NCBI GenBank assembly: GCA_963827655.1
Contig: CAWHCF010000038.1
Coordinates: forward strand, 153,445-217,444
Length of the DNA: 64,000 nt
Reading direction: 5' to 3'
Origin: an uncultured Acidobacteriota bacterium
GTDB lineage: Bacteria > Acidobacteriota > UBA6911
Part shown: positions 1 through 64,000 of the stretch, in pieces
Layout of the letters: every line of letters begins with the position of its first letter
Position numbering within the stretch: the first letter of the stretch is position 1
Program-made: the position numbers and the translations under genes
The notes under the pieces: generated by a model
Databases searched by the model: none
Seen by the model: only the letters and a program-made list of their open reading frames with translations
What the model was told of the DNA's origin: nothing

Positions 1-63
1 ACCCTGGATGAGGCATGATAACCCGCCACTCGTAGTTGCTTTCTTGCTTCTTTGGCAAAGATT

Positions 64-141
64 CTTGGTGTTTCTTCGTGTCTTTGAGTCTTAGTGGTAT
101 TGTCAGGCAGCTCTGACCACGAAGACACGAAGAAACACTAG
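64..141. repeat. Inverted pair of 9-bp-periodic (CTTCGTGTC-like) intergenic repeat arrays, REP-like family A
   Basis: TGGTGTTTCTTCGTGTCTTTGAGTCTTAGTGGT followed by the inverted ACCACGAAGACACGAAGAAACACTA; the same unit recurs at about ten other intergenic sites. Confidence 0.8.
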
Positions 142-229
142 AGCACTTCGATTGCGGCCGCAGGCCGCGTCAGACCCTTGTGTCTCACGCGGTCTAAGAA
201 TCAGAAAAAGAACTGATCGGGGAGGCGAC

Positions 230-1993
230 GTGGCAACGTTGGACTGGGTGGTAATCGCGGCTTATTTCGTCATCCTGCTGGGGCTGGCGTGGTGGGTCAT
301 TCGGAGAGGGCGGGACACCGCCGACGATTACTTCCTCGCCGGCCGCAATCTGGGCTGGTTTGTTGTTGGAGCTTCGATCTTTGCCTCCAACATCGGCTCG
401 GAGCATCTCGTTGGTCTTGCAGGTGCAGGCGCGACCAGTGGCGTGGCGCTGGCGCACTACGAGCTTCACGCGTGGTGCCTCCTGGTGCTCGGCTGGGTGC
501 TCATCCCGTTCTACGCGCGCTCCAAGGTCTTCACGATGCCGGAGTTTCTGGAGAGGCGTTTTTCTCCCACGGCGAGGTGGGTTCTGTCGATCATCTCGCT
601 CGTGGCATACGTCCTGACCAAAATTGCCGTGGGGATATTTGCGGGCGGCGTAGTGTTCGGCACGCTACTCCCGGAGATGCGGCTGGAGATCGGAACGACG
701 ACTTTCAACAGCTTCTGGATCGGGTCCGTGATGGTCGTCCTTCTGACCGGGCTCTACACGGTGCTGGGGGGGATGCGCGCGGTGGCGTACACCGAGGCGC
801 TGCAGACCTTGATTCTGGTTCTGGGATCGCTGATTCTCACGCTCTTCGGCCTGAACCGTCTGGGCGGCTGGGATGAGCTGCGCCGCGTCCTCGACCCGGA
901 CATGTTCAACCTGTGGAAGCCGCTGGTTCCCACGGGAATGGAAGGAACATGGGAGCCGGTGAAGGAGGCAGGGAGGATTGCCTGGTACTTCAACGGCAAC
1001 TATCCCTGGTTGGGAATGCTCTTCTGCGCCCCGATCATCGGGCTCTGGTACTGGTGCACCGACCAGTACATCGTGCAGCGCGCCCTGGGCGCCCCGAGCG
1101 AGCGTGAAGCCCGCCGCGGCACCATCTTCGCCGCCTTCTTGAAGCTGCTTCCGGTGTTCATTTTTATCATCCCCGGCATGATCTGGCTTGCCCTGGCCAA
1201 GACCGGAAAGGTGCCGGAGTTTGCGGCCATGATCGACACGAGCGGCCAGGCGGTTCCCGAGCAAGCCCAGTCGGCGTTTGCCCTCCTGGTGATGCATGTG
1301 CTGCCGGCTGGAGTGCGTGGGATCGTCGTAGCGGGACTCCTGGCGGCGCTGATGAGTTCTCTGGCGGGCGTTTTCAACGCCAGCTCGACGCTTTTCACCA
1401 TGGACTTCTACCAGAAGTTCCACCCCCGCGCCTCCCAGCACCAGCTCGTATGGATCGGTCGCGTCGCCACTACCGCCATGGTCCTCATCGGGCTTCTCTG
1501 GATCCCCGTCATCCAGGGAGCCAAGGGTCTGTACGACTACCTGCAGGGGGTCCAGGGTTATCTGGCGCCTCCAATCTTTGTGGTCTTCTTTCTCGGCGTG
1601 TCCATGAAGCGCCTCAATGCGAAGGGGTGCCTGGCCGCGCTGATCGTGGGATTTATTTTGGGCGCTTTTCGCCTCGCGGTGGACACTCCCGTCAGCCTGA
1701 AGCTGAGCGGATTCGAGCAGGGTTATCCTGAAGGCTCGTTCCTGTGGATCGTCAACAACATCTACTTCCAGTATTACAGCCTGTTCATCTTCCTGGTTTC
1801 GGTCGCCGTCGTGATCGCCGTCAGTTACATGACCGAACCGCCCGGAACCGAGCGCCTGCGCGGTCTGACTTACGCCACCGTGACCGAGGCGCACCGACGG
1901 GAATCGCGCAGCAGCTGGAACCGCTGGGACGTGATCAATTCCTGCGTCGTGGTGGGCCTGATCTTCGTCGCGTATCTGTACTTCACCGGCTGA
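230..1993 (+). CDS. Sodium:solute symporter (SSS/SGLT family), probably a sugar transporter
   Basis: Motifs DYFLAGR, SIFASNIGSEHLVGLAG, WYWCTDQYIVQRAL and LLAALMSSL; many TM segments; GTG at 230 follows GGAGG. Confidence 0.92.
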   Translation: MATLDWVVIAAYFVILLGLAWWVIRRGRDTADDYFLAGRNLGWFVVGASIFASNIGSEHLVGLAGAGATSGVALAHYELHAWCLLVLGWVLIPFYARSKVFTMPEFLERRFSPTARWVLSIISLVAYVLTKIAVGIFAGGVVFGTLLPEMRLEIGTTTFNSFWIGSVMVVLLTGLYTVLGGMRAVAYTEALQTLILVLGSLILTLFGLNRLGGWDELRRVLDPDMFNLWKPLVPTGMEGTWEPVKEAGRIAWYFNGNYPWLGMLFCAPIIGLWYWCTDQYIVQRALGAPSEREARRGTIFAAFLKLLPVFIFIIPGMIWLALAKTGKVPEFAAMIDTSGQAVPEQAQSAFALLVMHVLPAGVRGIVVAGLLAALMSSLAGVFNASSTLFTMDFYQKFHPRASQHQLVWIGRVATTAMVLIGLLWIPVIQGAKGLYDYLQGVQGYLAPPIFVVFFLGVSMKRLNAKGCLAALIVGFILGAFRLAVDTPVSLKLSGFEQGYPEGSFLWIVNNIYFQYYSLFIFLVSVAVVIAVSYMTEPPGTERLRGLTYATVTEAHRRESRSSWNRWDVINSCVVVGLIFVAYLYFTG

Positions 1994-2097
1994 GGGATTC
2001 GACCCCACTGGCGAAGCTTGCTTCGCCCAACAGCGGCAGAAGTCGCCAATGGTTTCTGGTCCGTATGAGGCCGCTCGCTACAAATAACTGAGCCAGG

Positions 2098-3528
2098 TCA
2101 GTTATCGACGTTTATCCTCCCTGCCGGCAACTGCTTCAGCAGCTCTTTCATTTCCGCCACGGTCTTCGCATAAGCGGGATCGCTGGCCAGATTTTTCATC
2201 TCCTGCGGATCGTTTGCGTGGTCGAAAAGCATGGCACCCGCCTGGCCGTCCTCCCACTCGGCGTAGCGCCAGCGTTCGGTGCGCACAGATTTGCCGAGTT
2301 TATTCTGAAAGCGCGTCACGGTGAAGGCCGGATGGCTCCAGGGGGCATTCGGGTTGAGCAGCAGCGGTGCGAGACTGTGACCTTCCAGGCCGGGTAGCTT
2401 CGACAGGCCGCAGAGCTCGACCAGCGTGGGATACATATCGAGCAACTGCACCGTGCGCGGCGAACTCCTCCCGCCGGTCTTCGTTCCCGGCACTGCCAGA
2501 ATCAGCGGCACCCGCGTTCCGACTTCGTAGAGCGAGTTGTGTTTCGACCACTTGCCTTTTTCGCCGAGATGATAGCCGTGATCGCCCCAGAAAACGATGA
2601 TCGTCTTATCGCGCAGCTTGAGCCGCTCCAGCGCATCGAGCACGCGACCGATGTTGGCGTCAGTGAATGTCGTGGAAGCGTAGTAAGCGCGGATCACCTC
2701 GCGGGCTTCTTGCATCGAAGCGTCCCGCTCGATGAACAGGTCACTGTTGCGCGCTGGGATGGAAATCTCAGGGAAACCGGGCGGCGCGGCCGGACGCGGA
2801 GCAAAATCGGGCGGGAGCGGCATCTTCGCGGGATCGTACGAGTCAATATATTTCCTCGGTGCAGTCGGCGGACTGTGCGGTTTGGTGAAGCCGGCGGCGA
2901 GGAAGAACGGCTTGTCCTTGTATTCCTCCATCAGCTGTATAGCGCGAATCGATGTCTGGTAATCTGCGTGCGATTCGCCGTCTCCATCGAGTATCACGAT
3001 CCGGTCGGATTGCGCAGCGACCTGGCCTCGGGCGGGACGCTTTGCGCCAGTGAAGTCGCGCGGCTCGCCGCCGACGGTCCAGGCATCGGCATCGTCAATG
3101 CCGCCATGAAAAATCTTGCCCATTCGCAGGGTTGCGTATCCGTTAGCCTTGAAGTGCTGCGGCAGAGTGGCGAATCCGGGGTGCTCCGCCCGAAACCACG
3201 TGACGTTATCCATCACACCGGTGGTGGTTGGATGGCGGCCGGTCAGCAGCGATGTGCGCGAGGGGTTGCACAGCGGGTACTGGCAATAGGCGCGCTCGAA
3301 GCGCACGCCCCACTTAGCCAGCTTATCTATGTTCGGCGTTCTGATGATCGGATTGCCGTAGCATCCCAGCGTCGGGCGCAGATCGTCTACGGCAATGAAC
3401 AGCACATTCAACTTCTCAGCTGCGGCCGCGCTGGTTGCGACAGAATCCGATTGCCAGGGTAGAAAAGCTGACACAAACAACAACGCCGAAAAACCGAGAC
3501 GGAGTTTCATCATTTTTTCGTCTCCCAA
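2098..3528 (-). CDS. Exported formylglycine-dependent sulfatase (iduronate-2-sulfatase-like)
   Basis: Signal peptide, NVLFIAVDDLR, CNPSRTSLLTG signature, GDHGYHLGE. Confidence 0.92.
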   Translation of the reverse strand: MGDEKMMKLRLGFSALLFVSAFLPWQSDSVATSAAAAEKLNVLFIAVDDLRPTLGCYGNPIIRTPNIDKLAKWGVRFERAYCQYPLCNPSRTSLLTGRHPTTTGVMDNVTWFRAEHPGFATLPQHFKANGYATLRMGKIFHGGIDDADAWTVGGEPRDFTGAKRPARGQVAAQSDRIVILDGDGESHADYQTSIRAIQLMEEYKDKPFFLAAGFTKPHSPPTAPRKYIDSYDPAKMPLPPDFAPRPAAPPGFPEISIPARNSDLFIERDASMQEAREVIRAYYASTTFTDANIGRVLDALERLKLRDKTIIVFWGDHGYHLGEKGKWSKHNSLYEVGTRVPLILAVPGTKTGGRSSPRTVQLLDMYPTLVELCGLSKLPGLEGHSLAPLLLNPNAPWSHPAFTVTRFQNKLGKSVRTERWRYAEWEDGQAGAMLFDHANDPQEMKNLASDPAYAKTVAEMKELLKQLPAGRINVDN

Positions 3529-3622
3529 CGAGGTTACCGGGGAATGCTTGACGCTCGCCGGTCTGGCGTTGAAAGCTCAACGTCGACTGGAAAAGTAGAC
3601 CGATGACGTAAAGCCGCGGGGG

Positions 3623-4984
3623 TTACTTCGTAGCGGGTGCGGGCCTGGGTAGCCACACCGGTTGCATCTGTTCCTTGCTCCAGGTATCCCACGCTGCTCT
3701 CAAGGCCTTCACCTTGTCAGGGTGATTGGCGGCCAGGTCTTTCGCCTCGCTCGGATCTTTCGCCAGATTGAACAGCATTGCCTGGGTCACCTTGGTCTCG
3801 TAGACGGGTCCCTGTGTCCCGGCCGCATAATCGAAGCCCTGGACCAGCTTCCAGTCGCCCTGGCGGATCGCCCATTGAGGACCAAACCGCCAGTGTAGAG
3901 CGTCATGCGGCCTGCCCCGTTTCTCGCCCTTGAGGTACGGCAGCAGGTTGACTCCATCCAGCTTCCATTCCGGCTTGACCTCGCCCCCGCTGGCGGCGAT
4001 CGCCGTTGGGAGTATGTCGAGTTGGATCACCGGATGGTCGTAGAGCTTGCCCGCGGGCAATTGTCCCTTCCATTGCACGAAGAACGGCACGCGGATACCT
4101 CCCTCCCACGTGTCGCCCTTCTGGCCCCTGAGCGGCCGGTTGTTCGACCCGTTTTGGCCCATCTTGGTCATCGGCCCGCCGTTGTCGCTGCAGAAGAAGA
4201 TCAGCGTTCTATCTTCAAGCTTCAAACTGCGCACTGCCGTCAAGACCCGGCCCACCGCGTCGTCCAGCGCCGACAGCATCGCTGCGTAGCCCCGCCGTTC
4301 CTTGTCTTCGACGTTCTTGAAACGGTCCAGATACTTCTCGGTCGCCTGAATGGGGACGTGGCATGCGTTGAACGGAAGGTAGAGAAAGAAAGGCCTGTCT
4401 TTGTTCTTCTGGATGATGTCGACGGCGCGCTCGGCGTATGCGTCGGTCGTGTAGAAAGCCGCATCGTCGACGCGTTTCGGGTCCGGACTGAGTCGGGAAT
4501 CTACCAGCTGGGGGTGGAAGAAGGGGGTGTTGGCCAGGGTGCCATAGAACTCATCGAAGCCGCGCTTCATCGGCCGGAACTCGGGTCCGTAACCCAGGTG
4601 CCACTTGCCGACAGCGGCCGTAGCGTAGCCGAGGATCTTCATCCGGTCGGCGAGAGTGGTCTCTCCGAGCGGCAGGCCGAAAATGTCGCGATTGCCGCCG
4701 CCCTCGTTGAATTCGTGGCCGAAGCGCGTCTGGTAGCGCCCGGTCAGCAGGCCGGCCCGCGTCGGGCTGCAATACGGGCCGGAGACGTAACCACGGGTAA
4801 ACCGGATTCCGCCTTTTGCAATCGAATCGATCTGGGGTGTGGGGACGTCCTTCCCTCCCTGTACACCAAGGTCGGAGTAACCGAGGTCGTCGGCCAGAAT
4901 CACGATGACGTTGGGTCGCTCGGCCGCCATTGCCGCAATCGAAACGAGACTCACAGCCAAAACCGAGATCAGCGTGCGGATCAT
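3623..4984 (-). CDS. Exported arylsulfatase A-like sulfatase
   Basis: Signal peptide, PNVIVILADDLG, CSPTRAGLLTGRY, GKWHLG, SDNGG, WEGGIRVP. Confidence 0.93.
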   Translation of the reverse strand: MIRTLISVLAVSLVSIAAMAAERPNVIVILADDLGYSDLGVQGGKDVPTPQIDSIAKGGIRFTRGYVSGPYCSPTRAGLLTGRYQTRFGHEFNEGGGNRDIFGLPLGETTLADRMKILGYATAAVGKWHLGYGPEFRPMKRGFDEFYGTLANTPFFHPQLVDSRLSPDPKRVDDAAFYTTDAYAERAVDIIQKNKDRPFFLYLPFNACHVPIQATEKYLDRFKNVEDKERRGYAAMLSALDDAVGRVLTAVRSLKLEDRTLIFFCSDNGGPMTKMGQNGSNNRPLRGQKGDTWEGGIRVPFFVQWKGQLPAGKLYDHPVIQLDILPTAIAASGGEVKPEWKLDGVNLLPYLKGEKRGRPHDALHWRFGPQWAIRQGDWKLVQGFDYAAGTQGPVYETKVTQAMLFNLAKDPSEAKDLAANHPDKVKALRAAWDTWSKEQMQPVWLPRPAPATK

Positions 4985-5032
4985 GATTGGTTTCCCTCAG
5001 GTTGGTATTTGGGGTTCGCTGTTTCCAGCGCG

Positions 5033-5057
5033 GAAAACTGGGACGTCGCCAATTTTT
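5033..5057. repeat. Imperfect GGGAC-GTC palindrome (REP-like family D)
   Basis: GAAAACTGGGACGTCGCCAATTTTT resembles the perfect palindrome at 45103-45128. Confidence 0.5.
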
Positions 5058-5158
5058 GCTCTTAGGATACCCGACAGGAGCATCTCGGGCGTCTGATCGA
5101 AGGCTACTATACGCGCCGGGCTTGGTGCTGTCCATCGCAACGCAGATTGTGGCTTGGG

Positions 5159-6004
5159 TCACGCCTCAAACATGGCGCTGATTTCCCGATAGCTTACAGC
5201 GTCATCGGCAAAAGTGAAGGTGCCGGTTTCTCGCATTTCCCGCGCAGCGCGAAGAAAAGCGCCGAGGGCGGCGCGGGAGAGCGCGCTGCCAACGCTGATG
5301 CGTTTAACCCCCAGTTCGGAAAGCGACGCAAGGCTCAGCTGAATGCCTTGCAGCCCCATCAGAACGTTCACCGGGCGATCGAGGGAACGGACCACAGCGG
5401 CGATGTCGTCCTTGCTCGTAAGTCCCGGCGCATAGAGAACATCCGCGCCCGCCTCCTGATAGGTCTGAAGCCGCTTGATCGTGTCTTTGAGATCGGGCCG
5501 CCCGACCAGGTAGTTTTCGGCCCGGGCCGTCAACGTGAAAGGAAAAGGAAGAGAACGGGCCGCGTCCGCCGCCGCACGGACTCGCTCAACCGCCCGCTGA
5601 TGCTGGTAAATCGGATCACTCGGGCGATTGGTGGCATCTTCGATCGAGCCGCCGACAAGGCCAGCGTCCGCGGCAAGCCGGATGGTTTCTGCGACCGTTT
5701 CGGGATCATCCCCAAAGCCGCTCTCAAGATCGCCGCTTACAGGCAACTCGCTGCCCGATGCAATAGCGCCTACATGCCTCATCATCCTGTCCCGGCTAAT
5801 CGTCTTGTCCCGCTGTCCGACAGAAAACGCATATCCGCCGCTCGTGGTCGCCAGCGCTTCAAAGCCCAGGTACGCAAGTAGCCGCGCCGTGCCAACGTCC
5901 CACGGATTGGGGATGATAAATGCGCTCTCCCGTTCGTGGAGTGCGCGGAAGGCGCTCCCTTTTTCTGCCTGAGTTCGCATCCGATACCTCCGGCCCAAGC
6001 CCAA
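5159..6004 (-). CDS. Isocitrate lyase/PEP mutase family protein
   Basis: PNPWDVGTARLL, LATTSGG, DLESGFG, GGSIED, TARAEN; true start probably the second Met (~5980). Confidence 0.88.
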   Translation of the reverse strand: MGLGRRYRMRTQAEKGSAFRALHERESAFIIPNPWDVGTARLLAYLGFEALATTSGGYAFSVGQRDKTISRDRMMRHVGAIASGSELPVSGDLESGFGDDPETVAETIRLAADAGLVGGSIEDATNRPSDPIYQHQRAVERVRAAADAARSLPFPFTLTARAENYLVGRPDLKDTIKRLQTYQEAGADVLYAPGLTSKDDIAAVVRSLDRPVNVLMGLQGIQLSLASLSELGVKRISVGSALSRAALGAFLRAAREMRETGTFTFADDAVSYREISAMFEA

Positions 6005-6248
6005 CGTGCCAGCTCAGGCGTGCGCGTCGCTTTTACGCATCCCCTGCAGCGCCGGGTTGGGCGTCGCGTCGCAACCAGGCGAGAACGTCATCCGCGTTCA
6101 GGTGAATCAATATGACCAGGTCGTTCGCGTTCGTCGTCACAACCGACCCATCCAGATTGGGTTGGGCATGATCCAGCCAACCGAATCATGCAAGGGCCTT
6201 GTTTCAGCGATCGGATCCCTGTCACCGACTCTTGCATCGGGCAGCGGG

Positions 6249-8447
6249 TCAAAAGATATTGACTGTATACGTGACCCTGAAATTGCGGCCATACTCCGCC
6301 GCCAGGTCCTTGATGTACGAGAGATGGTTCCGGTACAGGCGGTCTCCTGCGTTGATCAGCGCGGCGCTGATGGTGTGGCCGATCCGTCCGGCGTTCCAGG
6401 TATAGGCGGCCTTGAGGTTCACCACGGCGTAACCCGCAGTCCTGGTCTCCGGACCGAAAACCTCATCCTGGTCCGAGGCCATAACAAGCTGAGGCGCAAA
6501 ACTGAAGCCTTTGTGGCGGAATTCCACGCCGGCGCGTCCGCGCAACGGAGGAATGCGCGGCAAGTGCTCGCCGCTGTCGGTCAGCTCGGCGTTCACGTAG
6601 TCCGTACCAAGGTCCAACCAGAGCCAGTGCGTCAGCCCCACCCCGAGGCCGATCTCGAAACCGGTAAAACGGGAGTTGCCTTGAGTGAACTCAAAGACCG
6701 GGAGATTGTCTTCGATCTCGCCGGTCGGAGCGCCGAAGATGAAGTCCTGAATGTGGGTGTAGAAATAGTTGACCTCTCCGCGGAAACGCTCGGTCTGATG
6801 GCGCAACGAGAGGTCGATGCCGTTCCCGAGCTCGCGGCTCAGATTGGGGTTGCCGATCTCAAATCGCACCGTGCCAATGTGGGGGCCGTTGTTGTACAAC
6901 TCCTCGAGCGCAGGCGCGCGGTACGCCAGAGCGTAGTTTGCGGCGAAGACGGTGCTGGGGCCCAAGTCCTGCAGGAGACCAACCGATCCCGAGAACCCAG
7001 TGAAGCTCCGGTCGATCAGGCCGTCGGGACTGTAACTCGTATGGTCAAGGCGCCCTCCGAACTGAAGCTTGGATCTTTCCCATGCCAATTCCTCGTAGGC
7101 GAAAACGGCGAAGCTGTTTTGCCTGGTCGGGGGAGCCAGGGCTTCTGCGCCAATGGTCTCGTAGTCGCGGTGCAGCCCCCAGATGCCGAGGGTTCCGGTG
7201 AGCCGTCCGGCCCTGGCCTGCTCGAAGAATCCCTGGTATTCGAAAAGGTTGTTATTGAATCGCGTCGTGACTTCGTCTTCCTCGAGTTCCGCGTGTTGGT
7301 AGTCGGTATATCCTGCCCGGAAGCGCAAGTTATTAAACGGACCCGCGAGGTTCTTGAGGCCGGCCTTGAACTGAAACACGTCGCGCTTCGTATCGATGTC
7401 GATTAGCGCGTCCTCTTCCCCCTCGAAAGTGCCGGCGAACGGAATCCCAAAACGCAAATCGTCGTGTCCATAGTTGAAGCCGAAGCTTCCTCGCTCCTTG
7501 ACGAAGTCAAAACCGAGCTGCGCGGTTCCAGTGCGCGTTCGACTGTTCGGGACCGTCCCTTCCGGCGTATGGTAATCATCGGCGCGCCTTCCCCCTCCCC
7601 CGGCATGGAAGATCCAGCTCCCGGTGCCCAGGTCGATGTGGCCGTTGGCCGCCCCTTCCGAGTTGACCGTTCCCCCTTCAAAGCGCGCGTGTCCACTGAC
7701 GCCCTTGAACGGCGCGGTGTGGCCGACGTCGGAACTTACCGTATTGATGACGCCGCCGATGGCATTGCTGCCGTAAAGCAGCGATGCCGGACCGCGCACG
7801 ACTTCAATTCGTTCGAGGCTTGAAGGATCGATCGGAACACCATGGTCGCCTGACTGGCTGCTCAAGTCGGCCGTGCGGTTGCCGTCCTGAATCACCAGCA
7901 CGCGGTCGCCATCGAAGCCCCGGATCACCGGACGGGCCGAGCCCGGACCAAAACTGCGCATATTGACGCCAGGCTGCTCCTTGAGCGATTCGGCCAGCGT
8001 GCCCGAGAGGTTCTGTTCCAACTTTATCCCTTCAAGGGTCGATGTTGGTTGATAGGTTCTGAAGGTTTCTTGAGTGTACGGGCTCGCGGATACGACAACA
8101 TTCATCGCCAGTGGAGAAAGGGTCATCGGGATGTTGACCCTGGTCACGGCGTTATCCGTCACCTGAATCTTTTGCGAGCTGGTCTGGAAACTGGGGCCGC
8201 GCGCCTCGAGGAGGTAGGTTCCAGGCTGCACCCCCTCGATCTTGAACCCGCCGTTGTTGTCGGTAACAGCCGTTTGCCTGGTTTCAACGACCGTTAATTC
8301 GATGCCCGGCAGGGGTTTTTTGCTGCCGCCATGACTGACGATTCCTTCGACCGAACCCGGTGCGGCCCAGGCCGGCTCAGCGCAACTCAGCAATAACAGA
8401 AGCAAAATCCAGTTCTGGATGGACTCGAAATAATTGCGGAAAATCAT
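6249..8447 (-). CDS. TonB-dependent receptor, ZnuD-like metal uptake, with an N-terminal carboxypeptidase-regulatory-like domain
   Basis: Signal peptide; plug motifs RPVIRGFDGDRV...DHGVPIDP and IEVVRGPASLLYGSNAIGGVIN; C-terminal Phe. Confidence 0.9.
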   Translation of the reverse strand: MIFRNYFESIQNWILLLLLLSCAEPAWAAPGSVEGIVSHGGSKKPLPGIELTVVETRQTAVTDNNGGFKIEGVQPGTYLLEARGPSFQTSSQKIQVTDNAVTRVNIPMTLSPLAMNVVVSASPYTQETFRTYQPTSTLEGIKLEQNLSGTLAESLKEQPGVNMRSFGPGSARPVIRGFDGDRVLVIQDGNRTADLSSQSGDHGVPIDPSSLERIEVVRGPASLLYGSNAIGGVINTVSSDVGHTAPFKGVSGHARFEGGTVNSEGAANGHIDLGTGSWIFHAGGGGRRADDYHTPEGTVPNSRTRTGTAQLGFDFVKERGSFGFNYGHDDLRFGIPFAGTFEGEEDALIDIDTKRDVFQFKAGLKNLAGPFNNLRFRAGYTDYQHAELEEDEVTTRFNNNLFEYQGFFEQARAGRLTGTLGIWGLHRDYETIGAEALAPPTRQNSFAVFAYEELAWERSKLQFGGRLDHTSYSPDGLIDRSFTGFSGSVGLLQDLGPSTVFAANYALAYRAPALEELYNNGPHIGTVRFEIGNPNLSRELGNGIDLSLRHQTERFRGEVNYFYTHIQDFIFGAPTGEIEDNLPVFEFTQGNSRFTGFEIGLGVGLTHWLWLDLGTDYVNAELTDSGEHLPRIPPLRGRAGVEFRHKGFSFAPQLVMASDQDEVFGPETRTAGYAVVNLKAAYTWNAGRIGHTISAALINAGDRLYRNHLSYIKDLAAEYGRNFRVTYTVNIF

Positions 8448-8450
8448 GGT

Positions 8451-8565
8451 GGTTCTCCCAATCTCGGCGATATCTGCGCAAACACGTGGGCGTGCGAAGA
8501 TACTCGATAAGCGTTAGCGATGGTTCCTGTGCGCGCGTTGGTTACGGCCAGGTGTTGGGAGGACC
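8451..8565 (-). promoter_or_regulatory. Putative RBS/anti-RBS translational attenuator for the TonB receptor
   Basis: On the mRNA, GGTCCTCCCAA (8555-8565, inside the RGPP codons) pairs at 10 of 11 positions with TTGGGAGAACC (8451-8461, the RBS 3 nt before the ATG). Confidence 0.65.
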
Positions 8566-8923
8566 GCGGTTTTCTTCAGGATTGAAAGAAGCGTGAATCA
8601 GCCGCAACTCTGCCCGAATCGGCGTGTTCGATCGATCTGTGGACGATCGCCGGAACATTCTCTTTCGGGATTAAGCCATTGCCCAGAACCTTGTGAAAGA
8701 AGCAGGCGTTGCAGGGTTCGGTCTTGTGGAGAGACTCACATCGAACGAGATGGTAGACCGGGAGTCCGGCGTCATCTTCGGAGTGGAGGGCGGGTCCGCG
8801 ATCATGGAGTGAAGAATGATCCTGGAGGGCGTCAATTCCTGTGGATAACAAACCCACCAGGAGGCTCAACAGCAAAGCAGCGGCACAATATCGTGCGGAG
8901 GATCGCGTGCCTGTAAGACCCAT
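8542..8923 (-). CDS. DUF2946-like metal-sensing leader peptide (TM, His-rich, CxxC, RGPP), with one apparent frameshift
   Basis: ORF 8576-8923 has an N-terminal hydrophobic segment, HSSLH...LH and CNACFFH; the +1 frame continues ...IHASFNPEENRGPPNTWP* to TAA at 8542-8544. Confidence 0.7.
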
Positions 8924-9005
8924 GATTGAGTTAATCTATGCCAGCGGCACTTCCCTGTCAACTCCGCGAAAACGACCCCACCGCAAGGATGCGGCGCCCC
9001 GGAGT

Positions 9006-9992
9006 CTAAATATAATGTTTCAGATGTTCGCGGTAGAAGGCGAGGGTTCGCGCCAAACCGTCCCTCAGCGACACTCTCGGTTCCCATCCCAACACCGATC
9101 GAATGCGGCTGAAGTCTGCGTAGTAGTCGCCGATGTCAATCTTTTTCCGATCAGCCGGGTAAGAACGAACAACGTACTTGCCGCCGCCGTTGACGTCGAT
9201 AAGAAGCTCCGCCAGCTCCTTCAGGTTGATGACGCAAGTGCCGCCGAGATTGAAAACCTGTCCGTCCGTCTTCTCGCTCGAGGCCGTGAGGAGGAGGGCA
9301 TCGACGGCATCGTCCACATAGGTGAAATCCCTCACCTGATCGCCGTCCCAAACTTCGAAAGCCTGGTCCTCGAGAATCTGGCGGATCCAGATTCCTACGA
9401 AGGTCTGACGCGCATCCTTGACTCGCATGCGCGGCCCGATCGTATTCGTGAGGCGCAGGGCGCAGGCGCGAACCCCGTAGACGTTGTTGTAAACGATGTG
9501 GTACCACTCTCCTGCCATTTTGTTGATGCCATTCACATCGGCCGGGCGCAGCAGATGCTTCTCGTCAACCGGAAGGTAGTCCGGCTTGCCATAAACCTGG
9601 CGTGTGCTGGCAAAGATGATCTTGATGTCGGGATTGTGCTTGCGACAGGACTCCAGGATCGAGAGCTGTGCCCGGCAGTTGATATCGAGGTCGGTGTAGG
9701 GATCCTGCATCGAATCCGCATGACTGGTCTGGCCGGCCAGGTTGAAGAGCAAGTCCTTGTGCTGGACCAGGTATCGTAGGCTATATTCGTCACGGACGTC
9801 GGAAACATTGACCTGGACGCGATCCTCGAGGCCGGCGATGTTAAACAGGTTCCCGCCGTACTCCGGGACGAGGCTATCCACCAGCGTGACGCGCGCCCCC
9901 AGGTCGACCAGGTTGCGGGCAAGATTCGAGCCGATGAAACCCAGACCTCCGCTGATCAGGACTCTACGACCGGCGAATGTTTCTCTATCCAT
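9006..9992 (-). CDS. NAD-dependent epimerase/dehydratase (extended SDR)
   Basis: VLISGGLGFIGSNL, FNLAGQ, RDFTYVDDAV. Confidence 0.9.
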   Translation of the reverse strand: MDRETFAGRRVLISGGLGFIGSNLARNLVDLGARVTLVDSLVPEYGGNLFNIAGLEDRVQVNVSDVRDEYSLRYLVQHKDLLFNLAGQTSHADSMQDPYTDLDINCRAQLSILESCRKHNPDIKIIFASTRQVYGKPDYLPVDEKHLLRPADVNGINKMAGEWYHIVYNNVYGVRACALRLTNTIGPRMRVKDARQTFVGIWIRQILEDQAFEVWDGDQVRDFTYVDDAVDALLLTASSEKTDGQVFNLGGTCVINLKELAELLIDVNGGGKYVVRSYPADRKKIDIGDYYADFSRIRSVLGWEPRVSLRDGLARTLAFYREHLKHYI

Positions 9993-10039
9993 TTCTCAAC
10001 GAGCCTGTACTCTAATGATGATTTAGATCTTAACACGCT

Positions 10040-11058
10040 GTGACTTATTCTCGTCTTTCGGAGGGCGCTACGATCCGCGACTTGCCTCGTATCCACCTGG
10101 CTTACCTTCCCACGCCCGTGGACTTCCTTTCACGTCTCAGCGGCGCATTGCGGGGTCCTCGCATCTTCATCAAGCGCGATGATCTCACGGGCCTGGCGGA
10201 GGGGGGAAACAAGACCCGAAAACTCGAATATCTGCTGGCCGAGGCGAAGGCGCAAGACGCCGATACCCTGGTCACGCTGGGTGCGCGACAATCAAACCAC
10301 TGCCGGCAGACTGCGGCGGCGGCCGCCAGATGCGGCCTCAGGTGTATTCTCGTTCTGCGCGGCGACCCGCCGGCGGCAGCACCGGCAATCTGCTGCTCGA
10401 TCGCTTGTTGGGCGCCGAGGTGCTCTGGTCCGGCAGCCGCCCGCGTGAGACGGTGATGGACGAAGTCGTCGCGCGCGAACAGGCGTCGGGACGGCGGCCT
10501 TACGCTATTCCTCTGGGGGGGTCCAGCTCGCTCGGGGCCGCGGCATACGCAATCGCGATGGGCGAGGTGAAGGACCAGATGGCCTCGCTCGAGAATCAGC
10601 AGGTCGCCCGATTCGATCGGATCATCTTTGCGTCGAGTTCGGGCGGCACGCATGGCGGGCTTGTCGCCGGGGCGTACTTGACCGGCTTTGAAGGCGAGAT
10701 TCTTGGAATCAGCATTGACCAGGAGCTTGCCGAACTTAAAGAGGCCGTCTCGCGCATCGCGACCGGCGTGGCCGGCTTGCTCGCCCAGCCGCGCGCGTTC
10801 GCGGCGCGCGAGATCTCCGCCAGCGCCGACTACCGGGGTGAGGGATATGGAGTCATGGGCAAGCCCGAGCGCGAGGCCATTTCATTGTTTGCCCGGCTCG
10901 AGGGTGTTTTATTGGATCCGGTTTACACCGGGCGCGCGGCTGCCGGCATGATCGATCTTATTCGCCGGCGAGTAATCGGCCCCGAGGAGACGATTCTCTT
11001 CTGGCACACCGGCGGAACCCCGGCTCTCTGGGCGTACGAGCGCGAGTTACTCGCTTAG
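10040..11058 (+). CDS. D-cysteine desulfhydrase/ACC deaminase family PLP enzyme, frameshifted near 10375
   Basis: KRDDLTG...[10 protein letters not shown] and QSNH in the first frame; [24 protein letters not shown] and FWHTGG in the second. Confidence 0.85.
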
Positions 11059-11102
11059 CTGTCTTCGCGTCTTCGCGGTAAGTAGGTTAGACTCCTTGGA
11101 TC

Positions 11103-12104
11103 ATGCGATCCATGGTTCTGGAAACTCCGGCCAAGATCGAGGAACAACCCTTGAAGGCGCGGGAATACCGGGTTCCGGAGCCGCAGGGAGATGAAATACG
11201 AATTCGGGTGAACGCGTGCGGGCTCTGCCACACCGACCTGCACACGGTCGAGGGGGATCTGGCGCTGCCCAGATTGCCGGTTATTCCCGGACACCAGATC
11301 GTGGGTGTCGTCGAGGCTCTTGGCCCCGATGCTGCCGGGTTTCGTGAAGGCGATCGAGCAGGCGTTCCCTGGCTCCACAAGACCTGCGGCAGGTGCTATT
11401 TTTGCCTCAGGGGACGTGAGAACTTGTGCGAACGGGCGCAGTTCACCGGCTTGCACGCCGACGGGGGGTACGCCGACTACGTTGTAGTGCCGCACGATTT
11501 CGCTTATCCTCTGCCCGGCGCATTTTCGGACTTGGCAGCAGCCCCCTTGCTTTGCGCCGGCATCATAGGTTACCGCGCGCTGCGCCTGAGCGAAGTCCGT
11601 CGCGGGGAAAGACTCGGACTTTACGGGTTTGGAGGTTCCGCCCATATTGCCATCCAGGTGGCGAGGCACTGGGGTTGTGAGGTCTACGTCTTCACCCGCA
11701 GCCAGGAGCACCGCGGGCTTGCGCGTGCTCTCGGAGCATCCTGGACCGGCGGCGCTGATGAAGAGCCGCCGGGGGCGCTCGACAGCGCCATCATTTTCGC
11801 ACCGGCGGGGAATCTCGTCCCAGAGGCCCTGCGTGTCTTGCGCCCCGGGGGAATGATAGCGCTGGCCGGCATCTACATGAGTCCTATTCCGGAGCTGGAT
11901 TATCATTCTATCTATCACGAGAAGGCGATCCGAAGCGTCGCTAACAGTACCAGGCAGGACGCCCGCGAGCTTCTGGAGCTGGCGTGCGAAATTCCGATAC
12001 GCACCGAAGTAGAAACGTTCGCGCTTGTCGAGGCGAACGAGGCTTTACTACGATTGAAGCAGAGCCGCATCCGGGGCGCCGGCGTCTTGACCATGACCCA
12101 GTAG
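11103..12104 (+). CDS. Zinc-dependent alcohol dehydrogenase family protein
   Basis: CGLCHTDLH, GHQIVG, CGRCYFC...C structural zinc site, GLYGFGGSAH. Confidence 0.92.
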   Translation: MRSMVLETPAKIEEQPLKAREYRVPEPQGDEIRIRVNACGLCHTDLHTVEGDLALPRLPVIPGHQIVGVVEALGPDAAGFREGDRAGVPWLHKTCGRCYFCLRGRENLCERAQFTGLHADGGYADYVVVPHDFAYPLPGAFSDLAAAPLLCAGIIGYRALRLSEVRRGERLGLYGFGGSAHIAIQVARHWGCEVYVFTRSQEHRGLARALGASWTGGADEEPPGALDSAIIFAPAGNLVPEALRVLRPGGMIALAGIYMSPIPELDYHSIYHEKAIRSVANSTRQDARELLELACEIPIRTEVETFALVEANEALLRLKQSRIRGAGVLTMTQ

Positions 12105-12165
12105 GTCCGGCGAGAAAAGGATACCGCTAAGACGCAAAGGCTCGAGGAAGAGAAGCTGGAGAGTC

Positions 12166-13617
12166 ATGAAACTGAGGTTTCTTCTTTATGGATTCGTCGG
12201 CCTGGCTGCTCTATTCGTCGCGGTCATGGCCTATCTGGTGTATTTCGGTGATGCCCCGGATGGCGCGGGCCTGTTTGACTCCGGAGGCATCGCTCAGCAG
12301 CTCGGGGGGGGATCCAGGACGGTCTCCGGCAAGCGTGGAAAACTGACGATCGCCTACACCGGCGACATCACAGGAAGCCTGGATCCGTGCGGCTGAACCG
12401 AGCCCGCCATGGGCGGAATGGCCCGGAGGGCCACTGCAATTAAAGACTACAGGCGACAGCATCCGGATCGACCTTTGCTGCTGGTTGAAACCGGGAATGC
12501 CATGAAACAGGGAGATAACCTGGATGATCCGGCCAGCCGGTGGGTGGTCGAGGCCCTCCACGCCCTGGGAAGTCACGCCGTCAACACCACAGTTGGCGAT
12601 TTGCGCAGGCTGAACCGGCTAGCCGAGCTGGGCCAGGTCCCGCGTGAACTGCGAACCACATATCTCGCGACCGCGATACAGCCTGCGTCCGCCAAGCATT
12701 TTCCCATCAAGCCTTATCTCGTCCAGTCGCTGCGGGCCGCGCAGGGGAACGAGGAAGTCCGCGCGGGCATCCTCGCGGTAAGCTCCGGCAACGAGGAGGC
12801 CTCCGGTGTCGGGCAAATCATTAACACGGATGAAGCACTGCGGCGCCATCTGCCGGAAGTGGCGGCGCAGTCGGATATTGTCGTCCTTCTGACCCGAGCC
12901 TCGGACCGGGAACTGGGAAGACTGGGACAGATGTTTCCAGCGATCGATGTGATCATCAACGGCAGCGCACATGGAGAAGGGCGCGAATTCGAAAGGAAGG
13001 GCGGGACCGTCATGGTGGAGTCCGCTCACGGCGGCGTCGGGCTGGGCGTCTTGGAGCTCGAATGGGATGTCTCCGGAAGCATCGAAAAATCCAGCAATCA
13101 TATCATTCCGCTGCCGCCACCCATGCCGGATGATCCCGAGATAGTCGCTCTAGCCCGGAAGGCCCATCTGGAATCGATCGATTATCTCGAGGAGGAGGCA
13201 AAGCGAAGCCCTCCCGTGACCGTTCCTTCCATGTTTGCCGGTGCGGGCGCCTGCAAGGACTGCCATGCAGCCGCCTTTCGGGTTTGGAAGAAGAGCGGGC
13301 ATGCCCACGCGATCGATACGCTCAAGCGGACCCGCGACCACTTCAATCCGGCCTGTCTGGAGTGTCACGTCACGGGATTTGCCGACCGGGTCGGAGGATT
13401 CGTCAATATACTGCGCACGCCTGAACTGGCCGACGTCCAGTGCGAAGCGTGTCATGGGCCGTCCGTCAAGCATTCTCAGAATCCCCAAGATTTTCACCCC
13501 AGCCCGGCCGAGCACATGCGCAAGAGAGTAAGGAAGGAGTTCTGCCTGCGCTGCCACACGTCGGAAAACTCGCCTGGTTTCAATTACGAGACCTATTGGC
13601 CAAAGATCCAGCATTAG
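12166..13617 (+). CDS. Putative selenoprotein: membrane-anchored UshA/5'-nucleotidase-like domain with a CGU motif fused to a tetraheme c554-like cytochrome c (483 aa if UGA is read as Sec)
   Basis: ORFs 12166-12396 and 12409-13617 are in the same frame and separated only by TGA at 12394-12396, giving GSLDPCG-U-TEPAMGGMARR; four CxxCH motifs (CKDCH, CLECH, CEACH, CLRCH); downstream hairpin. Confidence 0.8.
12419..12433 (+). promoter_or_regulatory. Candidate bacterial SECIS apical hairpin
   Basis: TGGCCC-GGA-GGGCCA; the G-starting loop begins 28 nt after the UGA. Confidence 0.6.
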
Positions 13618-13627
13618 CTCGGGGATG

Positions 13628-13674
13628 CTTAGCGTTTCTTCGTGTCCTCGTGTCTTAGGGAGCCCTTAGTGGTC
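13628..13674. repeat. 9-mer-periodic repeat array (family A)
   Basis: CTTAGCGTTTCTTCGTGTCCTCGTGTCTTAGG...TTAGTGGT. Confidence 0.7.
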
Positions 13675-13712
13675 GGTTTTTGTTCCGTCTTCTGGCAATG
13701 GAGTGCTGGCCT

Positions 13713-13844
13713 GGTTCGCGCGAAATAAGTCGCATTCTGCTGCGCAGCCGAGGTGCGATTCTCAGCCTGCTTAGCGAACAGAAACCGGTTCATGATTGAC
13801 CACCGACTTGCGCCAGAATGTGAAGTTATTTCTGCGCGAGCCCT
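13713..13844. mobile_element. MITE-like element with ~30-bp terminal inverted repeats (family C, copy 1)
   Basis: GGTTCGCGCGAAATAAGTCGCATTCTG...CAGAATGTGAAGTTATTTCTGCGCGAGCCCT; homologous to 40991-41152 and 53624-53856. Confidence 0.8.
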
Positions 13845-14391
13845 AAGGCTTCTTTTCCCAATCTGTCCGCAGCACGGCCATCACCAGCGTGTCGCGGTAG
13901 GCGCCGTCATGGAAGTTATCCTGGCGCAGGCGCCCTTCCAGTTGAAAGCCAACTTTCTCATAGCAACGGATGCCCCGCGGATTGTCGGCGTAAACTCGAA
14001 GGAAAACCCGGTTGAGGTTGAGGGTGCTGAACCCCCAAGCGACCAGTGTGCGGACGGCGTCGGTTCCGTAGCCCAGGTTCCAGTATTCTTTCACCCCGAT
14101 CAGAATTCCGATCTCGCCGGAGCGGTTGCGCCAGTCGATTGCGTGATAACCACACCCGCCAATATGTTCCCAGCCCTTACTTTCGGTTCCTCCGGGAAGC
14201 GCATCAATGGCCCACGCCTGCGTGTCTTCTGCCGACAGGTTTTGTTCGAACCAGCGCTCTTCTTGCTCGAGACTCAAGGGTCTGTATTGAGCCAGATGAG
14301 TGCGGACTTCAGGATCAGCGAACCAGCGGACAAATCGAGGCAGGTCATCCCGGTCGATGGGCCGCAAGCGAATATTCCTTCCAGGTATCAT
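13843..14391 (-). CDS. GNAT N-acetyltransferase (RimJ/RimL-like)
   Basis: IRLRPI, EIGILIG..YWNLGYGTDA, NPRGIRCYEKVGFQLEG. Confidence 0.88.
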   Translation of the reverse strand: MIPGRNIRLRPIDRDDLPRFVRWFADPEVRTHLAQYRPLSLEQEERWFEQNLSAEDTQAWAIDALPGGTESKGWEHIGGCGYHAIDWRNRSGEIGILIGVKEYWNLGYGTDAVRTLVAWGFSTLNLNRVFLRVYADNPRGIRCYEKVGFQLEGRLRQDNFHDGAYRDTLVMAVLRTDWEKKP

Positions 14392-14491
14392 TGCGATTCT
14401 CTTCCTTCTTGCCGTTAATCCTCATCTTACCTTACTTTCTGCGGACTGCCTGAATTGCCGTTGTGGTATAGGTAGGGTTACCGAGGTGCAT

Positions 14492-16106
14492 GTGGGGACC
14501 AATCGCCAGGCATGGATGCAATTGCTCGATAGCTATGTTCGCGACGAGCAAGTCCTGTTCCAGGGAGGAGGAGCGCAGAATATCGAGAAGCAGCATGCCA
14601 AGGGACGACTGACTGCCCGGGAGAGAATCCGCGCAGCTGATCGACCCGGGAACCGAGCTGCTCGAATTGGGACTCTTCGCCGCCTTCGAAATGTATCAGG
14701 AATGGAGCGGGGCGCCATCGGCAGGTGTCGTAACAGGGATCGCCCCGGTCGAGGGACGCCTCTTCATGATCATCGCCAACGATGCCACGGTGAAGGCCGG
14801 GTCGTTTTTTCCGATGACGGTCAAAAAAGTTCTCAGGGCCCAGCGGGTCGCCATGGACAACCGTCTTCCCCTGATTTACCTCGTGGATTCGGCCGGCGTT
14901 TTCCTGCCGCTGCAAGACGAGATCTTCCCCGATGAAGACGACTTCGGCCGGATTTTTCGCAACAATGCGCGTATTTCTGCGCTCGGAGTGCCGCAGGTCG
15001 CGGCCATCATGGGAAACTGTGTGGCCGGCGGCGCGTACCTTCCCGTCATGTCCGACAAGATCTTGATGACCGAGGGGAGTGGTCTGTATATCGCCGGGCC
15101 ATCGCTGGTCAAGGCGGCAATCGGTCAGGACTTGAAGAGCGAGGATCTGGGCGGGGCGCGGCTGCATGCGGCCTTGAGCGGCACCATTGATTTTCGCGAG
15201 CCCGACGATGCCACGTGCCTTCGCAGGATCCGGCACATCGCTTCCCTGATGGGGAATCGACCGCGTGCCCCGTTTCATCGCGCCCCTCCTCGCGATCCGG
15301 CCCATTCCAGCGACGAACTCTACGACTTGATGCCGGTCCATCCCTCGCGCGAATACGATATTCGTGACATCATCGGCCGGTTGGTTGACGGAAGCGAGTT
15401 TACCGAGTACAAGGCCGAGTTTGGAAGAACTCTGGTATGCGGTTATGCCCGCGTTGGGGGCTGGGCCGCCGGGATTGTGGCCAATCAGAAGACCCACATC
15501 CGGGAACCAGGGAGACCCTTCGAGGTTGGAGGGGTGATCTACACCGAAGCCGCAGACAAGGCCGCCCGTTTCATCATGGATTGCAATGAAAACCTCGTCC
15601 CTCTGATTTTCCTTCACGACGTCAATGGCTTCATGGTCGGGCGAGATGCCGAGATTTCCGGGATCATCAAATCGGGCGCCAAGATGGTCAATGTGGTGTC
15701 GAACAGCGTCGTGCCCAAGATTACCTTGATACTGGGTGGAAGTTATGGCGCCGGACATTACGCCTTGTGTGGCAAGGCCTACGATCCCCGGTTTGTTTTC
15801 GCCTGGCCTACGGCCCGTTATGCGGTCATGGCCGGCGCCTCGGCCGCCCGCACCCTGGCTGACGTCCGCGTGCGACAGGAGGAGAAAGCAGGGAAAAAAC
15901 TGTCGGTCGAGGAACGGGACAAGATACTTCGAAGTGTCGAAGCGCAGTATGACTCCACCCTGGACCCGCGTTACGCTGCCTCCAGGCTCTGGATTGACAA
16001 GATTCTCTTTCCGGCCGAGACCCGCGATGCGCTGATTCTGGCGCTCGACGTTGCGTCCCACAATCCGGAAGTTGAGCCCTTCCGCACGGGAGTCTTGCAA
16101 GTGTGA
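14492..16106 (+). CDS. Acyl-CoA carboxylase carboxyltransferase (methylcrotonyl-CoA carboxylase beta-like), frameshifted near 14630
   Basis: QGGG..IEKQHAKGRLTARERI in one frame; ANDATVKAG, LVDSAGVFLP, GNCVAGGAY and GGSYGAG in the next; start approximate. Confidence 0.85.
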
Positions 16107-16117
16107 CGTGGTGACCG

Positions 16118-16160
16118 TTGGTGTTTCTTCGTGTCTTTGTGCCCTCGTGGTATTTGTTTT
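16118..16160. repeat. 9-mer-periodic repeat array (family A)
   Basis: TTGGTGTTTCTTCGTGTCTTTGTGCCCTCGTGGTATTTGTTTTG between convergent genes. Confidence 0.75.
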
Positions 16161-16172
16161 GCAGCTCGCCTG

Positions 16173-17414
16173 CTATTTCCTGAAGACGCGTTGAGCCGCA
16201 AGCCAGACGACGCCCGGCAAGGCGAAGTAGATTCCGAGCAGACTTGCCACGGTTCTCGGACTGAATCCCACGACGTCGAGCCAGTATCCGGTGAAATAGT
16301 TGGATAATGCAATTCCAAGGGTCAGAAGGGCAAACTCAGCGGCGAACACCCGACCACGAAATTCGTCGGGAACCTCGAGTTGAAGCATCACGGTCGAAAA
16401 AACCCAGGTGACGCTCCCTCCCATGTGAGCGAATATCAGGGCCAGGGCGGCTAAAGGAAGCGAGGGCGCCTGGCCGAACGACAGATAAAACAGACTCCCC
16501 ATAAAGAATCCGACTGCGATCGCGTTTCTCATCGAAGCGGGCCTTTCTCCTGCCAACCGCCGGGCTGCGATCGGGCCCAATGCGGTTCCAAATCCGCGAG
16601 AGGCATAGAGCACCCCTATTCCTGCGGCCCCGCTTCCCATGACCGGGAAGATCTTTTCCCCGAAAACGCTCAGCACGAGCAGAATCCCCCCGCCCAAACC
16701 CCAGCCCATTTTGACCAGGAGCAGGGCCAAGACGGGGGGATGAGCTAGCAGGTAGCGGAATCCATCCTGAATATCCCGCGTGGTCGCTTGGACCAACCCC
16801 ATTCCTGTTGCTGGGCGCCGTTCCGCTGCGCCGGGACGGGTTGGATTGCTCACGCGGCTGATGAAAAGCGCGGAGATGACGAAGGAAACCGAGTTGAGGA
16901 CATAGCAAACCTGGCGCCCGAAGATTGCAGCTACAAACCCGCCTACAGCAGCCCCGATGGTTAACATTGCCGACCATGTGGCACTGCTGATGGCGTTAGC
17001 CGCTACCAGCTCGCGCGGGCGGCATATACTTGGCACCAGCGCAGTCCGGGCCGGCTCGAATACCGTCAGGATGGCAACTTCGAGCGTAGCCGTCAGGTAG
17101 ACGATCCATATCTGATGCGCCTGATGAACCAGGAGGTAGCCGAGCACCAGGACCGCTCTTAGAGCGTCCATCCAGATCATCAAACGCTTCCGGTCGAGCC
17201 GGTCGATCAGGAGGCCGGCGACAGGCCCCACTATTACCGAAGGCAGATGGATGATGATGAGGAACCAGCCTACCGACTGGGCACGATTCGTCAGCTGCAG
17301 GAGCAGATTGAAGAGAGCGATGATGCTGAACCAGTCGCCCAGCTCGCTGACGACCTGCCCCAACCACAGATTGCGGAAGTCTCGATTCGAACGCAGGAGC
17401 TCCAGGTACCCCAC
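16173..17414 (-). CDS. MFS transporter (H+ antiporter-like)
   Basis: FRNLWLGQVVSELGDW, DRLDRKRLM, VPDEFRGRVF; about 12 TM segments; GTG at 17414 preferred because the longer ORF runs through heptamer repeats. Confidence 0.88.
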   Translation of the reverse strand: MGYLELLRSNRDFRNLWLGQVVSELGDWFSIIALFNLLLQLTNRAQSVGWFLIIIHLPSVIVGPVAGLLIDRLDRKRLMIWMDALRAVLVLGYLLVHQAHQIWIVYLTATLEVAILTVFEPARTALVPSICRPRELVAANAISSATWSAMLTIGAAVGGFVAAIFGRQVCYVLNSVSFVISALFISRVSNPTRPGAAERRPATGMGLVQATTRDIQDGFRYLLAHPPVLALLLVKMGWGLGGGILLVLSVFGEKIFPVMGSGAAGIGVLYASRGFGTALGPIAARRLAGERPASMRNAIAVGFFMGSLFYLSFGQAPSLPLAALALIFAHMGGSVTWVFSTVMLQLEVPDEFRGRVFAAEFALLTLGIALSNYFTGYWLDVVGFSPRTVASLLGIYFALPGVVWLAAQRVFRK

Positions 17415-17424
17415 CCGGCCATTC

Positions 17425-17678
17425 GATTGCGGATTGTTTCGATTGCGGATTGCGGATTTCAGATTGCGGATTGTTCCGATTGCCGATTTCCTCTTTTGGA
17501 ATTCGAGAACCCATCCATGCTCCGTCTTTTTCAAATCCGTCGTCCGAAATCGGTATAATCTCCAGTTGCCTGCGATTGCAGGGTGATCCGATTGAGGATT
17601 ATCTCCTCTGAAATTCGAGAATCTATCGATGTACGGTTTTTTTCAATCTGCAATCCGCAATCTGCAATCTGCAATCGA
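17425..17678. repeat. Inverted 7-mer tandem arrays (GATTGCG)n ... (CAATCTG)n enclosing an imperfect ~55-bp direct repeat (family B)
   Basis: Arrays at ~17425-17490 and ~17644-17678; GAATTCGAGAA-containing units at ~17485-17540 and ~17597-17650. Confidence 0.75.
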
Positions 17679-17692
17679 GAGGGGGGGCTTCA

Positions 17693-18730
17693 ATGAGATG
17701 CTTGCTTTCTGCCGTTATTCTTTCGCTTTTTGTTCTGGGTTTTGCCTCGAGCGATACTGTTGAACCTCTTCCTGGTGAAAAACACCTCGCGAACATTCGA
17801 CAGTTGACTTCTGGAGGAGAAAACGCGGAAGCCTACTTTTCCTTCGATCAAGCCAGGCTGATCTTTCAGTCCACGCGCCCTCCGTACGGTTGTGACCAGA
17901 TTTTTACCATGAAGCTTGATGGAAGCAATACCCGCCTGGTGTCTACCGGCAAAGGGAGGACCACCTGCGGATATTTTTTGCCCGGCGACACCCACATACT
18001 CTTTTCCTCCACCCACGAAGGGAGTCCGGATTGCCCGCCCAGGCCCGACATGAGCCGGGGTTACGTGTGGGCGCTTTACCAGGATTTCGACATCTATACC
18101 GCAAAGGCCGATGGGAGCGAACTCAAGCCGCTCACGCGAACTCCAGGCTATGACGCGGAAGCGACAGTATCCCCCGATGGTAAACGGATCGTGTTTACCT
18201 CAGTGCGCGACGGGGATCTCGAGCTTTATTCGATGACGGTCGACGGGAAAGATGTCCGTCGGCTGACCAACGAGAAAGGATATGACGGAGGCGCGTTCTA
18301 CTCGCCCGACAGCCGGCAGATTGTCTATCGCGCTCATCATCCTTCGCAGCCGAAAGATGTCGAGCGGTACGAAAAACTTCTGCTTCAGGCGTTGATCGAA
18401 CCTCGAGCGCTGGAAATCATGGTCATGGCCGCTGACGGTTCCAATAAGCGGCAGGTTACCTCCAACGGAAAAGCAAATTTTGCTCCTTATTTTCATCCTG
18501 ACGGCAAGCACATCATCTTCGCCTCAAATCTACATGACCCGGGCGGCCGAAACTTCGATATCTACCTGGTGGGTGTGGACGGCAGCGGGCTCGAGCGAGT
18601 GACATTTAACGATACATTTGACGGGTTTCCGATCTTCAGTAAAGACGGATCGAAACTGGTCTTCGCTTCCAACCGTGGCAGCAAGCAGGCCGGCGAAACC
18701 AACATTTTTATCGCCGACTGGAAACCGTAA
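17693..18730 (+). CDS. Exported TolB-like beta-propeller (PD40 repeats)
   Basis: Signal peptide; GENAEAYFSFD, YDAEATVSPDGK, YDGGAFYSPD, FAPYFHPDGK, FDGFPIFS repeats. Confidence 0.85.
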   Translation: MRCLLSAVILSLFVLGFASSDTVEPLPGEKHLANIRQLTSGGENAEAYFSFDQARLIFQSTRPPYGCDQIFTMKLDGSNTRLVSTGKGRTTCGYFLPGDTHILFSSTHEGSPDCPPRPDMSRGYVWALYQDFDIYTAKADGSELKPLTRTPGYDAEATVSPDGKRIVFTSVRDGDLELYSMTVDGKDVRRLTNEKGYDGGAFYSPDSRQIVYRAHHPSQPKDVERYEKLLLQALIEPRALEIMVMAADGSNKRQVTSNGKANFAPYFHPDGKHIIFASNLHDPGGRNFDIYLVGVDGSGLERVTFNDTFDGFPIFSKDGSKLVFASNRGSKQAGETNIFIADWKP

Positions 18731-18837
18731 CGATTGACGATTTACGATTGACGATTGACGATTGCAACTCCGGCACGGTATTTCAATCGCGATTGAATGC
18801 GCAGGATCGTCAATCGTCAATCGTCAATCGTAAATCG
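18731..18837. repeat. Inverted 7-mer arrays (GATTGAC)n/(GTCAATC)n between convergent genes; possible terminator-like hairpin
   Basis: CGATTGACGATTTACGATTGACGATTGACGATTGC ... ATCGTCAATCGTCAATCGTCAATCGTAAATCG; the array supplies the SDR stop codon. Confidence 0.8.
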
Positions 18838-19618
18838 GAAGTCGGCTTTGCATCATTCGTTTGGCGGCCTTCGTAACCAGGTTGCGCGGCGCCAGCCAGG
18901 TGCCAAAAACCTGAAGCTTATTGCCCCATCCGGTGATACTGATCCGCTTTCCACGCTCGAAATCTTCCAGCCCGATACGCACACATTCTTCGGCGGTCAT
19001 TGCAATCCGCGTCCGCATGGCGTCCTGCCTTACGCCGGCTACGGCCTGGAACTCACTCTCGGTGGGACCAGGACAGAGCGCCATCACCCGAACGCCGTGA
19101 GGGGCGAGTTCTTCGGCGAGCCCTTCGGTGAAGCTCAAGACATAGGCTTTGGTTGCAGAGTAGACATTCAGGTAGGGAACCGCCTGGAAGGCCGCGGTGG
19201 AAGCGACGTTGATGAGACCCCCGGATCGCTTCCGGCTCATTATTCTGGCGGCTGAATGGGAAATCTCAGTCAAAGCCGTGATATTCAGCCCGATCATGCC
19301 GGTTAGTCGCTCCAGGGGGCCGGTCCAGGTCGGGCCTATCAGGCCGAACCCAGCGTTGTTCACGGCAAGGGCAAGCCGGTCTTCGGATGCCTCCATCCGC
19401 GACGTCAGCGTTTTTCGTTCAGCCGGCAGCGTCAGATCAAGCGCCAGCACGTCGGCTTGTTTACCCATCGTCGAGTCTATCTCGGAGGCCAGGGCGCGCA
19501 GCCTGTCCGCCCGTCGCGCTACCAGCAACAGGTCATAACCGCGCCCGGCGAGTTGCCTGGCTAATTCCCAACCGATACCTGATGAAGCGCCCGTCACGAC
19601 TGCAAGCTTTTTAGACAT
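18824..19618 (-). CDS. Short-chain dehydrogenase/reductase
   Basis: TGASSGIG, NNAGFG, YSATK. Confidence 0.92.
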   Translation of the reverse strand: MSKKLAVVTGASSGIGWELARQLAGRGYDLLLVARRADRLRALASEIDSTMGKQADVLALDLTLPAERKTLTSRMEASEDRLALAVNNAGFGLIGPTWTGPLERLTGMIGLNITALTEISHSAARIMSRKRSGGLINVASTAAFQAVPYLNVYSATKAYVLSFTEGLAEELAPHGVRVMALCPGPTESEFQAVAGVRQDAMRTRIAMTAEECVRIGLEDFERGKRISITGWGNKLQVFGTWLAPRNLVTKAAKRMMQSRLPIYD

Positions 19619-19671
19619 GGACTCAGGATTAAACGCTAGACACGAAGACGCAAAGGAAATTTTGCGGTTGT

Positions 19672-20127
19672 TCAGAATGGTTTCCAGAGCGAGAAAATGA
19701 TCACGAACAGAAATGAGAGCAGGGTGACGGAGCCGATCACACTATGGTTTGCTTTCAGCGAGCTGAGGCGATCGCTGTCCTGGCTGCCGCACTGATCTCT
19801 CAAGGTCGAGATGTGAGTAGCGTTGCGAGACATCAGATGAGTGGCCAGCGCTATCCAGAAAACGAACAGAATCTTGAACTGCAGCCATCCTTGATCGAGC
19901 AAGTCCGGATCAATCAACCAGACCAGGACGACTCCGGTCACGATCGACAGGTAAATGCCCGGTTTTTGGATAAGCGTCAGGATTGAGCCGGCGCAGCGCT
20001 CGGCCCCGACCCGTTCTCGCAAATCCTCGGACTTCCGGTATCTTGCCAGCAGGACGAGCTGGCAAAGCAGTCCACCCATTCCCAGGGCCAATCCGATAAG
20101 GTGCAACATCAGCACAAGTCGAATCAA
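19672..20127 (-). CDS. Four-TM membrane protein (DUF2269/CopD-like)
   Basis: Four hydrophobic segments; LHLIG at the N-terminus, GWLQFK, C-terminal WKPF. Confidence 0.6.
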   Translation of the reverse strand: MIRLVLMLHLIGLALGMGGLLCQLVLLARYRKSEDLRERVGAERCAGSILTLIQKPGIYLSIVTGVVLVWLIDPDLLDQGWLQFKILFVFWIALATHLMSRNATHISTLRDQCGSQDSDRLSSLKANHSVIGSVTLLSFLFVIIFSLWKPF

Positions 20128-20276
20128 ACCGACACCGTTGGAATTGACGATTTACGATTTACGATTGACGATTGAACCTACATGGATCCATGGTTAGCTG
20201 GCAATCGTCAATCGAGATAGCTGATGCCGGAAAACTCCGATAATATAGCCTCGCGTTCTGCCCGTCATAGTGGAGT
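19946..20276. repeat. Long direct repeat, copy 1 (331 bp), left boundary of the island
   Basis: Matches 33766-34097 except for about three small differences; contains the 5' half of the membrane gene, the divergent intergenic region with 7-mer arrays and the first 7 nt of dinB. Confidence 0.95.
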
Positions 20277-21588
20277 GTCCCTACCAACAATTCCGTCCAG
20301 ACGGAGAATATTGCACTTATAGATTTGGCCTGTTAGGCTCCCGATCTATGTGCCGCGTAGTTCGGACTACTCTCGTTGAGCTCGACCCTACAATTCGGCT
20401 TCCGCAGCCGAGCTACACTGTTGGCGGAGATCCTGGCCCTGCGACAGCAGATCAACGTCCTCAGACGCTCCGTTCCCAACCGTCCCAGACTTCGACCATC
20501 GGACCGACTTTTCTGGACATGGCTGTTGCGCGTCTGGCCCGACTGGCGCTCCGCTCTTGTCCTCGTGAAACCGGAAACAGTCGTCGCATGGCATCGCAAA
20601 GGTTTCCGATTCTTTTGGACCTGGAAAAGCCGGCATGGGCGAGCCGGGAGACCTTCGATTCCCAAGGACGTCCGCGAGCTGATCCGCAGCATGAGCAAAG
20701 CCAATCCGCTTTGGGGAGCTCCGCGGGTTCATGGAGAAATCCTCAAACTCGGAATCGAGCTCTCGCAGGCGACCGTCGCCAAGTACATGGGCCGGCGTCC
20801 AAAGCCACCCTCGCAAACCTGGCGCACGTTCCTCAAAAATCACAGCAAAGAAATCGTTTCGATCGACTTCTTCACGGTTCCGACCATTACGTTCCGCATT
20901 CTCTACGTCTTCCTCGTCCTGGCTCACGACCGGCGGAAGGTGCTCCACTTCAACGTTACCGCTCATCCAACCTCAGAATGGGTTTCACAGCAGCTTGTTC
21001 AAGCCTTTCCATGGGACACGGCGCCACGATATCTCGTGCGCGACCGCGATGCGATCTACGGTGAGCGCGTGCGAGGGCAGTTGAAGGACATGGGAGTCAA
21101 AGAAGTCCTTACTGCCCCTCGATCGCCATGGCAATCTCCTTATGTCGAGCGCCTGATCGGATCCATCCGACGCGAATGCCTCGATCACATCGTCGTGATC
21201 AGCGAAACCTCGCTCCGCAGAACACTACGCTCCTATTTCGCTTACTATCACAGAAGCCGCATTCACCTCGCACTGAATAAAGACGCACCAGACCCACGCC
21301 CAATATACCCTCCCGAACTTGGCACTGTCGTCGCGCTCCCAGAGGTCGGCGGCCTTCACCATCGATACGAAAGAAGAGTTGCCTGACACAGGGAACCGGG
21401 CTCTACTTCTTTCGCAAGGTTCCGAGCCAGCCGTGTGCCCGCTGTGCCAATTGATGCTGAATGCTCGCCTTGAAAATGCCCTCCGAGGGACCAAAATCGT
21501 GCCGCGTCCGAATCCCCAACTTCCCCCTCCGGCGATAACTGGGCGAAACGACCCCCGAGCCCTCTTGGTCGGAGTTTTTGGTAGGGAC
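20277..21588 (+). mobile_element. Insertion sequence (~1.3 kb) with an rve/integrase-core DDE transposase and 24-bp imperfect terminal IRs
   Basis: Left IR GTCCCTACCAACAATTCCGTCCAG (20277-20300); reverse complement of the right IR GTCCCTACCAAAAACTCCGACCAA (21565-21588); no flanking target-site duplication seen. Confidence 0.88.
20376..21386 (+). CDS. Transposase, integrase core domain
   Basis: NPLWGAPRVHGE, SIDFFTV, RDRDAIYG, SPWQSPYVERLIGSIRRECLDH, GGLHHRYER. Confidence 0.92.
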   Translation: MSSTLQFGFRSRATLLAEILALRQQINVLRRSVPNRPRLRPSDRLFWTWLLRVWPDWRSALVLVKPETVVAWHRKGFRFFWTWKSRHGRAGRPSIPKDVRELIRSMSKANPLWGAPRVHGEILKLGIELSQATVAKYMGRRPKPPSQTWRTFLKNHSKEIVSIDFFTVPTITFRILYVFLVLAHDRRKVLHFNVTAHPTSEWVSQQLVQAFPWDTAPRYLVRDRDAIYGERVRGQLKDMGVKEVLTAPRSPWQSPYVERLIGSIRRECLDHIVVISETSLRRTLRSYFAYYHRSRIHLALNKDAPDPRPIYPPELGTVVALPEVGGLHHRYERRVA

Positions 21589-22020
21589 TGGCACCTGATG
21601 CTGGCCGCGATCGGGGACGTGGGCCGTGACGGCATCGATCCATTCGAGCGGGTCGAAGATGCGGACCGTGGCGCCGGTGCGGGGATCCGGGGGGCGTTTG
21701 GATCTCGAAACGGCCGTCCTCGCGCCGGCGGATACTGTCGATCGCAAGCGCCGGGCGAGAGATGTAACGCGCGACGCGCTCGAGGCCTTGTCGGTCTTCG
21801 GTGGGAATAATATCGCCGGCGAAGACGGAAAAGCCCGGATGCACCCACCCGAGCAGGTTGTGCATGAAGCGCTCCGATAGGCGCTCTTGGGCGTGAAGGC
21901 GGCGGAGCAGGAGGCGGCGAAAGATCTCGCCTACGGCTGCCGTGTCGACCGAGGGCAACTCGAAGAACTCTCCTGCCCGAGTAAAGACTCCATCGGAAAC
22001 AAGCAGGTGCAGGTGGCGCA
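21589..22020 (-). pseudogene. IS91/Y2 (HUH) transposase, central/C-terminal fragment cut by the IS
   Basis: HLHLLVSDGVF HUH motif, WVHPGFSV, LERVARYISRP, then after a frameshift DPLEWIDAVTAHVPDRGQHQV, which ends at the IS right IR. Confidence 0.8.
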
Positions 22021-22793
22021 GGCGTTCACGAGTCCTGTACCTCGACCATGTCGAGGGTGATGGGCGGCTGCTGTTCGAGCAAACAGGTGTCAAGGTGATA
22101 TTGTTGCTATCATGAGCCGAACGGGCTATCGTTCGACGCGAATCGTCCTCACGTTGATTGTGGGCTAGGAACGTCGCGGGTTCCCCACTATCGATAGCGC
22201 GTCCGCCTATCTCGAAACAGGACTCCAGTTCGGCTCGCCGTCACCGGTCGTGGTCTACGGACCATCACGAGCGTTTCCCATGCTGCACAACCGAATCAAG
22301 GCTTTACGCGTCGTTGCAGCACTGACGGTGCTGGTGCAAGCTTTCTGCTCGGCCGGTTTCGGTGCGATGTGTAGTCGCGAAGCTTCCCTTGAAAATTCCA
22401 CCTGAGCCCGCCCTATCCTCCATCAGCCGTTCAAGCAAATTCCTATTGGTTTTATGACTGTGATCTCTTCCGTGACGGCATATGTGATGCCTAAGCGCGA
22501 TAGTTCGGCCTGCGTAGCTCGATAGCACGCCGATCTTAAACGCTCGTTAGCGTTATCGCTCACGCGTTGTTTCCGAGTGTTTGCGATTCTTCTGCCGATC
22601 GAAAACGGTGCTGGGCTTACACGATCCATTTATTTTTTCTTTCAATCAGCAGTAAAAAGCATCTACCATGGTTCAATCCAGAATCTCTGAGAAACAGCCC
22701 TCACGAGGCCCATATTTACGTTTACCGTAAGTCTCGTCCCCGTTAGGCTTAGCAGTTTAGGTCAATCTGATGTGAGTCTCATGGAGAATAGAA

Positions 22794-25700
22794 ATGAAAT
22801 TTGACTTCACTTCGGAAATCGGCCGTTCACGGATTGCATGGTCCGGCATCGGCTTTTTCGCGCTGGCGTTCCTTCTGGTGCCCTCGGTGGCGCTGGCTGA
22901 GAACGTGGTTATTCCGCAGGGCGTGACCGGGACGCTAATCCTAACGTTCAAGGAAACCAATGGCGCGGCGTGTGAACGAGTTCGGTGTTATCAGGCGCGA
23001 AGGCCTGTCAATTGTCTACCAGAGGTTGATGGACACATCACCGAGTCGGTCCCCCGCGTCTTAGACTTCAATCCCCAGGTCCGCGGGGGCGAGACATTTG
23101 AGTTTTATATCCAAACCAACAAGCTTTTCATTCCGGATGTCACGCCGGCCACCTACTCAAGTGACCCTAAGCAAAATGCAACTATTGATCCCGGCCTCCT
23201 GGACCACATTCAGCAGCCTCAGCAGCAATCGAACAATGTCTGGCTATTGCGTTGGGAGGATAAGAAGAGCTCGGATCCAGGCTTTGACAAGGACTTCGAC
23301 GACCTGGTCGTGACCGTGCAGGTCCTACCGGCCCGCTGCGACAACGTGACGATTCCCTGCCCCGGCATCAACGATGTAACCTCGAATCATAATGCGACCC
23401 GCGTCGCCCCCGTGCTAGAACGCCGCTCTCGACCGCATCGAGCTGGCGATCGGTCCGTCTACGAAAACCAGCCAGAGCTTCCTAGTGCCGAAGGGGATAA
23501 CGTCGTGCACCGGGTCTTCCGTGGATAACCTGCGGTTCAGCTTCATGCAGGAGAGCATCGACTATCAGACAATGGTGCGGCCTCAAGTCGAAGGCTGCGC
23601 ATCGTGCGGTGCCGTCCGAGGCGGGAACGTGGGTGGGCTCCCAGAGTTGACGATTCGCCGCTACCACCGACCGCGGGAGACGGCGGTCTGGTCCTCATTC
23701 GGACCGGGGGTGTTCAGCAACTTTGATACGAAAATCGAGCTCATCACCATGGGACTGGGCAACCAACCTAATGTCCGTCTCTTCGACGCCACCACCGATA
23801 CCCCACTACTTACGTTTTTCGAGCTGAGCCCCGAGGATGGCGATGTGGCAGAGGATGGTGTGTACCACGAGACCGCGACCCGAATCTGGAAGGCGCTGGA
23901 GCTGTTTAGCGACAGGGAGAGGCGCATACGCACGAGCAGCCAGAGCAATGCCGTGACCGCGGTCCTGACCGCGCACACGGGCGAGCGACTGGTGTTTGAA
24001 GTCATCCGCATACAGCCTGCGGACCCCGCACTCTACGGCCGACTGATACGCCTCGAGGACCCAAACCAGAACGCCGTGATTGTTAGCTATGTGTACGGAG
24101 CTCAGGCCTCGAACCCGGCACCTGGAACGCGGTTATGGCAGATCCATACGATCACGGATGCTTATGGGATATCCGCGCGGTTCCATTATCGCGACGCATT
24201 AGTGGGGGGCCGCTGGGCGGTCAACCGGATTGAGCTCCCAACTGACGGACAGCTCCGACAGCTCCAATACCTGTATAGACAGGAGCTGCCCGCTCAGGTG
24301 GACGAAGGACCTTTCCTACAGGAGGTAATCCATCCCGACGGCACACGATCGCGTTTCACATTGCGCTTCGACCCGGCCACGAAGCTCGTGGCGCTGGGGT
24401 TCGATGACAGCGCCGAAGGTCCCGGACAAGCGCGGAAAGAGGTTTTTGTCACCCCGAGCCAGGCCTGTCCAATGGGACTAGCGTGAGCCAAACGCCGCAC
24501 CTCGTCCGACTCATAGTCAACGGCGATGGCGAATTGGTTTACCGAAATTGGGAGGACCCGGCCGACCCGCGCATCATCTATGTCTACGAGGGCGGGGTGC
24601 TGCATCGTCTGACGACACGCGATGATGGGTTTCCGGTTGCCTATGCTCGCGCGGTGTCCTACCGTGTGGATCGGGATCCGCGCAGCGCAACGTTCGAGAC
24701 CATCGAGACGTACGACGCCAACTTGCAGCAGATGCTGGAGGAGCGGAAGGATGCGCTGGGACGCGTAGAGAAACTCACTCGTGATGACGCGAGCCGTGCT
24801 GTTAAGGGTCTGACGTTCTCTGCCGATAGCTCGACAGTTGTCGCCACGTACAACGCGTTCCGCAAACCGGAGAAGGTGACCGATCGATTGAAAAGAATTA
24901 ATACATAATACCTATGACATCCGCGGCAATGTCCTGAGCAGAAACCGTCGCCCTAGGGACCCCGGACCAGGCGACGTGGCGGCGGGGGTACAACCCCAGC
25001 CGGGGCCAGCTGACATTTTTGACGGACGCCAATGGCAACAGCACCGAGTATAGGTACGACCGGACGGGCCGGCTTGAATCTCAGATCGAACCGGCCCACG
25101 GCCCCGGTGAGCCAAAGGCGACTACAACCTTCGCATACGATTCCCGTAGGCCGCCTCATGTCGCGGAAGGACGCGGAAGGGCGAACGATCAGCTTCAAGT
25201 ATGATCTCCGGAACAGGGTGATTTCGATTCACTACCCCGACGGCAGCGCGGAAAGCTTCGACTATGGCCAGGACAAAATGGTTGGGGGGAATTGCGGCCA
25301 TCAGCCCGCCAACCTGCTCATCGCGTATACCGATCGCAATGGCAATGTGCAACGGTTCGAATACGACCGGACGAAGCGGCTCTGCGCCAAGATCATGGCT
25401 GCAGGAAGACCCGAAGAGGTGCGCGATCTTTACACATATGTTCCGGGGACGTCGCTGGTTAAGACCACGGTGCAGCGGGGTGAGCAAACCGACTATGAAC
25501 GGGACGGGCGCAATCGGCTCACAGCCACTGTCGTACATATTTCTGGAGGCCGAGCCCTGAGAACCTCGACAATCTATGATGTGCTCGACCGCGTAGTCCA
25601 AAGCACGGACCCTTACGGCCGTTCGGTCTTGTTCGTTTACGACGTGAACGATCGCCTGAAGCGCACGATTACCGAGCTTGTCCCTAGGGGCGTTCCACAG

Positions 25701-28700
25701 GCAGCGAATCTAGAGATGCTGCCGCGCGATCAAAGCCTAAACCCGCCGTACGTCATCTGGGACATCAATTCAGACAGCATGGGTCAGGTAAAGAGAGTTA
25801 TCGATGGTCGGGGAATTGAGACAACGTTTGACCACGATGGTCAGGGGCGCCTGACGGAGCAGATCGAAGCCTTCGGAACTAAATGTGGCGGCCAGGACTA
25901 AGCGCGAGTACGACAAGCGTCGGGAACCTGATTCGCATGATCCATCCGCGGAACTTCACGGAAGGAGACGCCGTACGGCCCTTTATCACTCGGTACACAC
26001 CACACGAATCGCAATCTACAGCGGTCAGTCACGGTCGCAGCCGACACGCCGGACCAGGCAACCACCACCAAGCACTACACCCTGACCGGAAAGCAAAAGG
26101 AGATCGAAGATGCGCGTGGCCATAAGACGAGCTTCCGTTACGAACCGTGCTGTGACCGCTTGAAAGAAATGATTGATCCCACAGGCGCCGTAACCCGCTA
26201 TGGTTACGATCCTTACGGCAATCGAACATCAGTCACCGATCCGAACGGGAACGAGGTGCGCTTCGAGTATGACGGCCTGCATCGAATGAAAGCACAAACC
26301 AACGCCGAGCGGAGAAACGACGCGCTTCGACTACGATGACGATCTGACCGACGGGCGCGGGCTGGATCAGCGTTTCCGAGAGCACATAAGGGATCTCGGC
26401 TTTTCGCGTGGGGCCGATGGCATGGCAATGTTGGTCACAAATCCGCTTAACGAGACGACCCTGACTGTGATGGACAGCTTGGGCCGTGTCGTACGGACGG
26501 TCGACGGGAACGGCAACGCTACAACGATGAGCTACGATGCGGTGGTGGGTGGACTAGTTGAGACGACGCGCAGCGATGCTCTCGGACACACTTCGCGGTC
26601 CCGCCAGGACGGTCTCGGCAGGGAGAGGCAGCGCCTCGACGCGGAGGGGAAAGTGACAACTGCGATGTTCGATGCGGCCGGCAACCGGAGGGCGGTCTTC
26701 GATCCGGACCTCGTGGGCGAGAGTTGCATGTTCGACGCTCGCAATCGCCCGACGACCTGCATGGACACCAAAGGCGACACTCGGGAGACGAGGTACGACG
26801 CTCACTCGAACCAGACCTTCCTCCTCGACGGTCGGGGGGCGATCACGAGGATGGAGTTCGATGCGCGAGATCGAGTGACGAACCGGTTTGATCGTATTGG
26901 TGGTAATACGATCTTTGTCTACGATCAAAACTCGAATCTGGTACGTACTCAAGACGCCGAGCGCAACACGACCGTTTATGAATACGATGCCCGAAACTTG
27001 CGGATAAGAGAGACCTTTCCGTCCTCCGGGGGACGACTGGACACTAGGTCAATGGTCTTCGACCCTGGACGACGATTGATATTGCGCATCGACCAGGCTG
27101 GCGAAACCGACACAGTCGAGTACTTGAGTATGACCGAGCCAATCGGTTGGTGCGACGACGCTACCGCGATCGTCAGGACGACATATTCGAATATGATGAC
27201 GCATCTCGCTTAAAATCGGCGCGTTCGGAGCGCTACGGGACTTTGGTACAGCGGCAGTACTACCCCAACGGGCTTCTCAAGGAGGAACAGCAGGACGTGC
27301 TCGGCGAGCATCACGTGCTGAACTACACGTACGATCGCGCCAACCGACAGACGCAGGTGACTTACCCGGATGGGAGCGTGGTGGTACGAACGTTTACCGA
27401 CCGCGATCAGCTGAAGACAGTGTCGCTCAACGGGTCGCTGATTGCATCACGGGATGAGTATTCCATTGGGATGCGGCTGCGTCTGGCGAGACTGGGCAAC
27501 GGGCTTGTCGAACGCCGCGATTATTCACCGCGACGGGTCTGCTGTGCCCTACTGGAGGTTCCGGGCGTAACGACGTTTTCTTATAGCTATGACGCCAACA
27601 AGTGGAAGCAGGAGGAACGGGTAACGACAGCTCCCGACGAGAGCCAAAGCTTCCTCCGTGCTGACGGCACCTCGGGCTATGATGCCGAGGGCCGCCTCGA
27701 GTCCTGGGCCCGGGGCAGCGCCCAGACGCAGACGTGGACCCTGAGCCCCGTGGGCGACTGGAAGCAGACACAGCGAAACGGCGCTGTTGAGGATTCGCAC
27801 GCATAATCCCGTTCACGAGCTGACAGGGATCAACGGCAGGTCACTATCGTACGATCCGAAGGGAAACCTCGTCGGCGACGACCACGGGAACAGCTACGCC
27901 TGGGACTTCGAGAACCGACTGCTGCGGGCCCAAGGACTTCAGGGAGAGACACGCTATTTCTATGATGCGCTCGGGCGACGACTCGGCAAGACAACGGGCA
28001 TGACCGTGGTAAGGATGACTACGGTATTCGTGCACGACGGGGAGCAAGTGGTCGCCGAGTACGAGAACCAGCGTCTCGCTCGCCGCTATGTCTACGGCTC
28101 CTATATCGACGAGCCGCTAGCGCTTGCGATGGGTGAGGAGCTGTTTTTCTACACCGCGAATCACCTGTACTCGGTGGCAGCGCTCACCGACCGGAATGGT
28201 CGCGTCATCGAGCGTTACCGATACGACGCCTACGGCGCGCGGACAGTCACGGATCCGGGAGGGACCTCGCGCGCAGCATCGATCGTTGGCAACCAGATTG
28301 GTTTTACCGGACGCTATCACGATGAAGACTCCGGGCTTATCGATTTCCGTAGCCGGCAATATGACCCCCGCCTCGGACGGTTCATCGGCCGCGATCAGGG
28401 CTACACTGACGGCATGTCTCTCTATGCAGCCTACTTCGTGCCGAATCAGACGGACCCGTTCGGATTAGCCCGAAGCTGCGAAAATACCAAAGATCTTAAC
28501 ACAGTGGACCTTCCTGTGCAGCCCATGCCGAAACCCTTACTCAAAACCACCGAGTTCGCCACAGGTTGTCTGCTAAAGTGTACGGAGCACTATGAGAAGG
28601 GAGTGCGATTACATAGTAACAACTGTGACCACAGCAGACGGCAAGACTGTAACCACCACTACCAAAACCTGTACTGAGTGGGAACTCGTCAGCATAACTT

Positions 28701-29011
28701 GCGGTAATGTGGAGTGTGTGGGTGATTCAGGTCCGGGAGCCGGTGGCCCACCGGGGCGAAGCCGTCTCGACTTTCCGGTTTCGGGGCTGACAAGAACCCA
28801 GTGCGAATGGATCTGTAGGAGCATCGGATTTACGTTGACTACCAGTTGCAAGCTCGAGGTGGCATTCTTCGCGTATGGTAGGCTTAAGTTGAGAGGAATG
28901 GAACTGGGGGCTATCGGGGTGGGCGTGACGGTCGGAGAACTTTGTACAGTCTTGTTTGGACCACGAATAAATGACTGCTTGAACGCATGCAGAAGTCTAC
29001 CGAACAAGTGA
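22794..29011 (+). pseudogene. Large Sec-exported RHS/YD-repeat protein (about 2000 aa if restored), broken by roughly ten frameshifts
   Basis: N-terminal signal peptide; successive overlapping ORFs with YD repeats (YDRTGRL, YDALGRR, YDAYG); RHS core GFTGRYHD...RQYDPRLGRF...PNQTDPFGL ending at 28467; Cys-rich tip. Confidence 0.85.
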
Positions 29012-29047
29012 GGTCGTTGACGACGGGGGAACGTTGTCGAGATCGCT

Positions 29048-29140
29048 GTCCCTACCAAATAGTTCATTCTCCCGTGGGGCGGCTTCGCCCAATTAGCGGG
29101 CGGAGGGGAAGGTGTGGAATCCGCGTGCCGCAAAATCTGT
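29048..29140 (-). mobile_element. Relic right end of a second, inverted copy of the same IS family
   Basis: GTCCCTACCAAA...TTCGCCCAATTAGCGGGCGGAGGGGAAGGTGTGGAATC aligns by eye with the reverse complement of 21490-21588. Confidence 0.7.
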
Positions 29141-29491
29141 GCTTCCGTCATCAAGTGTTGCTATGCCGCCAGATGTAACGGATCGCGCTGTTCTGGACTG
29201 ATATTCTCAGGATGAATCCCCGCGAGATTCTCGATTTCGCGCCGTGCAAGATGGCAGAGGTGAGGCGACCCGCTGTTTGCCTTCCAGGATAGGATATCTG
29301 CATGCATAGGCGGTGAAGTCTCCTATCCCGCCCACTGTCGATGGTCGGATCGATTTAATGGTGGGCCCCGACAAAAAGCGTCGGGGCCGGCGTCGCGTTT
29401 GATTCGCCGAGAGCCTCCGCTCCGAAAGCTGTTTTTTCCGGGGCAGCAGATTCCCCGAGCAAGGCTATGAGCACGGGTCGTGCTGATGACG

Positions 29492-29728
29492 CTACCAAGG
29501 GCGAGGCTGCGGTGTCTTGAAGCGATTGCAACGCTGCACTGCTCGGGCTATCCAGCGCCGGATTGCGACGCGCTGGGCCCCGGAGATGGGCTCGTTGTCG
29601 TGGTACCAGCGGAAGGTCTTGATTTCCTGGAGTAGGTCTGTTTCGGGAAAGTCCGTCAGTAACTCGTGGACGAACGGGATATCGATGTGTGCCTCGAAGC
29701 GATAGCACGGAGTCAGCTTCCGTCGCAT
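29492..29728 (-). CDS. Small hypothetical protein translationally coupled to the AAA gene
   Basis: ATG overlaps the upstream TGA (TGATG at 29726-29730). Confidence 0.45.
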   Translation of the reverse strand: MRRKLTPCYRFEAHIDIPFVHELLTDFPETDLLQEIKTFRWYHDNEPISGAQRVAIRRWIARAVQRCNRFKTPQPRPW

Positions 29729-30842
29729 CAGCCCTCGGGCCTGCCCGAACCGGCAGGCAGGTTTTGCAGCCGGCGCGACCCGGCTGCAAAGTCATTGAGG
29801 AGGCGATATTGGCCATTGTCTCGGACAATCCGGCCTTGGTGGCACGCGGAGGCAATGGCGAGCTGTGCGGTGCGCTTGGAGCGGCGGAAGCAGGCTGCAC
29901 ACGACGGTCTCTCCAGGGAAGGGTAGGTATTCTGGAGGCAATCCGGGAACTCAGGCTCGAGCAAGCGGTGGCGCTCATGATGTGGCGTCGGAGTTCGTTG
30001 TAACCTGCCGCATGCCCGAGGCCGGCCAGAGCCTGTTCGACGTCAGATTTTTCCACCTTGCGACGGGATTTGGCCGAGACAGCCGGGGCGCTACCAGCTG
30101 AAGAGAACCACAGGGGGTTGGGATCGAGCGAAAGCAGTTGCGGTTGGCGGGGCGCTGCATATCGGAACTGGAATCGCAGCTCGACGGTGTTGGGATCAGT
30201 GGAAGGACGCACGAGCAGTATGTAGCTGTCACCGACAGCATTGAGGGCGCCGCTACCGCGGAAGGCGCTTCCGACCTCGTATCGGCCGACCGACTTGCGG
30301 ACGTGGTGGATGACGACCAGGGCTGCCTTGGAGCTGTCACGCAGTCGCAATAGGGCCTGGCACAGCGCGGCCATTGCGCGCGTGTCGTTTTCGTCCTGGT
30401 CGTGAGCCGAGTAGAGGGGATCGAGAACGATGACCTCGGCCGAGGCTGTACGAGCTGCGGCAAGGAAGTGATTGAGGCCCTGCGGACTGTTGAGCAGGTG
30501 GCCGGCGGCACGGGTATCGATGAACAGATTCGAGTCCGCTGCCGCTCCTAAGGGTTTGCGCATTTGGGCCAGGCGCGCGGCAAACTGCTCAGTCGGGAGT
30601 TCGAACTGGCAGATGAGCACACGGCGGGGCTTCGGAATCGAGAAACCGATGCGAGAAGATCCGGCGGCGAGGGCGAGGGCCAAATTAGTAACGAGGATCG
30701 ATTTGCCCGCTTTAGGTTCGCCGCCGCAAAAGAGAATACCCTGCGCAGGAAGTAAGCCTGGCTCGACGAAGCAAGGCTGGGGCGTGGGATTGGCCCGTAG
30801 AAGCTCGCCGAGCGAAAGGACGGTGGGAAGCTTCGTGCTCAC
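29728..30842 (-). pseudogene. AAA_25/RepA-like helicase-ATPase with a C-terminal winged helix, interrupted by an 80-bp insert
   Basis: Walker A GEPKAGKS, VIVLDP, IHHVRK, AFRGSGA; removing 29879-29958 restores ...ATACSKRTAQLAIASACHQGRIV... Confidence 0.7.
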
Positions 30843-31585
30843 AGGAAGGCCTCCTGGGTGGCATCGAGCATGATCGTTTCGTCGACCATGTTGGTTTTGC
30901 GGGAGGCCGCCAGCCGAAGCGCCGTCAGACAGAGCTTGTTGACCTTGCGGAGGATGCCCTTGGTCGCCTGGTACAGAGCCTGGCGGGCGGTATCGTCAAA
31001 GAGCGGCTGTTTGACGCCGGCGGCTTTCAGCTGATGAGCCACATAACCGTCCAGTTCCTCACGTGAGAGGCCTTCGAGGTGGTAATGGACAGCGACGCGC
31101 TGGCGCAAAGGCTCATGGATCTGCAGTGACAGCGTGCGCCGTAACAGCGGTTGGCCGAGCAGAGCCAGCGACAGGTACTGAGAGGAATCCATCTCGAAGT
31201 TCAGCAACAACGGGAGCAGTTCGAGAGCCTCGTGAGACAAGAGCTGGGCTTCGTCACAGATGATGATGGGATGTTGTTTTTTGGTTTTATTGAGGCGGAT
31301 GACGGCGGAGGAGATCTGGTCTACCAGGTCCGCGCGGCGGGGAGCGGGCTCGAGATCGAGTTGGCGGGCGAGGGGTCTGAGCAGGTCCAACGCCGATCCC
31401 GAAGTCCAGTGCAGATAGACAACCTTGTAGAGGTTGGGGTTTAGAGTGGCTATGAGCGCACGAGCGGCAGTGGATTTCCCTGAGCCGACTTCGCCGGTGA
31501 ACAGTCCCACGCCGCGATGGTCGACCAGAAACTGCAACCGTGCTCTTATTTGAGTCCAGGCGGCGGACTCAAAAAGGATCACCAT
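30839..31585 (-). CDS. ExeA-like AAA ATPase (transposition-helper type), probably 5'-truncated
   Basis: GLFTGEVGSGKST, IICDEAQLL, LLGQP, LRQRV, TKGILRKVN. Confidence 0.82.
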   Translation of the reverse strand: MVILFESAAWTQIRARLQFLVDHRGVGLFTGEVGSGKSTAARALIATLNPNLYKVVYLHWTSGSALDLLRPLARQLDLEPAPRRADLVDQISSAVIRLNKTKKQHPIIICDEAQLLSHEALELLPLLLNFEMDSSQYLSLALLGQPLLRRTLSLQIHEPLRQRVAVHYHLEGLSREELDGYVAHQLKAAGVKQPLFDDTARQALYQATKGILRKVNKLCLTALRLAASRKTNMVDETIMLDATQEAFL

Positions 31586-31714
31586 GCACACTGATGTACT
31601 TACGGCAGGCACCCAAAAAAGCAGGTGCAGGTGGGGATGAAAATTTGCTCCGAACGAACCGAAGCTCTAGATCGAAATGACGCCCCCGGGCGGACGTCCT
31701 TGCGGCCGAACAGT

Positions 31715-31900
31715 GTCTGGAAGCTTCCCTGGAGACGACCGCAGGCAAGAAACTGCTGGACACTTTCAGGCACAACGCGGCGCAGCGGTCCTGAGCGGGG
31801 CTCGAAGCGCTCCTCATAGGCGCGGACGTAACTGTCGAAGTGCTGCTCGAATGTCTGGTAGAAAATGGAAGCTTCAGGATGGCGAGGGCGATAAACAACC
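31715..31900 (-). pseudogene. IS91-like transposase N-terminal (zinc-binding) fragment
   Basis: VYRPRHPEASIFYQTFEQHFDSY...EERF...LRRVV...FLACGRLQGSF resembles the start of this family. Confidence 0.65.
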
Positions 31901-32259
31901 GGGGCATCGCACACCCAAACGCCCGCATCCGGCGTGCAGTAATGGGCGCACTCATCTCGAAGATAATGGGTGACAGTTGGCAGTAGAGAGCAATAAGCCA
32001 TGGGCCGCAGTCGACCTCCTGCGGCCGAGGACCCACAAAAATTAGCACATAGTCTTCCCGAATCCCACCCATAGTTCTTTGCGCTTGGGCGGAAAGGATG
32101 ACACCGCCGGAGAGGACCTGTGCCCCCTTCATGCTTGGTCTGTTTCCGCGAAGCTGAGAGCTTACGCTGTACGCCGATTGTCTTTCTGAACAAAGGAAAC
32201 AGCTTGACTCGGTTGTCAAAGAACCTCTGATCGCCAATGGTCGTTCGCAGAAAAAAATC

Positions 32260-32430
32260 ATGACATATGCAGAAATGAAAAACTTGGAACGTCAGAACTT
32301 GATCGGCGCTTTGCAAGCTACGAATTATAGAATTTACGGCGCCGGCGGGGCGGCCGAGCTTCTCGGCGTTAAGTCGACGCTCGCCTCGCGCATCAAGACT
32401 TTGCAAATTCCGCTTCGGCCGAGCACATAA
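32260..32430 (+). pseudogene. C-terminal Fis-type HTH remnant of a sigma-54-dependent (FhlA/NtrC-like) activator
   Basis: Manual translation: MTYAEMKNLERQNLIGALQATNYRIYGAGGAAELLGVKSTLASRIKTLQI; no AAA domain upstream. Confidence 0.7.
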
Positions 32431-32786
32431 ACCCGGGCGAACGCTGATCGAAAAACCCGCGGCAGAACCCGCCTTGCACGGGAATCGTCTCCGCTGTCGC
32501 CGCCGTTCATCAATCGCGCGCGACGGTTGACGCACACTCAGGTGCCAGCCGCGTCGGCAAGTTTCCGCGTCCTACCGCTGGTGGACCAAGCCGTCGATAT
32601 AGCTTTCGTCATCTTCTGGGCCCACGAGCTGCGCGACGCGGAGTCAAGAGATCCGCAGATATCAACCTGACGGTCCTGCGCTCCGGCGCTTTTGGCGGCA
32701 ACGCTGATATCTCCGCCTCATACCCGGGCTACAGCACGAGTGACACCACGACCGTCAACGTCTTCAACAGCACCGGCACACTGACA

Positions 32787-33368
32787 GTGCGGGCGCGCGC
32801 GGACGCCATGGCCGCGGAGTTCACCCGGCAGATCATCGCGAGCGGACAGCTCTACAGCACCTTTCTGCGCGACGAGAAGCCGTTGAGGTTCCGCATCGGT
32901 CATCTCTCCGGCCCATTCGCGCGCGCCACGTTTGCCGCGCGTGTCGCCGGAGACCACGCCGTCGGGCCGGATGGTCAAACGACGTTGGACATCGACAACG
33001 GCCCGCCGATGACGCCGCGCTTCGAAGCGCGTTTCCGGCATCCGACGTTCACGCGCGGCGTCCCAGTCGGATTCGAACCGGGCGTTCCCGTCTCAGGCGG
33101 CGCTGGCTTCTGCACCACTGGTCGGACAGGTTTCGTGATTTCGGGCGGCAACGCGAACACTGCGCACACGCTCACGCTGGTCCTGTTCGACGATATGTTC
33201 TCGCTCCACCCGTTCCCCATTCCCGCGAGCGTTCCCAACGGCACCGTCGTCACTCCTCAGGTCTTCTTCTCGCCCGACTGCGCAGTGCTCATCATGGTGG
33301 GTGCTGACATGCAGACGACTCGCCGCCGCGAACCTGCAGGCTTCGTTGGCAGCGCCGGTGGCGGATAA
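32787..33368 (+). CDS. Hypothetical protein or fragment
   Basis: 193-aa ORF with beta-rich composition and no recognisable motif. Confidence 0.35.
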   Translation: MRARADAMAAEFTRQIIASGQLYSTFLRDEKPLRFRIGHLSGPFARATFAARVAGDHAVGPDGQTTLDIDNGPPMTPRFEARFRHPTFTRGVPVGFEPGVPVSGGAGFCTTGRTGFVISGGNANTAHTLTLVLFDDMFSLHPFPIPASVPNGTVVTPQVFFSPDCAVLIMVGADMQTTRRREPAGFVGSAGGG

Positions 33369-33410
33369 CCAGGAAACGATCAGTTCCAGTTTCGACAGGA
33401 GTCAGGAGTA

Positions 33411-33768
33411 ATGAGAAGTCTCAGGTGTCCGAACAGGGAATGCCCAGTTAGCGAGCGTAGGAAACATCATTCGCCACGGCTTCTACCAGACTAGCTCGGG
33501 AAAGCGTCGTCGATATCTGTGCCGGAGTTGCCGAAAGACATTCTGCTCGAACACTGGTACGCCTTCCCATCGACTCCAACACCGTCGCGCAACGTTCGAG
33601 GAAGTTGTCAAACTCAGCGTCGAGGGCCTAAACAAGTCTGCTATCGCCCGAGTAAAGCGGATAGCCTGGAATACCGTCGATCGCTGGCTGGAAAAGGCTG
33701 CCGCTTTTTCTCGTCGGTTCAACCATCGAAAAATAGCTGCCCTCTCCGTCATGGAGCTTCAGGCTGAC
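33411..33768 (+). pseudogene. IS1-family transposase N-terminal part (zinc ribbon + HTH), truncated at the direct repeat
   Basis: Manual translation: MRSLRCPNREC.../NIIRHGFYQTSSGKRRRYLCRSCRKTF...GLNKSAIARVKRIAWNTVDRWLEKAA...ELQAD, cut exactly at repeat copy 2. Confidence 0.78.
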
Positions 33769-34097
33769 AGGTAAATGCCCGGTTTTTGGATAAGCGTCAG
33801 GATTGAGCCGGCGCAGCGCTCGGCCCCGACCCGTTCTCGCAAATCCTCGGACTTCCGGTATCTTGCCAGCAGGACGAGCTGGCAAAGCAGTCCACCCATT
33901 CCCAGGGCCAATCCGATAAGGTGCAACATCAGCACAAGTCGAATCAAACCGACACCGTTGGAATTGACGATTTACGATTTACGATTGACGATTGAACCTA
34001 CATGGATCCTGGTTAGCTGGCAATCGTCAATCTCGAGATAGCTGATGCCGGAAAACTCCGATAATATAGCCTCGCGTTCCGCCCGTCATAGTGGAGT
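33766..34097. repeat. Long direct repeat, copy 2 (332 bp), right boundary of the island
   Basis: Near-identical to 19946-20276; runs on into intact dinB. Confidence 0.95.
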
Positions 34098-35284
34098 CTT
34101 CCGTGAGCCGGACTATTTTACATGTCGACATGGATGCGTTCTTCGCGGCCGTAGAGCAGCGAGATCATCCCGAATGGAGGGGGAAAGCGGTGATTGTAGG
34201 AGCGGATCCCAAGGGGGGCAAGGGCCGCGGCATCGTTGCCACCTGTTCCTACGAGGCTCGGAAGTTCGGGGTGCATTCTGCGCAGCCGATCTCGCAGGCC
34301 TGGCGTCTCTGCCCGCAAGCGATCTACGCCCGACCCGACATGGCCAGGTATGCCGCAGCATCAGAGCGCATCATGACGATCTTTCTTGAATTCACGGACC
34401 TGGTGGAGCAAGTCAGTGTGGATGAAGCTTTTCTTGACGTGACCGGCAGCCACAGACTCTTCGGAACAGGCCGCGAGATTGCAAAGAAAATAAAGCTTCG
34501 TATCCACGAGGATCAGCGACTGACCGCGTCGGTGGGGGTCGCCGGTAACAAGTTCGTGGCGAAGGTCGCCTCGGACCTCGAAAAGCCCAATGGGCTGGTG
34601 GAAGTGGAGCCGGGAATGGAGAGGGAATTTCTTCGCGACCTCCCCCTTCGCCGCCTGTGGGGAGTCGGCGCCAGAACCGAAGCTCTGCTCCTCGAGCAGG
34701 GAATTTCGCGCATCGGGCATTTGCTCGAGATCGGCAGCGCCGAACTGGCCCGCCGGGTCGGCCCTGGCCACGCCGAGCACCTGTGTCGGCTGGCTCGAGG
34801 AATTGATGATCGTCACGTTTCTCCCGAGGAAGGATACAAGTCGATCGGCCACGAAACTACCTTCGAGGTCGACACCGTCGATCCCGGGTTGCTGCATGAT
34901 ACGGTGCTGGCGCTCTCGGAGAGAGTGGCGCAGCGCTTGCGTTCTAATCTGGTTCTCGCCCGGACCATCACGTTGAAGTTCCGCGAAGCCGATTTTTCCA
35001 CTTATACCCGCCGCGTGACTCTAGGCGACGCGGTCGATACTGCCGACCGGATTTTTCCCGTAGCGCATCGTCTGCTGCAATCGCTTGCTCGCAAGGGAGT
35101 GGCTGTGCGGTTAGTCGGCGTGTACGGCAGCAATCTGGTGTCAGAAAAGGAAGGACAACTTAGCCTGTTTGCCTCAAAACGAAGCAAGGACCGTGAACTG
35201 GCCGCGGCTGTGGATGATATTTCCCGGCGATTCGGAGATGGGGCCATCACGCGCGCCGCCCTGGTTCCTCGCAAGGAACATTGA
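34091..35284 (+). CDS. dinB: DNA polymerase IV
   Basis: ILHVDMDAFFAAVE, CSYEARKFGV, SVDEAFLD, AKVASDLEKPNG. Confidence 0.95.
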   Translation: MESSVSRTILHVDMDAFFAAVEQRDHPEWRGKAVIVGADPKGGKGRGIVATCSYEARKFGVHSAQPISQAWRLCPQAIYARPDMARYAAASERIMTIFLEFTDLVEQVSVDEAFLDVTGSHRLFGTGREIAKKIKLRIHEDQRLTASVGVAGNKFVAKVASDLEKPNGLVEVEPGMEREFLRDLPLRRLWGVGARTEALLLEQGISRIGHLLEIGSAELARRVGPGHAEHLCRLARGIDDRHVSPEEGYKSIGHETTFEVDTVDPGLLHDTVLALSERVAQRLRSNLVLARTITLKFREADFSTYTRRVTLGDAVDTADRIFPVAHRLLQSLARKGVAVRLVGVYGSNLVSEKEGQLSLFASKRSKDRELAAAVDDISRRFGDGAITRAALVPRKEH

Positions 35285-35285
35285 T

Positions 35286-35366
35286 CAGGATTCAGGATTT
35301 AGGATCTAGGATCCAGGATGAAGTCACAACCCCACCAGGTTAGATCCTAAATCCTATCGATCCTGT
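35286..35366. repeat. Inverted 7-mer arrays, (AGGATTC/AGGATCT)n ... (ATCCTA)n
   Basis: CAGGATTCAGGATTTAGGATCTAGGATCCAGGAT ... TAGATCCTAAATCCTATCGATCCTG. Confidence 0.65.
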
Positions 35367-35375
35367 ATTGACACG

Positions 35376-36839
35376 ATGCCGGTTCGAATTTGCGTAGCGA
35401 TTCGAGAGCGTACTACAGAGGCCGCGGTTTCGGCTGCGATGCGTGCCTCCGAATGGGCCGATCTGGTTGAGATTCGCGCCGACTATATCCGAAATCTTGA
35501 TATCCGCCGCTTGCTGCGCGAAAAACCTTGTCCGATCATCTTCACTCTTCGAGGACGCAGTGAGGGAGGAGTATTTTCCGGCCCGGAGAAGAGCCGTCTG
35601 GAGATTCTCCTGAGAGCCGCTGAGGAGGGTGCCGACTACGTAGACGTGGAGTTTTCGGCGTTCTGGAAGGCAATCACCGATCGTGTTCCCGGCGACCGCG
35701 TCATTCTTTCTTATCACGATTTCGTCACCACGCCGCAATCACTGGAGACAACGCTGGACGCCATGAGCCTGACGGACGCCGGTATCCTTAAAATTGCCAC
35801 GCGAGCCCGCTCCCTTTCCGATAATCTGCGCATCGCGAAACTACTGGAATACGCCAAAGGGCGCCGTCGAAACGTCATCGCTCTGGCTATGGGGCGAGAG
35901 GGAATTCCCAGCCGGATCCTCGGACCCTACTGGGGTTCGTGGGCGACGTTCTCGAGCTTGCCGGGCGGCGAACCCACTGCGGACGGGCAGGTTCCGGCCG
36001 ATGAAATGGTCCACCGGTACCGGGTCAGGCAGATCGGCGCAGAGACGCGTCTCTACGGAGTCTTGGGAAGACCGTTGGGCCATTCCCTTTCCCCCCAGAT
36101 CCACAACGCCGCTTTTGCCGAAAGAGAAATGAACGCCGTCTATTTACCGCTGGAGGCCAGCGGCCTCGATGATTTTCTTGAGTTTCACGAGCGTCATCCA
36201 TTCGAGGGCGCCAGCGTCACGATCCCTTTCAAAGAGGAAGCCTACCAGAACGCCCACAGTCTTTCCGTTTCCGCAGAAGGGACGGGGGCCGTGAATACTC
36301 TGCTCAGGAAAGAGGCAGGGTGGCACGGTGAGAATACCGATATTGATGCGTTTCTTGGGCCCCTTAGAAGAATCAGGCATCTGGCCAGAATACGCGCGGT
36401 GGTGCTAGGCTCAGGCGGAGCTGCAAGGGCGGTCGTGTATGCTTTACGATCGCAGGCGGCATCGGTGTGCGTCGTGGCACGCAATGCGGGGAAAGCACGC
36501 GGGCTGGCTGCGAGGTTTCAAGCGGACTACGGCCGCTGGGAAGAGCTCCACCAGATGCGCTGGGACGTTCTGGTCAATGCCACGCCAGTCGGGATGTATC
36601 CGCAGGTCGACGAGTCTCCCGTTCCGGCTGAATGGCTCAACGGGGAACTGGTCTACGACCTGATTTATAACCCCACCCAGACTCGATTGCTGAAAGATGC
36701 TGCCATGCGAGGCTGCAAAACCATTTCGGGCGTCGAGATGTTCCTGGGACAGGCATCACGACAGCAGCAGCTGTGGCTCGGTTTTCCCGGGCCGGAGGAC
36801 GTTATGCGAGCCGCGCTGGAGCAAGCACTCACAAAGTGA
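35376..36839 (+). CDS. aroE: Bifunctional type I 3-dehydroquinate dehydratase / shikimate dehydrogenase (AroD-AroE fusion)
   Basis: N-terminal ADLVEIRAD, ILSYHDF, KIA; C-terminal HSLSPQIHN, SVTIPFKE, GAVNT, NTD, GSGGAARA, NATPVGM. Confidence 0.9.
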   Translation: MPVRICVAIRERTTEAAVSAAMRASEWADLVEIRADYIRNLDIRRLLREKPCPIIFTLRGRSEGGVFSGPEKSRLEILLRAAEEGADYVDVEFSAFWKAITDRVPGDRVILSYHDFVTTPQSLETTLDAMSLTDAGILKIATRARSLSDNLRIAKLLEYAKGRRRNVIALAMGREGIPSRILGPYWGSWATFSSLPGGEPTADGQVPADEMVHRYRVRQIGAETRLYGVLGRPLGHSLSPQIHNAAFAEREMNAVYLPLEASGLDDFLEFHERHPFEGASVTIPFKEEAYQNAHSLSVSAEGTGAVNTLLRKEAGWHGENTDIDAFLGPLRRIRHLARIRAVVLGSGGAARAVVYALRSQAASVCVVARNAGKARGLAARFQADYGRWEELHQMRWDVLVNATPVGMYPQVDESPVPAEWLNGELVYDLIYNPTQTRLLKDAAMRGCKTISGVEMFLGQASRQQQLWLGFPGPEDVMRAALEQALTK

Positions 36840-36857
36840 CGTGCGATTCAGACATTG

Positions 36858-36932
36858 TCTTGGTGTTTCTTCGTGTCTTCGTGTCTTTGTGGTTAACGCT
36901 CCGAAACAAATACCACTAAGACACCAAGAGCA
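36858..36932. repeat. Inverted pair of 9-mer-periodic arrays (family A)
   Basis: TCTTGGTGTTTCTTCGTGTCTTCGTGTCTTTGTGGT ... ACCACTAAGACACCAAGAG. Confidence 0.8.
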
Positions 36933-36952
36933 CCTGAAAGGATCTGGCCGCT

Positions 36953-37891
36953 TTGCCTGTCAGAGGTGATTCGCGCGCAACGCGCCGGGCTGCAAAAATC
37001 CGCGTGCCGGCGACCACGTCGAACCTGGGATCGGGTTTTGACGCGGTCGGCCTGGCCCTCAAGCTTTACCTGGTGGTTGAAGTATTGGAGATCGATAGCG
37101 GTCCGAGCCGACTGGAGTTCAGCGGACTGGACTCCCACTTGATTCCTACGGATGAATCCAACCTCGTGTGGCAGACTATGAGCGAAGTCGCTCAGTTGAA
37201 AGGCAAGAGTCTGCCGGATTTCTTGCTGCGGATTGAGAATCAGATTCCGATCGCAAAGGGACTGGGCAGCAGCGCCGCGGCCATTCTTGCCGGCGCCGCT
37301 GCCGCAGATTTCCTTTGCCGTCTCAACTTCGCGCGTGAGAGTCTGCTGGAGATTGCAGCGGAAAGGGAAGGGCATCCCGACAACGCGGCTCCGGCATTAA
37401 TGGGAGGGCTGGTGGTTTCGATCGGCGGAGAAAAGACTCTGTGTTCCAAATCGCAGTTTCCGGAGGAATGGGCCGTGGTCGCCGTCACCCCCGACTACGA
37501 GTTGCAGACGAAGAAGGCCCGGGCGGTGCTCCCTGAACAGATCCCGCACCGCGACGCTGTCTATAATGTGCAGCGGGCGGCCTTCCTGATGGCGCAGCTC
37601 GCCCAGGGACGCCGGGAAGGGCTACGAGAGGCAATGGCCGATCGCCTGCACCAGCCTTATCGCTCCGCTCTGATACCTGGTCTGGCGGAAATCCTCGAAT
37701 TGAAGGTCTCACAGGGAATGATCGGCGTGGCGCTCTCAGGAGCAGGATCCACCGTGATAGCTTTTGCGGACTCACATGCCGAGGAAATAGGCGAGGAAAT
37801 TCGTGGGATTTTCTCGCGCCACCATTTGACTGCCACGGTTCGCTTGCTCAAGGCCGACAACGAGGGACTCGTCATAAGTAGTAGCCAGTAG
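36953..37891 (+). CDS. thrB: Homoserine kinase
   Basis: VPATTSNLGSGFD, GLGSSAAA, EGHPDN, DRLHQPYR, LSGAGST. Confidence 0.93.
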   Translation: MPVRGDSRATRRAAKIRVPATTSNLGSGFDAVGLALKLYLVVEVLEIDSGPSRLEFSGLDSHLIPTDESNLVWQTMSEVAQLKGKSLPDFLLRIENQIPIAKGLGSSAAAILAGAAAADFLCRLNFARESLLEIAAEREGHPDNAAPALMGGLVVSIGGEKTLCSKSQFPEEWAVVAVTPDYELQTKKARAVLPEQIPHRDAVYNVQRAAFLMAQLAQGRREGLREAMADRLHQPYRSALIPGLAEILELKVSQGMIGVALSGAGSTVIAFADSHAEEIGEEIRGIFSRHHLTATVRLLKADNEGLVISSSQ

Positions 37892-37936
37892 TCAGTAACC
37901 GGTAGGCGGAAGGCAACGGCGGCAGGCAGAGGGAAG

Positions 37937-39067
37937 ATGAACGAACAAAGAAGAAGATTCACACCCATGATTCCCCGGGGCGTTCAGTGTTATTTCGGTG
38001 AAGAGGTAAACCGTCGCCGCAAAGTTGAGGCGATCCTGGCGGGAATCATGAAGAGCTGGGGTTTCCAGGAAATCATCCTGCCTTTTTTTGACTACGTTGA
38101 AGTCTTTTCTTACGGGCTGGGATCGGAGCTGGGAGATAGGACCTACCGTTTTATAGACCAGGATGGATCGGTGCTGGCGCTGCGCCCTGATCTTACGACA
38201 CTGGTAGCGAAAACCGTAGCCACGCGCATGACCGGTCAAGCGCTGCCGATCAAACTTCTTTACTCCGGAGAAGTGTTTCGCCATGAGCGGGCAGGCGCGG
38301 GGAGGCAGAAGGAATTCTATCAGATTGGTCTTGAGACGATGGGCATCGCCGAAATCTGGTCGGATATCGAGGTGATACTCCTGGCGATAGATTGCCTGTT
38401 GCACCTCGGAGTGGATGACTTCAAGATCGTCCTGGGTCACGTGGGCTTCTTCAACGGGATCGTTGAGGGATTGAGTCTCTCGCGTGAAAAAGCCGGCGCG
38501 CTGCGTGAAGCAATCGATCACAAGGACAGCGCCTGGTTGAAAGACGAAATCGCCCACCTCAGCCTGAGTGACGACAAGCGGAAATTCCTGGTGGAACTCC
38601 CTAATTTTGCGGGTGGACGCGAAGTGCTCGATCGCGCGCTGGCCACTATCCATAACGCTCGCTCGCGCAAAGCGCTGCTGGAACTGCTGGAGATAAACTC
38701 GGTCGTGGATGCTCTGGAGCTCAGCGATTTTTTGACTTTCGATCTGGCCGAAGTCAGGGGGCTGGACTACTACACCGGAATTGTCTTCAAAATTTATGGC
38801 CGGCTTCTTGGATCCGAGCTAGGTAGCGGAGGGCGCTACGACGGTCTCTTGTCGAGGTTCGGATGGGATCTGCCGGCCGTGGGGTTTTCGTTCACCCTTG
38901 ACCATCTCCTGCCTCTGGTAGACGACGCGGGAAAACTACAAGTCCCCTCCTGGGAAGGCGGCGAGCATACCGTTGCTGCCCGAAGCGCCTCTCCAGAAGA
39001 GGTGTTCCGCCAGGTTTGGAAGCTGCGCCGGCAAGGACTGCGCGTGATCCTGGGAGGGACTTCGTAG
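37937..39067 (+). CDS. hisZ: ATP phosphoribosyltransferase regulatory subunit
   Basis: LRPDLT, EFYQIGLE, YYTG, GGRYDGL; immediately precedes short hisG. Confidence 0.9.
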   Translation: MNEQRRRFTPMIPRGVQCYFGEEVNRRRKVEAILAGIMKSWGFQEIILPFFDYVEVFSYGLGSELGDRTYRFIDQDGSVLALRPDLTTLVAKTVATRMTGQALPIKLLYSGEVFRHERAGAGRQKEFYQIGLETMGIAEIWSDIEVILLAIDCLLHLGVDDFKIVLGHVGFFNGIVEGLSLSREKAGALREAIDHKDSAWLKDEIAHLSLSDDKRKFLVELPNFAGGREVLDRALATIHNARSRKALLELLEINSVVDALELSDFLTFDLAEVRGLDYYTGIVFKIYGRLLGSELGSGGRYDGLLSRFGWDLPAVGFSFTLDHLLPLVDDAGKLQVPSWEGGEHTVAARSASPEEVFRQVWKLRRQGLRVILGGTS

Positions 39068-39697
39068 ATGCTGACGGTGGCTCTGTCCAAGGGGCGTCTG
39101 CTGGAACCGACGCTCCAGTTTCTCTCTCGCGCCGGCATAGAAGTGCCTGAGGATATTTTATCTTCGCGCAGGCTTCTGGCGCCTGACGCGAGCCGGAGCT
39201 ACCAGTTCCTGCTGGTAAAGCCGATGGACCTGCCGACTTATGTGGAATACGGCGTGGCCGCAACGGGGATTTGTGGGCGGGATGTTCTGCTGGAAGTCTC
39301 TCCCGATCTGCACCAGCCTCTCGATCTGGCTTTCGGACGCTGCCGGCTGGTGCTGGCGGGTAGAGTCGGGGACAGAACCAGAAACCATAACCTGCTTTCC
39401 AATACTCGCGTGGCCACGAAATATCCCCGGGTTGCTGAGAGACTTTTCCGAAGCCGCGGCCTTCCGGCGGAAGTAATCTATCTCACCGGGAGTGTGGAAC
39501 TGGCCCCGAATCTAGGTCTCGCAGAAACCATCCTCGATCTGGTCGAGACCGGACGAACGCTGAAAGAAAACGGCCTGACGATTCTTGAAGAAGTGGCGGA
39601 ATCGACGGCTCGGGTCGTCGTCAATCGCGCGAGCTTTCACATTCAGCACTCCGAAATAAACGATTTTCTGGGCAAGTTAAGAAAGGCGTTGGAGTGA
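39068..39697 (+). CDS. hisG: ATP phosphoribosyltransferase (short form)
   Basis: LTVALSKGRL, DLPTYVEYG, VATKYP, GSVELAP, DLVETGRTLKENGL. Confidence 0.95.
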   Translation: MLTVALSKGRLLEPTLQFLSRAGIEVPEDILSSRRLLAPDASRSYQFLLVKPMDLPTYVEYGVAATGICGRDVLLEVSPDLHQPLDLAFGRCRLVLAGRVGDRTRNHNLLSNTRVATKYPRVAERLFRSRGLPAEVIYLTGSVELAPNLGLAETILDLVETGRTLKENGLTILEEVAESTARVVVNRASFHIQHSEINDFLGKLRKALE

Positions 39698-40992
39698 TTC
39701 CAATTTTTCGGCAGAGAGATCGGGCGAAGTTCTTTTCGCGCCTGGAGAAGAGAAAGACCTTGATCTCGGGCGAGATTCTCGAGCAGACGCGACACATCCT
39801 GTCGCAAGTGCGCGCTCAGGGCGACGGCGCTCTTTTGAGGCTGACCCGCGAGCTGGACGGGGAGGAACTCACGTTGCGCGAGATGCGCGTGGGCCCTCGG
39901 GCGCTGCGGGGCTTCGCCTCGGATGCCGATCCGGCGGTAGTCCGGGAGATGGAAAAAGCCATCTTCAACATACACGCTTATCACCGGCGCCAGATTCAAA
40001 AGTCGTGGGAGTTCGCGAAACGGGGCGTGGTTCTGGGTCAGCGGGTGCTTCCTCTCGACAGTGTGGGGATCTATATCCCGGGGGGAAGCGCGGCTTATCC
40101 ATCGTCGGTGTTGATGAATGTCATACCGGCCAAGATTGCGGGTGTGCCACGCATCGTTGTGGTCACGCCGCCGGGTACTTTCCGCCGCCATCCGATCGTG
40201 GCCGCCGCCTTGCGCGAATTGAAAGTGCATGAAATCTATCTGGTGGGCGGAGCGCAGGCCATCGCCGCTCTGGCCTACGGAACCGAAACCATCGCTCGCG
40301 TAGACAAGATTGTCGGACCCGGCAATGCCTATGTAATCGCGGCCAAGCGCGAGGTATTCGGCGAGGTTGACGTGGATATGATCGCCGGTCCGAGCGAAGT
40401 TGTGATACTGGCAACGGCTGGATCGAATCCTCGTTTCGTTGCCGCTGACATGCTTTCTCAGGCAGAGCACGACGAAGCGGCGTGCGCCCTCTGCTTTACC
40501 GATTCAGCTCCTCATGCCGTCCTGGTGCAGCGGGAACTGGAGTCCCAATTGAGTTCTCTGTCGCGTCACTTGATTGCCCGGAGGGCGCTGGAGAATTTTG
40601 GAGCTATCGTGGTTACCGAGAACTACTTCCAGGCGGCCGAGTGGATCAATGAGCTGGCGCCCGAGCACCTTGAGGTTTTCTCTAGCGTCCCGCTGTCGGT
40701 CATCGATATGATCCGAAATGCTGGAGCCATCTTCTACGGCGATTATTCACCGGAGGCCGTCGGAGATTACTTCGCGGGGAGCAATCACGTGCTTCCGACC
40801 GGCGGTACCGCGCGCTTCTTTTCCCCGCTCGGAGTGTACGATTTCCAGCGACGGACGAACATCATCCGCTATACCCGGGAGGAGTTGCTGCGTACCTGGC
40901 GCTCGATCGACATACTGGCTCGCGCCGAAGGTCTGGATGCGCATGCAGAGTCGGTTCGGATCCGGCATAACACCGATGGCGCCGAAGAATAG
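39694..40992 (+). CDS. hisD: Histidinol dehydrogenase
   Basis: GIYIPGG, GGAQAIAALAYG, GPGNAYV, AGPSE, SQAEH, APEHL, GSNHVLPT. Confidence 0.96.
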   Translation: MIPIFRQRDRAKFFSRLEKRKTLISGEILEQTRHILSQVRAQGDGALLRLTRELDGEELTLREMRVGPRALRGFASDADPAVVREMEKAIFNIHAYHRRQIQKSWEFAKRGVVLGQRVLPLDSVGIYIPGGSAAYPSSVLMNVIPAKIAGVPRIVVVTPPGTFRRHPIVAAALRELKVHEIYLVGGAQAIAALAYGTETIARVDKIVGPGNAYVIAAKREVFGEVDVDMIAGPSEVVILATAGSNPRFVAADMLSQAEHDEAACALCFTDSAPHAVLVQRELESQLSSLSRHLIARRALENFGAIVVTENYFQAAEWINELAPEHLEVFSSVPLSVIDMIRNAGAIFYGDYSPEAVGDYFAGSNHVLPTGGTARFFSPLGVYDFQRRTNIIRYTREELLRTWRSIDILARAEGLDAHAESVRIRHNTDGAEE

Positions 40993-41152
40993 GGGTTCGC
41001 GCAGAAATAAGTTCACATTCTGCTGCGGGCCCGCAGCCCGCTGAAGGGGCGCGATCCTGAGGGTGCCAGGCTACGCAGCTAAGAGAAAACACGGTTCAAT
41101 AATGGATCACGACTCTCGCGACAGAATGCGAAGTTATTTCTGCGCGAGCCCT
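40991..41152. mobile_element. MITE-like element (family C, copy 2) inside the his operon
   Basis: AGGGGTTCGCGCAGAAATAAGTTCACATTCTG...CAGAATGCGAAGTTATTTCTGCGCGAGCCCT; overlaps the hisD TAG. Confidence 0.82.
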
Positions 41153-41165
41153 AAGGCCCGCAAAC

Positions 41166-42266
41166 GTGAAGAATAAATCTCCAATTCAAGGCGTCAAAAA
41201 GCAGGTATTGAGCGTCCCGGCCTATGCCCTGCGCGCTTACCACGGAGAGATAAAGCTCAACCAGAATGAAAACCCCTACGACTTTCCAGCGGAATTGAAG
41301 GAGGAGATCTTCAGCCGGTACCGCGATCGCCCATGGTCGCGTTACCCGGATTTTGTTCCTGATGCGCTGCGCGAGGCGCTGGCTGAGTTTGCGGGCTGGC
41401 GCAAGGAAGGGCTGCTCGTCGGCAACGGCTCGAACGAGTTACTGCAGGCCGTCTTGATGGTGCTGGTGAGGGATCACACGCCGGTCGCCATTCCTTCGCC
41501 AACTTTCCAGGTCTATGGTCTTGTTGCTCAGATCCTGGGCGCGCGGGTGATCAATGTTCCTCTGAGAGCCGACATGAGTTATGACGTCGATCAGCTCATT
41601 CTGCTCTCGGGAGAAGTCGATGCGCGTGTCCTGATCATCTGCAGTCCCAATAATCCGACTGGAACCGTGCTGGAAGAGCGGGATTTGGAGAAGATTCTGG
41701 AACGCTTTTCAGGATATATCCTCCTGGATGAGGCCTACTACGAGTTTAGCGGCCGGACCGGACTTCGCTACCTGGAGTCTTACCCGCGGCTCATTATCAC
41801 GCGAACCTTTTCCAAGGCCATGGGGATGGCTGGATTGCGTGTCGGATACCTGATGGCTCATCCGGAGCTGGCGACGCAGATTGCCAAAGCCAAGCTCCCC
41901 TATAGCGTCAATCAATTCAGCCTCATCGCCGCCCAGGTCGCTCTCGAGAACCGCGATCGTTTTCGGCCTGCGATCGATGAAATCCTGAACGAGAGAGATC
42001 GTCTGGGAAAGAAGCTGAGCGCAGTTCCGGGCGTGAAAGTCTACCCCAGCGGCGCAAACTTCTTTCTCTTTGAGTTTTCGGTCTCGCCCCGCATCGTTTT
42101 TGAAGAGTTGTGCCGGCAGGGGATTCTGGTTCGCGACGTTACTTCCTATCCTATGCTCTCGCGATGCTTGCGAGTATCCGTAGGCACGCGCGATGAGAAC
42201 GATCGCTTTCTGACAGCTCTGCAAGTGAGCCTGGACCGGGCGGCAGCGTCCGGCAAGGGATCCTGA
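41166..42266 (+). CDS. hisC: Histidinol-phosphate aminotransferase
   Basis: KLNQNENP, GNGSNE, SPNNPTG, DEAYYEF, RTFSKAMGMAGLRVGY. Confidence 0.95.
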   Translation: MKNKSPIQGVKKQVLSVPAYALRAYHGEIKLNQNENPYDFPAELKEEIFSRYRDRPWSRYPDFVPDALREALAEFAGWRKEGLLVGNGSNELLQAVLMVLVRDHTPVAIPSPTFQVYGLVAQILGARVINVPLRADMSYDVDQLILLSGEVDARVLIICSPNNPTGTVLEERDLEKILERFSGYILLDEAYYEFSGRTGLRYLESYPRLIITRTFSKAMGMAGLRVGYLMAHPELATQIAKAKLPYSVNQFSLIAAQVALENRDRFRPAIDEILNERDRLGKKLSAVPGVKVYPSGANFFLFEFSVSPRIVFEELCRQGILVRDVTSYPMLSRCLRVSVGTRDENDRFLTALQVSLDRAAASGKGS

Positions 42267-42277
42267 GGAATCGCGCC

Positions 42278-42868
42278 ATGACAGAGCGGAAGGCAACCAT
42301 CACACGAACAACGAGCGAAACGGACATCAAACTTGCGTTCGACCTCGACGGCAGCGGAAGCGGAGCCGCTCGAACGGGAATTCCTTTCCTGGACCACATG
42401 CTCACGCTGTTTGCCAAGCATGGCATTTTCGATCTGGATGTAACGTGCAAGGGAGATCTCGAGATCGATGCGCATCACTCCGTCGAGGACGTCGGGATAT
42501 GCCTGGGACTCGCGCTGGATAAGGCTCTAGGTGACAAGAAGGGCATCGTCCGCTTTGCTCACTCTTACTTTCCCATGGACGAGACTCTGGTCCGGGTGGC
42601 TGTCGACCTCTCGGGGCGCCCGTACCTGGTCTACAACGTCAAAGTGAGCCGCGAGCGCATCGGAGCGCTCGATGCCGAGCTGATCGAGGAATTCTGGAAG
42701 GCATTCGTGACCCACGCCCGGCTCAACGTCCACATCGAGCTTCTGTACGGCCGGAATACCCATCACATTTTCGAGGCCGTGTTCAAGGCGGCGGCCCGCG
42801 CCCTGAGCACCGCGACCCGCGTTGACTCGAGAATGCAGGGGGTTCCATCGACCAAGGGAGTGCTTTAG
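42278..42868 (+). CDS. hisB: Imidazoleglycerol-phosphate dehydratase
   Basis: TGIPFLDHML, IDAHHSVEDVG, NTHHIFEAVFKA, PSTKGVL. Confidence 0.96.
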   Translation: MTERKATITRTTSETDIKLAFDLDGSGSGAARTGIPFLDHMLTLFAKHGIFDLDVTCKGDLEIDAHHSVEDVGICLGLALDKALGDKKGIVRFAHSYFPMDETLVRVAVDLSGRPYLVYNVKVSRERIGALDAELIEEFWKAFVTHARLNVHIELLYGRNTHHIFEAVFKAAARALSTATRVDSRMQGVPSTKGVL

Positions 42869-42915
42869 GATTTACGATTGACGATTTACGATTGACGATT
42901 CACGATTGACGATTG
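42868..42915. repeat. 7-mer tandem array (GATTTAC/GATTGAC)n (family B)
   Basis: GATTTACGATTGACGATTTACGATTGACGATTCACGATTGACGATTG between hisB and hisH. Confidence 0.85.
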
Positions 42916-42932
42916 TGGCGGTTGGAGCGGAG

Positions 42933-43553
42933 ATGAGCGAGACGGTAATTATCGACTACGGCATGGGGAACTTGCGAAGTGTAGAGAAAGCATTGATGGC
43001 GGTCGGGGACCAGGCGGTGATCAGCGAAGACCCGGAGGTCGTGCGCCACAGCGACCGGTTGATTCTTCCCGGCGTCGGGGCCTTCGGCGATGCCATGTCA
43101 AATCTGAAGCAAGCGGGTCTGGATCTGGCCATTCGTGACGCGGTGGCCGAGGGGAAACCGCTTCTTGGATTGTGCCTGGGGCTGGAACTTCTTTTCAGTG
43201 AAAGCGAGGAGTTTGGCCGTCATGAGGGCTTGAATCTCATTCCCGGGCACGTGAGAAAATTTGAAGAAACGGCACTGCGAGTGCCGCACGTGGGATGGAA
43301 TCAGATCGAATCTCTACGCCCTGATCCCTTGCTCGAGAATCTTCCGGACGGATCCTACTTTTACTTTGTCCACTCGTTTTTCGTCGAGCCGGATCGCTCC
43401 GATGACGCCCTGGCCTGGACAAACTACGGGGGACCTTTTTGCTCGATCGCGCGGCATGAGAATGTGTGGGGGGCCCAGTTCCATCCCGAGAAAAGCCAGG
43501 ACGCCGGCAAGCGGCTTCTCCGCAATTTCCTTGATCTCCAAGATCCGTTCTAG
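42933..43553 (+). CDS. hisH: Imidazole glycerol phosphate synthase, glutamine amidotransferase subunit
   Basis: IDYGMGNLRSV, LPGVGAF, GLCLG, PHVGWN, YFVHS, QFHPEKS. Confidence 0.96.
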   Translation: MSETVIIDYGMGNLRSVEKALMAVGDQAVISEDPEVVRHSDRLILPGVGAFGDAMSNLKQAGLDLAIRDAVAEGKPLLGLCLGLELLFSESEEFGRHEGLNLIPGHVRKFEETALRVPHVGWNQIESLRPDPLLENLPDGSYFYFVHSFFVEPDRSDDALAWTNYGGPFCSIARHENVWGAQFHPEKSQDAGKRLLRNFLDLQDPF

Positions 43554-43583
43554 ACTTGTTGGTGTCTTCGCGTCCTTGTGGTG

Positions 43584-44339
43584 ATGGAGGTGAGCGTCGA
43601 ATTCGAGTTAATTCCGGCGATCGATATCAAAGATGGGAAGTGCGTTCGGCTTCAGGAGGGGAAGGCCGACCAGGCGACTGAATACGGAGACGATCCAGTC
43701 GCGATGGCTCTGAAGTGGGAGCGCGCGGGTGCGACCAGGCTGCACGTAATCGACCTCGATGGCGCATTCTCGGGACAGGCTACCCACTCAGAAATCGCGC
43801 GATCCATATTCGGAACCGTTCGGATTCCGGTGCAAATCGGTGGGGGCATCCGCACGCTCGATCAAGTCGAGCGGCTTCTGGCGCTCGGCGCGGCCCGTGT
43901 GATTCTTGGAACCGCCGCAATCGAGCACCCCGAGATCGTGGAGACCGCCGTCAGTCGCCATGGCGACGCTGTCGTAGTGGGAATTGACGCGCGCAACGGC
44001 CGGGTGGCCCTGCGCGGCTGGCGGACACAATCCTCCGTTCCTGCGGTCGATCTGGCCCGCCGGATGAAGGGGATTGGAGTCGAAAGGATCATCTACACCG
44101 ATATCGCGCGCGATGGCATGCTCTACGGTGTCAACCTGGATGAAACCGAAAGGGTGGCGCGCGACGCTCAGATTCCCGTGATTGCCAGCGGGGGTGTCGC
44201 CGGCATTGAGGATGTGCGCGATCTGTGGGAACGCCGCGCAGCCGGCATCGAAGGGGTCATCCTCGGGCGCGCCCTTTATGAAAGAAGAATTGATCTTCGA
44301 CAGGCAACCCGGGCTCTTGCCGCCTGGAACATATGTTAG
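43584..44339 (+). CDS. hisA: ProFAR isomerase
   Basis: [41 protein letters not shown]; start approximate. Confidence 0.95.
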
Positions 44340-45160
44340 CGAAGAGAATCATTCCGTGCCTTGACGTGAGGGATGGCAGGGTAGTGAAGGGGACGCATTT
44401 CGTGGATCTTCGAGACGCCGGCGATCCTGTCGAAGCGGGGAAACGCTACGACTCGCAGGGCGCCGACGAACTCGTCTTCCTGGACATCACGGCCTCATCC
44501 GATCGCAGAAACATTGTCGCGCGCATGGTTCGGGAGGTGGCCGATCATGTGTTCATTCCATTTACCGTGGGTGGAGGGCTCCGGTCGTTGCAGGACATCC
44601 AGGCCGTTCTGAGGGCTGGCGCCGACAAGGTCTCGCTGAATACTTCGGCGGTAGAGAACCCTGATCTGATCAGGGAGGCTGCGACGTATTTCGGTTCGCA
44701 ATGCATCGTGGTGGCTATTGATGCCCGCCGGGTGCAGCCCTGGATTCCGGAGAGCCCACGCTGGCAAGTCACCACTCACGGAGGCCGCACTGTAACTGAG
44801 CTGGAAGCAGTGGAGTGGTCGCAGGAGGCCGCCTCCCGCGGAGCGGGAGAAATCCTGCTAACGTCCATGGATCGCGACGGAACACAGGAAGGCTACGACA
44901 ACCTGCTTATCCGCAGGGTGGCGGAGCGTGTCGGCATTCCTGTCATTGCATCGGGCGGCTGCGGCTCGCTTCAGCACCTCGCGGATGCGCTGACCGAGGG
45001 CCATGCCAGCGCCGTCCTGGCTGCTTCTATTTTTCATTTCGGACAGCACACCATTGCGGAGGCCAAGCAGTTCCTGCGCGAGCGTGGCATCCCGGTCCGA
45101 ATGAAAATCGGGGACGTCCCCGATTTTCCAAGGGGGGAAGCGAGTTGTGACCAGAATTGA
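44333..45160 (+). CDS. hisF: Imidazole glycerol phosphate synthase, cyclase subunit
   Basis: [45 protein letters not shown]. Confidence 0.96.
45103..45128. repeat. Perfect 26-bp palindrome (REP-like family D) in the hisF 3' end
   Basis: GAAAATCGGGGAC-GTCCCCGATTTTC. Confidence 0.8.
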
Positions 45161-45773
45161 CGATCTTCAGTGGGATACCAGCGGCCTCATTCCTGCGGTG
45201 GTTCAGGATGCGAACACGGGAGAAATCCTGACGCTTGCCTACATGAATCGCGAAAGCCTGATCCGCACCCGGGAGCTGGGAGAAACGGTGTTCTACAGCC
45301 GGAGCCGGAATGCGCTCTGGCATAAGGGCGAGACCTCCGGCCATTACCAGAAGGTCGTGGGACTCATGGCGGATTGCGACCGGGATGCGGTGGTGGTTCA
45401 GGTCCAGCCCCTCGGACCGGCGTGCCACACCGGCGCTCGGACGTGCTTCTTCGAGCACGTGGATGGCTTCAAACCGTCAAACCGGGGGGGCATCGGGTTC
45501 ATTCTCAAGGAACTGGAAGCTCTAATTCGGGAGCGCAAGACTACCCGTCCGACGGGTTCCTATACGACGAGTCTCTTCGAAGGCGGCTTGAAACGAATCC
45601 TGCAGAAGGTCGGCGAGGAAGCAACCGAGACCATCGTCGCCGGTATGAGCGGAGATCGACAAGAAACTATCAGGGAAAGCGCCGATCTGATCTATCACTT
45701 GCTGGTAGGCTTGCAGGAAATGGGGATCTCGCTCGAGGAAATCGCCGCGGAACTCCAGTCTCGCCGCCGGTGA
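45147..45773 (+). CDS. hisIE: Bifunctional phosphoribosyl-AMP cyclohydrolase / phosphoribosyl-ATP pyrophosphatase
   Basis: [40 protein letters not shown]. Confidence 0.95.
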
Positions 45774-45793
45774 TATTTTTCGAAAGGATACTT

Positions 45794-47065
45794 ATGCAGG
45801 AGGTTTTGGGCATCGTCATGGGGGGCGGGCGAGGCCAGCGCCTTTATCCTCTGACCAAGATGCGAAGCAAACCGGCGGTTCCCCTGGCCGGGAAGTATCG
45901 AATCATTGATATTCCAATCAGCAATTGTCTCAACTCAGGTGTCAAACAGATCTTTGTTCTGACACAGTTCAACTCTGCGTCCTTGAACAAGCACGTCGTG
46001 CAGACCTATAAGTTCGACGTGTTCAGTGGCGGCTTTGTCGACATTCTGGCGGCGGAGCAGACTCCGGATAATCCGTTCTGGTTCCAGGGGACGGCCGATG
46101 CGGTGCGCCAGAACATAAAGCACTTTGCGCCCTACGACGTGGATTACATTCTAATTCTGTCCGGTGATCAGCTGTATCAGATGGATTTCAGGCGGCTCGT
46201 CACTGCTCACGTCGAGAGCAGCGCGGACATCACGGTGGCGGCCATTCCGGTAACGGAACGCGACGCTCCGAGCCTTGGCATCATGCAGATCGACAGCAGC
46301 GCCAGGGTTTTGACCTTCCGTGAGAAGCCTGGCCCCGAAGAACTGCCGCAGGTGCGCAGCTCTCTGCCGCAGGTAGCGGGGAACCCTCGCGGCGGCCAGG
46401 ATTTTCTAGCCAATATGGGCATTTATCTCTTTCCGAAGCAAGTTCTCATAGACGTTTTGACTCAGTCGACGGCCATCGATTTCGGCAAGGAAGTCTTTCC
46501 TGAGGTCATCGAGAAATTCAAGGTCCAGGCCTATGTTTTTGACGGGTATTGGACCGACATTGGAACCATCCGATCCTTTTATGAAGCCAATCTTGGATTC
46601 AGCGGCAGCCTGCCCCAGTTCAATTTCTATAACGCTCACATGCCTATCTATACGCACCCCCGTTTTCTACCCGGTTCGAAGATGAACAACTGCAACGTGC
46701 ACCAGTCGCTCATCACGGAAGGATGCATCCTGAACGGCGCGGACATCAAGCACTCCATCATCGGAGTGCGATCCAGGATCGGAGGCGGAACTACAGTCAA
46801 GAACTCAATCATTATGGGCGCCGACTACTTTGAGACCGCACGGGAACTTGAAGAGAATGCCGCCAGAAAGATTCCCCACATCGGCATCGGAAATCACTGC
46901 ACCATCATCAATGCCATCATCGATAAAAATGTTCGCATCGGAGACAGCGTCTCCATCATCAACGCTCACAACTTGCAGGAGAAAGACGAAGAAAACTACT
47001 GCATCCGCGACGGCATCATCGTCGTGCCCAAGGGGGCCTGGATTCGGAGCGGCACCGTTATCTAG
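45794..47065 (+). CDS. glgC: Glucose-1-phosphate adenylyltransferase
   Basis: GGGRGQRLYPLT..RSKPAVP, WFQGTADAV, SGDQLY, FREKP; ATG at 45794 follows GAAAGGA. Confidence 0.95.
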   Translation: MQEVLGIVMGGGRGQRLYPLTKMRSKPAVPLAGKYRIIDIPISNCLNSGVKQIFVLTQFNSASLNKHVVQTYKFDVFSGGFVDILAAEQTPDNPFWFQGTADAVRQNIKHFAPYDVDYILILSGDQLYQMDFRRLVTAHVESSADITVAAIPVTERDAPSLGIMQIDSSARVLTFREKPGPEELPQVRSSLPQVAGNPRGGQDFLANMGIYLFPKQVLIDVLTQSTAIDFGKEVFPEVIEKFKVQAYVFDGYWTDIGTIRSFYEANLGFSGSLPQFNFYNAHMPIYTHPRFLPGSKMNNCNVHQSLITEGCILNGADIKHSIIGVRSRIGGGTTVKNSIIMGADYFETARELEENAARKIPHIGIGNHCTIINAIIDKNVRIGDSVSIINAHNLQEKDEENYCIRDGIIVVPKGAWIRSGTVI

Positions 47066-47145
47066 CGGCGGACGGTTAATCGGCGCCTTCGTGTCCGGGC
47101 GGTCAATGTTTAAGAAAAACTAGCGCAAAGACACGAAGAGAACGC

Positions 47146-49191
47146 CTAAGAGGCCAGGACGCCAACGGCTCCCACTTCCGACTGCTTCTCAGACTCCTGG
47201 TACCCGAGGATCATCATGGTAATGTCGTCATGCTGAGGCGTTCCGGCTGAGAACAACGCGATGGCTTCCCTCAAACGCGCCAGAATATCGGACGACGGGC
47301 GGCGAGCGTTCTCCTGGAGGAGCGCATGAAGCCGGTTCTCACCAAATTCCTCACCTTTTGTGTTGAGCGCTTCGAGCACCCCGTCGGTGAAGAGTATCAC
47401 GTGATCTCCCTGCTTGAGTTGTACGGTGGCCGATTCGTAGTCAGCGTCCGGGAAAATTCCAAGAACCACGCCACCTTCCGTCAACTCGCGGATCGAGCCG
47501 TCGGGTCCGAGTAGAATCGGAGGATTGTGGCCGGCGTTGGTGTATGTGAGCAGGCCGCCGGCGTCGAGGATTCCAAAGAACAGAGTTACGAATCGATTTC
47601 CCATGGTGCGCTTCACCAGAGTCCGGTTGACGTTGGAAAGGATCGCGGGGGGCGGAAGGTCCAGAAGGGTCTGGGTTGAGAAAATTCCCTGCAGCACCGA
47701 CGTGAGCAGAGCCGCGGACATACCCTTGCCGGCAACATCCCCCAGCGCGAATCCCAGCCGGCCGTCATCAAAATCGAAGTAATCGAGATAGTCCCCTCCA
47801 ACTTCGTGGCATGGGATGTTATCGCTGTAGGCGCAGGCGTAGGGAAGGATCTTATGAGAAGGCGGGAGCAGCGCCTGCTGAATTTCACGCGCGATCGCCA
47901 GGTCTTCGTCGAGCCTTCGCTTTTCCTGAGATTCCTTATAGAGGCGCGCGTTGTAAATAGCCATAGCGGCTTCTGAAGCCAGCGTCTCCAGGGCCTTGAG
48001 CTGCGTGTCCGAGAGTCTGGCCGCGACGTTTTGGCTATCAACATACAACACCCCAAGCGTCTCCATGCGGCGAAGGCCGGACAGGCTTCCAGAGTCATGA
48101 AAGGCGAAATATCGAAGCGGGACGCAGGAAATGCTGCGCACCCCCAGGCGCCGCGTGGTGGCATGATCGTTGTCTTCGGCGCCTACGTCGAGGTCGTTGA
48201 TGACCAATGGCTTGGCATTCTGAAAGACGTCCTCGGGCACTCGGCGGCTGGTCTGGAAGGACGAGCCGTCCAGTGGCCGCTTGAAGTTGTTCCGAGCGCA
48301 GCGGAACTGAAGTTCGGCATTCTTGTCCTTCAGCATGATAAATCCCCGTTCCGCGCCCGTCAGTTCGATGGCCGTATCAACCACAAGAGCCAAAACATCG
48401 TCCAGCAGAGGAATCGAGCTGAGAGCCCGGAACGTTTCGAGGAGCAACCCGATCTCGCGGAAGCCGCGAACGGAAAGTCCCGCCTCGGACTTGGAGTCGG
48501 ACAGGCCGAGTAACGACTGAAGCAGGTCTCCCAGGTGGAAAGTAAGATTGGTTCCGTGTAAGCCGCCGAGCTGTATCCGGTCTCCGTGGGCAAGCTTTGC
48601 TTCGTCCAGCCGGACTCCATTCACATAGGTGCCGTGCTTGCTGCCAAGATCGCGAATACGATACTCGTCGTTTTCGATCAGAATCTCCGCCTGCATCCGG
48701 GAGACATTCATTTGCGTGAAAACCAGATCGTTGTTCGAACTGCGCCCGATTGTGAATCGAGGTGGAATAATCGCAACCCAGCACTCTTTGCCCGATTCAT
48801 CCAGGTACCGTAGTCGCGCCTGGGAGGTGCTGTCCTGCTTGCGCAGCGCGTGCGTCGTCGCTCGTTCCAGGCTTGTTTTCAATGACGACTTGGTGAACGG
48901 CAGCAACAGAACATCAGCGGCGCCCGCATGAAAGGCCTCGAGGGTACTCGACGCCGTTCCCCGCGCGCTGATCACGATCACAGGGACACCGGGACAGATC
49001 TCGGCGATCTTCCGCAGTTCCGTAGTTCCATCCGATTCCGAAGGGGGTTGCAGATAAACCACACTCAACCCGGACTCGGTCAAAAGCTCCCTTGTATCGG
49101 GAATTCCGGCTGCAGTCACGACGCGGTACCCGAGCTCGGTGAAATAGTCGTTTGCCTGCGTCGCCGCGCGTTCCTCCAACCCTGCCAGCAA
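47146..49191 (-). CDS. Signalling phosphatase: degenerate receiver + FHA + GAF + PP2C/SpoIIE
   Basis: FHA motifs IGRSSNND..VSR..DLGSKHGTYVNG; GAF motifs TGAERGF..GVLYVD; PP2C motifs VGGDY, GDVAGKG, NAGH, FTDG, DDIT. Confidence 0.88.
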   Translation of the reverse strand: MLAGLEERAATQANDYFTELGYRVVTAAGIPDTRELLTESGLSVVYLQPPSESDGTTELRKIAEICPGVPVIVISARGTASSTLEAFHAGAADVLLLPFTKSSLKTSLERATTHALRKQDSTSQARLRYLDESGKECWVAIIPPRFTIGRSSNNDLVFTQMNVSRMQAEILIENDEYRIRDLGSKHGTYVNGVRLDEAKLAHGDRIQLGGLHGTNLTFHLGDLLQSLLGLSDSKSEAGLSVRGFREIGLLLETFRALSSIPLLDDVLALVVDTAIELTGAERGFIMLKDKNAELQFRCARNNFKRPLDGSSFQTSRRVPEDVFQNAKPLVINDLDVGAEDNDHATTRRLGVRSISCVPLRYFAFHDSGSLSGLRRMETLGVLYVDSQNVAARLSDTQLKALETLASEAAMAIYNARLYKESQEKRRLDEDLAIAREIQQALLPPSHKILPYACAYSDNIPCHEVGGDYLDYFDFDDGRLGFALGDVAGKGMSAALLTSVLQGIFSTQTLLDLPPPAILSNVNRTLVKRTMGNRFVTLFFGILDAGGLLTYTNAGHNPPILLGPDGSIRELTEGGVVLGIFPDADYESATVQLKQGDHVILFTDGVLEALNTKGEEFGENRLHALLQENARRPSSDILARLREAIALFSAGTPQHDDITMMILGYQESEKQSEVGAVGVLAS

Positions 49192-49221
49192 AATGTATTC
49201 GTTTCTCTGCCAAAGCTGAAA

Positions 49222-49300
49222 CCTTAGTGCTTAGTGTTTCTTCGTGTCTTCGTGTCCTCGTGGTATTTGTTTGCAGCCCTAACCACGAAGACGCCAAGAA
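49222..49300. repeat. Inverted pair of 9-mer-periodic arrays (family A)
   Basis: CTTAGTGTTTCTTCGTGTCTTCGTGTCCTCGTGGT ... ACCACGAAGACGCCAAGAA. Confidence 0.8.
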
Positions 49301-49364
49301 AGATAATTGCCCGGAGCTCCAGGCTCTCGAAAGCCAATGATAATATCATAGCCCAGGAGGATCC

Positions 49365-50222
49365 ATGCCGAGGGAACCGCTGTTAGGGGCTCACATGTCG
49401 ATTGCCGGCGGTATCCACAACGCCTTTTCACACGGCGAACGCGCCGGCTGCCGGACTTTGCAGATCTTTCTTAAGAATGCCAGCCAGTGGAAAGGAAGAG
49501 GTCTCACGGAAGAAGATCGGTCCTTGTACCTTGAGGCTCAAGAGCGAAGCGCCATCGGACCGGTCATGGCCCACAACAGCTACCTGATCAATCTCGCCTC
49601 TCCCGATCCGCTCCTCTACGAACGGTCTCTTGAAGCGTTCATGGAGGAGATGGGACGCGCGAATTTCCTCGGCGTCCCTCAAGTGGTGGTGCATCCGGGC
49701 GCTCACATGGGAGCCGGTGAAAACGAAGGAATCGTACGCATTGCCGCGGCGATCAATCGCGCCCTGGCCCAGGTTGCGCCCCCGGTGGAAATCCTGCTCG
49801 AGAACACGGCGGGCCAGGGGAGCTGTCTCGGATACCGATTCGAGCATCTGGCGGCCCTCCTGGATCGAGTAACGCAACAGGAACGCGTCGGCGTTTGCCT
49901 CGACACGTGCCATCTTTTCGCTGCGGGATACGATATCTCCAGTGAATCAGGGTACAGGAAAACGATCGCGGAGTTTAATCGACTCATCGGCGTCCAACGG
50001 ATCCGCGCTTTTCACGTCAATGATTGCAAAAGGGAGCTGGGGTCCCGAATCGACAGGCATGCCCACATCGGCAAGGGTTTCATAGGGCTTGAAGCCTTTC
50101 GCTGTCTGGTGAATGATCGGCGTTTCGCGCGCGTTCCCAAGATCCTCGAAACACCGAAGGGAAAAGATCTGAAGGAAGACTTGATGAACCTGGCGGTCTT
50201 GAGAAGCCTGCTCAGGCCTTGA
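49365..50222 (+). CDS. nfo: Endonuclease IV
   Basis: GAHMSIAGG, HNSYLINLAS, HPGAH, ENTAGQG, DTCHLFAAGYD, DRHAHIG, LETP. Confidence 0.95.
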   Translation: MPREPLLGAHMSIAGGIHNAFSHGERAGCRTLQIFLKNASQWKGRGLTEEDRSLYLEAQERSAIGPVMAHNSYLINLASPDPLLYERSLEAFMEEMGRANFLGVPQVVVHPGAHMGAGENEGIVRIAAAINRALAQVAPPVEILLENTAGQGSCLGYRFEHLAALLDRVTQQERVGVCLDTCHLFAAGYDISSESGYRKTIAEFNRLIGVQRIRAFHVNDCKRELGSRIDRHAHIGKGFIGLEAFRCLVNDRRFARVPKILETPKGKDLKEDLMNLAVLRSLLRP

Positions 50223-50562
50223 CCGGTAAGCGAGTCCTGCGATAAATGCCAGGATAGGTTGATCCTGGCTTAGGCGAAGTAATCTGCGTCCTTGAGCTTG
50301 TACATTTCGCAGGCGGCAGCAAGTCTTCAAGAACCCTTATCCATGAAGAAACTGTGCAATTAGTTTGACGAAGGTCTGCCTCTCCATCTCCGCCAATAAG
50401 GCCCCTTGACCAAGGCTCCTATCCAACACCCCCTCTAGGCTTAAGCAGTAGTCTTAAAAAAATCTAACAATTTAGTTGACGACCTTCTATTCTCTTAGTT
50501 ATGTTGTGGTCCGTATTTCTAGCAACTTAGTTGATTAATCTATTCTAATTTTCAAGCAGTGA

Positions 50563-52026
50563 TTGGCGCAGCGCAGGAAGCCCTGGACTGCTCTGCCGTG
50601 CAGTGTCAGGCTTTGCCTTGCGTTCAATCCGCTTTGCTGGATCATGGCCGGCGGAACGAACTCCAGTCTCATTCTTCAAGACCGCATCGGGTGGGATCGC
50701 TGCGTCCCGCAAACGGGTTTGTCGCTTCTGCCCGCGAGTAATGGACGGTTAGCCGCTCTTCTGGCCGTGCTGTGTCTGGTTGCCTATTTGCCGGCACTCA
50801 ACAATGGGTTCATTTCCGACGACTATCTCATGTTGGAGCTGGTACGAGTGTGGAAAGAAGATTTCTCGTACTTGTTCAAGATTGCGCCCGATGTTTTTCG
50901 TATCACCAGCTACGGACTACTCTGGGCCCTGGAAGGAATTTTCGGTTACCGGCCCGAATACTTCTACGCATTTTCCATATCCGTTCACTTCTTAAATTCC
51001 GTCCTGCTCTGGAAAGTACTCAGACTTGTAACCCGGTCGCCGCAGGTGTCGGCGTTGGCAGCGATCATTTTCGCCGTTTTTCAGAACCCGCAAGAGGCGG
51101 TCATGTGGCTTGCGGCCATAGGGGATGCTTTAGCCGGACTCTGCGTATTGGGCGCGCTCCTTTCATGGTTACGGAAGCGATTTGTGATAAGCGCCCTCTG
51201 CTATTTCGCCGGTTTGTTTTCGAAGGAGTCCGCCATTGTGGTCTTGTTCCTGTTGCCTCTGATCGACCTTTCCATGGCGCGGGAACCAAGGTTTCGAAGA
51301 GAGCATATTTACCTGCTGGTACCAACTCTGATCTTCGCGGCTGTTTTCATCTATTCTCTTTCCGCCAACTACATGGTGGGTGACGGGGTCTATGCTCTGG
51401 GACTGCGGACGCTCCCGGTGCTGGCGATAAGTCTGCACAAGCTCATGTTCCCCTGGTTTTATGTGGGGGTGTTGGCTTTCGTCATCACGCAGCGGCGTTG
51501 GCTGCCTCGGGAAACAGGAGCGGGTCTGGCTTGGATGACTATCTCGCTGCTCCCCTTTGTGTTTCTTACTTACCAGAACCACGTTCCCAGCCGGCATGAA
51601 TACCTCGCGTCGATGGGGTTGGCGTGGTCTCTCTCAACCTTGCTTGCAAACATGACCGCGGCCCCGCTCCGCCTCGGATTCACCCTCGCATTCGTCTCAA
51701 TCAATATCGGCTATCTCTGGACGGTGAAAGATGCGCAATTCGAGCAGCGGGCGGCGCCCACAACCCGACTGCTCGAGCAGTTGCGCGCGCATCGGCCCGC
51801 TTCTCTCCTGGTCCTCGATTTTCCGATAAACCCGTGGATGGCACGAATGACGGCCAGGTTAGTTCCTGGCTGGCGCCCGGACATGATCAGAGTCGACGAA
51901 CCAACCGACGCCTGCCCGGACTGCCTTAAGCTGAGGTGGAATCGGGCTACCGAGGGTTTTGAAACTGTTTCGGGTCATGAACCCCTGGTACACCGTCCGG
52001 TTCCAGCAAGTACGGCTTCCCCTTGA
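50563..52026 (+). CDS. Polytopic membrane protein, GT-C-fold glycosyltransferase-like
   Basis: YLPALNNGFISDDY luminal DD motif, EAVMW, LFSKESA, many TM segments; start uncertain. Confidence 0.6.
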   Translation: MAQRRKPWTALPCSVRLCLAFNPLCWIMAGGTNSSLILQDRIGWDRCVPQTGLSLLPASNGRLAALLAVLCLVAYLPALNNGFISDDYLMLELVRVWKEDFSYLFKIAPDVFRITSYGLLWALEGIFGYRPEYFYAFSISVHFLNSVLLWKVLRLVTRSPQVSALAAIIFAVFQNPQEAVMWLAAIGDALAGLCVLGALLSWLRKRFVISALCYFAGLFSKESAIVVLFLLPLIDLSMAREPRFRREHIYLLVPTLIFAAVFIYSLSANYMVGDGVYALGLRTLPVLAISLHKLMFPWFYVGVLAFVITQRRWLPRETGAGLAWMTISLLPFVFLTYQNHVPSRHEYLASMGLAWSLSTLLANMTAAPLRLGFTLAFVSINIGYLWTVKDAQFEQRAAPTTRLLEQLRAHRPASLLVLDFPINPWMARMTARLVPGWRPDMIRVDEPTDACPDCLKLRWNRATEGFETVSGHEPLVHRPVPASTASP

Positions 52027-52068
52027 AGTGTCTGAGTGTTTCTTCGTGTCTTCGTGGTTGGGGCCTGG

Positions 52069-53595
52069 TCAGGGTTGATCGCGGGTCATTGCCTGCAGCT
52101 TGCTTCTCCGACTGCCGTAAGCGAAGTAGATCACGAGCCCTGCGAGAAGCCAGAGTACAAAGCGGATCCAGGTCAGGCGCGGCAACCCTGCCATCAGGAC
52201 GACGCACATTAGAATCCCGAGCAGCGGCGTCAACGGAACCAGGGGCACCCGGAACTTCCGGAGACGATCGGGCTCGCGCTTGCGGAGAATCAGGATTCCG
52301 ATGCAGACAAGAACGAAAGCGAAGAGAGTCCCGATATTCGTGAGCTGAACCACCTCCTCGATGTTGGCTACCGCAGACCAGAAGGCCACAAAAATGCCCG
52401 TTGCGATCGTGGTGACATGAGGGGTTCGATAGCGCGGGTGAATCTTCCCAAACCAGCGGCCTAACAGGCCGTCGCGGGACATAGCCATCAGAATTCGCGC
52501 CTGACCGAGCTGGAATACGAGCAAGACTGATGTCATCGCGACGACGGCGCCGAACGCCAGAAGACCCGCGGCCCAATCCTGCTGCGCATAGGAAAGAGCG
52601 GCGGCGAGCGGATCGGCCACCCCGGTAAGTTTCTGGAAGGGTATCATTCCAGTGAGGACCAGGGCGGCGGCAATGTAAAGGCAGGTACAGACCGCAAGCG
52701 AGCCCAGGATTCCTCGCGGCAGGTCACGAGCTGGGTTCTTGCACTCTTCGGCTGCGGTTGAAATAGCATCGAAACCGATATAGGCGAAGAAAATCAGAGA
52801 CGCGCCCGTCCACACGCCATTGATGCCGCCGGGAAAGAAAGGGCTCCAGTTGCCCGGCTTGACATACAACGCGCCGATCACGATAAAAAAGACCAGGGTA
52901 GCGACTTTCAGGATCACAATGATATTGTTGAAGCGGGCCGACTCCTTCACTCCGATGACCAGGAGCCAGGTGATTGCCGCTGTGATGAAGACGGCAAGGA
53001 GATTGCAGACGACAGGGATTCCGAACAACACCGGATGGTTGAGGTGCGCCTGGTACGCAACAGTGGCTTCGGGACTCAGCGAAGCGACTCCTGCCTCGGC
53101 CGCGGCCCTGGCCGCGATCAGGGTCGACCGGTAGTCCGTCGCCATCCAGGCGGGAATCTCGATGCCCAGGCCAAGCAATAGCTGACGAAAGTAAGCAGCC
53201 CAGGAGATCGCAACCGCGATGTTGCCCACGGCGTATTCGAGAATCAGGTCCCAACCGATAATCCAGGCGGCCAGCTCGCCCAGTGTCGCATAGCTGTACG
53301 TATAGGCGGAGCCTGCGACCGGAACCAGGCTGGCGAACTCCGCATAGCAAAGGGCGCAAAAGCCGCAGGCTACGGCCGTGAGAAGAATGGACAACGCGAC
53401 GCCAGGCCCTGCCGGCGCAAGGTCATTCCCGCCGGCAGTCGCAGCCCCTAGCGTGGCAAAGATGCCCGCGCCCACGATCGCGCCGATGCCGAGCGCCACC
53501 AGATCGGTGGCGGTGAGCGACTTCTTCAGCCCGTGAGTTTCATCGCTTCCTTCAGCAATCAGGATGTCGAGTGGCTTCCGACCAAAAAGAGACAT
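52069..53595 (-). CDS. Amino acid permease (APC family)
   Basis: LGIGAIVGAGIF, CYAEFAS..PVAGSAYTY, FFAYIGFDAIST; start at MSLFGRK (the longer ORF reads through a MITE). Confidence 0.92.
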   Translation of the reverse strand: MSLFGRKPLDILIAEGSDETHGLKKSLTATDLVALGIGAIVGAGIFATLGAATAGGNDLAPAGPGVALSILLTAVACGFCALCYAEFASLVPVAGSAYTYSYATLGELAAWIIGWDLILEYAVGNIAVAISWAAYFRQLLLGLGIEIPAWMATDYRSTLIAARAAAEAGVASLSPEATVAYQAHLNHPVLFGIPVVCNLLAVFITAAITWLLVIGVKESARFNNIIVILKVATLVFFIVIGALYVKPGNWSPFFPGGINGVWTGASLIFFAYIGFDAISTAAEECKNPARDLPRGILGSLAVCTCLYIAAALVLTGMIPFQKLTGVADPLAAALSYAQQDWAAGLLAFGAVVAMTSVLLVFQLGQARILMAMSRDGLLGRWFGKIHPRYRTPHVTTIATGIFVAFWSAVANIEEVVQLTNIGTLFAFVLVCIGILILRKREPDRLRKFRVPLVPLTPLLGILMCVVLMAGLPRLTWIRFVLWLLAGLVIYFAYGSRRSKLQAMTRDQP

Positions 53596-53623
53596 GCGCG
53601 AATTTCTCCTATGAGCGGCACTA

Positions 53624-53856
53624 AGGGTTCGCGCAGAAATAAGTTCGCATTCTGCTGCAGGCCCCCAGGCCCGCTGGCGAGGCGCGAGCGACGATGCGTA
53701 CCCGGTGCGGTACGTGAGGAGCGAGCAACAAAGCCAGCGGGCCTGCGGACCGCAGCCCGAAGGGGCGCGATTCTCAGCGTGCTTGGCGAATAGAACCGGT
53801 TCATGATTCACACCGACTCACGCGCCAGAATGTGAAGTTATTTTTGCGCGAGCCCT
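53624..53856. mobile_element. MITE-like element (family C, copy 3, longest)
   Basis: TA|AGGGTTCGCGCAGAAATAAGTTCGCATTCTG...CAGAATGTGAAGTTATTTTTGCGCGAGCCCT|TA; flanking TA dinucleotides. Confidence 0.85.
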
Positions 53857-53937
53857 TAGGAAGAGAGACGAATTGATACCACTGATGGCTGACGTCTGAC
53901 AACGTTTCTGTCTGCGCGGCCTGGTGGTCACGGATTT

Positions 53938-56004
53938 ATGGTTCCCTACGGATTGACGATTTTTCTGAGCGCATTCCTGCTCTTTCAAGTTCAGCCGATG
54001 ATCGGCAAGTACCTTCTCCCACGGTTTGGAGGAAGCCCCGCTGTTTGGACTACCTGTCTGCTCTTTTTCCAGGTTCTTCTTCTTGCCGGATACAGCTACG
54101 CTTACTGGCTTACTTCCCGGCTGCGGCCGCGCGCGCAAGCCGCCCTGCATTCATTGTTGCTGGCCGGCTCGCTTTTACTGCTTCCGGTAAATCCATCGGC
54201 GGCATGGAAAACAACAGGAGAGTCGCCTACGTGGTCTATTCTGGCTCTACTGTTCTGGAGCGCCGGTGTCCCTTGTTTCCTCCTGGCCTCCACCGGACCA
54301 TTGCTGCAGGACTGGTTCAGCCGGAGCGCCCCTTCGGCTTCGCCCTATCCTCTCTATGCATTGTCGAACCTGGGGTCGCTGCTTGCCCTGGCGACCTACC
54401 CCTTTCTGATCGAGCCATTGCTGCCTCTCGGATTCCAGATGCGCTTCTGGTCCTGGACCTGGGCCATCTTCGCGATCTCGTGCGGATTCTGCTGCGTCGA
54501 GCTTTTTCGAGCGCGAGATCCCGATCGCACGGAATTGTTATCTGCAGGGGTTGGTCCCCGGTTCTCGGAGCGCGCGCTCTGGTTCAGTCTGGCTGCATGC
54601 GGCGTGCTGATCCTGATGGCCACCAACAATCAGATGTGCCAGGACGTGGCTGTGGTCCCCTTCTTATGGATGCTCCCCCTGGGCTTGTATTTGCTATCCC
54701 TGATCATCCTCTTTCACAAGCCCGCATGGTATTTCCGTCGCTGCCTGGCTGTGGCCTTCATTCCGGCCATGGTCCAGGTGTGTTACGTCTTGTATCGCGG
54801 CGTGTTCATTTCCATATCCTGGCAGATTGCCTCCTATTCTGTCGCGCTGTTCGTCTGCTGCATGATCTGTCACGGAGAACTGGTACGGCTGAAGCCTGAA
54901 CCCCGGTTCCTTACTGATTTTTACTTGACCGTCGCGGCCGGAGGCGCCGCGGCAGGGATTTTCGTAGCAGTGGCAGCCCCGTTCCTGTTCAAGGGTTACT
55001 GGGAGTTCCACTTCGGCCTGGCGGCGACCGCTCTGCTGATTTTCATCACCCGCCTTCGAGAAGGATTCCTTGACCGACGGCGGTGGTTGCTCACGGGCTT
55101 CTGGCTGGTTTCGTTCTGCGCGCTCGCGACCACACTGACCATCCATGTTCTGAAGAGCCGCGAAGACGAGATCAAGTCGTCCCGAAATTTTCATGGGATC
55201 TTGCGGATCCTGGACGAAGATAGCGCTGATCGGCGTCAGCATCGGTATACGTTGAAGAACGGACGGATCGAGCACGGCTTTCAGTTTCAGGAGGAAGACA
55301 AGCGCCATTGGCCCACTTCGTACTACGGGGCGGACAGCGGGCTGGGCATGGCGATAACGTTTCATCCTCGTCGCCTGGACAAGAGACAAGAGTCCCGGAA
55401 CCTGAGGATCGGAGTGGTAGGACTGGGAACCGGCACGATCGCGGCGTACGGCGAAGCGGCAGACTATCTCCGCTTTTACGAGATTAATCCCGAAGTCGTG
55501 CATCTGGCTGGCAGTTATTTTACTTACCTGAAAGATAGTCCGGCGCGAATCGAAATAATCGAGGGTGACGCGAGGCTATCGATGGAGCGGGAAATGGCGT
55601 CAGGACAGACGCAGCAATTGGACGTCCTGGCTATCGATGCATTCAGCAGCGATGCCATACCGGTCCATCTTCTGACCAGCGAGTGTTTCAGGATATATTG
55701 GTACCATCTGAAGCAGGATGGCATCCTGGCCGTGCACGTCAGCAGTCGCTATTTCGAGCTTGCGCCGGTCGTGAGAGCGTCGGCGCTTCTTACGGGAGGC
55801 CCGGGAGCGAAGGTGCTGAGGATCCTGGCAGAGAGCAACGATATCCAGGGGACCGACGCCAGCGAGTGGCTACTGGTTTCGAAGAACGACCAGTTCCTGA
55901 ATTCCGGTCCGGTTCAACTTGCAGTCAAGCCGTGGCCGGAGAACGTTGCTCCCTTTCTGCATTGGACGGATGATTACAGCAACCTCTTTCGCGCCCTGAA
56001 CTGA
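53938..56004 (+). CDS. Fused membrane domain / spermidine synthase-like methyltransferase
   Basis: FLLFQVQPMIGK, VVGLGTGT, YEINP, GDARL, DAFSSDAIPVHLLT, WTDDYSNL. Confidence 0.85.
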   Translation: MVPYGLTIFLSAFLLFQVQPMIGKYLLPRFGGSPAVWTTCLLFFQVLLLAGYSYAYWLTSRLRPRAQAALHSLLLAGSLLLLPVNPSAAWKTTGESPTWSILALLFWSAGVPCFLLASTGPLLQDWFSRSAPSASPYPLYALSNLGSLLALATYPFLIEPLLPLGFQMRFWSWTWAIFAISCGFCCVELFRARDPDRTELLSAGVGPRFSERALWFSLAACGVLILMATNNQMCQDVAVVPFLWMLPLGLYLLSLIILFHKPAWYFRRCLAVAFIPAMVQVCYVLYRGVFISISWQIASYSVALFVCCMICHGELVRLKPEPRFLTDFYLTVAAGGAAAGIFVAVAAPFLFKGYWEFHFGLAATALLIFITRLREGFLDRRRWLLTGFWLVSFCALATTLTIHVLKSREDEIKSSRNFHGILRILDEDSADRRQHRYTLKNGRIEHGFQFQEEDKRHWPTSYYGADSGLGMAITFHPRRLDKRQESRNLRIGVVGLGTGTIAAYGEAADYLRFYEINPEVVHLAGSYFTYLKDSPARIEIIEGDARLSMEREMASGQTQQLDVLAIDAFSSDAIPVHLLTSECFRIYWYHLKQDGILAVHVSSRYFELAPVVRASALLTGGPGAKVLRILAESNDIQGTDASEWLLVSKNDQFLNSGPVQLAVKPWPENVAPFLHWTDDYSNLFRALN

Positions 56005-56073
56005 CGGCGGACCGCCAGGAGCGAACACCGCGCCGGGCGGCCGACCACCCAGGGCACGCGTTCGCGACTCGAC

Positions 56074-56934
56074 CTAATACCGGCACTTCGAGCTGTCGGG
56101 CTTTACGTAGTATGACTTGTAGTTCTTCGCTTTGGGATCCGAGCAGCCCGCCAGGTTCAGTAGTTCCACCTTGCGGAACTCGACGGGATGGCTTTCAGCC
56201 TGGAGAGCGATGTAACCCTCCGTCAGCATGGCGCCGTCCTGTTTCACCGCCGGGTTGAAGTTGTTTACCGAACCGCCGCCGATCTGTGGTTTTTCGTAGG
56301 TCAGAACGGTTTTCCCTTCTATGACGTGTTTGATGACCGAATCACCCTGGACGTGTACTTCAACTCTCACCCACTGGTCGCCGTGGTAGGTCTTCGAGCT
56401 CGAGTTGATGCAATGCTGTGTGACTAGATTCCCGTTCATTACGACATTCGTGCCGGGCGTGCACAGGTTCGCCGTGGAACGCTCGGCGGATCCGAGCCCG
56501 CCCAGAAACTGCACCTCGATTGAAATCGGGAAATCCTGGTCTTTCCCCATGCTCTCCGGAGACTGTGAATGGAGCATGGCGCCGCTGTTTCGCACGGCCC
56601 AGTTCGGGCCTCCGGTGGCTTGCTCGCCGACGAACCTGTACTCGACCCCCAGGATGTAGTGAGAGAACTTCTCGCGATAGAAGATGTGGCCGAACTTCGC
56701 GCCGAATTTGTCGTACCGGTCGTACACGACCTTCATGAGTCCGCTTTCGACCCGGAACGTATTCCCGAAGTTGTCATCGAGATCGTGCCCGGTGATCTTG
56801 ACGGCCCAGCCCGCGAGGTCCTTGCCGTTGAATAGCTGGATCCATTCCTGTTGATCCGGCCTGCTTTGAGCGTACGCGACGCTGACCGCGACCAGCGTAA
56901 GCCCGAGGAAAATCACGCGCGCAATTGTTTTCAT
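56074..56934 (-). CDS. DUF1080 (3-keto-disaccharide hydrolase-like) exported protein
   Basis: Signal peptide, LFNGKDLAGW, NSG, GYIALQAESHPVEFRKV. Confidence 0.85.
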   Translation of the reverse strand: MKTIARVIFLGLTLVAVSVAYAQSRPDQQEWIQLFNGKDLAGWAVKITGHDLDDNFGNTFRVESGLMKVVYDRYDKFGAKFGHIFYREKFSHYILGVEYRFVGEQATGGPNWAVRNSGAMLHSQSPESMGKDQDFPISIEVQFLGGLGSAERSTANLCTPGTNVVMNGNLVTQHCINSSSKTYHGDQWVRVEVHVQGDSVIKHVIEGKTVLTYEKPQIGGGSVNNFNPAVKQDGAMLTEGYIALQAESHPVEFRKVELLNLAGCSDPKAKNYKSYYVKPDSSKCRY

Positions 56935-57144
56935 AGCGATGTGAGTATACGCGGGGTGAAAGCGAACTTCTACTGATCGTGTCTTTGTATTGTATTACTA
57001 GATCGTAATTTCTTGCTTTTTAGGCCTGGAATCCGACGTCATTTCGCGCCGTTGACGGAAGAGGAATCGTGACAATTCCATTCCGAGCGATCCTGTGAAT
57101 CTCGCACCTTAACCGCAGTGCGCAGCGCTGATTCGTGTTTGATT

Positions 57145-57196
57145 TCACTTGATATTCAAGTGATCGATATGAGAGTCTCACTGGCATGTCAAGTGA
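57145..57196. promoter_or_regulatory. Tandem palindromic operators, likely PadR autoregulatory sites
   Basis: TCACTTGA-TAT-TCAAGTGA (57145-57163) and TCACTGGC-ATG-TCAAGTGA (57178-57196, spanning the start codon). Confidence 0.65.
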
Positions 57197-57527
57197 AGAT
57201 AAGCCGGTTGAACTGCTGCAGGGGACCCTCGATCTTATCGTGTTAAGCGGGCTGTCGACGATGGGGCCGCTGCACGCCTACGCGCTGGCCGCACGTCTCG
57301 CGCAGGTATCTGACCACCCGTTCTCCCTCAACCAGGGCACGCTCTATCCCGCGCTCGTGCGGCTCGAGCAGAAGGGGTGGATCAGGGGCGCCTGGCAGAA
57401 GACCGAAACAAACCGGGAGGCGAAGTATTACTCGATCACGAAGGCCGGCACGCGCGCCCTGGCGGCTCAGGCCGAGCGCTGGCGACGGCTTACCGGGCTG
57501 GTCGACAAACTCCTACTCCAATCCTGA
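57186..57527 (+). CDS. PadR-family transcriptional regulator (acidobacterial type)
   Basis: LLQGTLDL, GTLYPALVRLEQKGWI, NREAKYYSIT. Confidence 0.9.
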   Translation: MSSEDKPVELLQGTLDLIVLSGLSTMGPLHAYALAARLAQVSDHPFSLNQGTLYPALVRLEQKGWIRGAWQKTETNREAKYYSITKAGTRALAAQAERWRRLTGLVDKLLLQS

Positions 57528-57563
57528 TCCGGCGCGAATCCGGACCATTTCAGGGACATAACG

Positions 57564-58661
57564 GTGGGGACGATCCGACGTCTGTTTCTTCGTCTGCTTT
57601 CCTTTTTCCGATCCGGCCGTGCCGAGGCGGAGCTCGCGCGGGAAATCAACTCGCACCTGCAGCTCCTCGAGGACAAGTACCTGGCGCAGGGCATGAAACC
57701 CGAGGAGGCACGCTGTGCCGCAAGACGCGCCTTCGGCGGAGTCGAACAGGCGAAGGAGCGGCAGCGCGCCGCGCGTTCGTTCGGGGCGCCCGATTCCTGG
57801 TGGCTGGATGTCAAGCTCGGCGTCCGGATGTTGATCAGGTACCCCGGTTTGGCGCTGATCGGTGGTTTCGGCATCGCGGTGGCCGTCGCGATCGCCGCGG
57901 GCGGGTTCAGCATCATCTATGGGACGTTCCTGGATCCGTCGCTGCCCCTGGAGGAAGGCGACCGCATTGTCTCGCTTCAGAACTGGGACCCTGCGGCGGA
58001 GGGTGTGGAGTTCGGGCGCTGGTACGAAATTGTCGGCATCGTGGGGGACTTCCCCGCCGGCGCAATTTCGGATTTGGACTACAAGCTCAAGCTGTACCAC
58101 GCGGTCGCGGCCGGACAAGTGCAGCCGGTCACCCTGGCATTTCGGGTGCGCGGCAGCGTCCCCACGGCCTTCGCCGGACGGCTCCGGGAGATTGCGGCAG
58201 CCGTCGCCCCTGACCTTCAGCTGCGCAATATCCTCAGCCTGGACGAGTCCCTGCGCAGGGACCAGTGGATCAGGCGTCGGGAAGCAGCGGTGCTCGCGAC
58301 CGTGACGCTGAGCGTCCTGATACTCTCGTCGGCGGGCATCTACGCACTCATGTCGTTCACCGTTTCGCAGCGCCGGAAGGAGATCGGGATCCGCGCGGCT
58401 CTGGGAGCCGACCCGCGGCGCATCGTGGCGGCGATCTTCTCGCGGGCGCTTGGCCAGCTTGCCGTCGGGGCTATGCTGGGCGTGATCGCGGCCGCGCCGC
58501 TCGTGAGGGCTACGCGCGGCGATCTCGTGGAGGGCAACGAGGCAGTCATCCTGCCGTTCGTCGTCGCGCTGTTCATGATAGCGGTGGGCTTCCTGGCCGC
58601 GCTCGGACCCGCCCGGCGCGGCCTGCGGATCCAGCCGACGGAAGTCTTGAGAGATGAATAG
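57564..58661 (+). CDS. ABC/FtsX-like permease (acidobacterial orphan-permease type), apparently internally deleted
   Basis: N-terminal ELAREINSHL...ARRAFGG; C-terminal GIYALMSFTVSQRRKEIGIRAALGA...PARRGLRIQP; only 365 aa. Confidence 0.75.
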   Translation: MGTIRRLFLRLLSFFRSGRAEAELAREINSHLQLLEDKYLAQGMKPEEARCAARRAFGGVEQAKERQRAARSFGAPDSWWLDVKLGVRMLIRYPGLALIGGFGIAVAVAIAAGGFSIIYGTFLDPSLPLEEGDRIVSLQNWDPAAEGVEFGRWYEIVGIVGDFPAGAISDLDYKLKLYHAVAAGQVQPVTLAFRVRGSVPTAFAGRLREIAAAVAPDLQLRNILSLDESLRRDQWIRRREAAVLATVTLSVLILSSAGIYALMSFTVSQRRKEIGIRAALGADPRRIVAAIFSRALGQLAVGAMLGVIAAAPLVRATRGDLVEGNEAVILPFVVALFMIAVGFLAALGPARRGLRIQPTEVLRDE

Positions 58662-58690
58662 GCAGAGCTCGCCCGAAACCGGCCGGGATA

Positions 58691-58729
58691 GTGTTTCTTT
58701 GTGTCTTTGAGTCTTGGTGGTATTTGTTC
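58691..58729. repeat. 9-mer-periodic repeat array (family A)
   Basis: GTGTTTCTTTGTGTCTTTGAGTCTTGGTGGTATTTGTTC between convergent genes. Confidence 0.75.
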
Positions 58730-58748
58730 GACAGGCTAAGCGATCACT

Positions 58749-60164
58749 TCACCGGATCACGCGGCCGCCGATGTCAGTGAGCTTCTTGAATCGGCCGGCG
58801 TGGAGGAATGTCAGCCGCTCCTGGTTCAGACCGAGCAGGTAAAGCAGGGTGGCATGGACGTCGCGCAGTGGAATCTCTTCACCCACGGCACGCACGCCGA
58901 AATCGTCGGTCTCGCCGAAGGTCGCGCCCGGCTTCACGTCCCCGCCTGCCATCCACACCACCAGGCCGTATTGATTGTGATCACGACCTGGTTTGGACGT
59001 GGTGAGATTGTTGTCGAAAGGCGTCCGGCCCATCTCGGAAGCCCAAACCACGAGCGTCTGGTCGAGCAGCCCGCGGGCTTTCAGGTCCTTCAACAGCCCG
59101 GCGATCGGTTGGTCGACCTCCTGGCAGTGCACGGGGAGGCGTTGCTCAATGGAGCCGTGATCGTCCCAGCGGTCGCCGCCCGCGCCATGGAGCAGCTTCA
59201 CAAACCGGACGCCGCGCTCCACCATGCGGCGCGCCATCAAACACTGGCGGCCGAAGGGCTCGCTCACCGGATTATCGAGACCATAGAGCCTTGTGGTGGC
59301 TTCGGATTCGCCCGACAGGTCCACCAGCTCGGGCGCCTTGCTCTGCATGGAGAAGGCGAGCTCATAGGCGGCGATGCGCGCGTCGAGCTCGGAGGTGTTC
59401 TGGCGTTCGCCGCGGTGGCGTTCATTGAACCACCTGAGCAGGTCGAGCTCCTGGCGCTGGTCCTGCAGGGTGATTTCGCGGCGGCGCTTCAGGTCAATGA
59501 TAGGCGTATCACCGTTGCGGAACAGCGTGCCCTGGTAAGCGGCTGGGAGGAAGCCATTGCCCCAGACTCCTGCGCCGCCGATGGTGGAGCCCCGGCGGTC
59601 GCCCAGCACGACGAAGCCCGGCAGGTCGCGGTTCTCGGAGCCAAGGCCATAGGTGACCCACGCGCCCACCGACGCGCTTCCCGGGAACTGGCTGCCGGTG
59701 AGCGTGTGATAAACGGCTGGTCCGTGATTGTTGTTGTCGACCTTGATGCCATGGATGAAGGCCAGGTCGTCCACACAGGTGGCGAGGTGCGGCATCAGTT
59801 CCGTCATCCAGCGCCCGGACTGGCCATGCTGCGCGAACCTCCAGAACGGAGCGATGACGCGGTTGGGCGCGGCCGAAAAGGTTGCGATTTCACCCGCGGT
59901 GCGCTCGGCCTTGGGCATCTGCTTGCCGGCATACTTCCAAAGCGCCGGCTTGTACTCGAAGGTATCCATCTGACTCACGCCGCCCTCCATGAAGAGGAAG
60001 ATGCAGCTCTTGGCCTTCGCGCGATGATGCTGCGGGCGGGGATCGAGCGGATGGGCCGCGTCGGCGGATGCCGCGAGCCCGGTGTCGGCCGCGAGCAGGT
60101 CAAGAAACGCAAGACCTCCGAGGCCGAGGTAGGAATCGAACAGCAGTTCCCTTCGAGTCTTCAT
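58749..60164 (-). CDS. DUF1501 domain protein (Tat-like N-terminus)
   Basis: TRRELL, AKSCIFLFMEGGVSQMDTF, ARRMVERGVRFV, WDDH, SEMGRTP, GRDH. Confidence 0.9.
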   Translation of the reverse strand: MKTRRELLFDSYLGLGGLAFLDLLAADTGLAASADAAHPLDPRPQHHRAKAKSCIFLFMEGGVSQMDTFEYKPALWKYAGKQMPKAERTAGEIATFSAAPNRVIAPFWRFAQHGQSGRWMTELMPHLATCVDDLAFIHGIKVDNNNHGPAVYHTLTGSQFPGSASVGAWVTYGLGSENRDLPGFVVLGDRRGSTIGGAGVWGNGFLPAAYQGTLFRNGDTPIIDLKRRREITLQDQRQELDLLRWFNERHRGERQNTSELDARIAAYELAFSMQSKAPELVDLSGESEATTRLYGLDNPVSEPFGRQCLMARRMVERGVRFVKLLHGAGGDRWDDHGSIEQRLPVHCQEVDQPIAGLLKDLKARGLLDQTLVVWASEMGRTPFDNNLTTSKPGRDHNQYGLVVWMAGGDVKPGATFGETDDFGVRAVGEEIPLRDVHATLLYLLGLNQERLTFLHAGRFKKLTDIGGRVIR

Positions 60165-60166
60165 GC

Positions 60167-62816
60167 TTACTCCGTGTAGAGGAATTCGTTGGAGTTGAGC
60201 AGCACGCGGCAGATCGAGGCGAGGTCGCCTCGATAGCCGGTGAATTGATCGATTTCGTCGGGGCGTGGCGAGCGGCCCAGCACGAGCGCGAAAGCGCGGC
60301 GCACCTGATTCAGGCGGTTATCTCCCGCGTCCTTGCGGATCCGTTCGGCCAGGACCCCGGACTCTTCGTGCACCAGCGCGCCGTTCATCATTGACAGCGC
60401 CTGGAGCGGAGTGGTCGTCGAACTGCGGCGCTCGCACGACTCGCTGAAAGCCGGCGCGTCGAACGCCGCCATCATCGGCAGGGGCATTGAGCGGCGCTGG
60501 AAAATGTATACCGAGCGGCGGCGGGCGTCCTCATCGCGTTCGTTCGGTTCCCACATCAAGCCGCCGGTGCGTCCGTAGCGCGCGAAATCGGCAAGGTCGG
60601 CGGGCAGCGGCGGGAATACGCTCGGGCCGCCCATCTCCGGATTCAGACGGCCGGAGAGAGCGAGGATGCTGTCGCGGATCGCTTCGGCCTCGAGGCGGCG
60701 GCGCTCGAAGCGGGTGAAGAGCCTGTTGTCGGGATCCTTGTCGGCGGGGTTGTCGGCCGCCTGCCGGTAAGTGTTCGACAACAGCATCAGCTTGTGCATG
60801 GCCTTGATGTCCCAGCCGGACTCGACGAAGCGCACCGCAAGCCAGTCCAGAAGTTCCGGATGAGTAGGGCGCTCGCCGTTGCGGCCGAAATCGCTCGGCG
60901 TGCGCACGATGCCCTGGCCGAAATGATGCTGCCAGATGCGGTTCACCATGACGCGCGCGGTCAACGGATTGTCGGCGCTGGCGATCCATTTAGCGAGTGT
61001 GATGCGGCGCCCTCGAGTAAGGAATTGGCGATAGCGGTCGGTTTCGAGTTGCAGCCGGTTCTTCGCGGCCCGTGATGGCGGTGGGAAATCCGGCTTCGAC
61101 GGCCTCACGCGGCTGCAGATACTCGCCGCGTTCGAGGATTCTCGTCGGGGCGATGTCCGGGCCCGTCGGCGGACCGGGCACGTTGGTAACCGCCAGTACG
61201 CTCGGACGCCAGCGGGCCAGCCGGCGGCGCACGATATCGACCGCGCCGCTAAGCTCCGAATAGCGGTTTTTCTCCTCGAGCGTGAAGATAGAGTTGGCCG
61301 AGTACTCGGCCTGGGCTTCGGCGCGAACATCCGCGCGGTCCAGCGCATCGAACCGGCCGGAGGGATCGACCGAGCCGCCGCCATACGCGACCCGCAGCTT
61401 CTTCATCAGCTGTTCTTCGCAGGCGTCGAGTGACGCCTTCTCTTCCAGATCGCCGGTGCGGTTGGCCGATTCGAGGAGCTGAGCGTGGCGCGCCTTTTCC
61501 TCTTCGGTGAAGATGCGCTGCTTCTTCAGCCGAAGCTCGAGGCGAAGATCGGCGGTGGTGTAATCCTTGCCTTGCGCGCGCTCGCTCCTGCCTGCGATGA
61601 GCTTCTTGAGCAGTTCGTCCTCGAAGTCCGCAAGCTCCTTCTGCTCCGGCCCATCCTTCAGACGGTCTTCGTATTCCTTGATCTTCTGCTGGGCTTTTTC
61701 ACCGAGGGCCTTGTCACGAAACGGGACTTCCACGTTTCCGCCGGCCTGCGTCGCCTGGAAGAAAGCCTGCAGCCGATAGTAATCACGCTGCGGAATGGGA
61801 TCGTACTTGTGATCGTGGCAGCGGGCACAGCCCATGGTCAGCCCAAGGAACACGGATGAGGTGGTCGAAGTCACTTCACTCAAAAAGTTCTGGCGCACTT
61901 CGGCGGCCACCAGGTTCGAGCGGTCCCACGGCGCCAGGCGCAGGAAGCCGGTGGGAATCAGACCCTGCTCATCCGGCTGATAGTTGTTGCGCGTCTTGGA
62001 GTGCTCGTCTCCGCCGGCGAGTTGCTGCATGATGAACCGGTCATACGGCATGTTCGAGTTGAACGCGTCGATCACCCAGTCTCTATAGCGCCAGGCGTTA
62101 CCGATCATGCCGTCGCCTTCGAGGCCATTGGTTTCGCCGTAGCGCGCCAGGTCAAGCCAGTGGCGACCCCAGCGCTCGCCATAGCGAGGATCGGCTAGCA
62201 GCCGGTCAATCAGCTTCTCGTAGGCGTTCGGAGAGGGATCAGCGACGAATGCCTCCATCTCTTCAGGCGTGGGAGGAAGCCCGATGAGGTCATAGTAGGC
62301 GCGGCGCGCCAGGGTGCGCGGCGATGCGGGGGGCGCCGGCGAGATCCCTTTCTGTTCGAGCTGAGCCAGAATGAAGGCATCGATTTCGTTTCCTACCCAG
62401 GCGGCGTTGCGTACAGAGGGCGCGGCTTTCTTCACGGGCTTTTCGAAGGGCCAGCGCCATTCGGTTGCCGTCTGCGCAGCTTGGGCGGGCAAAGAACGGA
62501 TCCACTGTTCGATTCTGTCGATGTCCGCGCCGGCAAGCTTTTTGCCCATGGGCATCTGCGGCTGCAGTTCGCCCCTGAGCAGCTTGAGCAGTGGGCTGCC
62601 GGCGGGGTGTCCAGCTATGACAGCCTTGCCGTACTTGTTGCCGCCGGCAAAAACAGAAGCGGAACTGGAGACGGAGAAGCCACTGGTTCTGGTTGCGTCC
62701 GAGTGGCACTCCGCGCAGTTGGCCTTCAGGATCGCATTGACCGCCGGATCCATCTCCTGGCTCGGAGATGCCCGGATCGTGGCGGCCATCAATAGAACGA
62801 TCAAAGGTATGCGCAT
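60167..62816 (-). CDS. PSD1 / planctomycete cytochrome c domain protein (DUF1549 + DUF1553), frameshifted near 61050
   Basis: CAECH, YGERWGRHWLDLARY, CARCHDHKYDPI; second frame NPLTARVMVNRIWQHHFGQG, HPELLDWLA, TTPLQAL, LLNSNEFLY. Confidence 0.88.
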
Positions 62817-62818
62817 TA

Positions 62819-63355
62819 TTAGAAGAGGAACTTCAACGCGAACTGGACCTGCCGGGGCGCATTCGCCTGACCGAGCACTCTTCCGAAGTTCACGTTGCCA
62901 ACCGTCGTATTTGGATCGGCGAAGACGGGGTGATTGAACACGTTAAACGCCTCGGCCCGGCAATTGTACCCTGACCTCGCTCGCGGATGCGAAAGTTCTT
63001 TGAAGACCGAGAAATCCAGGTTTTCAACGCGATCTCCCCGGAGGGTTGGGTGCAAGCGCCCGACGTTGCCGAAGGTGTACGGCGCCGGCAGGACAAATTC
63101 GGTCGTGTTTAACCAGCGTTCGAGCGTGCGCTCGCCTTTGGGGACGTCTGCGCTCCTGCCGGTCGAGTCAGGGCGCTGTCCCCGCCGAACGAAAAACTGG
63201 TGTTCTGGACCACGCCGAACTGAAGCGGCCGCGCGCTGCCGATAACGGCGATTCCGTTGATCTGCCATTGGCCGAGGATAGCATCGGCCACCTTGTTCCA
63301 GCTCGCTCCTAGCGGCTTGCCTCGTCCGAACGGCAACTCGTAGGTGAAGTTTATG
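62819..63355 (-). pseudogene. C-terminal remnant of an Oar-like TonB-dependent receptor
   Basis: YELPFGRG, LGQWQING, FGNVGR, RAEAFNVFNHP, RQVQFALKFLF spread over shifting frames; no 5' part present. Confidence 0.75.
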
Positions 63356-63446
63356 CCGCGATAGGCGCGAGACCGCCGCCGGGGACATTCAGTTCATGTT
63401 GGCTCGAAAACCCGCAAAATCAAGCTCGGTCGGCGGGGCGCGCGCC

Positions 63447-63857
63447 TCAGCCGGCCTTGACGAGACGGCCGAAGAGGTTGGCCCGGAAACAAGCCAGCCA
63501 GGAGCAGCGGTTCACCGCGCGCTCGTAGACCACTCCCATCAGGAACGGCACCGCGTGGAATAGCAGGTAGGACGGCTCCGCCTCCCGCGCGATCAGCTCG
63601 CAGGAGGCGAATCCTGCGCGCCGCGACTCACGCGCGACACGGCGGGCGGAGTTTATACGGTAGAAGACCAGCCACGGCTCGTGGGCGTCCACGGGGAGGC
63701 CCCGCGCGGGGTTGGCCACGAGTAGGTGGAACCGATGCGGGGTCATGCGCGAGATCAAGGCGACATAGTGGAAGAGATTCGGAGTTCGGAAGAAAAAGCT
63801 CCCTCCGGGCTGCAGCACGCGATGAACCTCAGACAGGAAGGTCAGCCGGTTAGTCAC
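63447..63857 (-). pseudogene. Class I SAM-dependent methyltransferase, C-terminal fragment
   Basis: FLSEVHRVLQPGGSFFFRTPN; the N-terminal SAM-binding motif I is absent. Confidence 0.6.
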
Positions 63858-64000
63858 CTGGCTTGTACACTTGCGAACCTTGTCACCAATCCTTCCGCAA
63901 GCAGAATCTAGCGCCTATTTCTTCATCTCGCCCGTTTAGGTTTCACTTTCATCTGGTACGAGGGTTGTTCTGGTCGAGGCCTGAAGCGCGATGCAGGAAG

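Follow-up and report, generated by a model that had tools for sequence, protein, structure and literature searches.

Positions 12166-13617 on the plus strand of the window, the whole 64-kb stretch of DNA that was analysed, form one reading frame of 483 codons followed by a TAG stop. When TGA is translated as U, the frame holds a sole in-frame TGA, at 12394-12396 (codon 77), in the context ...DPCG-U-TEPAMGG.... The initial annotation had described two open reading frames in the same frame with only this TGA between them, and they are present as described: 12166-12396 (76 aa) and 12409-13617 (402 aa), with a read-through product that runs ...AYTGDITGSLDPCG-U-TEPAMGGMARR.... A Shine-Dalgarno-like motif lies just upstream of the first ATG (Table 1), and inspection of the sequence found none upstream of the internal ATG at 12409. 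The N-terminal hydrophobic segment is the hydropathy maximum of the protein (mean Kyte-Doolittle 2.28 over 19 residues) and residues 2-27 form a helix in the AlphaFold2 model, as the membrane anchor proposed at the outset would have it. A Gly/Ser-rich linker of low model confidence follows at residues 28-55 (pLDDT <50 at 28-38), within a model that scores well as a whole (pLDDT 90.2, pTM 0.82). In the alignment, full-length homologues also carry the hydrophobic segment and are collinear with 97-100% of the query. Between 11900 and 13900, a promoter scan gave 0 promoter-like sites and a terminator scan gave 2 terminator-like sites, both on the minus strand, which is in line with chance.

Table 1 Features of the UshA-like gene and its surroundings, in window coordinates.
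Feature	Position	Strand	Basis
Complete CDS, with TGA codon 77 as predicted Sec	12166..13617	+	Uninterrupted frame; NF041198 best match
Shine-Dalgarno-like GGAG, 4 nt 5' of the ATG	12158..12161	+	Read from the sequence
N-terminal hydrophobic segment (residues 5-27), signal-anchor or signal peptide	12178..12246	+	Hydropathy, model, homologues
5'-nucleotidase/UshA-type calcineurin-like phosphoesterase fold with degenerate metal motifs (residues 58-340)	12337..13185	+	PDB profile; Foldseek
C75-G76-U77 dyad, putative Sec codon TGA at 12394-12396	12388..12396	+	Cys in homologues; TGA in L001 and L002
SECIS candidate A, long interrupted hairpin, apical loop GGAAUG at 12415-12420	12399..12436	+	RNAalifold consensus
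SECIS candidate B, UGGCCC-GGA-GGGCCA	12419..12433	+	Stem invariant in three sequences
c554-type tetraheme cytochrome c module (residues 355-483)	13228..13614	+	Pfam PF13435; PDB 1bvb profile
CxxCH motifs at C363, C397, C426, C460	13252-13266, 13354-13368, 13441-13455, 13543-13557	+	Sequence

The codon at position 77 was compared with the corresponding column in homologues, a check that the initial annotation had called for, and the column holds either Cys or TGA. Both C75 and C77 are invariant columns in all 16 aligned full-length homologues. Among the best 150 family representatives (of 23,624 library matches), which gave 158 aligned stretches, 136 span the Sec column; 135 of these 136 have Cys there and 133 have C-x-C. 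A locus search with an 8-sequence alignment returned three loci (L001, L002 and L003), and both of the two-domain orthologous loci retrieved, L001 and L002, have TGA at the same column; they come from Acidobacteriota genomes and their proteins have 53% and 56% identity. The DNA comparisons below comprise the window, L001 and L002. A close relative at 83% identity, P0002, has Cys at the Sec column.

Public gene calls bear the mark of the same codon. Six of nine short database matches are N-terminal fragments with ...DPCG as their last residues, representing six independent gene calls, and of 65 database homologues 25 begin at a Met 5 residues past the TGA and 4 begin 3 residues further on. The near-identical public calls P0003 (98%) and P0105 (99%) are split at the same TGA, as are four more N-terminal fragment clusters, and P0028 is a truncated call of the TGA form, because it is 100% identical to residues 72-473 of L001. 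Same-frame pairs of open reading frames split by one TGA are not unusual in themselves, given that the window has 73 of them. This pair stands above chance because homology spans the TGA, the column is Cys in homologues, the TGA is kept in orthologues and the nucleotides past it are invariant to an unusual degree. In a scan for a second TGA-interrupted gene, 7 of the 73 pairs did not overlap with Pfam-backed genes, and apart from the UshA-like gene itself these were all short or lay inside the UshA-like gene in another frame. The reading of TGA codon 77 as selenocysteine is a prediction that this comparative evidence supports well.

The RNA segment 3' of the TGA carries a signal of its own. 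Across the three DNAs, 12394-12433 is the most invariant 40-nt interval of the gene (35 of 40 positions, against 44.6% gene-wide), although the peptide T-x-P-A-M-G-G-x-A-R-R, itself conserved, and a GC-rich codon preference account for part of this invariance. Considering only columns with a conserved residue, codons are identical in all three DNAs in six of nine columns at residues 78-90, compared with 44 of 186 such columns over the whole gene (binomial p 0.0075), and in 0 of 10 at residues 60-76, directly before the TGA. This codon comparison shows selection on the synonymous sites of the post-UGA segment.

Two candidate SECIS hairpins fall in this segment. In candidate A the loop lies 18 nt past the UGA; the RNAalifold consensus of the three sequences has 12 pairs, 2 of them with compensatory changes, the energies are -16.7, -19.5 and -16.7 kcal/mol in the three sequences, and the core of A is the minimum free energy structure (-18.6 kcal/mol) in the window. 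Candidate B is the hairpin that had been picked out from the sequence initially, TGGCCC-GGA-GGGCCA with a G-starting loop 28 nt downstream. It is indeed present at 12419-12433, with its loop G at 12425 and 28 nt between that G and the TGA. At -10.1 to -10.3 kcal/mol, it forms the centroid structure of the window and lies within the minimum free energy structures of L001 (extended to 10 bp) and of L002. The two hairpins are mutually exclusive and both are conserved; A is the stabler one in the window and has the only compensatory changes, a choice and a covariation signal that are drawn from three DNA sequences. The earlier SECIS proposal stands as regards a conserved stem-loop region after the UGA, but hairpin B is not the sole candidate, given that hairpin A competes with it. 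The criteria of bSECISearch are an apical loop with a G, roughly 16-37 nt past the UGA.

Folding energy is not used here as evidence, because the hairpins are no better than shuffled sequences. Hairpin B has a z of -1.12, with 27 of 200 shuffles folding as well. For the 45 nt after the UGA, the folding energy in the window is likewise not above shuffles (z -0.62; 44 of 200 as good), and the post-UGA segments of the other two DNAs give z -1.87 (14 of 200) and z -1.34 (16 of 200). A search of 12300-12600 against Rfam at E <= 10 returned no match, and hence known SECIS or tRNA-Sec models gave nothing.

If the TGA were a true stop, the locus would be a pseudogene or would encode two products, a membrane peptide of 76 aa and a cytochrome of 402 aa translated from ATG 12409; we regard this as very improbable. 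Gene callers do split the locus in this way, with P0003, P0105 and P0028 as separate public calls, and TGA closes more window ORFs than either other stop codon, 18 of the 39 counted (38 Pfam-backed neighbours plus the putative selenoprotein gene, whose own stop is TAG). No Sec machinery is seen in the window either. However, an export signal would be missing from the 402-aa product, whose four CxxCH motifs need heme attachment in the periplasm, and its ATG is not preceded by a Shine-Dalgarno-like motif. In every full-length homologue aligned (16 of 16) the two parts are collinear with a single protein that has Cys where they join, and synonymous change is suppressed directly past the TGA. A pseudogene is further disfavoured because decay would not keep the same TGA at 53-56% protein identity.

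The initial annotation had found no Sec machinery in the window, and our scans agree with it. The 64-kb window has 0 tRNAs and 0 Rfam families at gathering score, L001 and L002 likewise gave no Rfam match, and SelA/SelB/SelD-type Pfam families were found in none of the 56 window ORFs scanned. In the scanned 8-kb flanks of L001 and L002 there was no selA, selB, selD or tRNA-Sec. Acidobacteria are recorded with selenoproteins in a table of PMC1794560.

A UGA read through without Sec, giving Cys by way of a tRNA-Sec-like tRNA-Cys or Ser by way of an allo-tRNA, is a reading that we also rate as very improbable. The relevant sections of PMC5389517 describe allo-tRNAs in Acidobacteria that may be nonsense suppressors, as well as a selC* tRNA-Cys(UCA) in other phyla that may use a second SelB, and Cys is functionally acceptable at the column. 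However, those sections place the selC* tRNA-Cys in Firmicutes, Thermodesulfobacteria, Nitrospirae and Proteobacteria and not in Acidobacteria, and the absence of tRNAs from the window extends to such suppressors. The family is moreover catalogued as a selenoprotein family, and general suppression of UGA would be costly with 18 of 39 genes here having TGA as their stop.

That family is NCBIfam NF041198 "UshA_like_PCGU", a UshA-like (seleno)protein model and the best family match of the gene product (E 1.3e-70, 238.5 bits). The curated cut-off of 275 bits is not reached by the gene product, nor by any of the 13 two-domain relatives tested (203.5-256.4 bits), and because all of them fall under it we place the gene in a mostly Acidobacteriota-labelled clade just outside the NF041198 equivalog. 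The model has 519 positions, compared with 483 aa here, and matches in two stretches, of which the best aligns profile positions 351-519 with residues 310-475, heme part included. Both parts of the NF041198 architecture are found, a nucleotidase-like N-terminal part and a C-terminal multiheme part, and so is the P-C-G-U motif, as DPCG-TGA in codons 73-77, with Cys in non-Sec members. Since profile positions 351-519 align with the heme region, the cytochrome fusion is not special to this gene. Its presentation as a novelty does not hold, given that it is the standard architecture of NF041198 and that the best 150 of the 23,624 matches are mostly two-domain.

The CxU UshA-like selenoprotein family (COG0737) has been catalogued since Zhang & Gladyshev 2008 (PMC2398784) and is also in the selenoprotein lists of PMC9312934 and PMC13188914. 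The gene is a member of this already catalogued family and its kind is not new; the original assignment to the CxC/CxU UshA-like group is thereby borne out by both the NF041198 match and these lists.

Two further selenoprotein models have more distant likenesses. NF049981 "UshA_like_Sel_2" (family 2), whose members likewise have Cys or Sec within a nucleotidase-like scaffold, matches residues 60-140 with profile positions 1-85 (E 3.3e-12), but the score is 46.4 against 140 bits and only the first 85 of 262 model positions align. Its motif is CxxU according to PMC13188914, as opposed to CxU here. The list in PMC13188914 includes ExtKL (NF040886), an exported multiheme c-type selenoprotein, which matches weakly and in the heme region only (E 5.7e-4, 18.6 against 250 bits) and is without a nucleotidase-like domain. 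As an exported multiheme protein with Sec, ExtKL shows Sec to be compatible with heme attachment in the periplasm. Separately, locus L003 holds a heme-less CxC relative within the broader UshA-like group.

The N-terminal domain has the fold of 5'-nucleotidases. A family profile matched the PDB 5'-nucleotidase 5h7w (E 6.9e-19, residues 58-340), and Foldseek on the model returned 5h7w (E 8.6e-18), UshA 1ush (E 1.7e-15), SoxB 2wdc (E 1.5e-15) and also CD73. These proteins share the fold of residues 58-340 and are all periplasmic or extracellular. Canonical metallophosphoesterases have the motifs DxH, GD, GNH(E/D), H and GHxH. In the alignment with 5h7w, the first Asp, D67, is the sole canonical position for metal binding or catalysis to be retained; the remaining ones are T69, N111, V143/G144, R244 and S267. 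Even among family members D67 and N111 are not invariant, and the complete list of N-terminal domain invariants across 17 sequences is G58, G70, C75, C77, G83, G84, R88, G110 and L242. The nucleotidase-like domain is thus without its metal ligands, in line with the degenerate metallophosphoesterase-like region first noticed from its LLVETGN motif, which is found at residues 105-111.

The N-terminal domain could be an active phosphoesterase (a nucleotidase or a SoxB-like hydrolase) in which CxU is structural, for example as a disulfide of the sort that animal ecto-5'-nucleotidases have close to this position, but we give this very little credence, slightly less than to a suppressor tRNA. It would account for the fold and profile matches to 5'-nucleotidases and SoxB, among them the SoxB model TIGR04486 (E 1.6e-5, 23.4 bits, against a cut-off of 550 bits that is not reached), and for the alignment of U77 with a Cys of snake-venom 5'-nucleotidase. 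However, it sits poorly with the retention of D67 alone among the metal and catalytic positions, and with the variability of D67 and N111 within the family. Pfam Metallophos and 5_nucleotid_C had no match at E <= 1, and the C-terminal substrate-binding domain of 5'-nucleotidases is absent, swapped for the tetraheme cytochrome at residues 355-483.

The four CxxCH motifs and the tetraheme cytochrome c of the initial annotation were recovered, and the module is of the c554 type by both PF13435 and 1bvb. The Pfam match exceeds its cut-off (E 9e-17, 62.2 against 20.8 bits), and in the profile comparison with Nitrosomonas cytochrome c554 (1bvb; E 1.2e-19) the four CxxCH motifs are collinear. All four are invariant across 68 sequences, as are three extra His, H379, H436 and H483, for the four predicted hemes. 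In cytochrome c554, three hemes have bis-His ligation and the fourth is five-coordinate, a ligand pattern that three extra His for four hemes would fit. There are also differences: c554 has 211 residues, whereas the module here has ~125, is fused to another domain and is membrane-anchored, and the NCBIfam c554-type model NF043010 gives the gene product 36.3 bits against a 400-bit cut-off.

In the window and in L001 the gene order is PALP enzyme, UshA-like gene, carboxyltransferase and PD40 protein; L002 has the same order without PALP, and the window carboxyltransferase is 83% identical to that of L002. An operon reading of this neighbourhood was rejected, given that unrelated housekeeping genes surround the UshA-like gene, and the order is read as shared chromosomal ancestry. 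The start/stop overlap with PALP in L001 is probably due to a frameshifted PALP gene (profile positions 6-223 of 332 matched). In the window itself the PALP gene (10040-11058) and the carboxyltransferase (14300-16106) have apparent frameshifts, and with at least two housekeeping genes frameshifted its base-level accuracy is imperfect. Although these frameshifts and the Cys of P0002 (83% identity) would suit an assembly or sequencing error for TGC or TGT, with a real protein of the Cys form, this is the least probable of the alternatives, given that the errors seen are indels and no substitutions, that two independent assemblies have TGA at this column, and that P0003 (98%), P0105 (99%) and four further N-terminal fragment clusters split there too.

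Taking all parts jointly, we consider it probable that the locus is a single gene for a Sec-containing member of the UshA-like CxU (PCGU) family, most likely in an Acidobacteriota genome, and we propose SECIS-guided decoding and a periplasmic Cys/Sec-to-heme redox role for it. SelB and Sec-tRNA(Sec) would decode the UGA with the help of a SECIS stem-loop in 12399-12436, either hairpin A or hairpin B. The N-terminal hydrophobic segment would then lead to insertion or export, leaving the body of the protein periplasmic, where the four CxxCH sites would receive heme. For the protein we infer a periplasm-facing Cys/Sec-to-heme redox role. The nucleotidase-like domain would have ceased to bind its two metals and would serve as a scaffold, with the Cys75-Gly-Sec77 dyad displayed in a loop directly past the first former metal-binding motif. 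The dyad may alternate between the selenol/thiol and selenenylsulfide states and trade electrons with the four hemes of the c554-like chain; this chain would connect to other periplasmic or membrane redox carriers. As a best guess, the substrate chemistry would be of the thiol/disulfide or sulfur/selenium type.

Natural fusions give some hints of thiol-redox chemistry. The c554-type module is also fused to peroxiredoxin/redoxin domains (P0075, P0079, P0081 and P0089). Weak DsbA-like Pfam matches occur in 4 of 18 long relatives, one of the four being above the Pfam cut-off; two of the four have CPHC or CIHC, and ESM Atlas gave DsbA/GILT leads at 0.84-0.86. Three relatives of ~1,200 aa combine two UshA-like CxC domains, a DsbA/GILT-like region, which has CPHC or CIHC in two of them, and a tetraheme module. 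A PDB sequence search of the long fusions found no DsbA among its 38 matches, which were all nucleotidases or cytochromes, and the DsbA-like region is therefore treated as a lead only, unconfirmed by that search.

With the DsbA/GILT-like and peroxiredoxin fusions as hints, a Cys-Gly-Sec on a dead nucleotidase scaffold joined to a c554-like chain may represent an uncharacterised kind of periplasmic thiol/selenol:cytochrome oxidoreductase, a proposal that includes one of the four hemes being without a conserved second His ligand and that we hold to be speculative and rather unlikely. In one version, by analogy, it would be a heme-linked disulfide relay that takes electrons from DsbA-type or other thiol partners to the respiratory chain. 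DsbB and VKOR pass thiol electrons to quinone, and Erv-type oxidases use a CGC shuttle. In a second version the Cys/Sec would sit at an open heme as part of a catalytic centre of a new type, acting on sulfur or selenium compounds.

The call provides a useful correction of annotation. Gene calls in this clade routinely break the gene up into a "hypothetical protein" of 76 aa and a "multiheme c-type cytochrome" of 402 aa without export signal, and the curated NF041198 model misses the clade by 20-70 bits. In the literature that we found, the NF041198/UshA-like PCGU family occurs as table entries only, with no functional study and no discussion of the heme module, and PMC5029168 makes no mention of Acidobacteria, UshA or cytochrome. 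The family is large: the library search returned 23,624 representatives at E <= 1e-3, of which 3,714 had E <= 1e-30, counts that may include single-domain matches. If the Cys/Sec-to-heme reading is true, soil and sediment bacteria would have here a periplasmic redox module that is abundant and as yet unstudied.

The gene at 12166–13617 (+ strand) appears in the ORF listing as two same-frame ORFs, 12166–12396 (76 aa) and 12409–13617 (402 aa), parted only by the TGA (12394–12396) that the initial annotation had read as selenocysteine (Sec). Translated with TGA as U, it gives one protein of 483 residues whose only recoded codon, U77, stands in the context ...AYTGDITGSLDPCG-U-TEPAMGGMARR.... A GGAG lies at 12158–12161 upstream of the start ATG, and no GGAG-like motif was found before the internal ATG at 12409. 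The proposed hairpin downstream of the TGA (hairpin B), the N-terminal anchor, the LLVETGN motif and the four CxxCH motifs are likewise all in place. Taken alone, the split ORF and the hairpin are within chance expectation: 73 pairs of same-frame ORFs in the 64-kb window are parted by a single TGA, and the folding of the hairpin region does not surpass that of shuffled sequence (z −1.12; z −0.62). Antisense ORFs over the gene are as expected from 59% G+C.

Features of the gene, its product and the putative mobile or variable island of the window (nucleotide positions unless given as residues)
Feature	Position	Source	Detail
Hairpin A	12399–12436	RNAalifold consensus	12 base pairs; apical GGAAUG loop, 18 nt 3' of UGA
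Hairpin B, TGGCCC-GGA-GGGCCA	12419–12433		28 nt from TGA to loop G
Hydrophobic maximum	residues 5–27	hydropathy	
N-terminal hydrophobic helix, then disordered linker		AlphaFold2 model	pLDDT below 50 at residues 28–38
Nucleotidase-fold domain	residues 58–340	AlphaFold2 model	
LLVETGN	residues 105–111		
Long helix	residues 324–347	AlphaFold2 model	
Compact tetraheme module	residues 355–483	AlphaFold2 model	
Four CxxCH motifs	starting C363, C397, C426, C460		
Integrase-core ORF (rve_3) and putative transposase (Y2_Tnp)	20376–22093	Pfam	
Three ORFs without Pfam match	22794–24908		
RHS-repeat ORFs	25032–28677		at least four pieces
Two AAA ATPases (AAA_25, AAA_22)	29355–31612	Pfam	

Homologue alignment, the check suggested in the initial annotation, covered 16 full-length homologues, and all 16 have Cys both at C75 and at the U77 column. 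A genome-contig scan returned three loci, two of which (L001 and L002, from Acidobacteriota assemblies) carry the two-domain gene; their proteins share 53% and 56% identity with that of the window, and both have TGA exactly at the U77 column (DPCG-U-TQPAMGG and APCG-U-TEPAMGG); the third, L003, is a distant heme-less relative with C-D-C at the motif. A family-profile scan covering 1.84 billion representatives found 23,624 matches at E ≤ 1e-3 (3,714 at E ≤ 1e-30), and column statistics were taken from the best 150 of the 23,624, corresponding to 158 aligned stretches. The U77 column is spanned by 136 of these, the other 22 being N-terminally short, and reads C-x-C in 133, Cys at the second position only in 2 and neither in 1. 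A database homologue 83% identical to the window protein (P0002) has Cys where the window has TGA (PCGC, then TEPAMGG), so Sec and Cys forms coexist among close relatives. Two further proteins on one 5,063-nt contig, P0111 and P0112, resemble frameshifted pieces of a P0002-like gene.

The split recurs in public gene calls. In an alignment with 65 database homologues, all 20 that span the U77 column read C-x-C, 25 begin at a Met five residues past the TGA, 4 begin three residues later and 16 are otherwise truncated. One of the 25 Met-start homologues (P0028) is 100% identical to L001 residues 72–473 and is thus a truncated public call of a verified TGA form. A short-protein search gave nine matches, six of them N-terminal fragments ending ...DPCG. 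TGA is not reassigned in the window, where it terminates 18 of 39 ORFs.

When the three genes (window, L001 and L002) are aligned codon by codon, the most invariant 40 nt of the gene are those from the TGA on (12394–12433; 35/40 positions compared with 44.6% overall). Over residues 78–90 the codon is identical in all three genes at 6/9 shared degenerate-residue columns (binomial p 0.0075), compared with 44/186 gene-wide and 0/10 at residues 60–76. This conserved segment holds two mutually exclusive hairpins, A and B, both with loops that begin with G and lie within the distance accepted for bacterial SECIS elements. Hairpin A shows compensatory changes in L001 at its two outer pairs, and its core is the window's minimum free energy (MFE) structure (−18.6 kcal/mol); the stretch from 12401 to 12432 has three variable columns, each of them unpaired in this hairpin. 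Hairpin B (−10.1 to −10.3 kcal/mol) is within the MFE structures of L001, where it is extended to 10 bp, and of L002, and is also the window's centroid structure; none of the three variable columns is in its stem, two lying upstream outside it and the third in its loop. The stem of hairpin B, the one first proposed, is invariant among the three genes; hairpin A uses the same segment, and on three sequences both are candidate SECIS elements.

No selA/B/D-type genes, whose absence from the window the initial annotation had noted, and no tRNAs or Rfam families were found within the 64 kb, and the same holds for the scanned flanks of L001 and L002. The base-level quality of the window is imperfect, as seen from apparent frameshifts in two genes, and the errors seen are indels. 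A PLP enzyme of the D-cysteine-desulfhydrase / D-cysteate sulfo-lyase family (10040–11058, +) is split into overlapping ORFs of different frames (10040–10456 and 10330–11058; NF052482 profile 4–98 and 110–331), an apparent frameshift attributable to an indel in the assembly or to a pseudogene. A carboxyltransferase (14300–16106, +) is divided between ORFs 14300–14935 and 14667–16106, with its first ~57 residues in the other frame (residues 68–124 of ORF 14300–14935 match L002 residues 3–59). A further ground for caution is that PMC5389517 reports odd tRNAs, possible stop-codon suppressors, in Acidobacteria; in favour of Sec, a record in PMC1794560 gives three selenoprotein families for the phylum.

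The gene stands alone: 61 nt separate it from the end of a co-directional zinc alcohol dehydrogenase upstream, and the GNAT acetyltransferase downstream is on the opposite strand. L001 has the same gene order of PALP enzyme, UshA-like gene, carboxyltransferase and PD40 protein, L002 has it minus PALP, and the window carboxyltransferase is 83% identical to that of L002; we take the recurrent order to reflect a chromosome arrangement conserved among related Acidobacteriota and not a functional operon. In L001 the upstream PALP gene (6928–8004, +; a 358-aa ORF matching only profile 6–223 of 332) shares 4 nt with the start of the UshA-like gene, but because it is probably also frameshifted we discount the overlap as evidence of translational coupling. 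Elsewhere, 20376–33368 resembles a mobile or variable island, and 37937–45160 (+) holds a histidine biosynthesis cluster (HisZ/HisS-like, hisG, hisD, aminotransferase, IGP dehydratase, hisH-like, hisA/hisF) with a fused dehydroquinase–shikimate dehydrogenase and a GHMP kinase upstream. At 58749–62816 (−) a DUF1501 protein adjoins a PSCyt1/PSCyt2 (planctomycete-type cytochrome/DUF1549) protein, a pair typical of Planctomycetes-like genomes, in a window whose other markers indicate Acidobacteriota.

The suggested membership of a recognised UshA-like CxU selenoprotein group agrees with the top NCBIfam match, NF041198 'UshA_like_PCGU' (E 1.3e-70, 238.5 bits, two stretches). Its best stretch aligns residues 310–475 with profile 351–519 (model length 519), so the model, whose name bears the gene's PCGU motif, already takes in the C-terminal heme module. 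An entry 'COG0737, UshA-like, CxU' in the ocean-sampling selenoproteome counts 76 Sec and 92 Cys sequences (PMC2398784), and the family has table entries in two reviews (PMC9312934; PMC13188914, giving NF041198 and citing the ocean-sampling paper of 2008). The curated cut-off of NF041198 is 275 bits; the window protein falls below it, as do 13 of 13 two-domain relatives tested (203.5–256.4 bits), and the clade sits just outside the equivalog as curated. Pfam detects the cytochrome alone (PF13435, E 9e-17), with neither a Metallophos nor a 5'-nucleotidase domain reaching E ≤ 1 in the window protein, and a PDB search with a 17-member family profile matched a 5'-nucleotidase N-terminal domain (5h7w, residues 58–340, E 6.9e-19) and, in line with the tetraheme cytochrome c first proposed, cytochrome c554 (1bvb, residues 355–461, E 1.2e-19). 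The gene is a new member of an already catalogued kind, heme module included, from a clade currently missed by curated models and gene callers; no functional study of the family was apparent in the searchable literature.

The AlphaFold2 model, built from 68 sequences, is confident (pLDDT 90.2, pTM 0.82). By fold it comes closest in the PDB to 5'-nucleotidases, CD73, UshA, YfkN and SoxB (E between about 1e-17 and 1e-15; TM about 0.47–0.5 on the query, with only the N-terminal domain covered). That this region is degenerate is borne out by alignment to snake-venom 5'-nucleotidase: judged against the canonical motif list, D67, the first Asp, is the sole metal-binding/catalytic position kept, and the others read T69, N111, V143/G144, R244 and S267. 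Across 17 sequences only G58, G70, C75, C77, G83, G84, R88, G110 and L242 are invariant in the nucleotidase-like domain, and the C-x-U dyad lies in the loop directly after the first former metal motif. In the heme module, all 68 sequences share the four CxxCH motifs together with H379, H436 and the C-terminal H483.

In 4 of 101 matches (P0075, P0079, P0081 and P0089, one of them labelled Candidatus Brocadiia) the c554-type heme module is joined to a peroxiredoxin/redoxin (AhpC-TSA, Redoxin), a parallel pairing of this heme module with a thiol-redox domain. Among 18 long relatives, 6 have DUF1573 Ig-like domains and 4 match DsbA-like Pfam models weakly (E from 1e-5 to 7e-5), with one of the four scoring above cut-off. 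Three of these four, each of about 1,200 aa (P0115, P0124 and P0132), combine two UshA-like CxC domains, a weakly DsbA/GILT-like middle (CPHC in P0124, CIHC in P0132) and a C-terminal tetraheme module, and P0252 (916 aa) has one CxC domain, a tetraheme module mid-protein (CxxCH at 309–403) and, downstream of it, a weak DsbA-like match at 556–613. In the ESM Atlas the middle region of the ~1,200-aa fusions is nearest to DsbA/GILT clusters (0.84–0.86), which the tool rates as a lead only, and a PDB sequence search gave no confirmation of the DsbA-like region of the long fusions. Together, these natural fusions hint at thiol chemistry. The L003 gene (979–2133, +) encodes a 384-aa relative with DPC-D-C, a nucleotidase-like domain and no cytochrome module (70.4 bits against NF041198, profile 17–276 only), so the CxC scaffold exists without hemes too.

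The gene was spotted correctly and is a genuine candidate for a selenoprotein gene, and we consider its reading as a selenoprotein, jointly with a general Cys/Sec-to-heme redox role, quite probable, with Sec decoding the better supported of the two. The body of the protein would lie outside the cytoplasm, because c-type hemes require such a location. Cytochrome c554 has one heme with an open or unusual sixth ligand, and one heme of the window protein may be similar. The dead phosphoesterase domain would be the scaffold that carries a Cys/Sec redox dyad, and this dyad may trade electrons with the heme chain.
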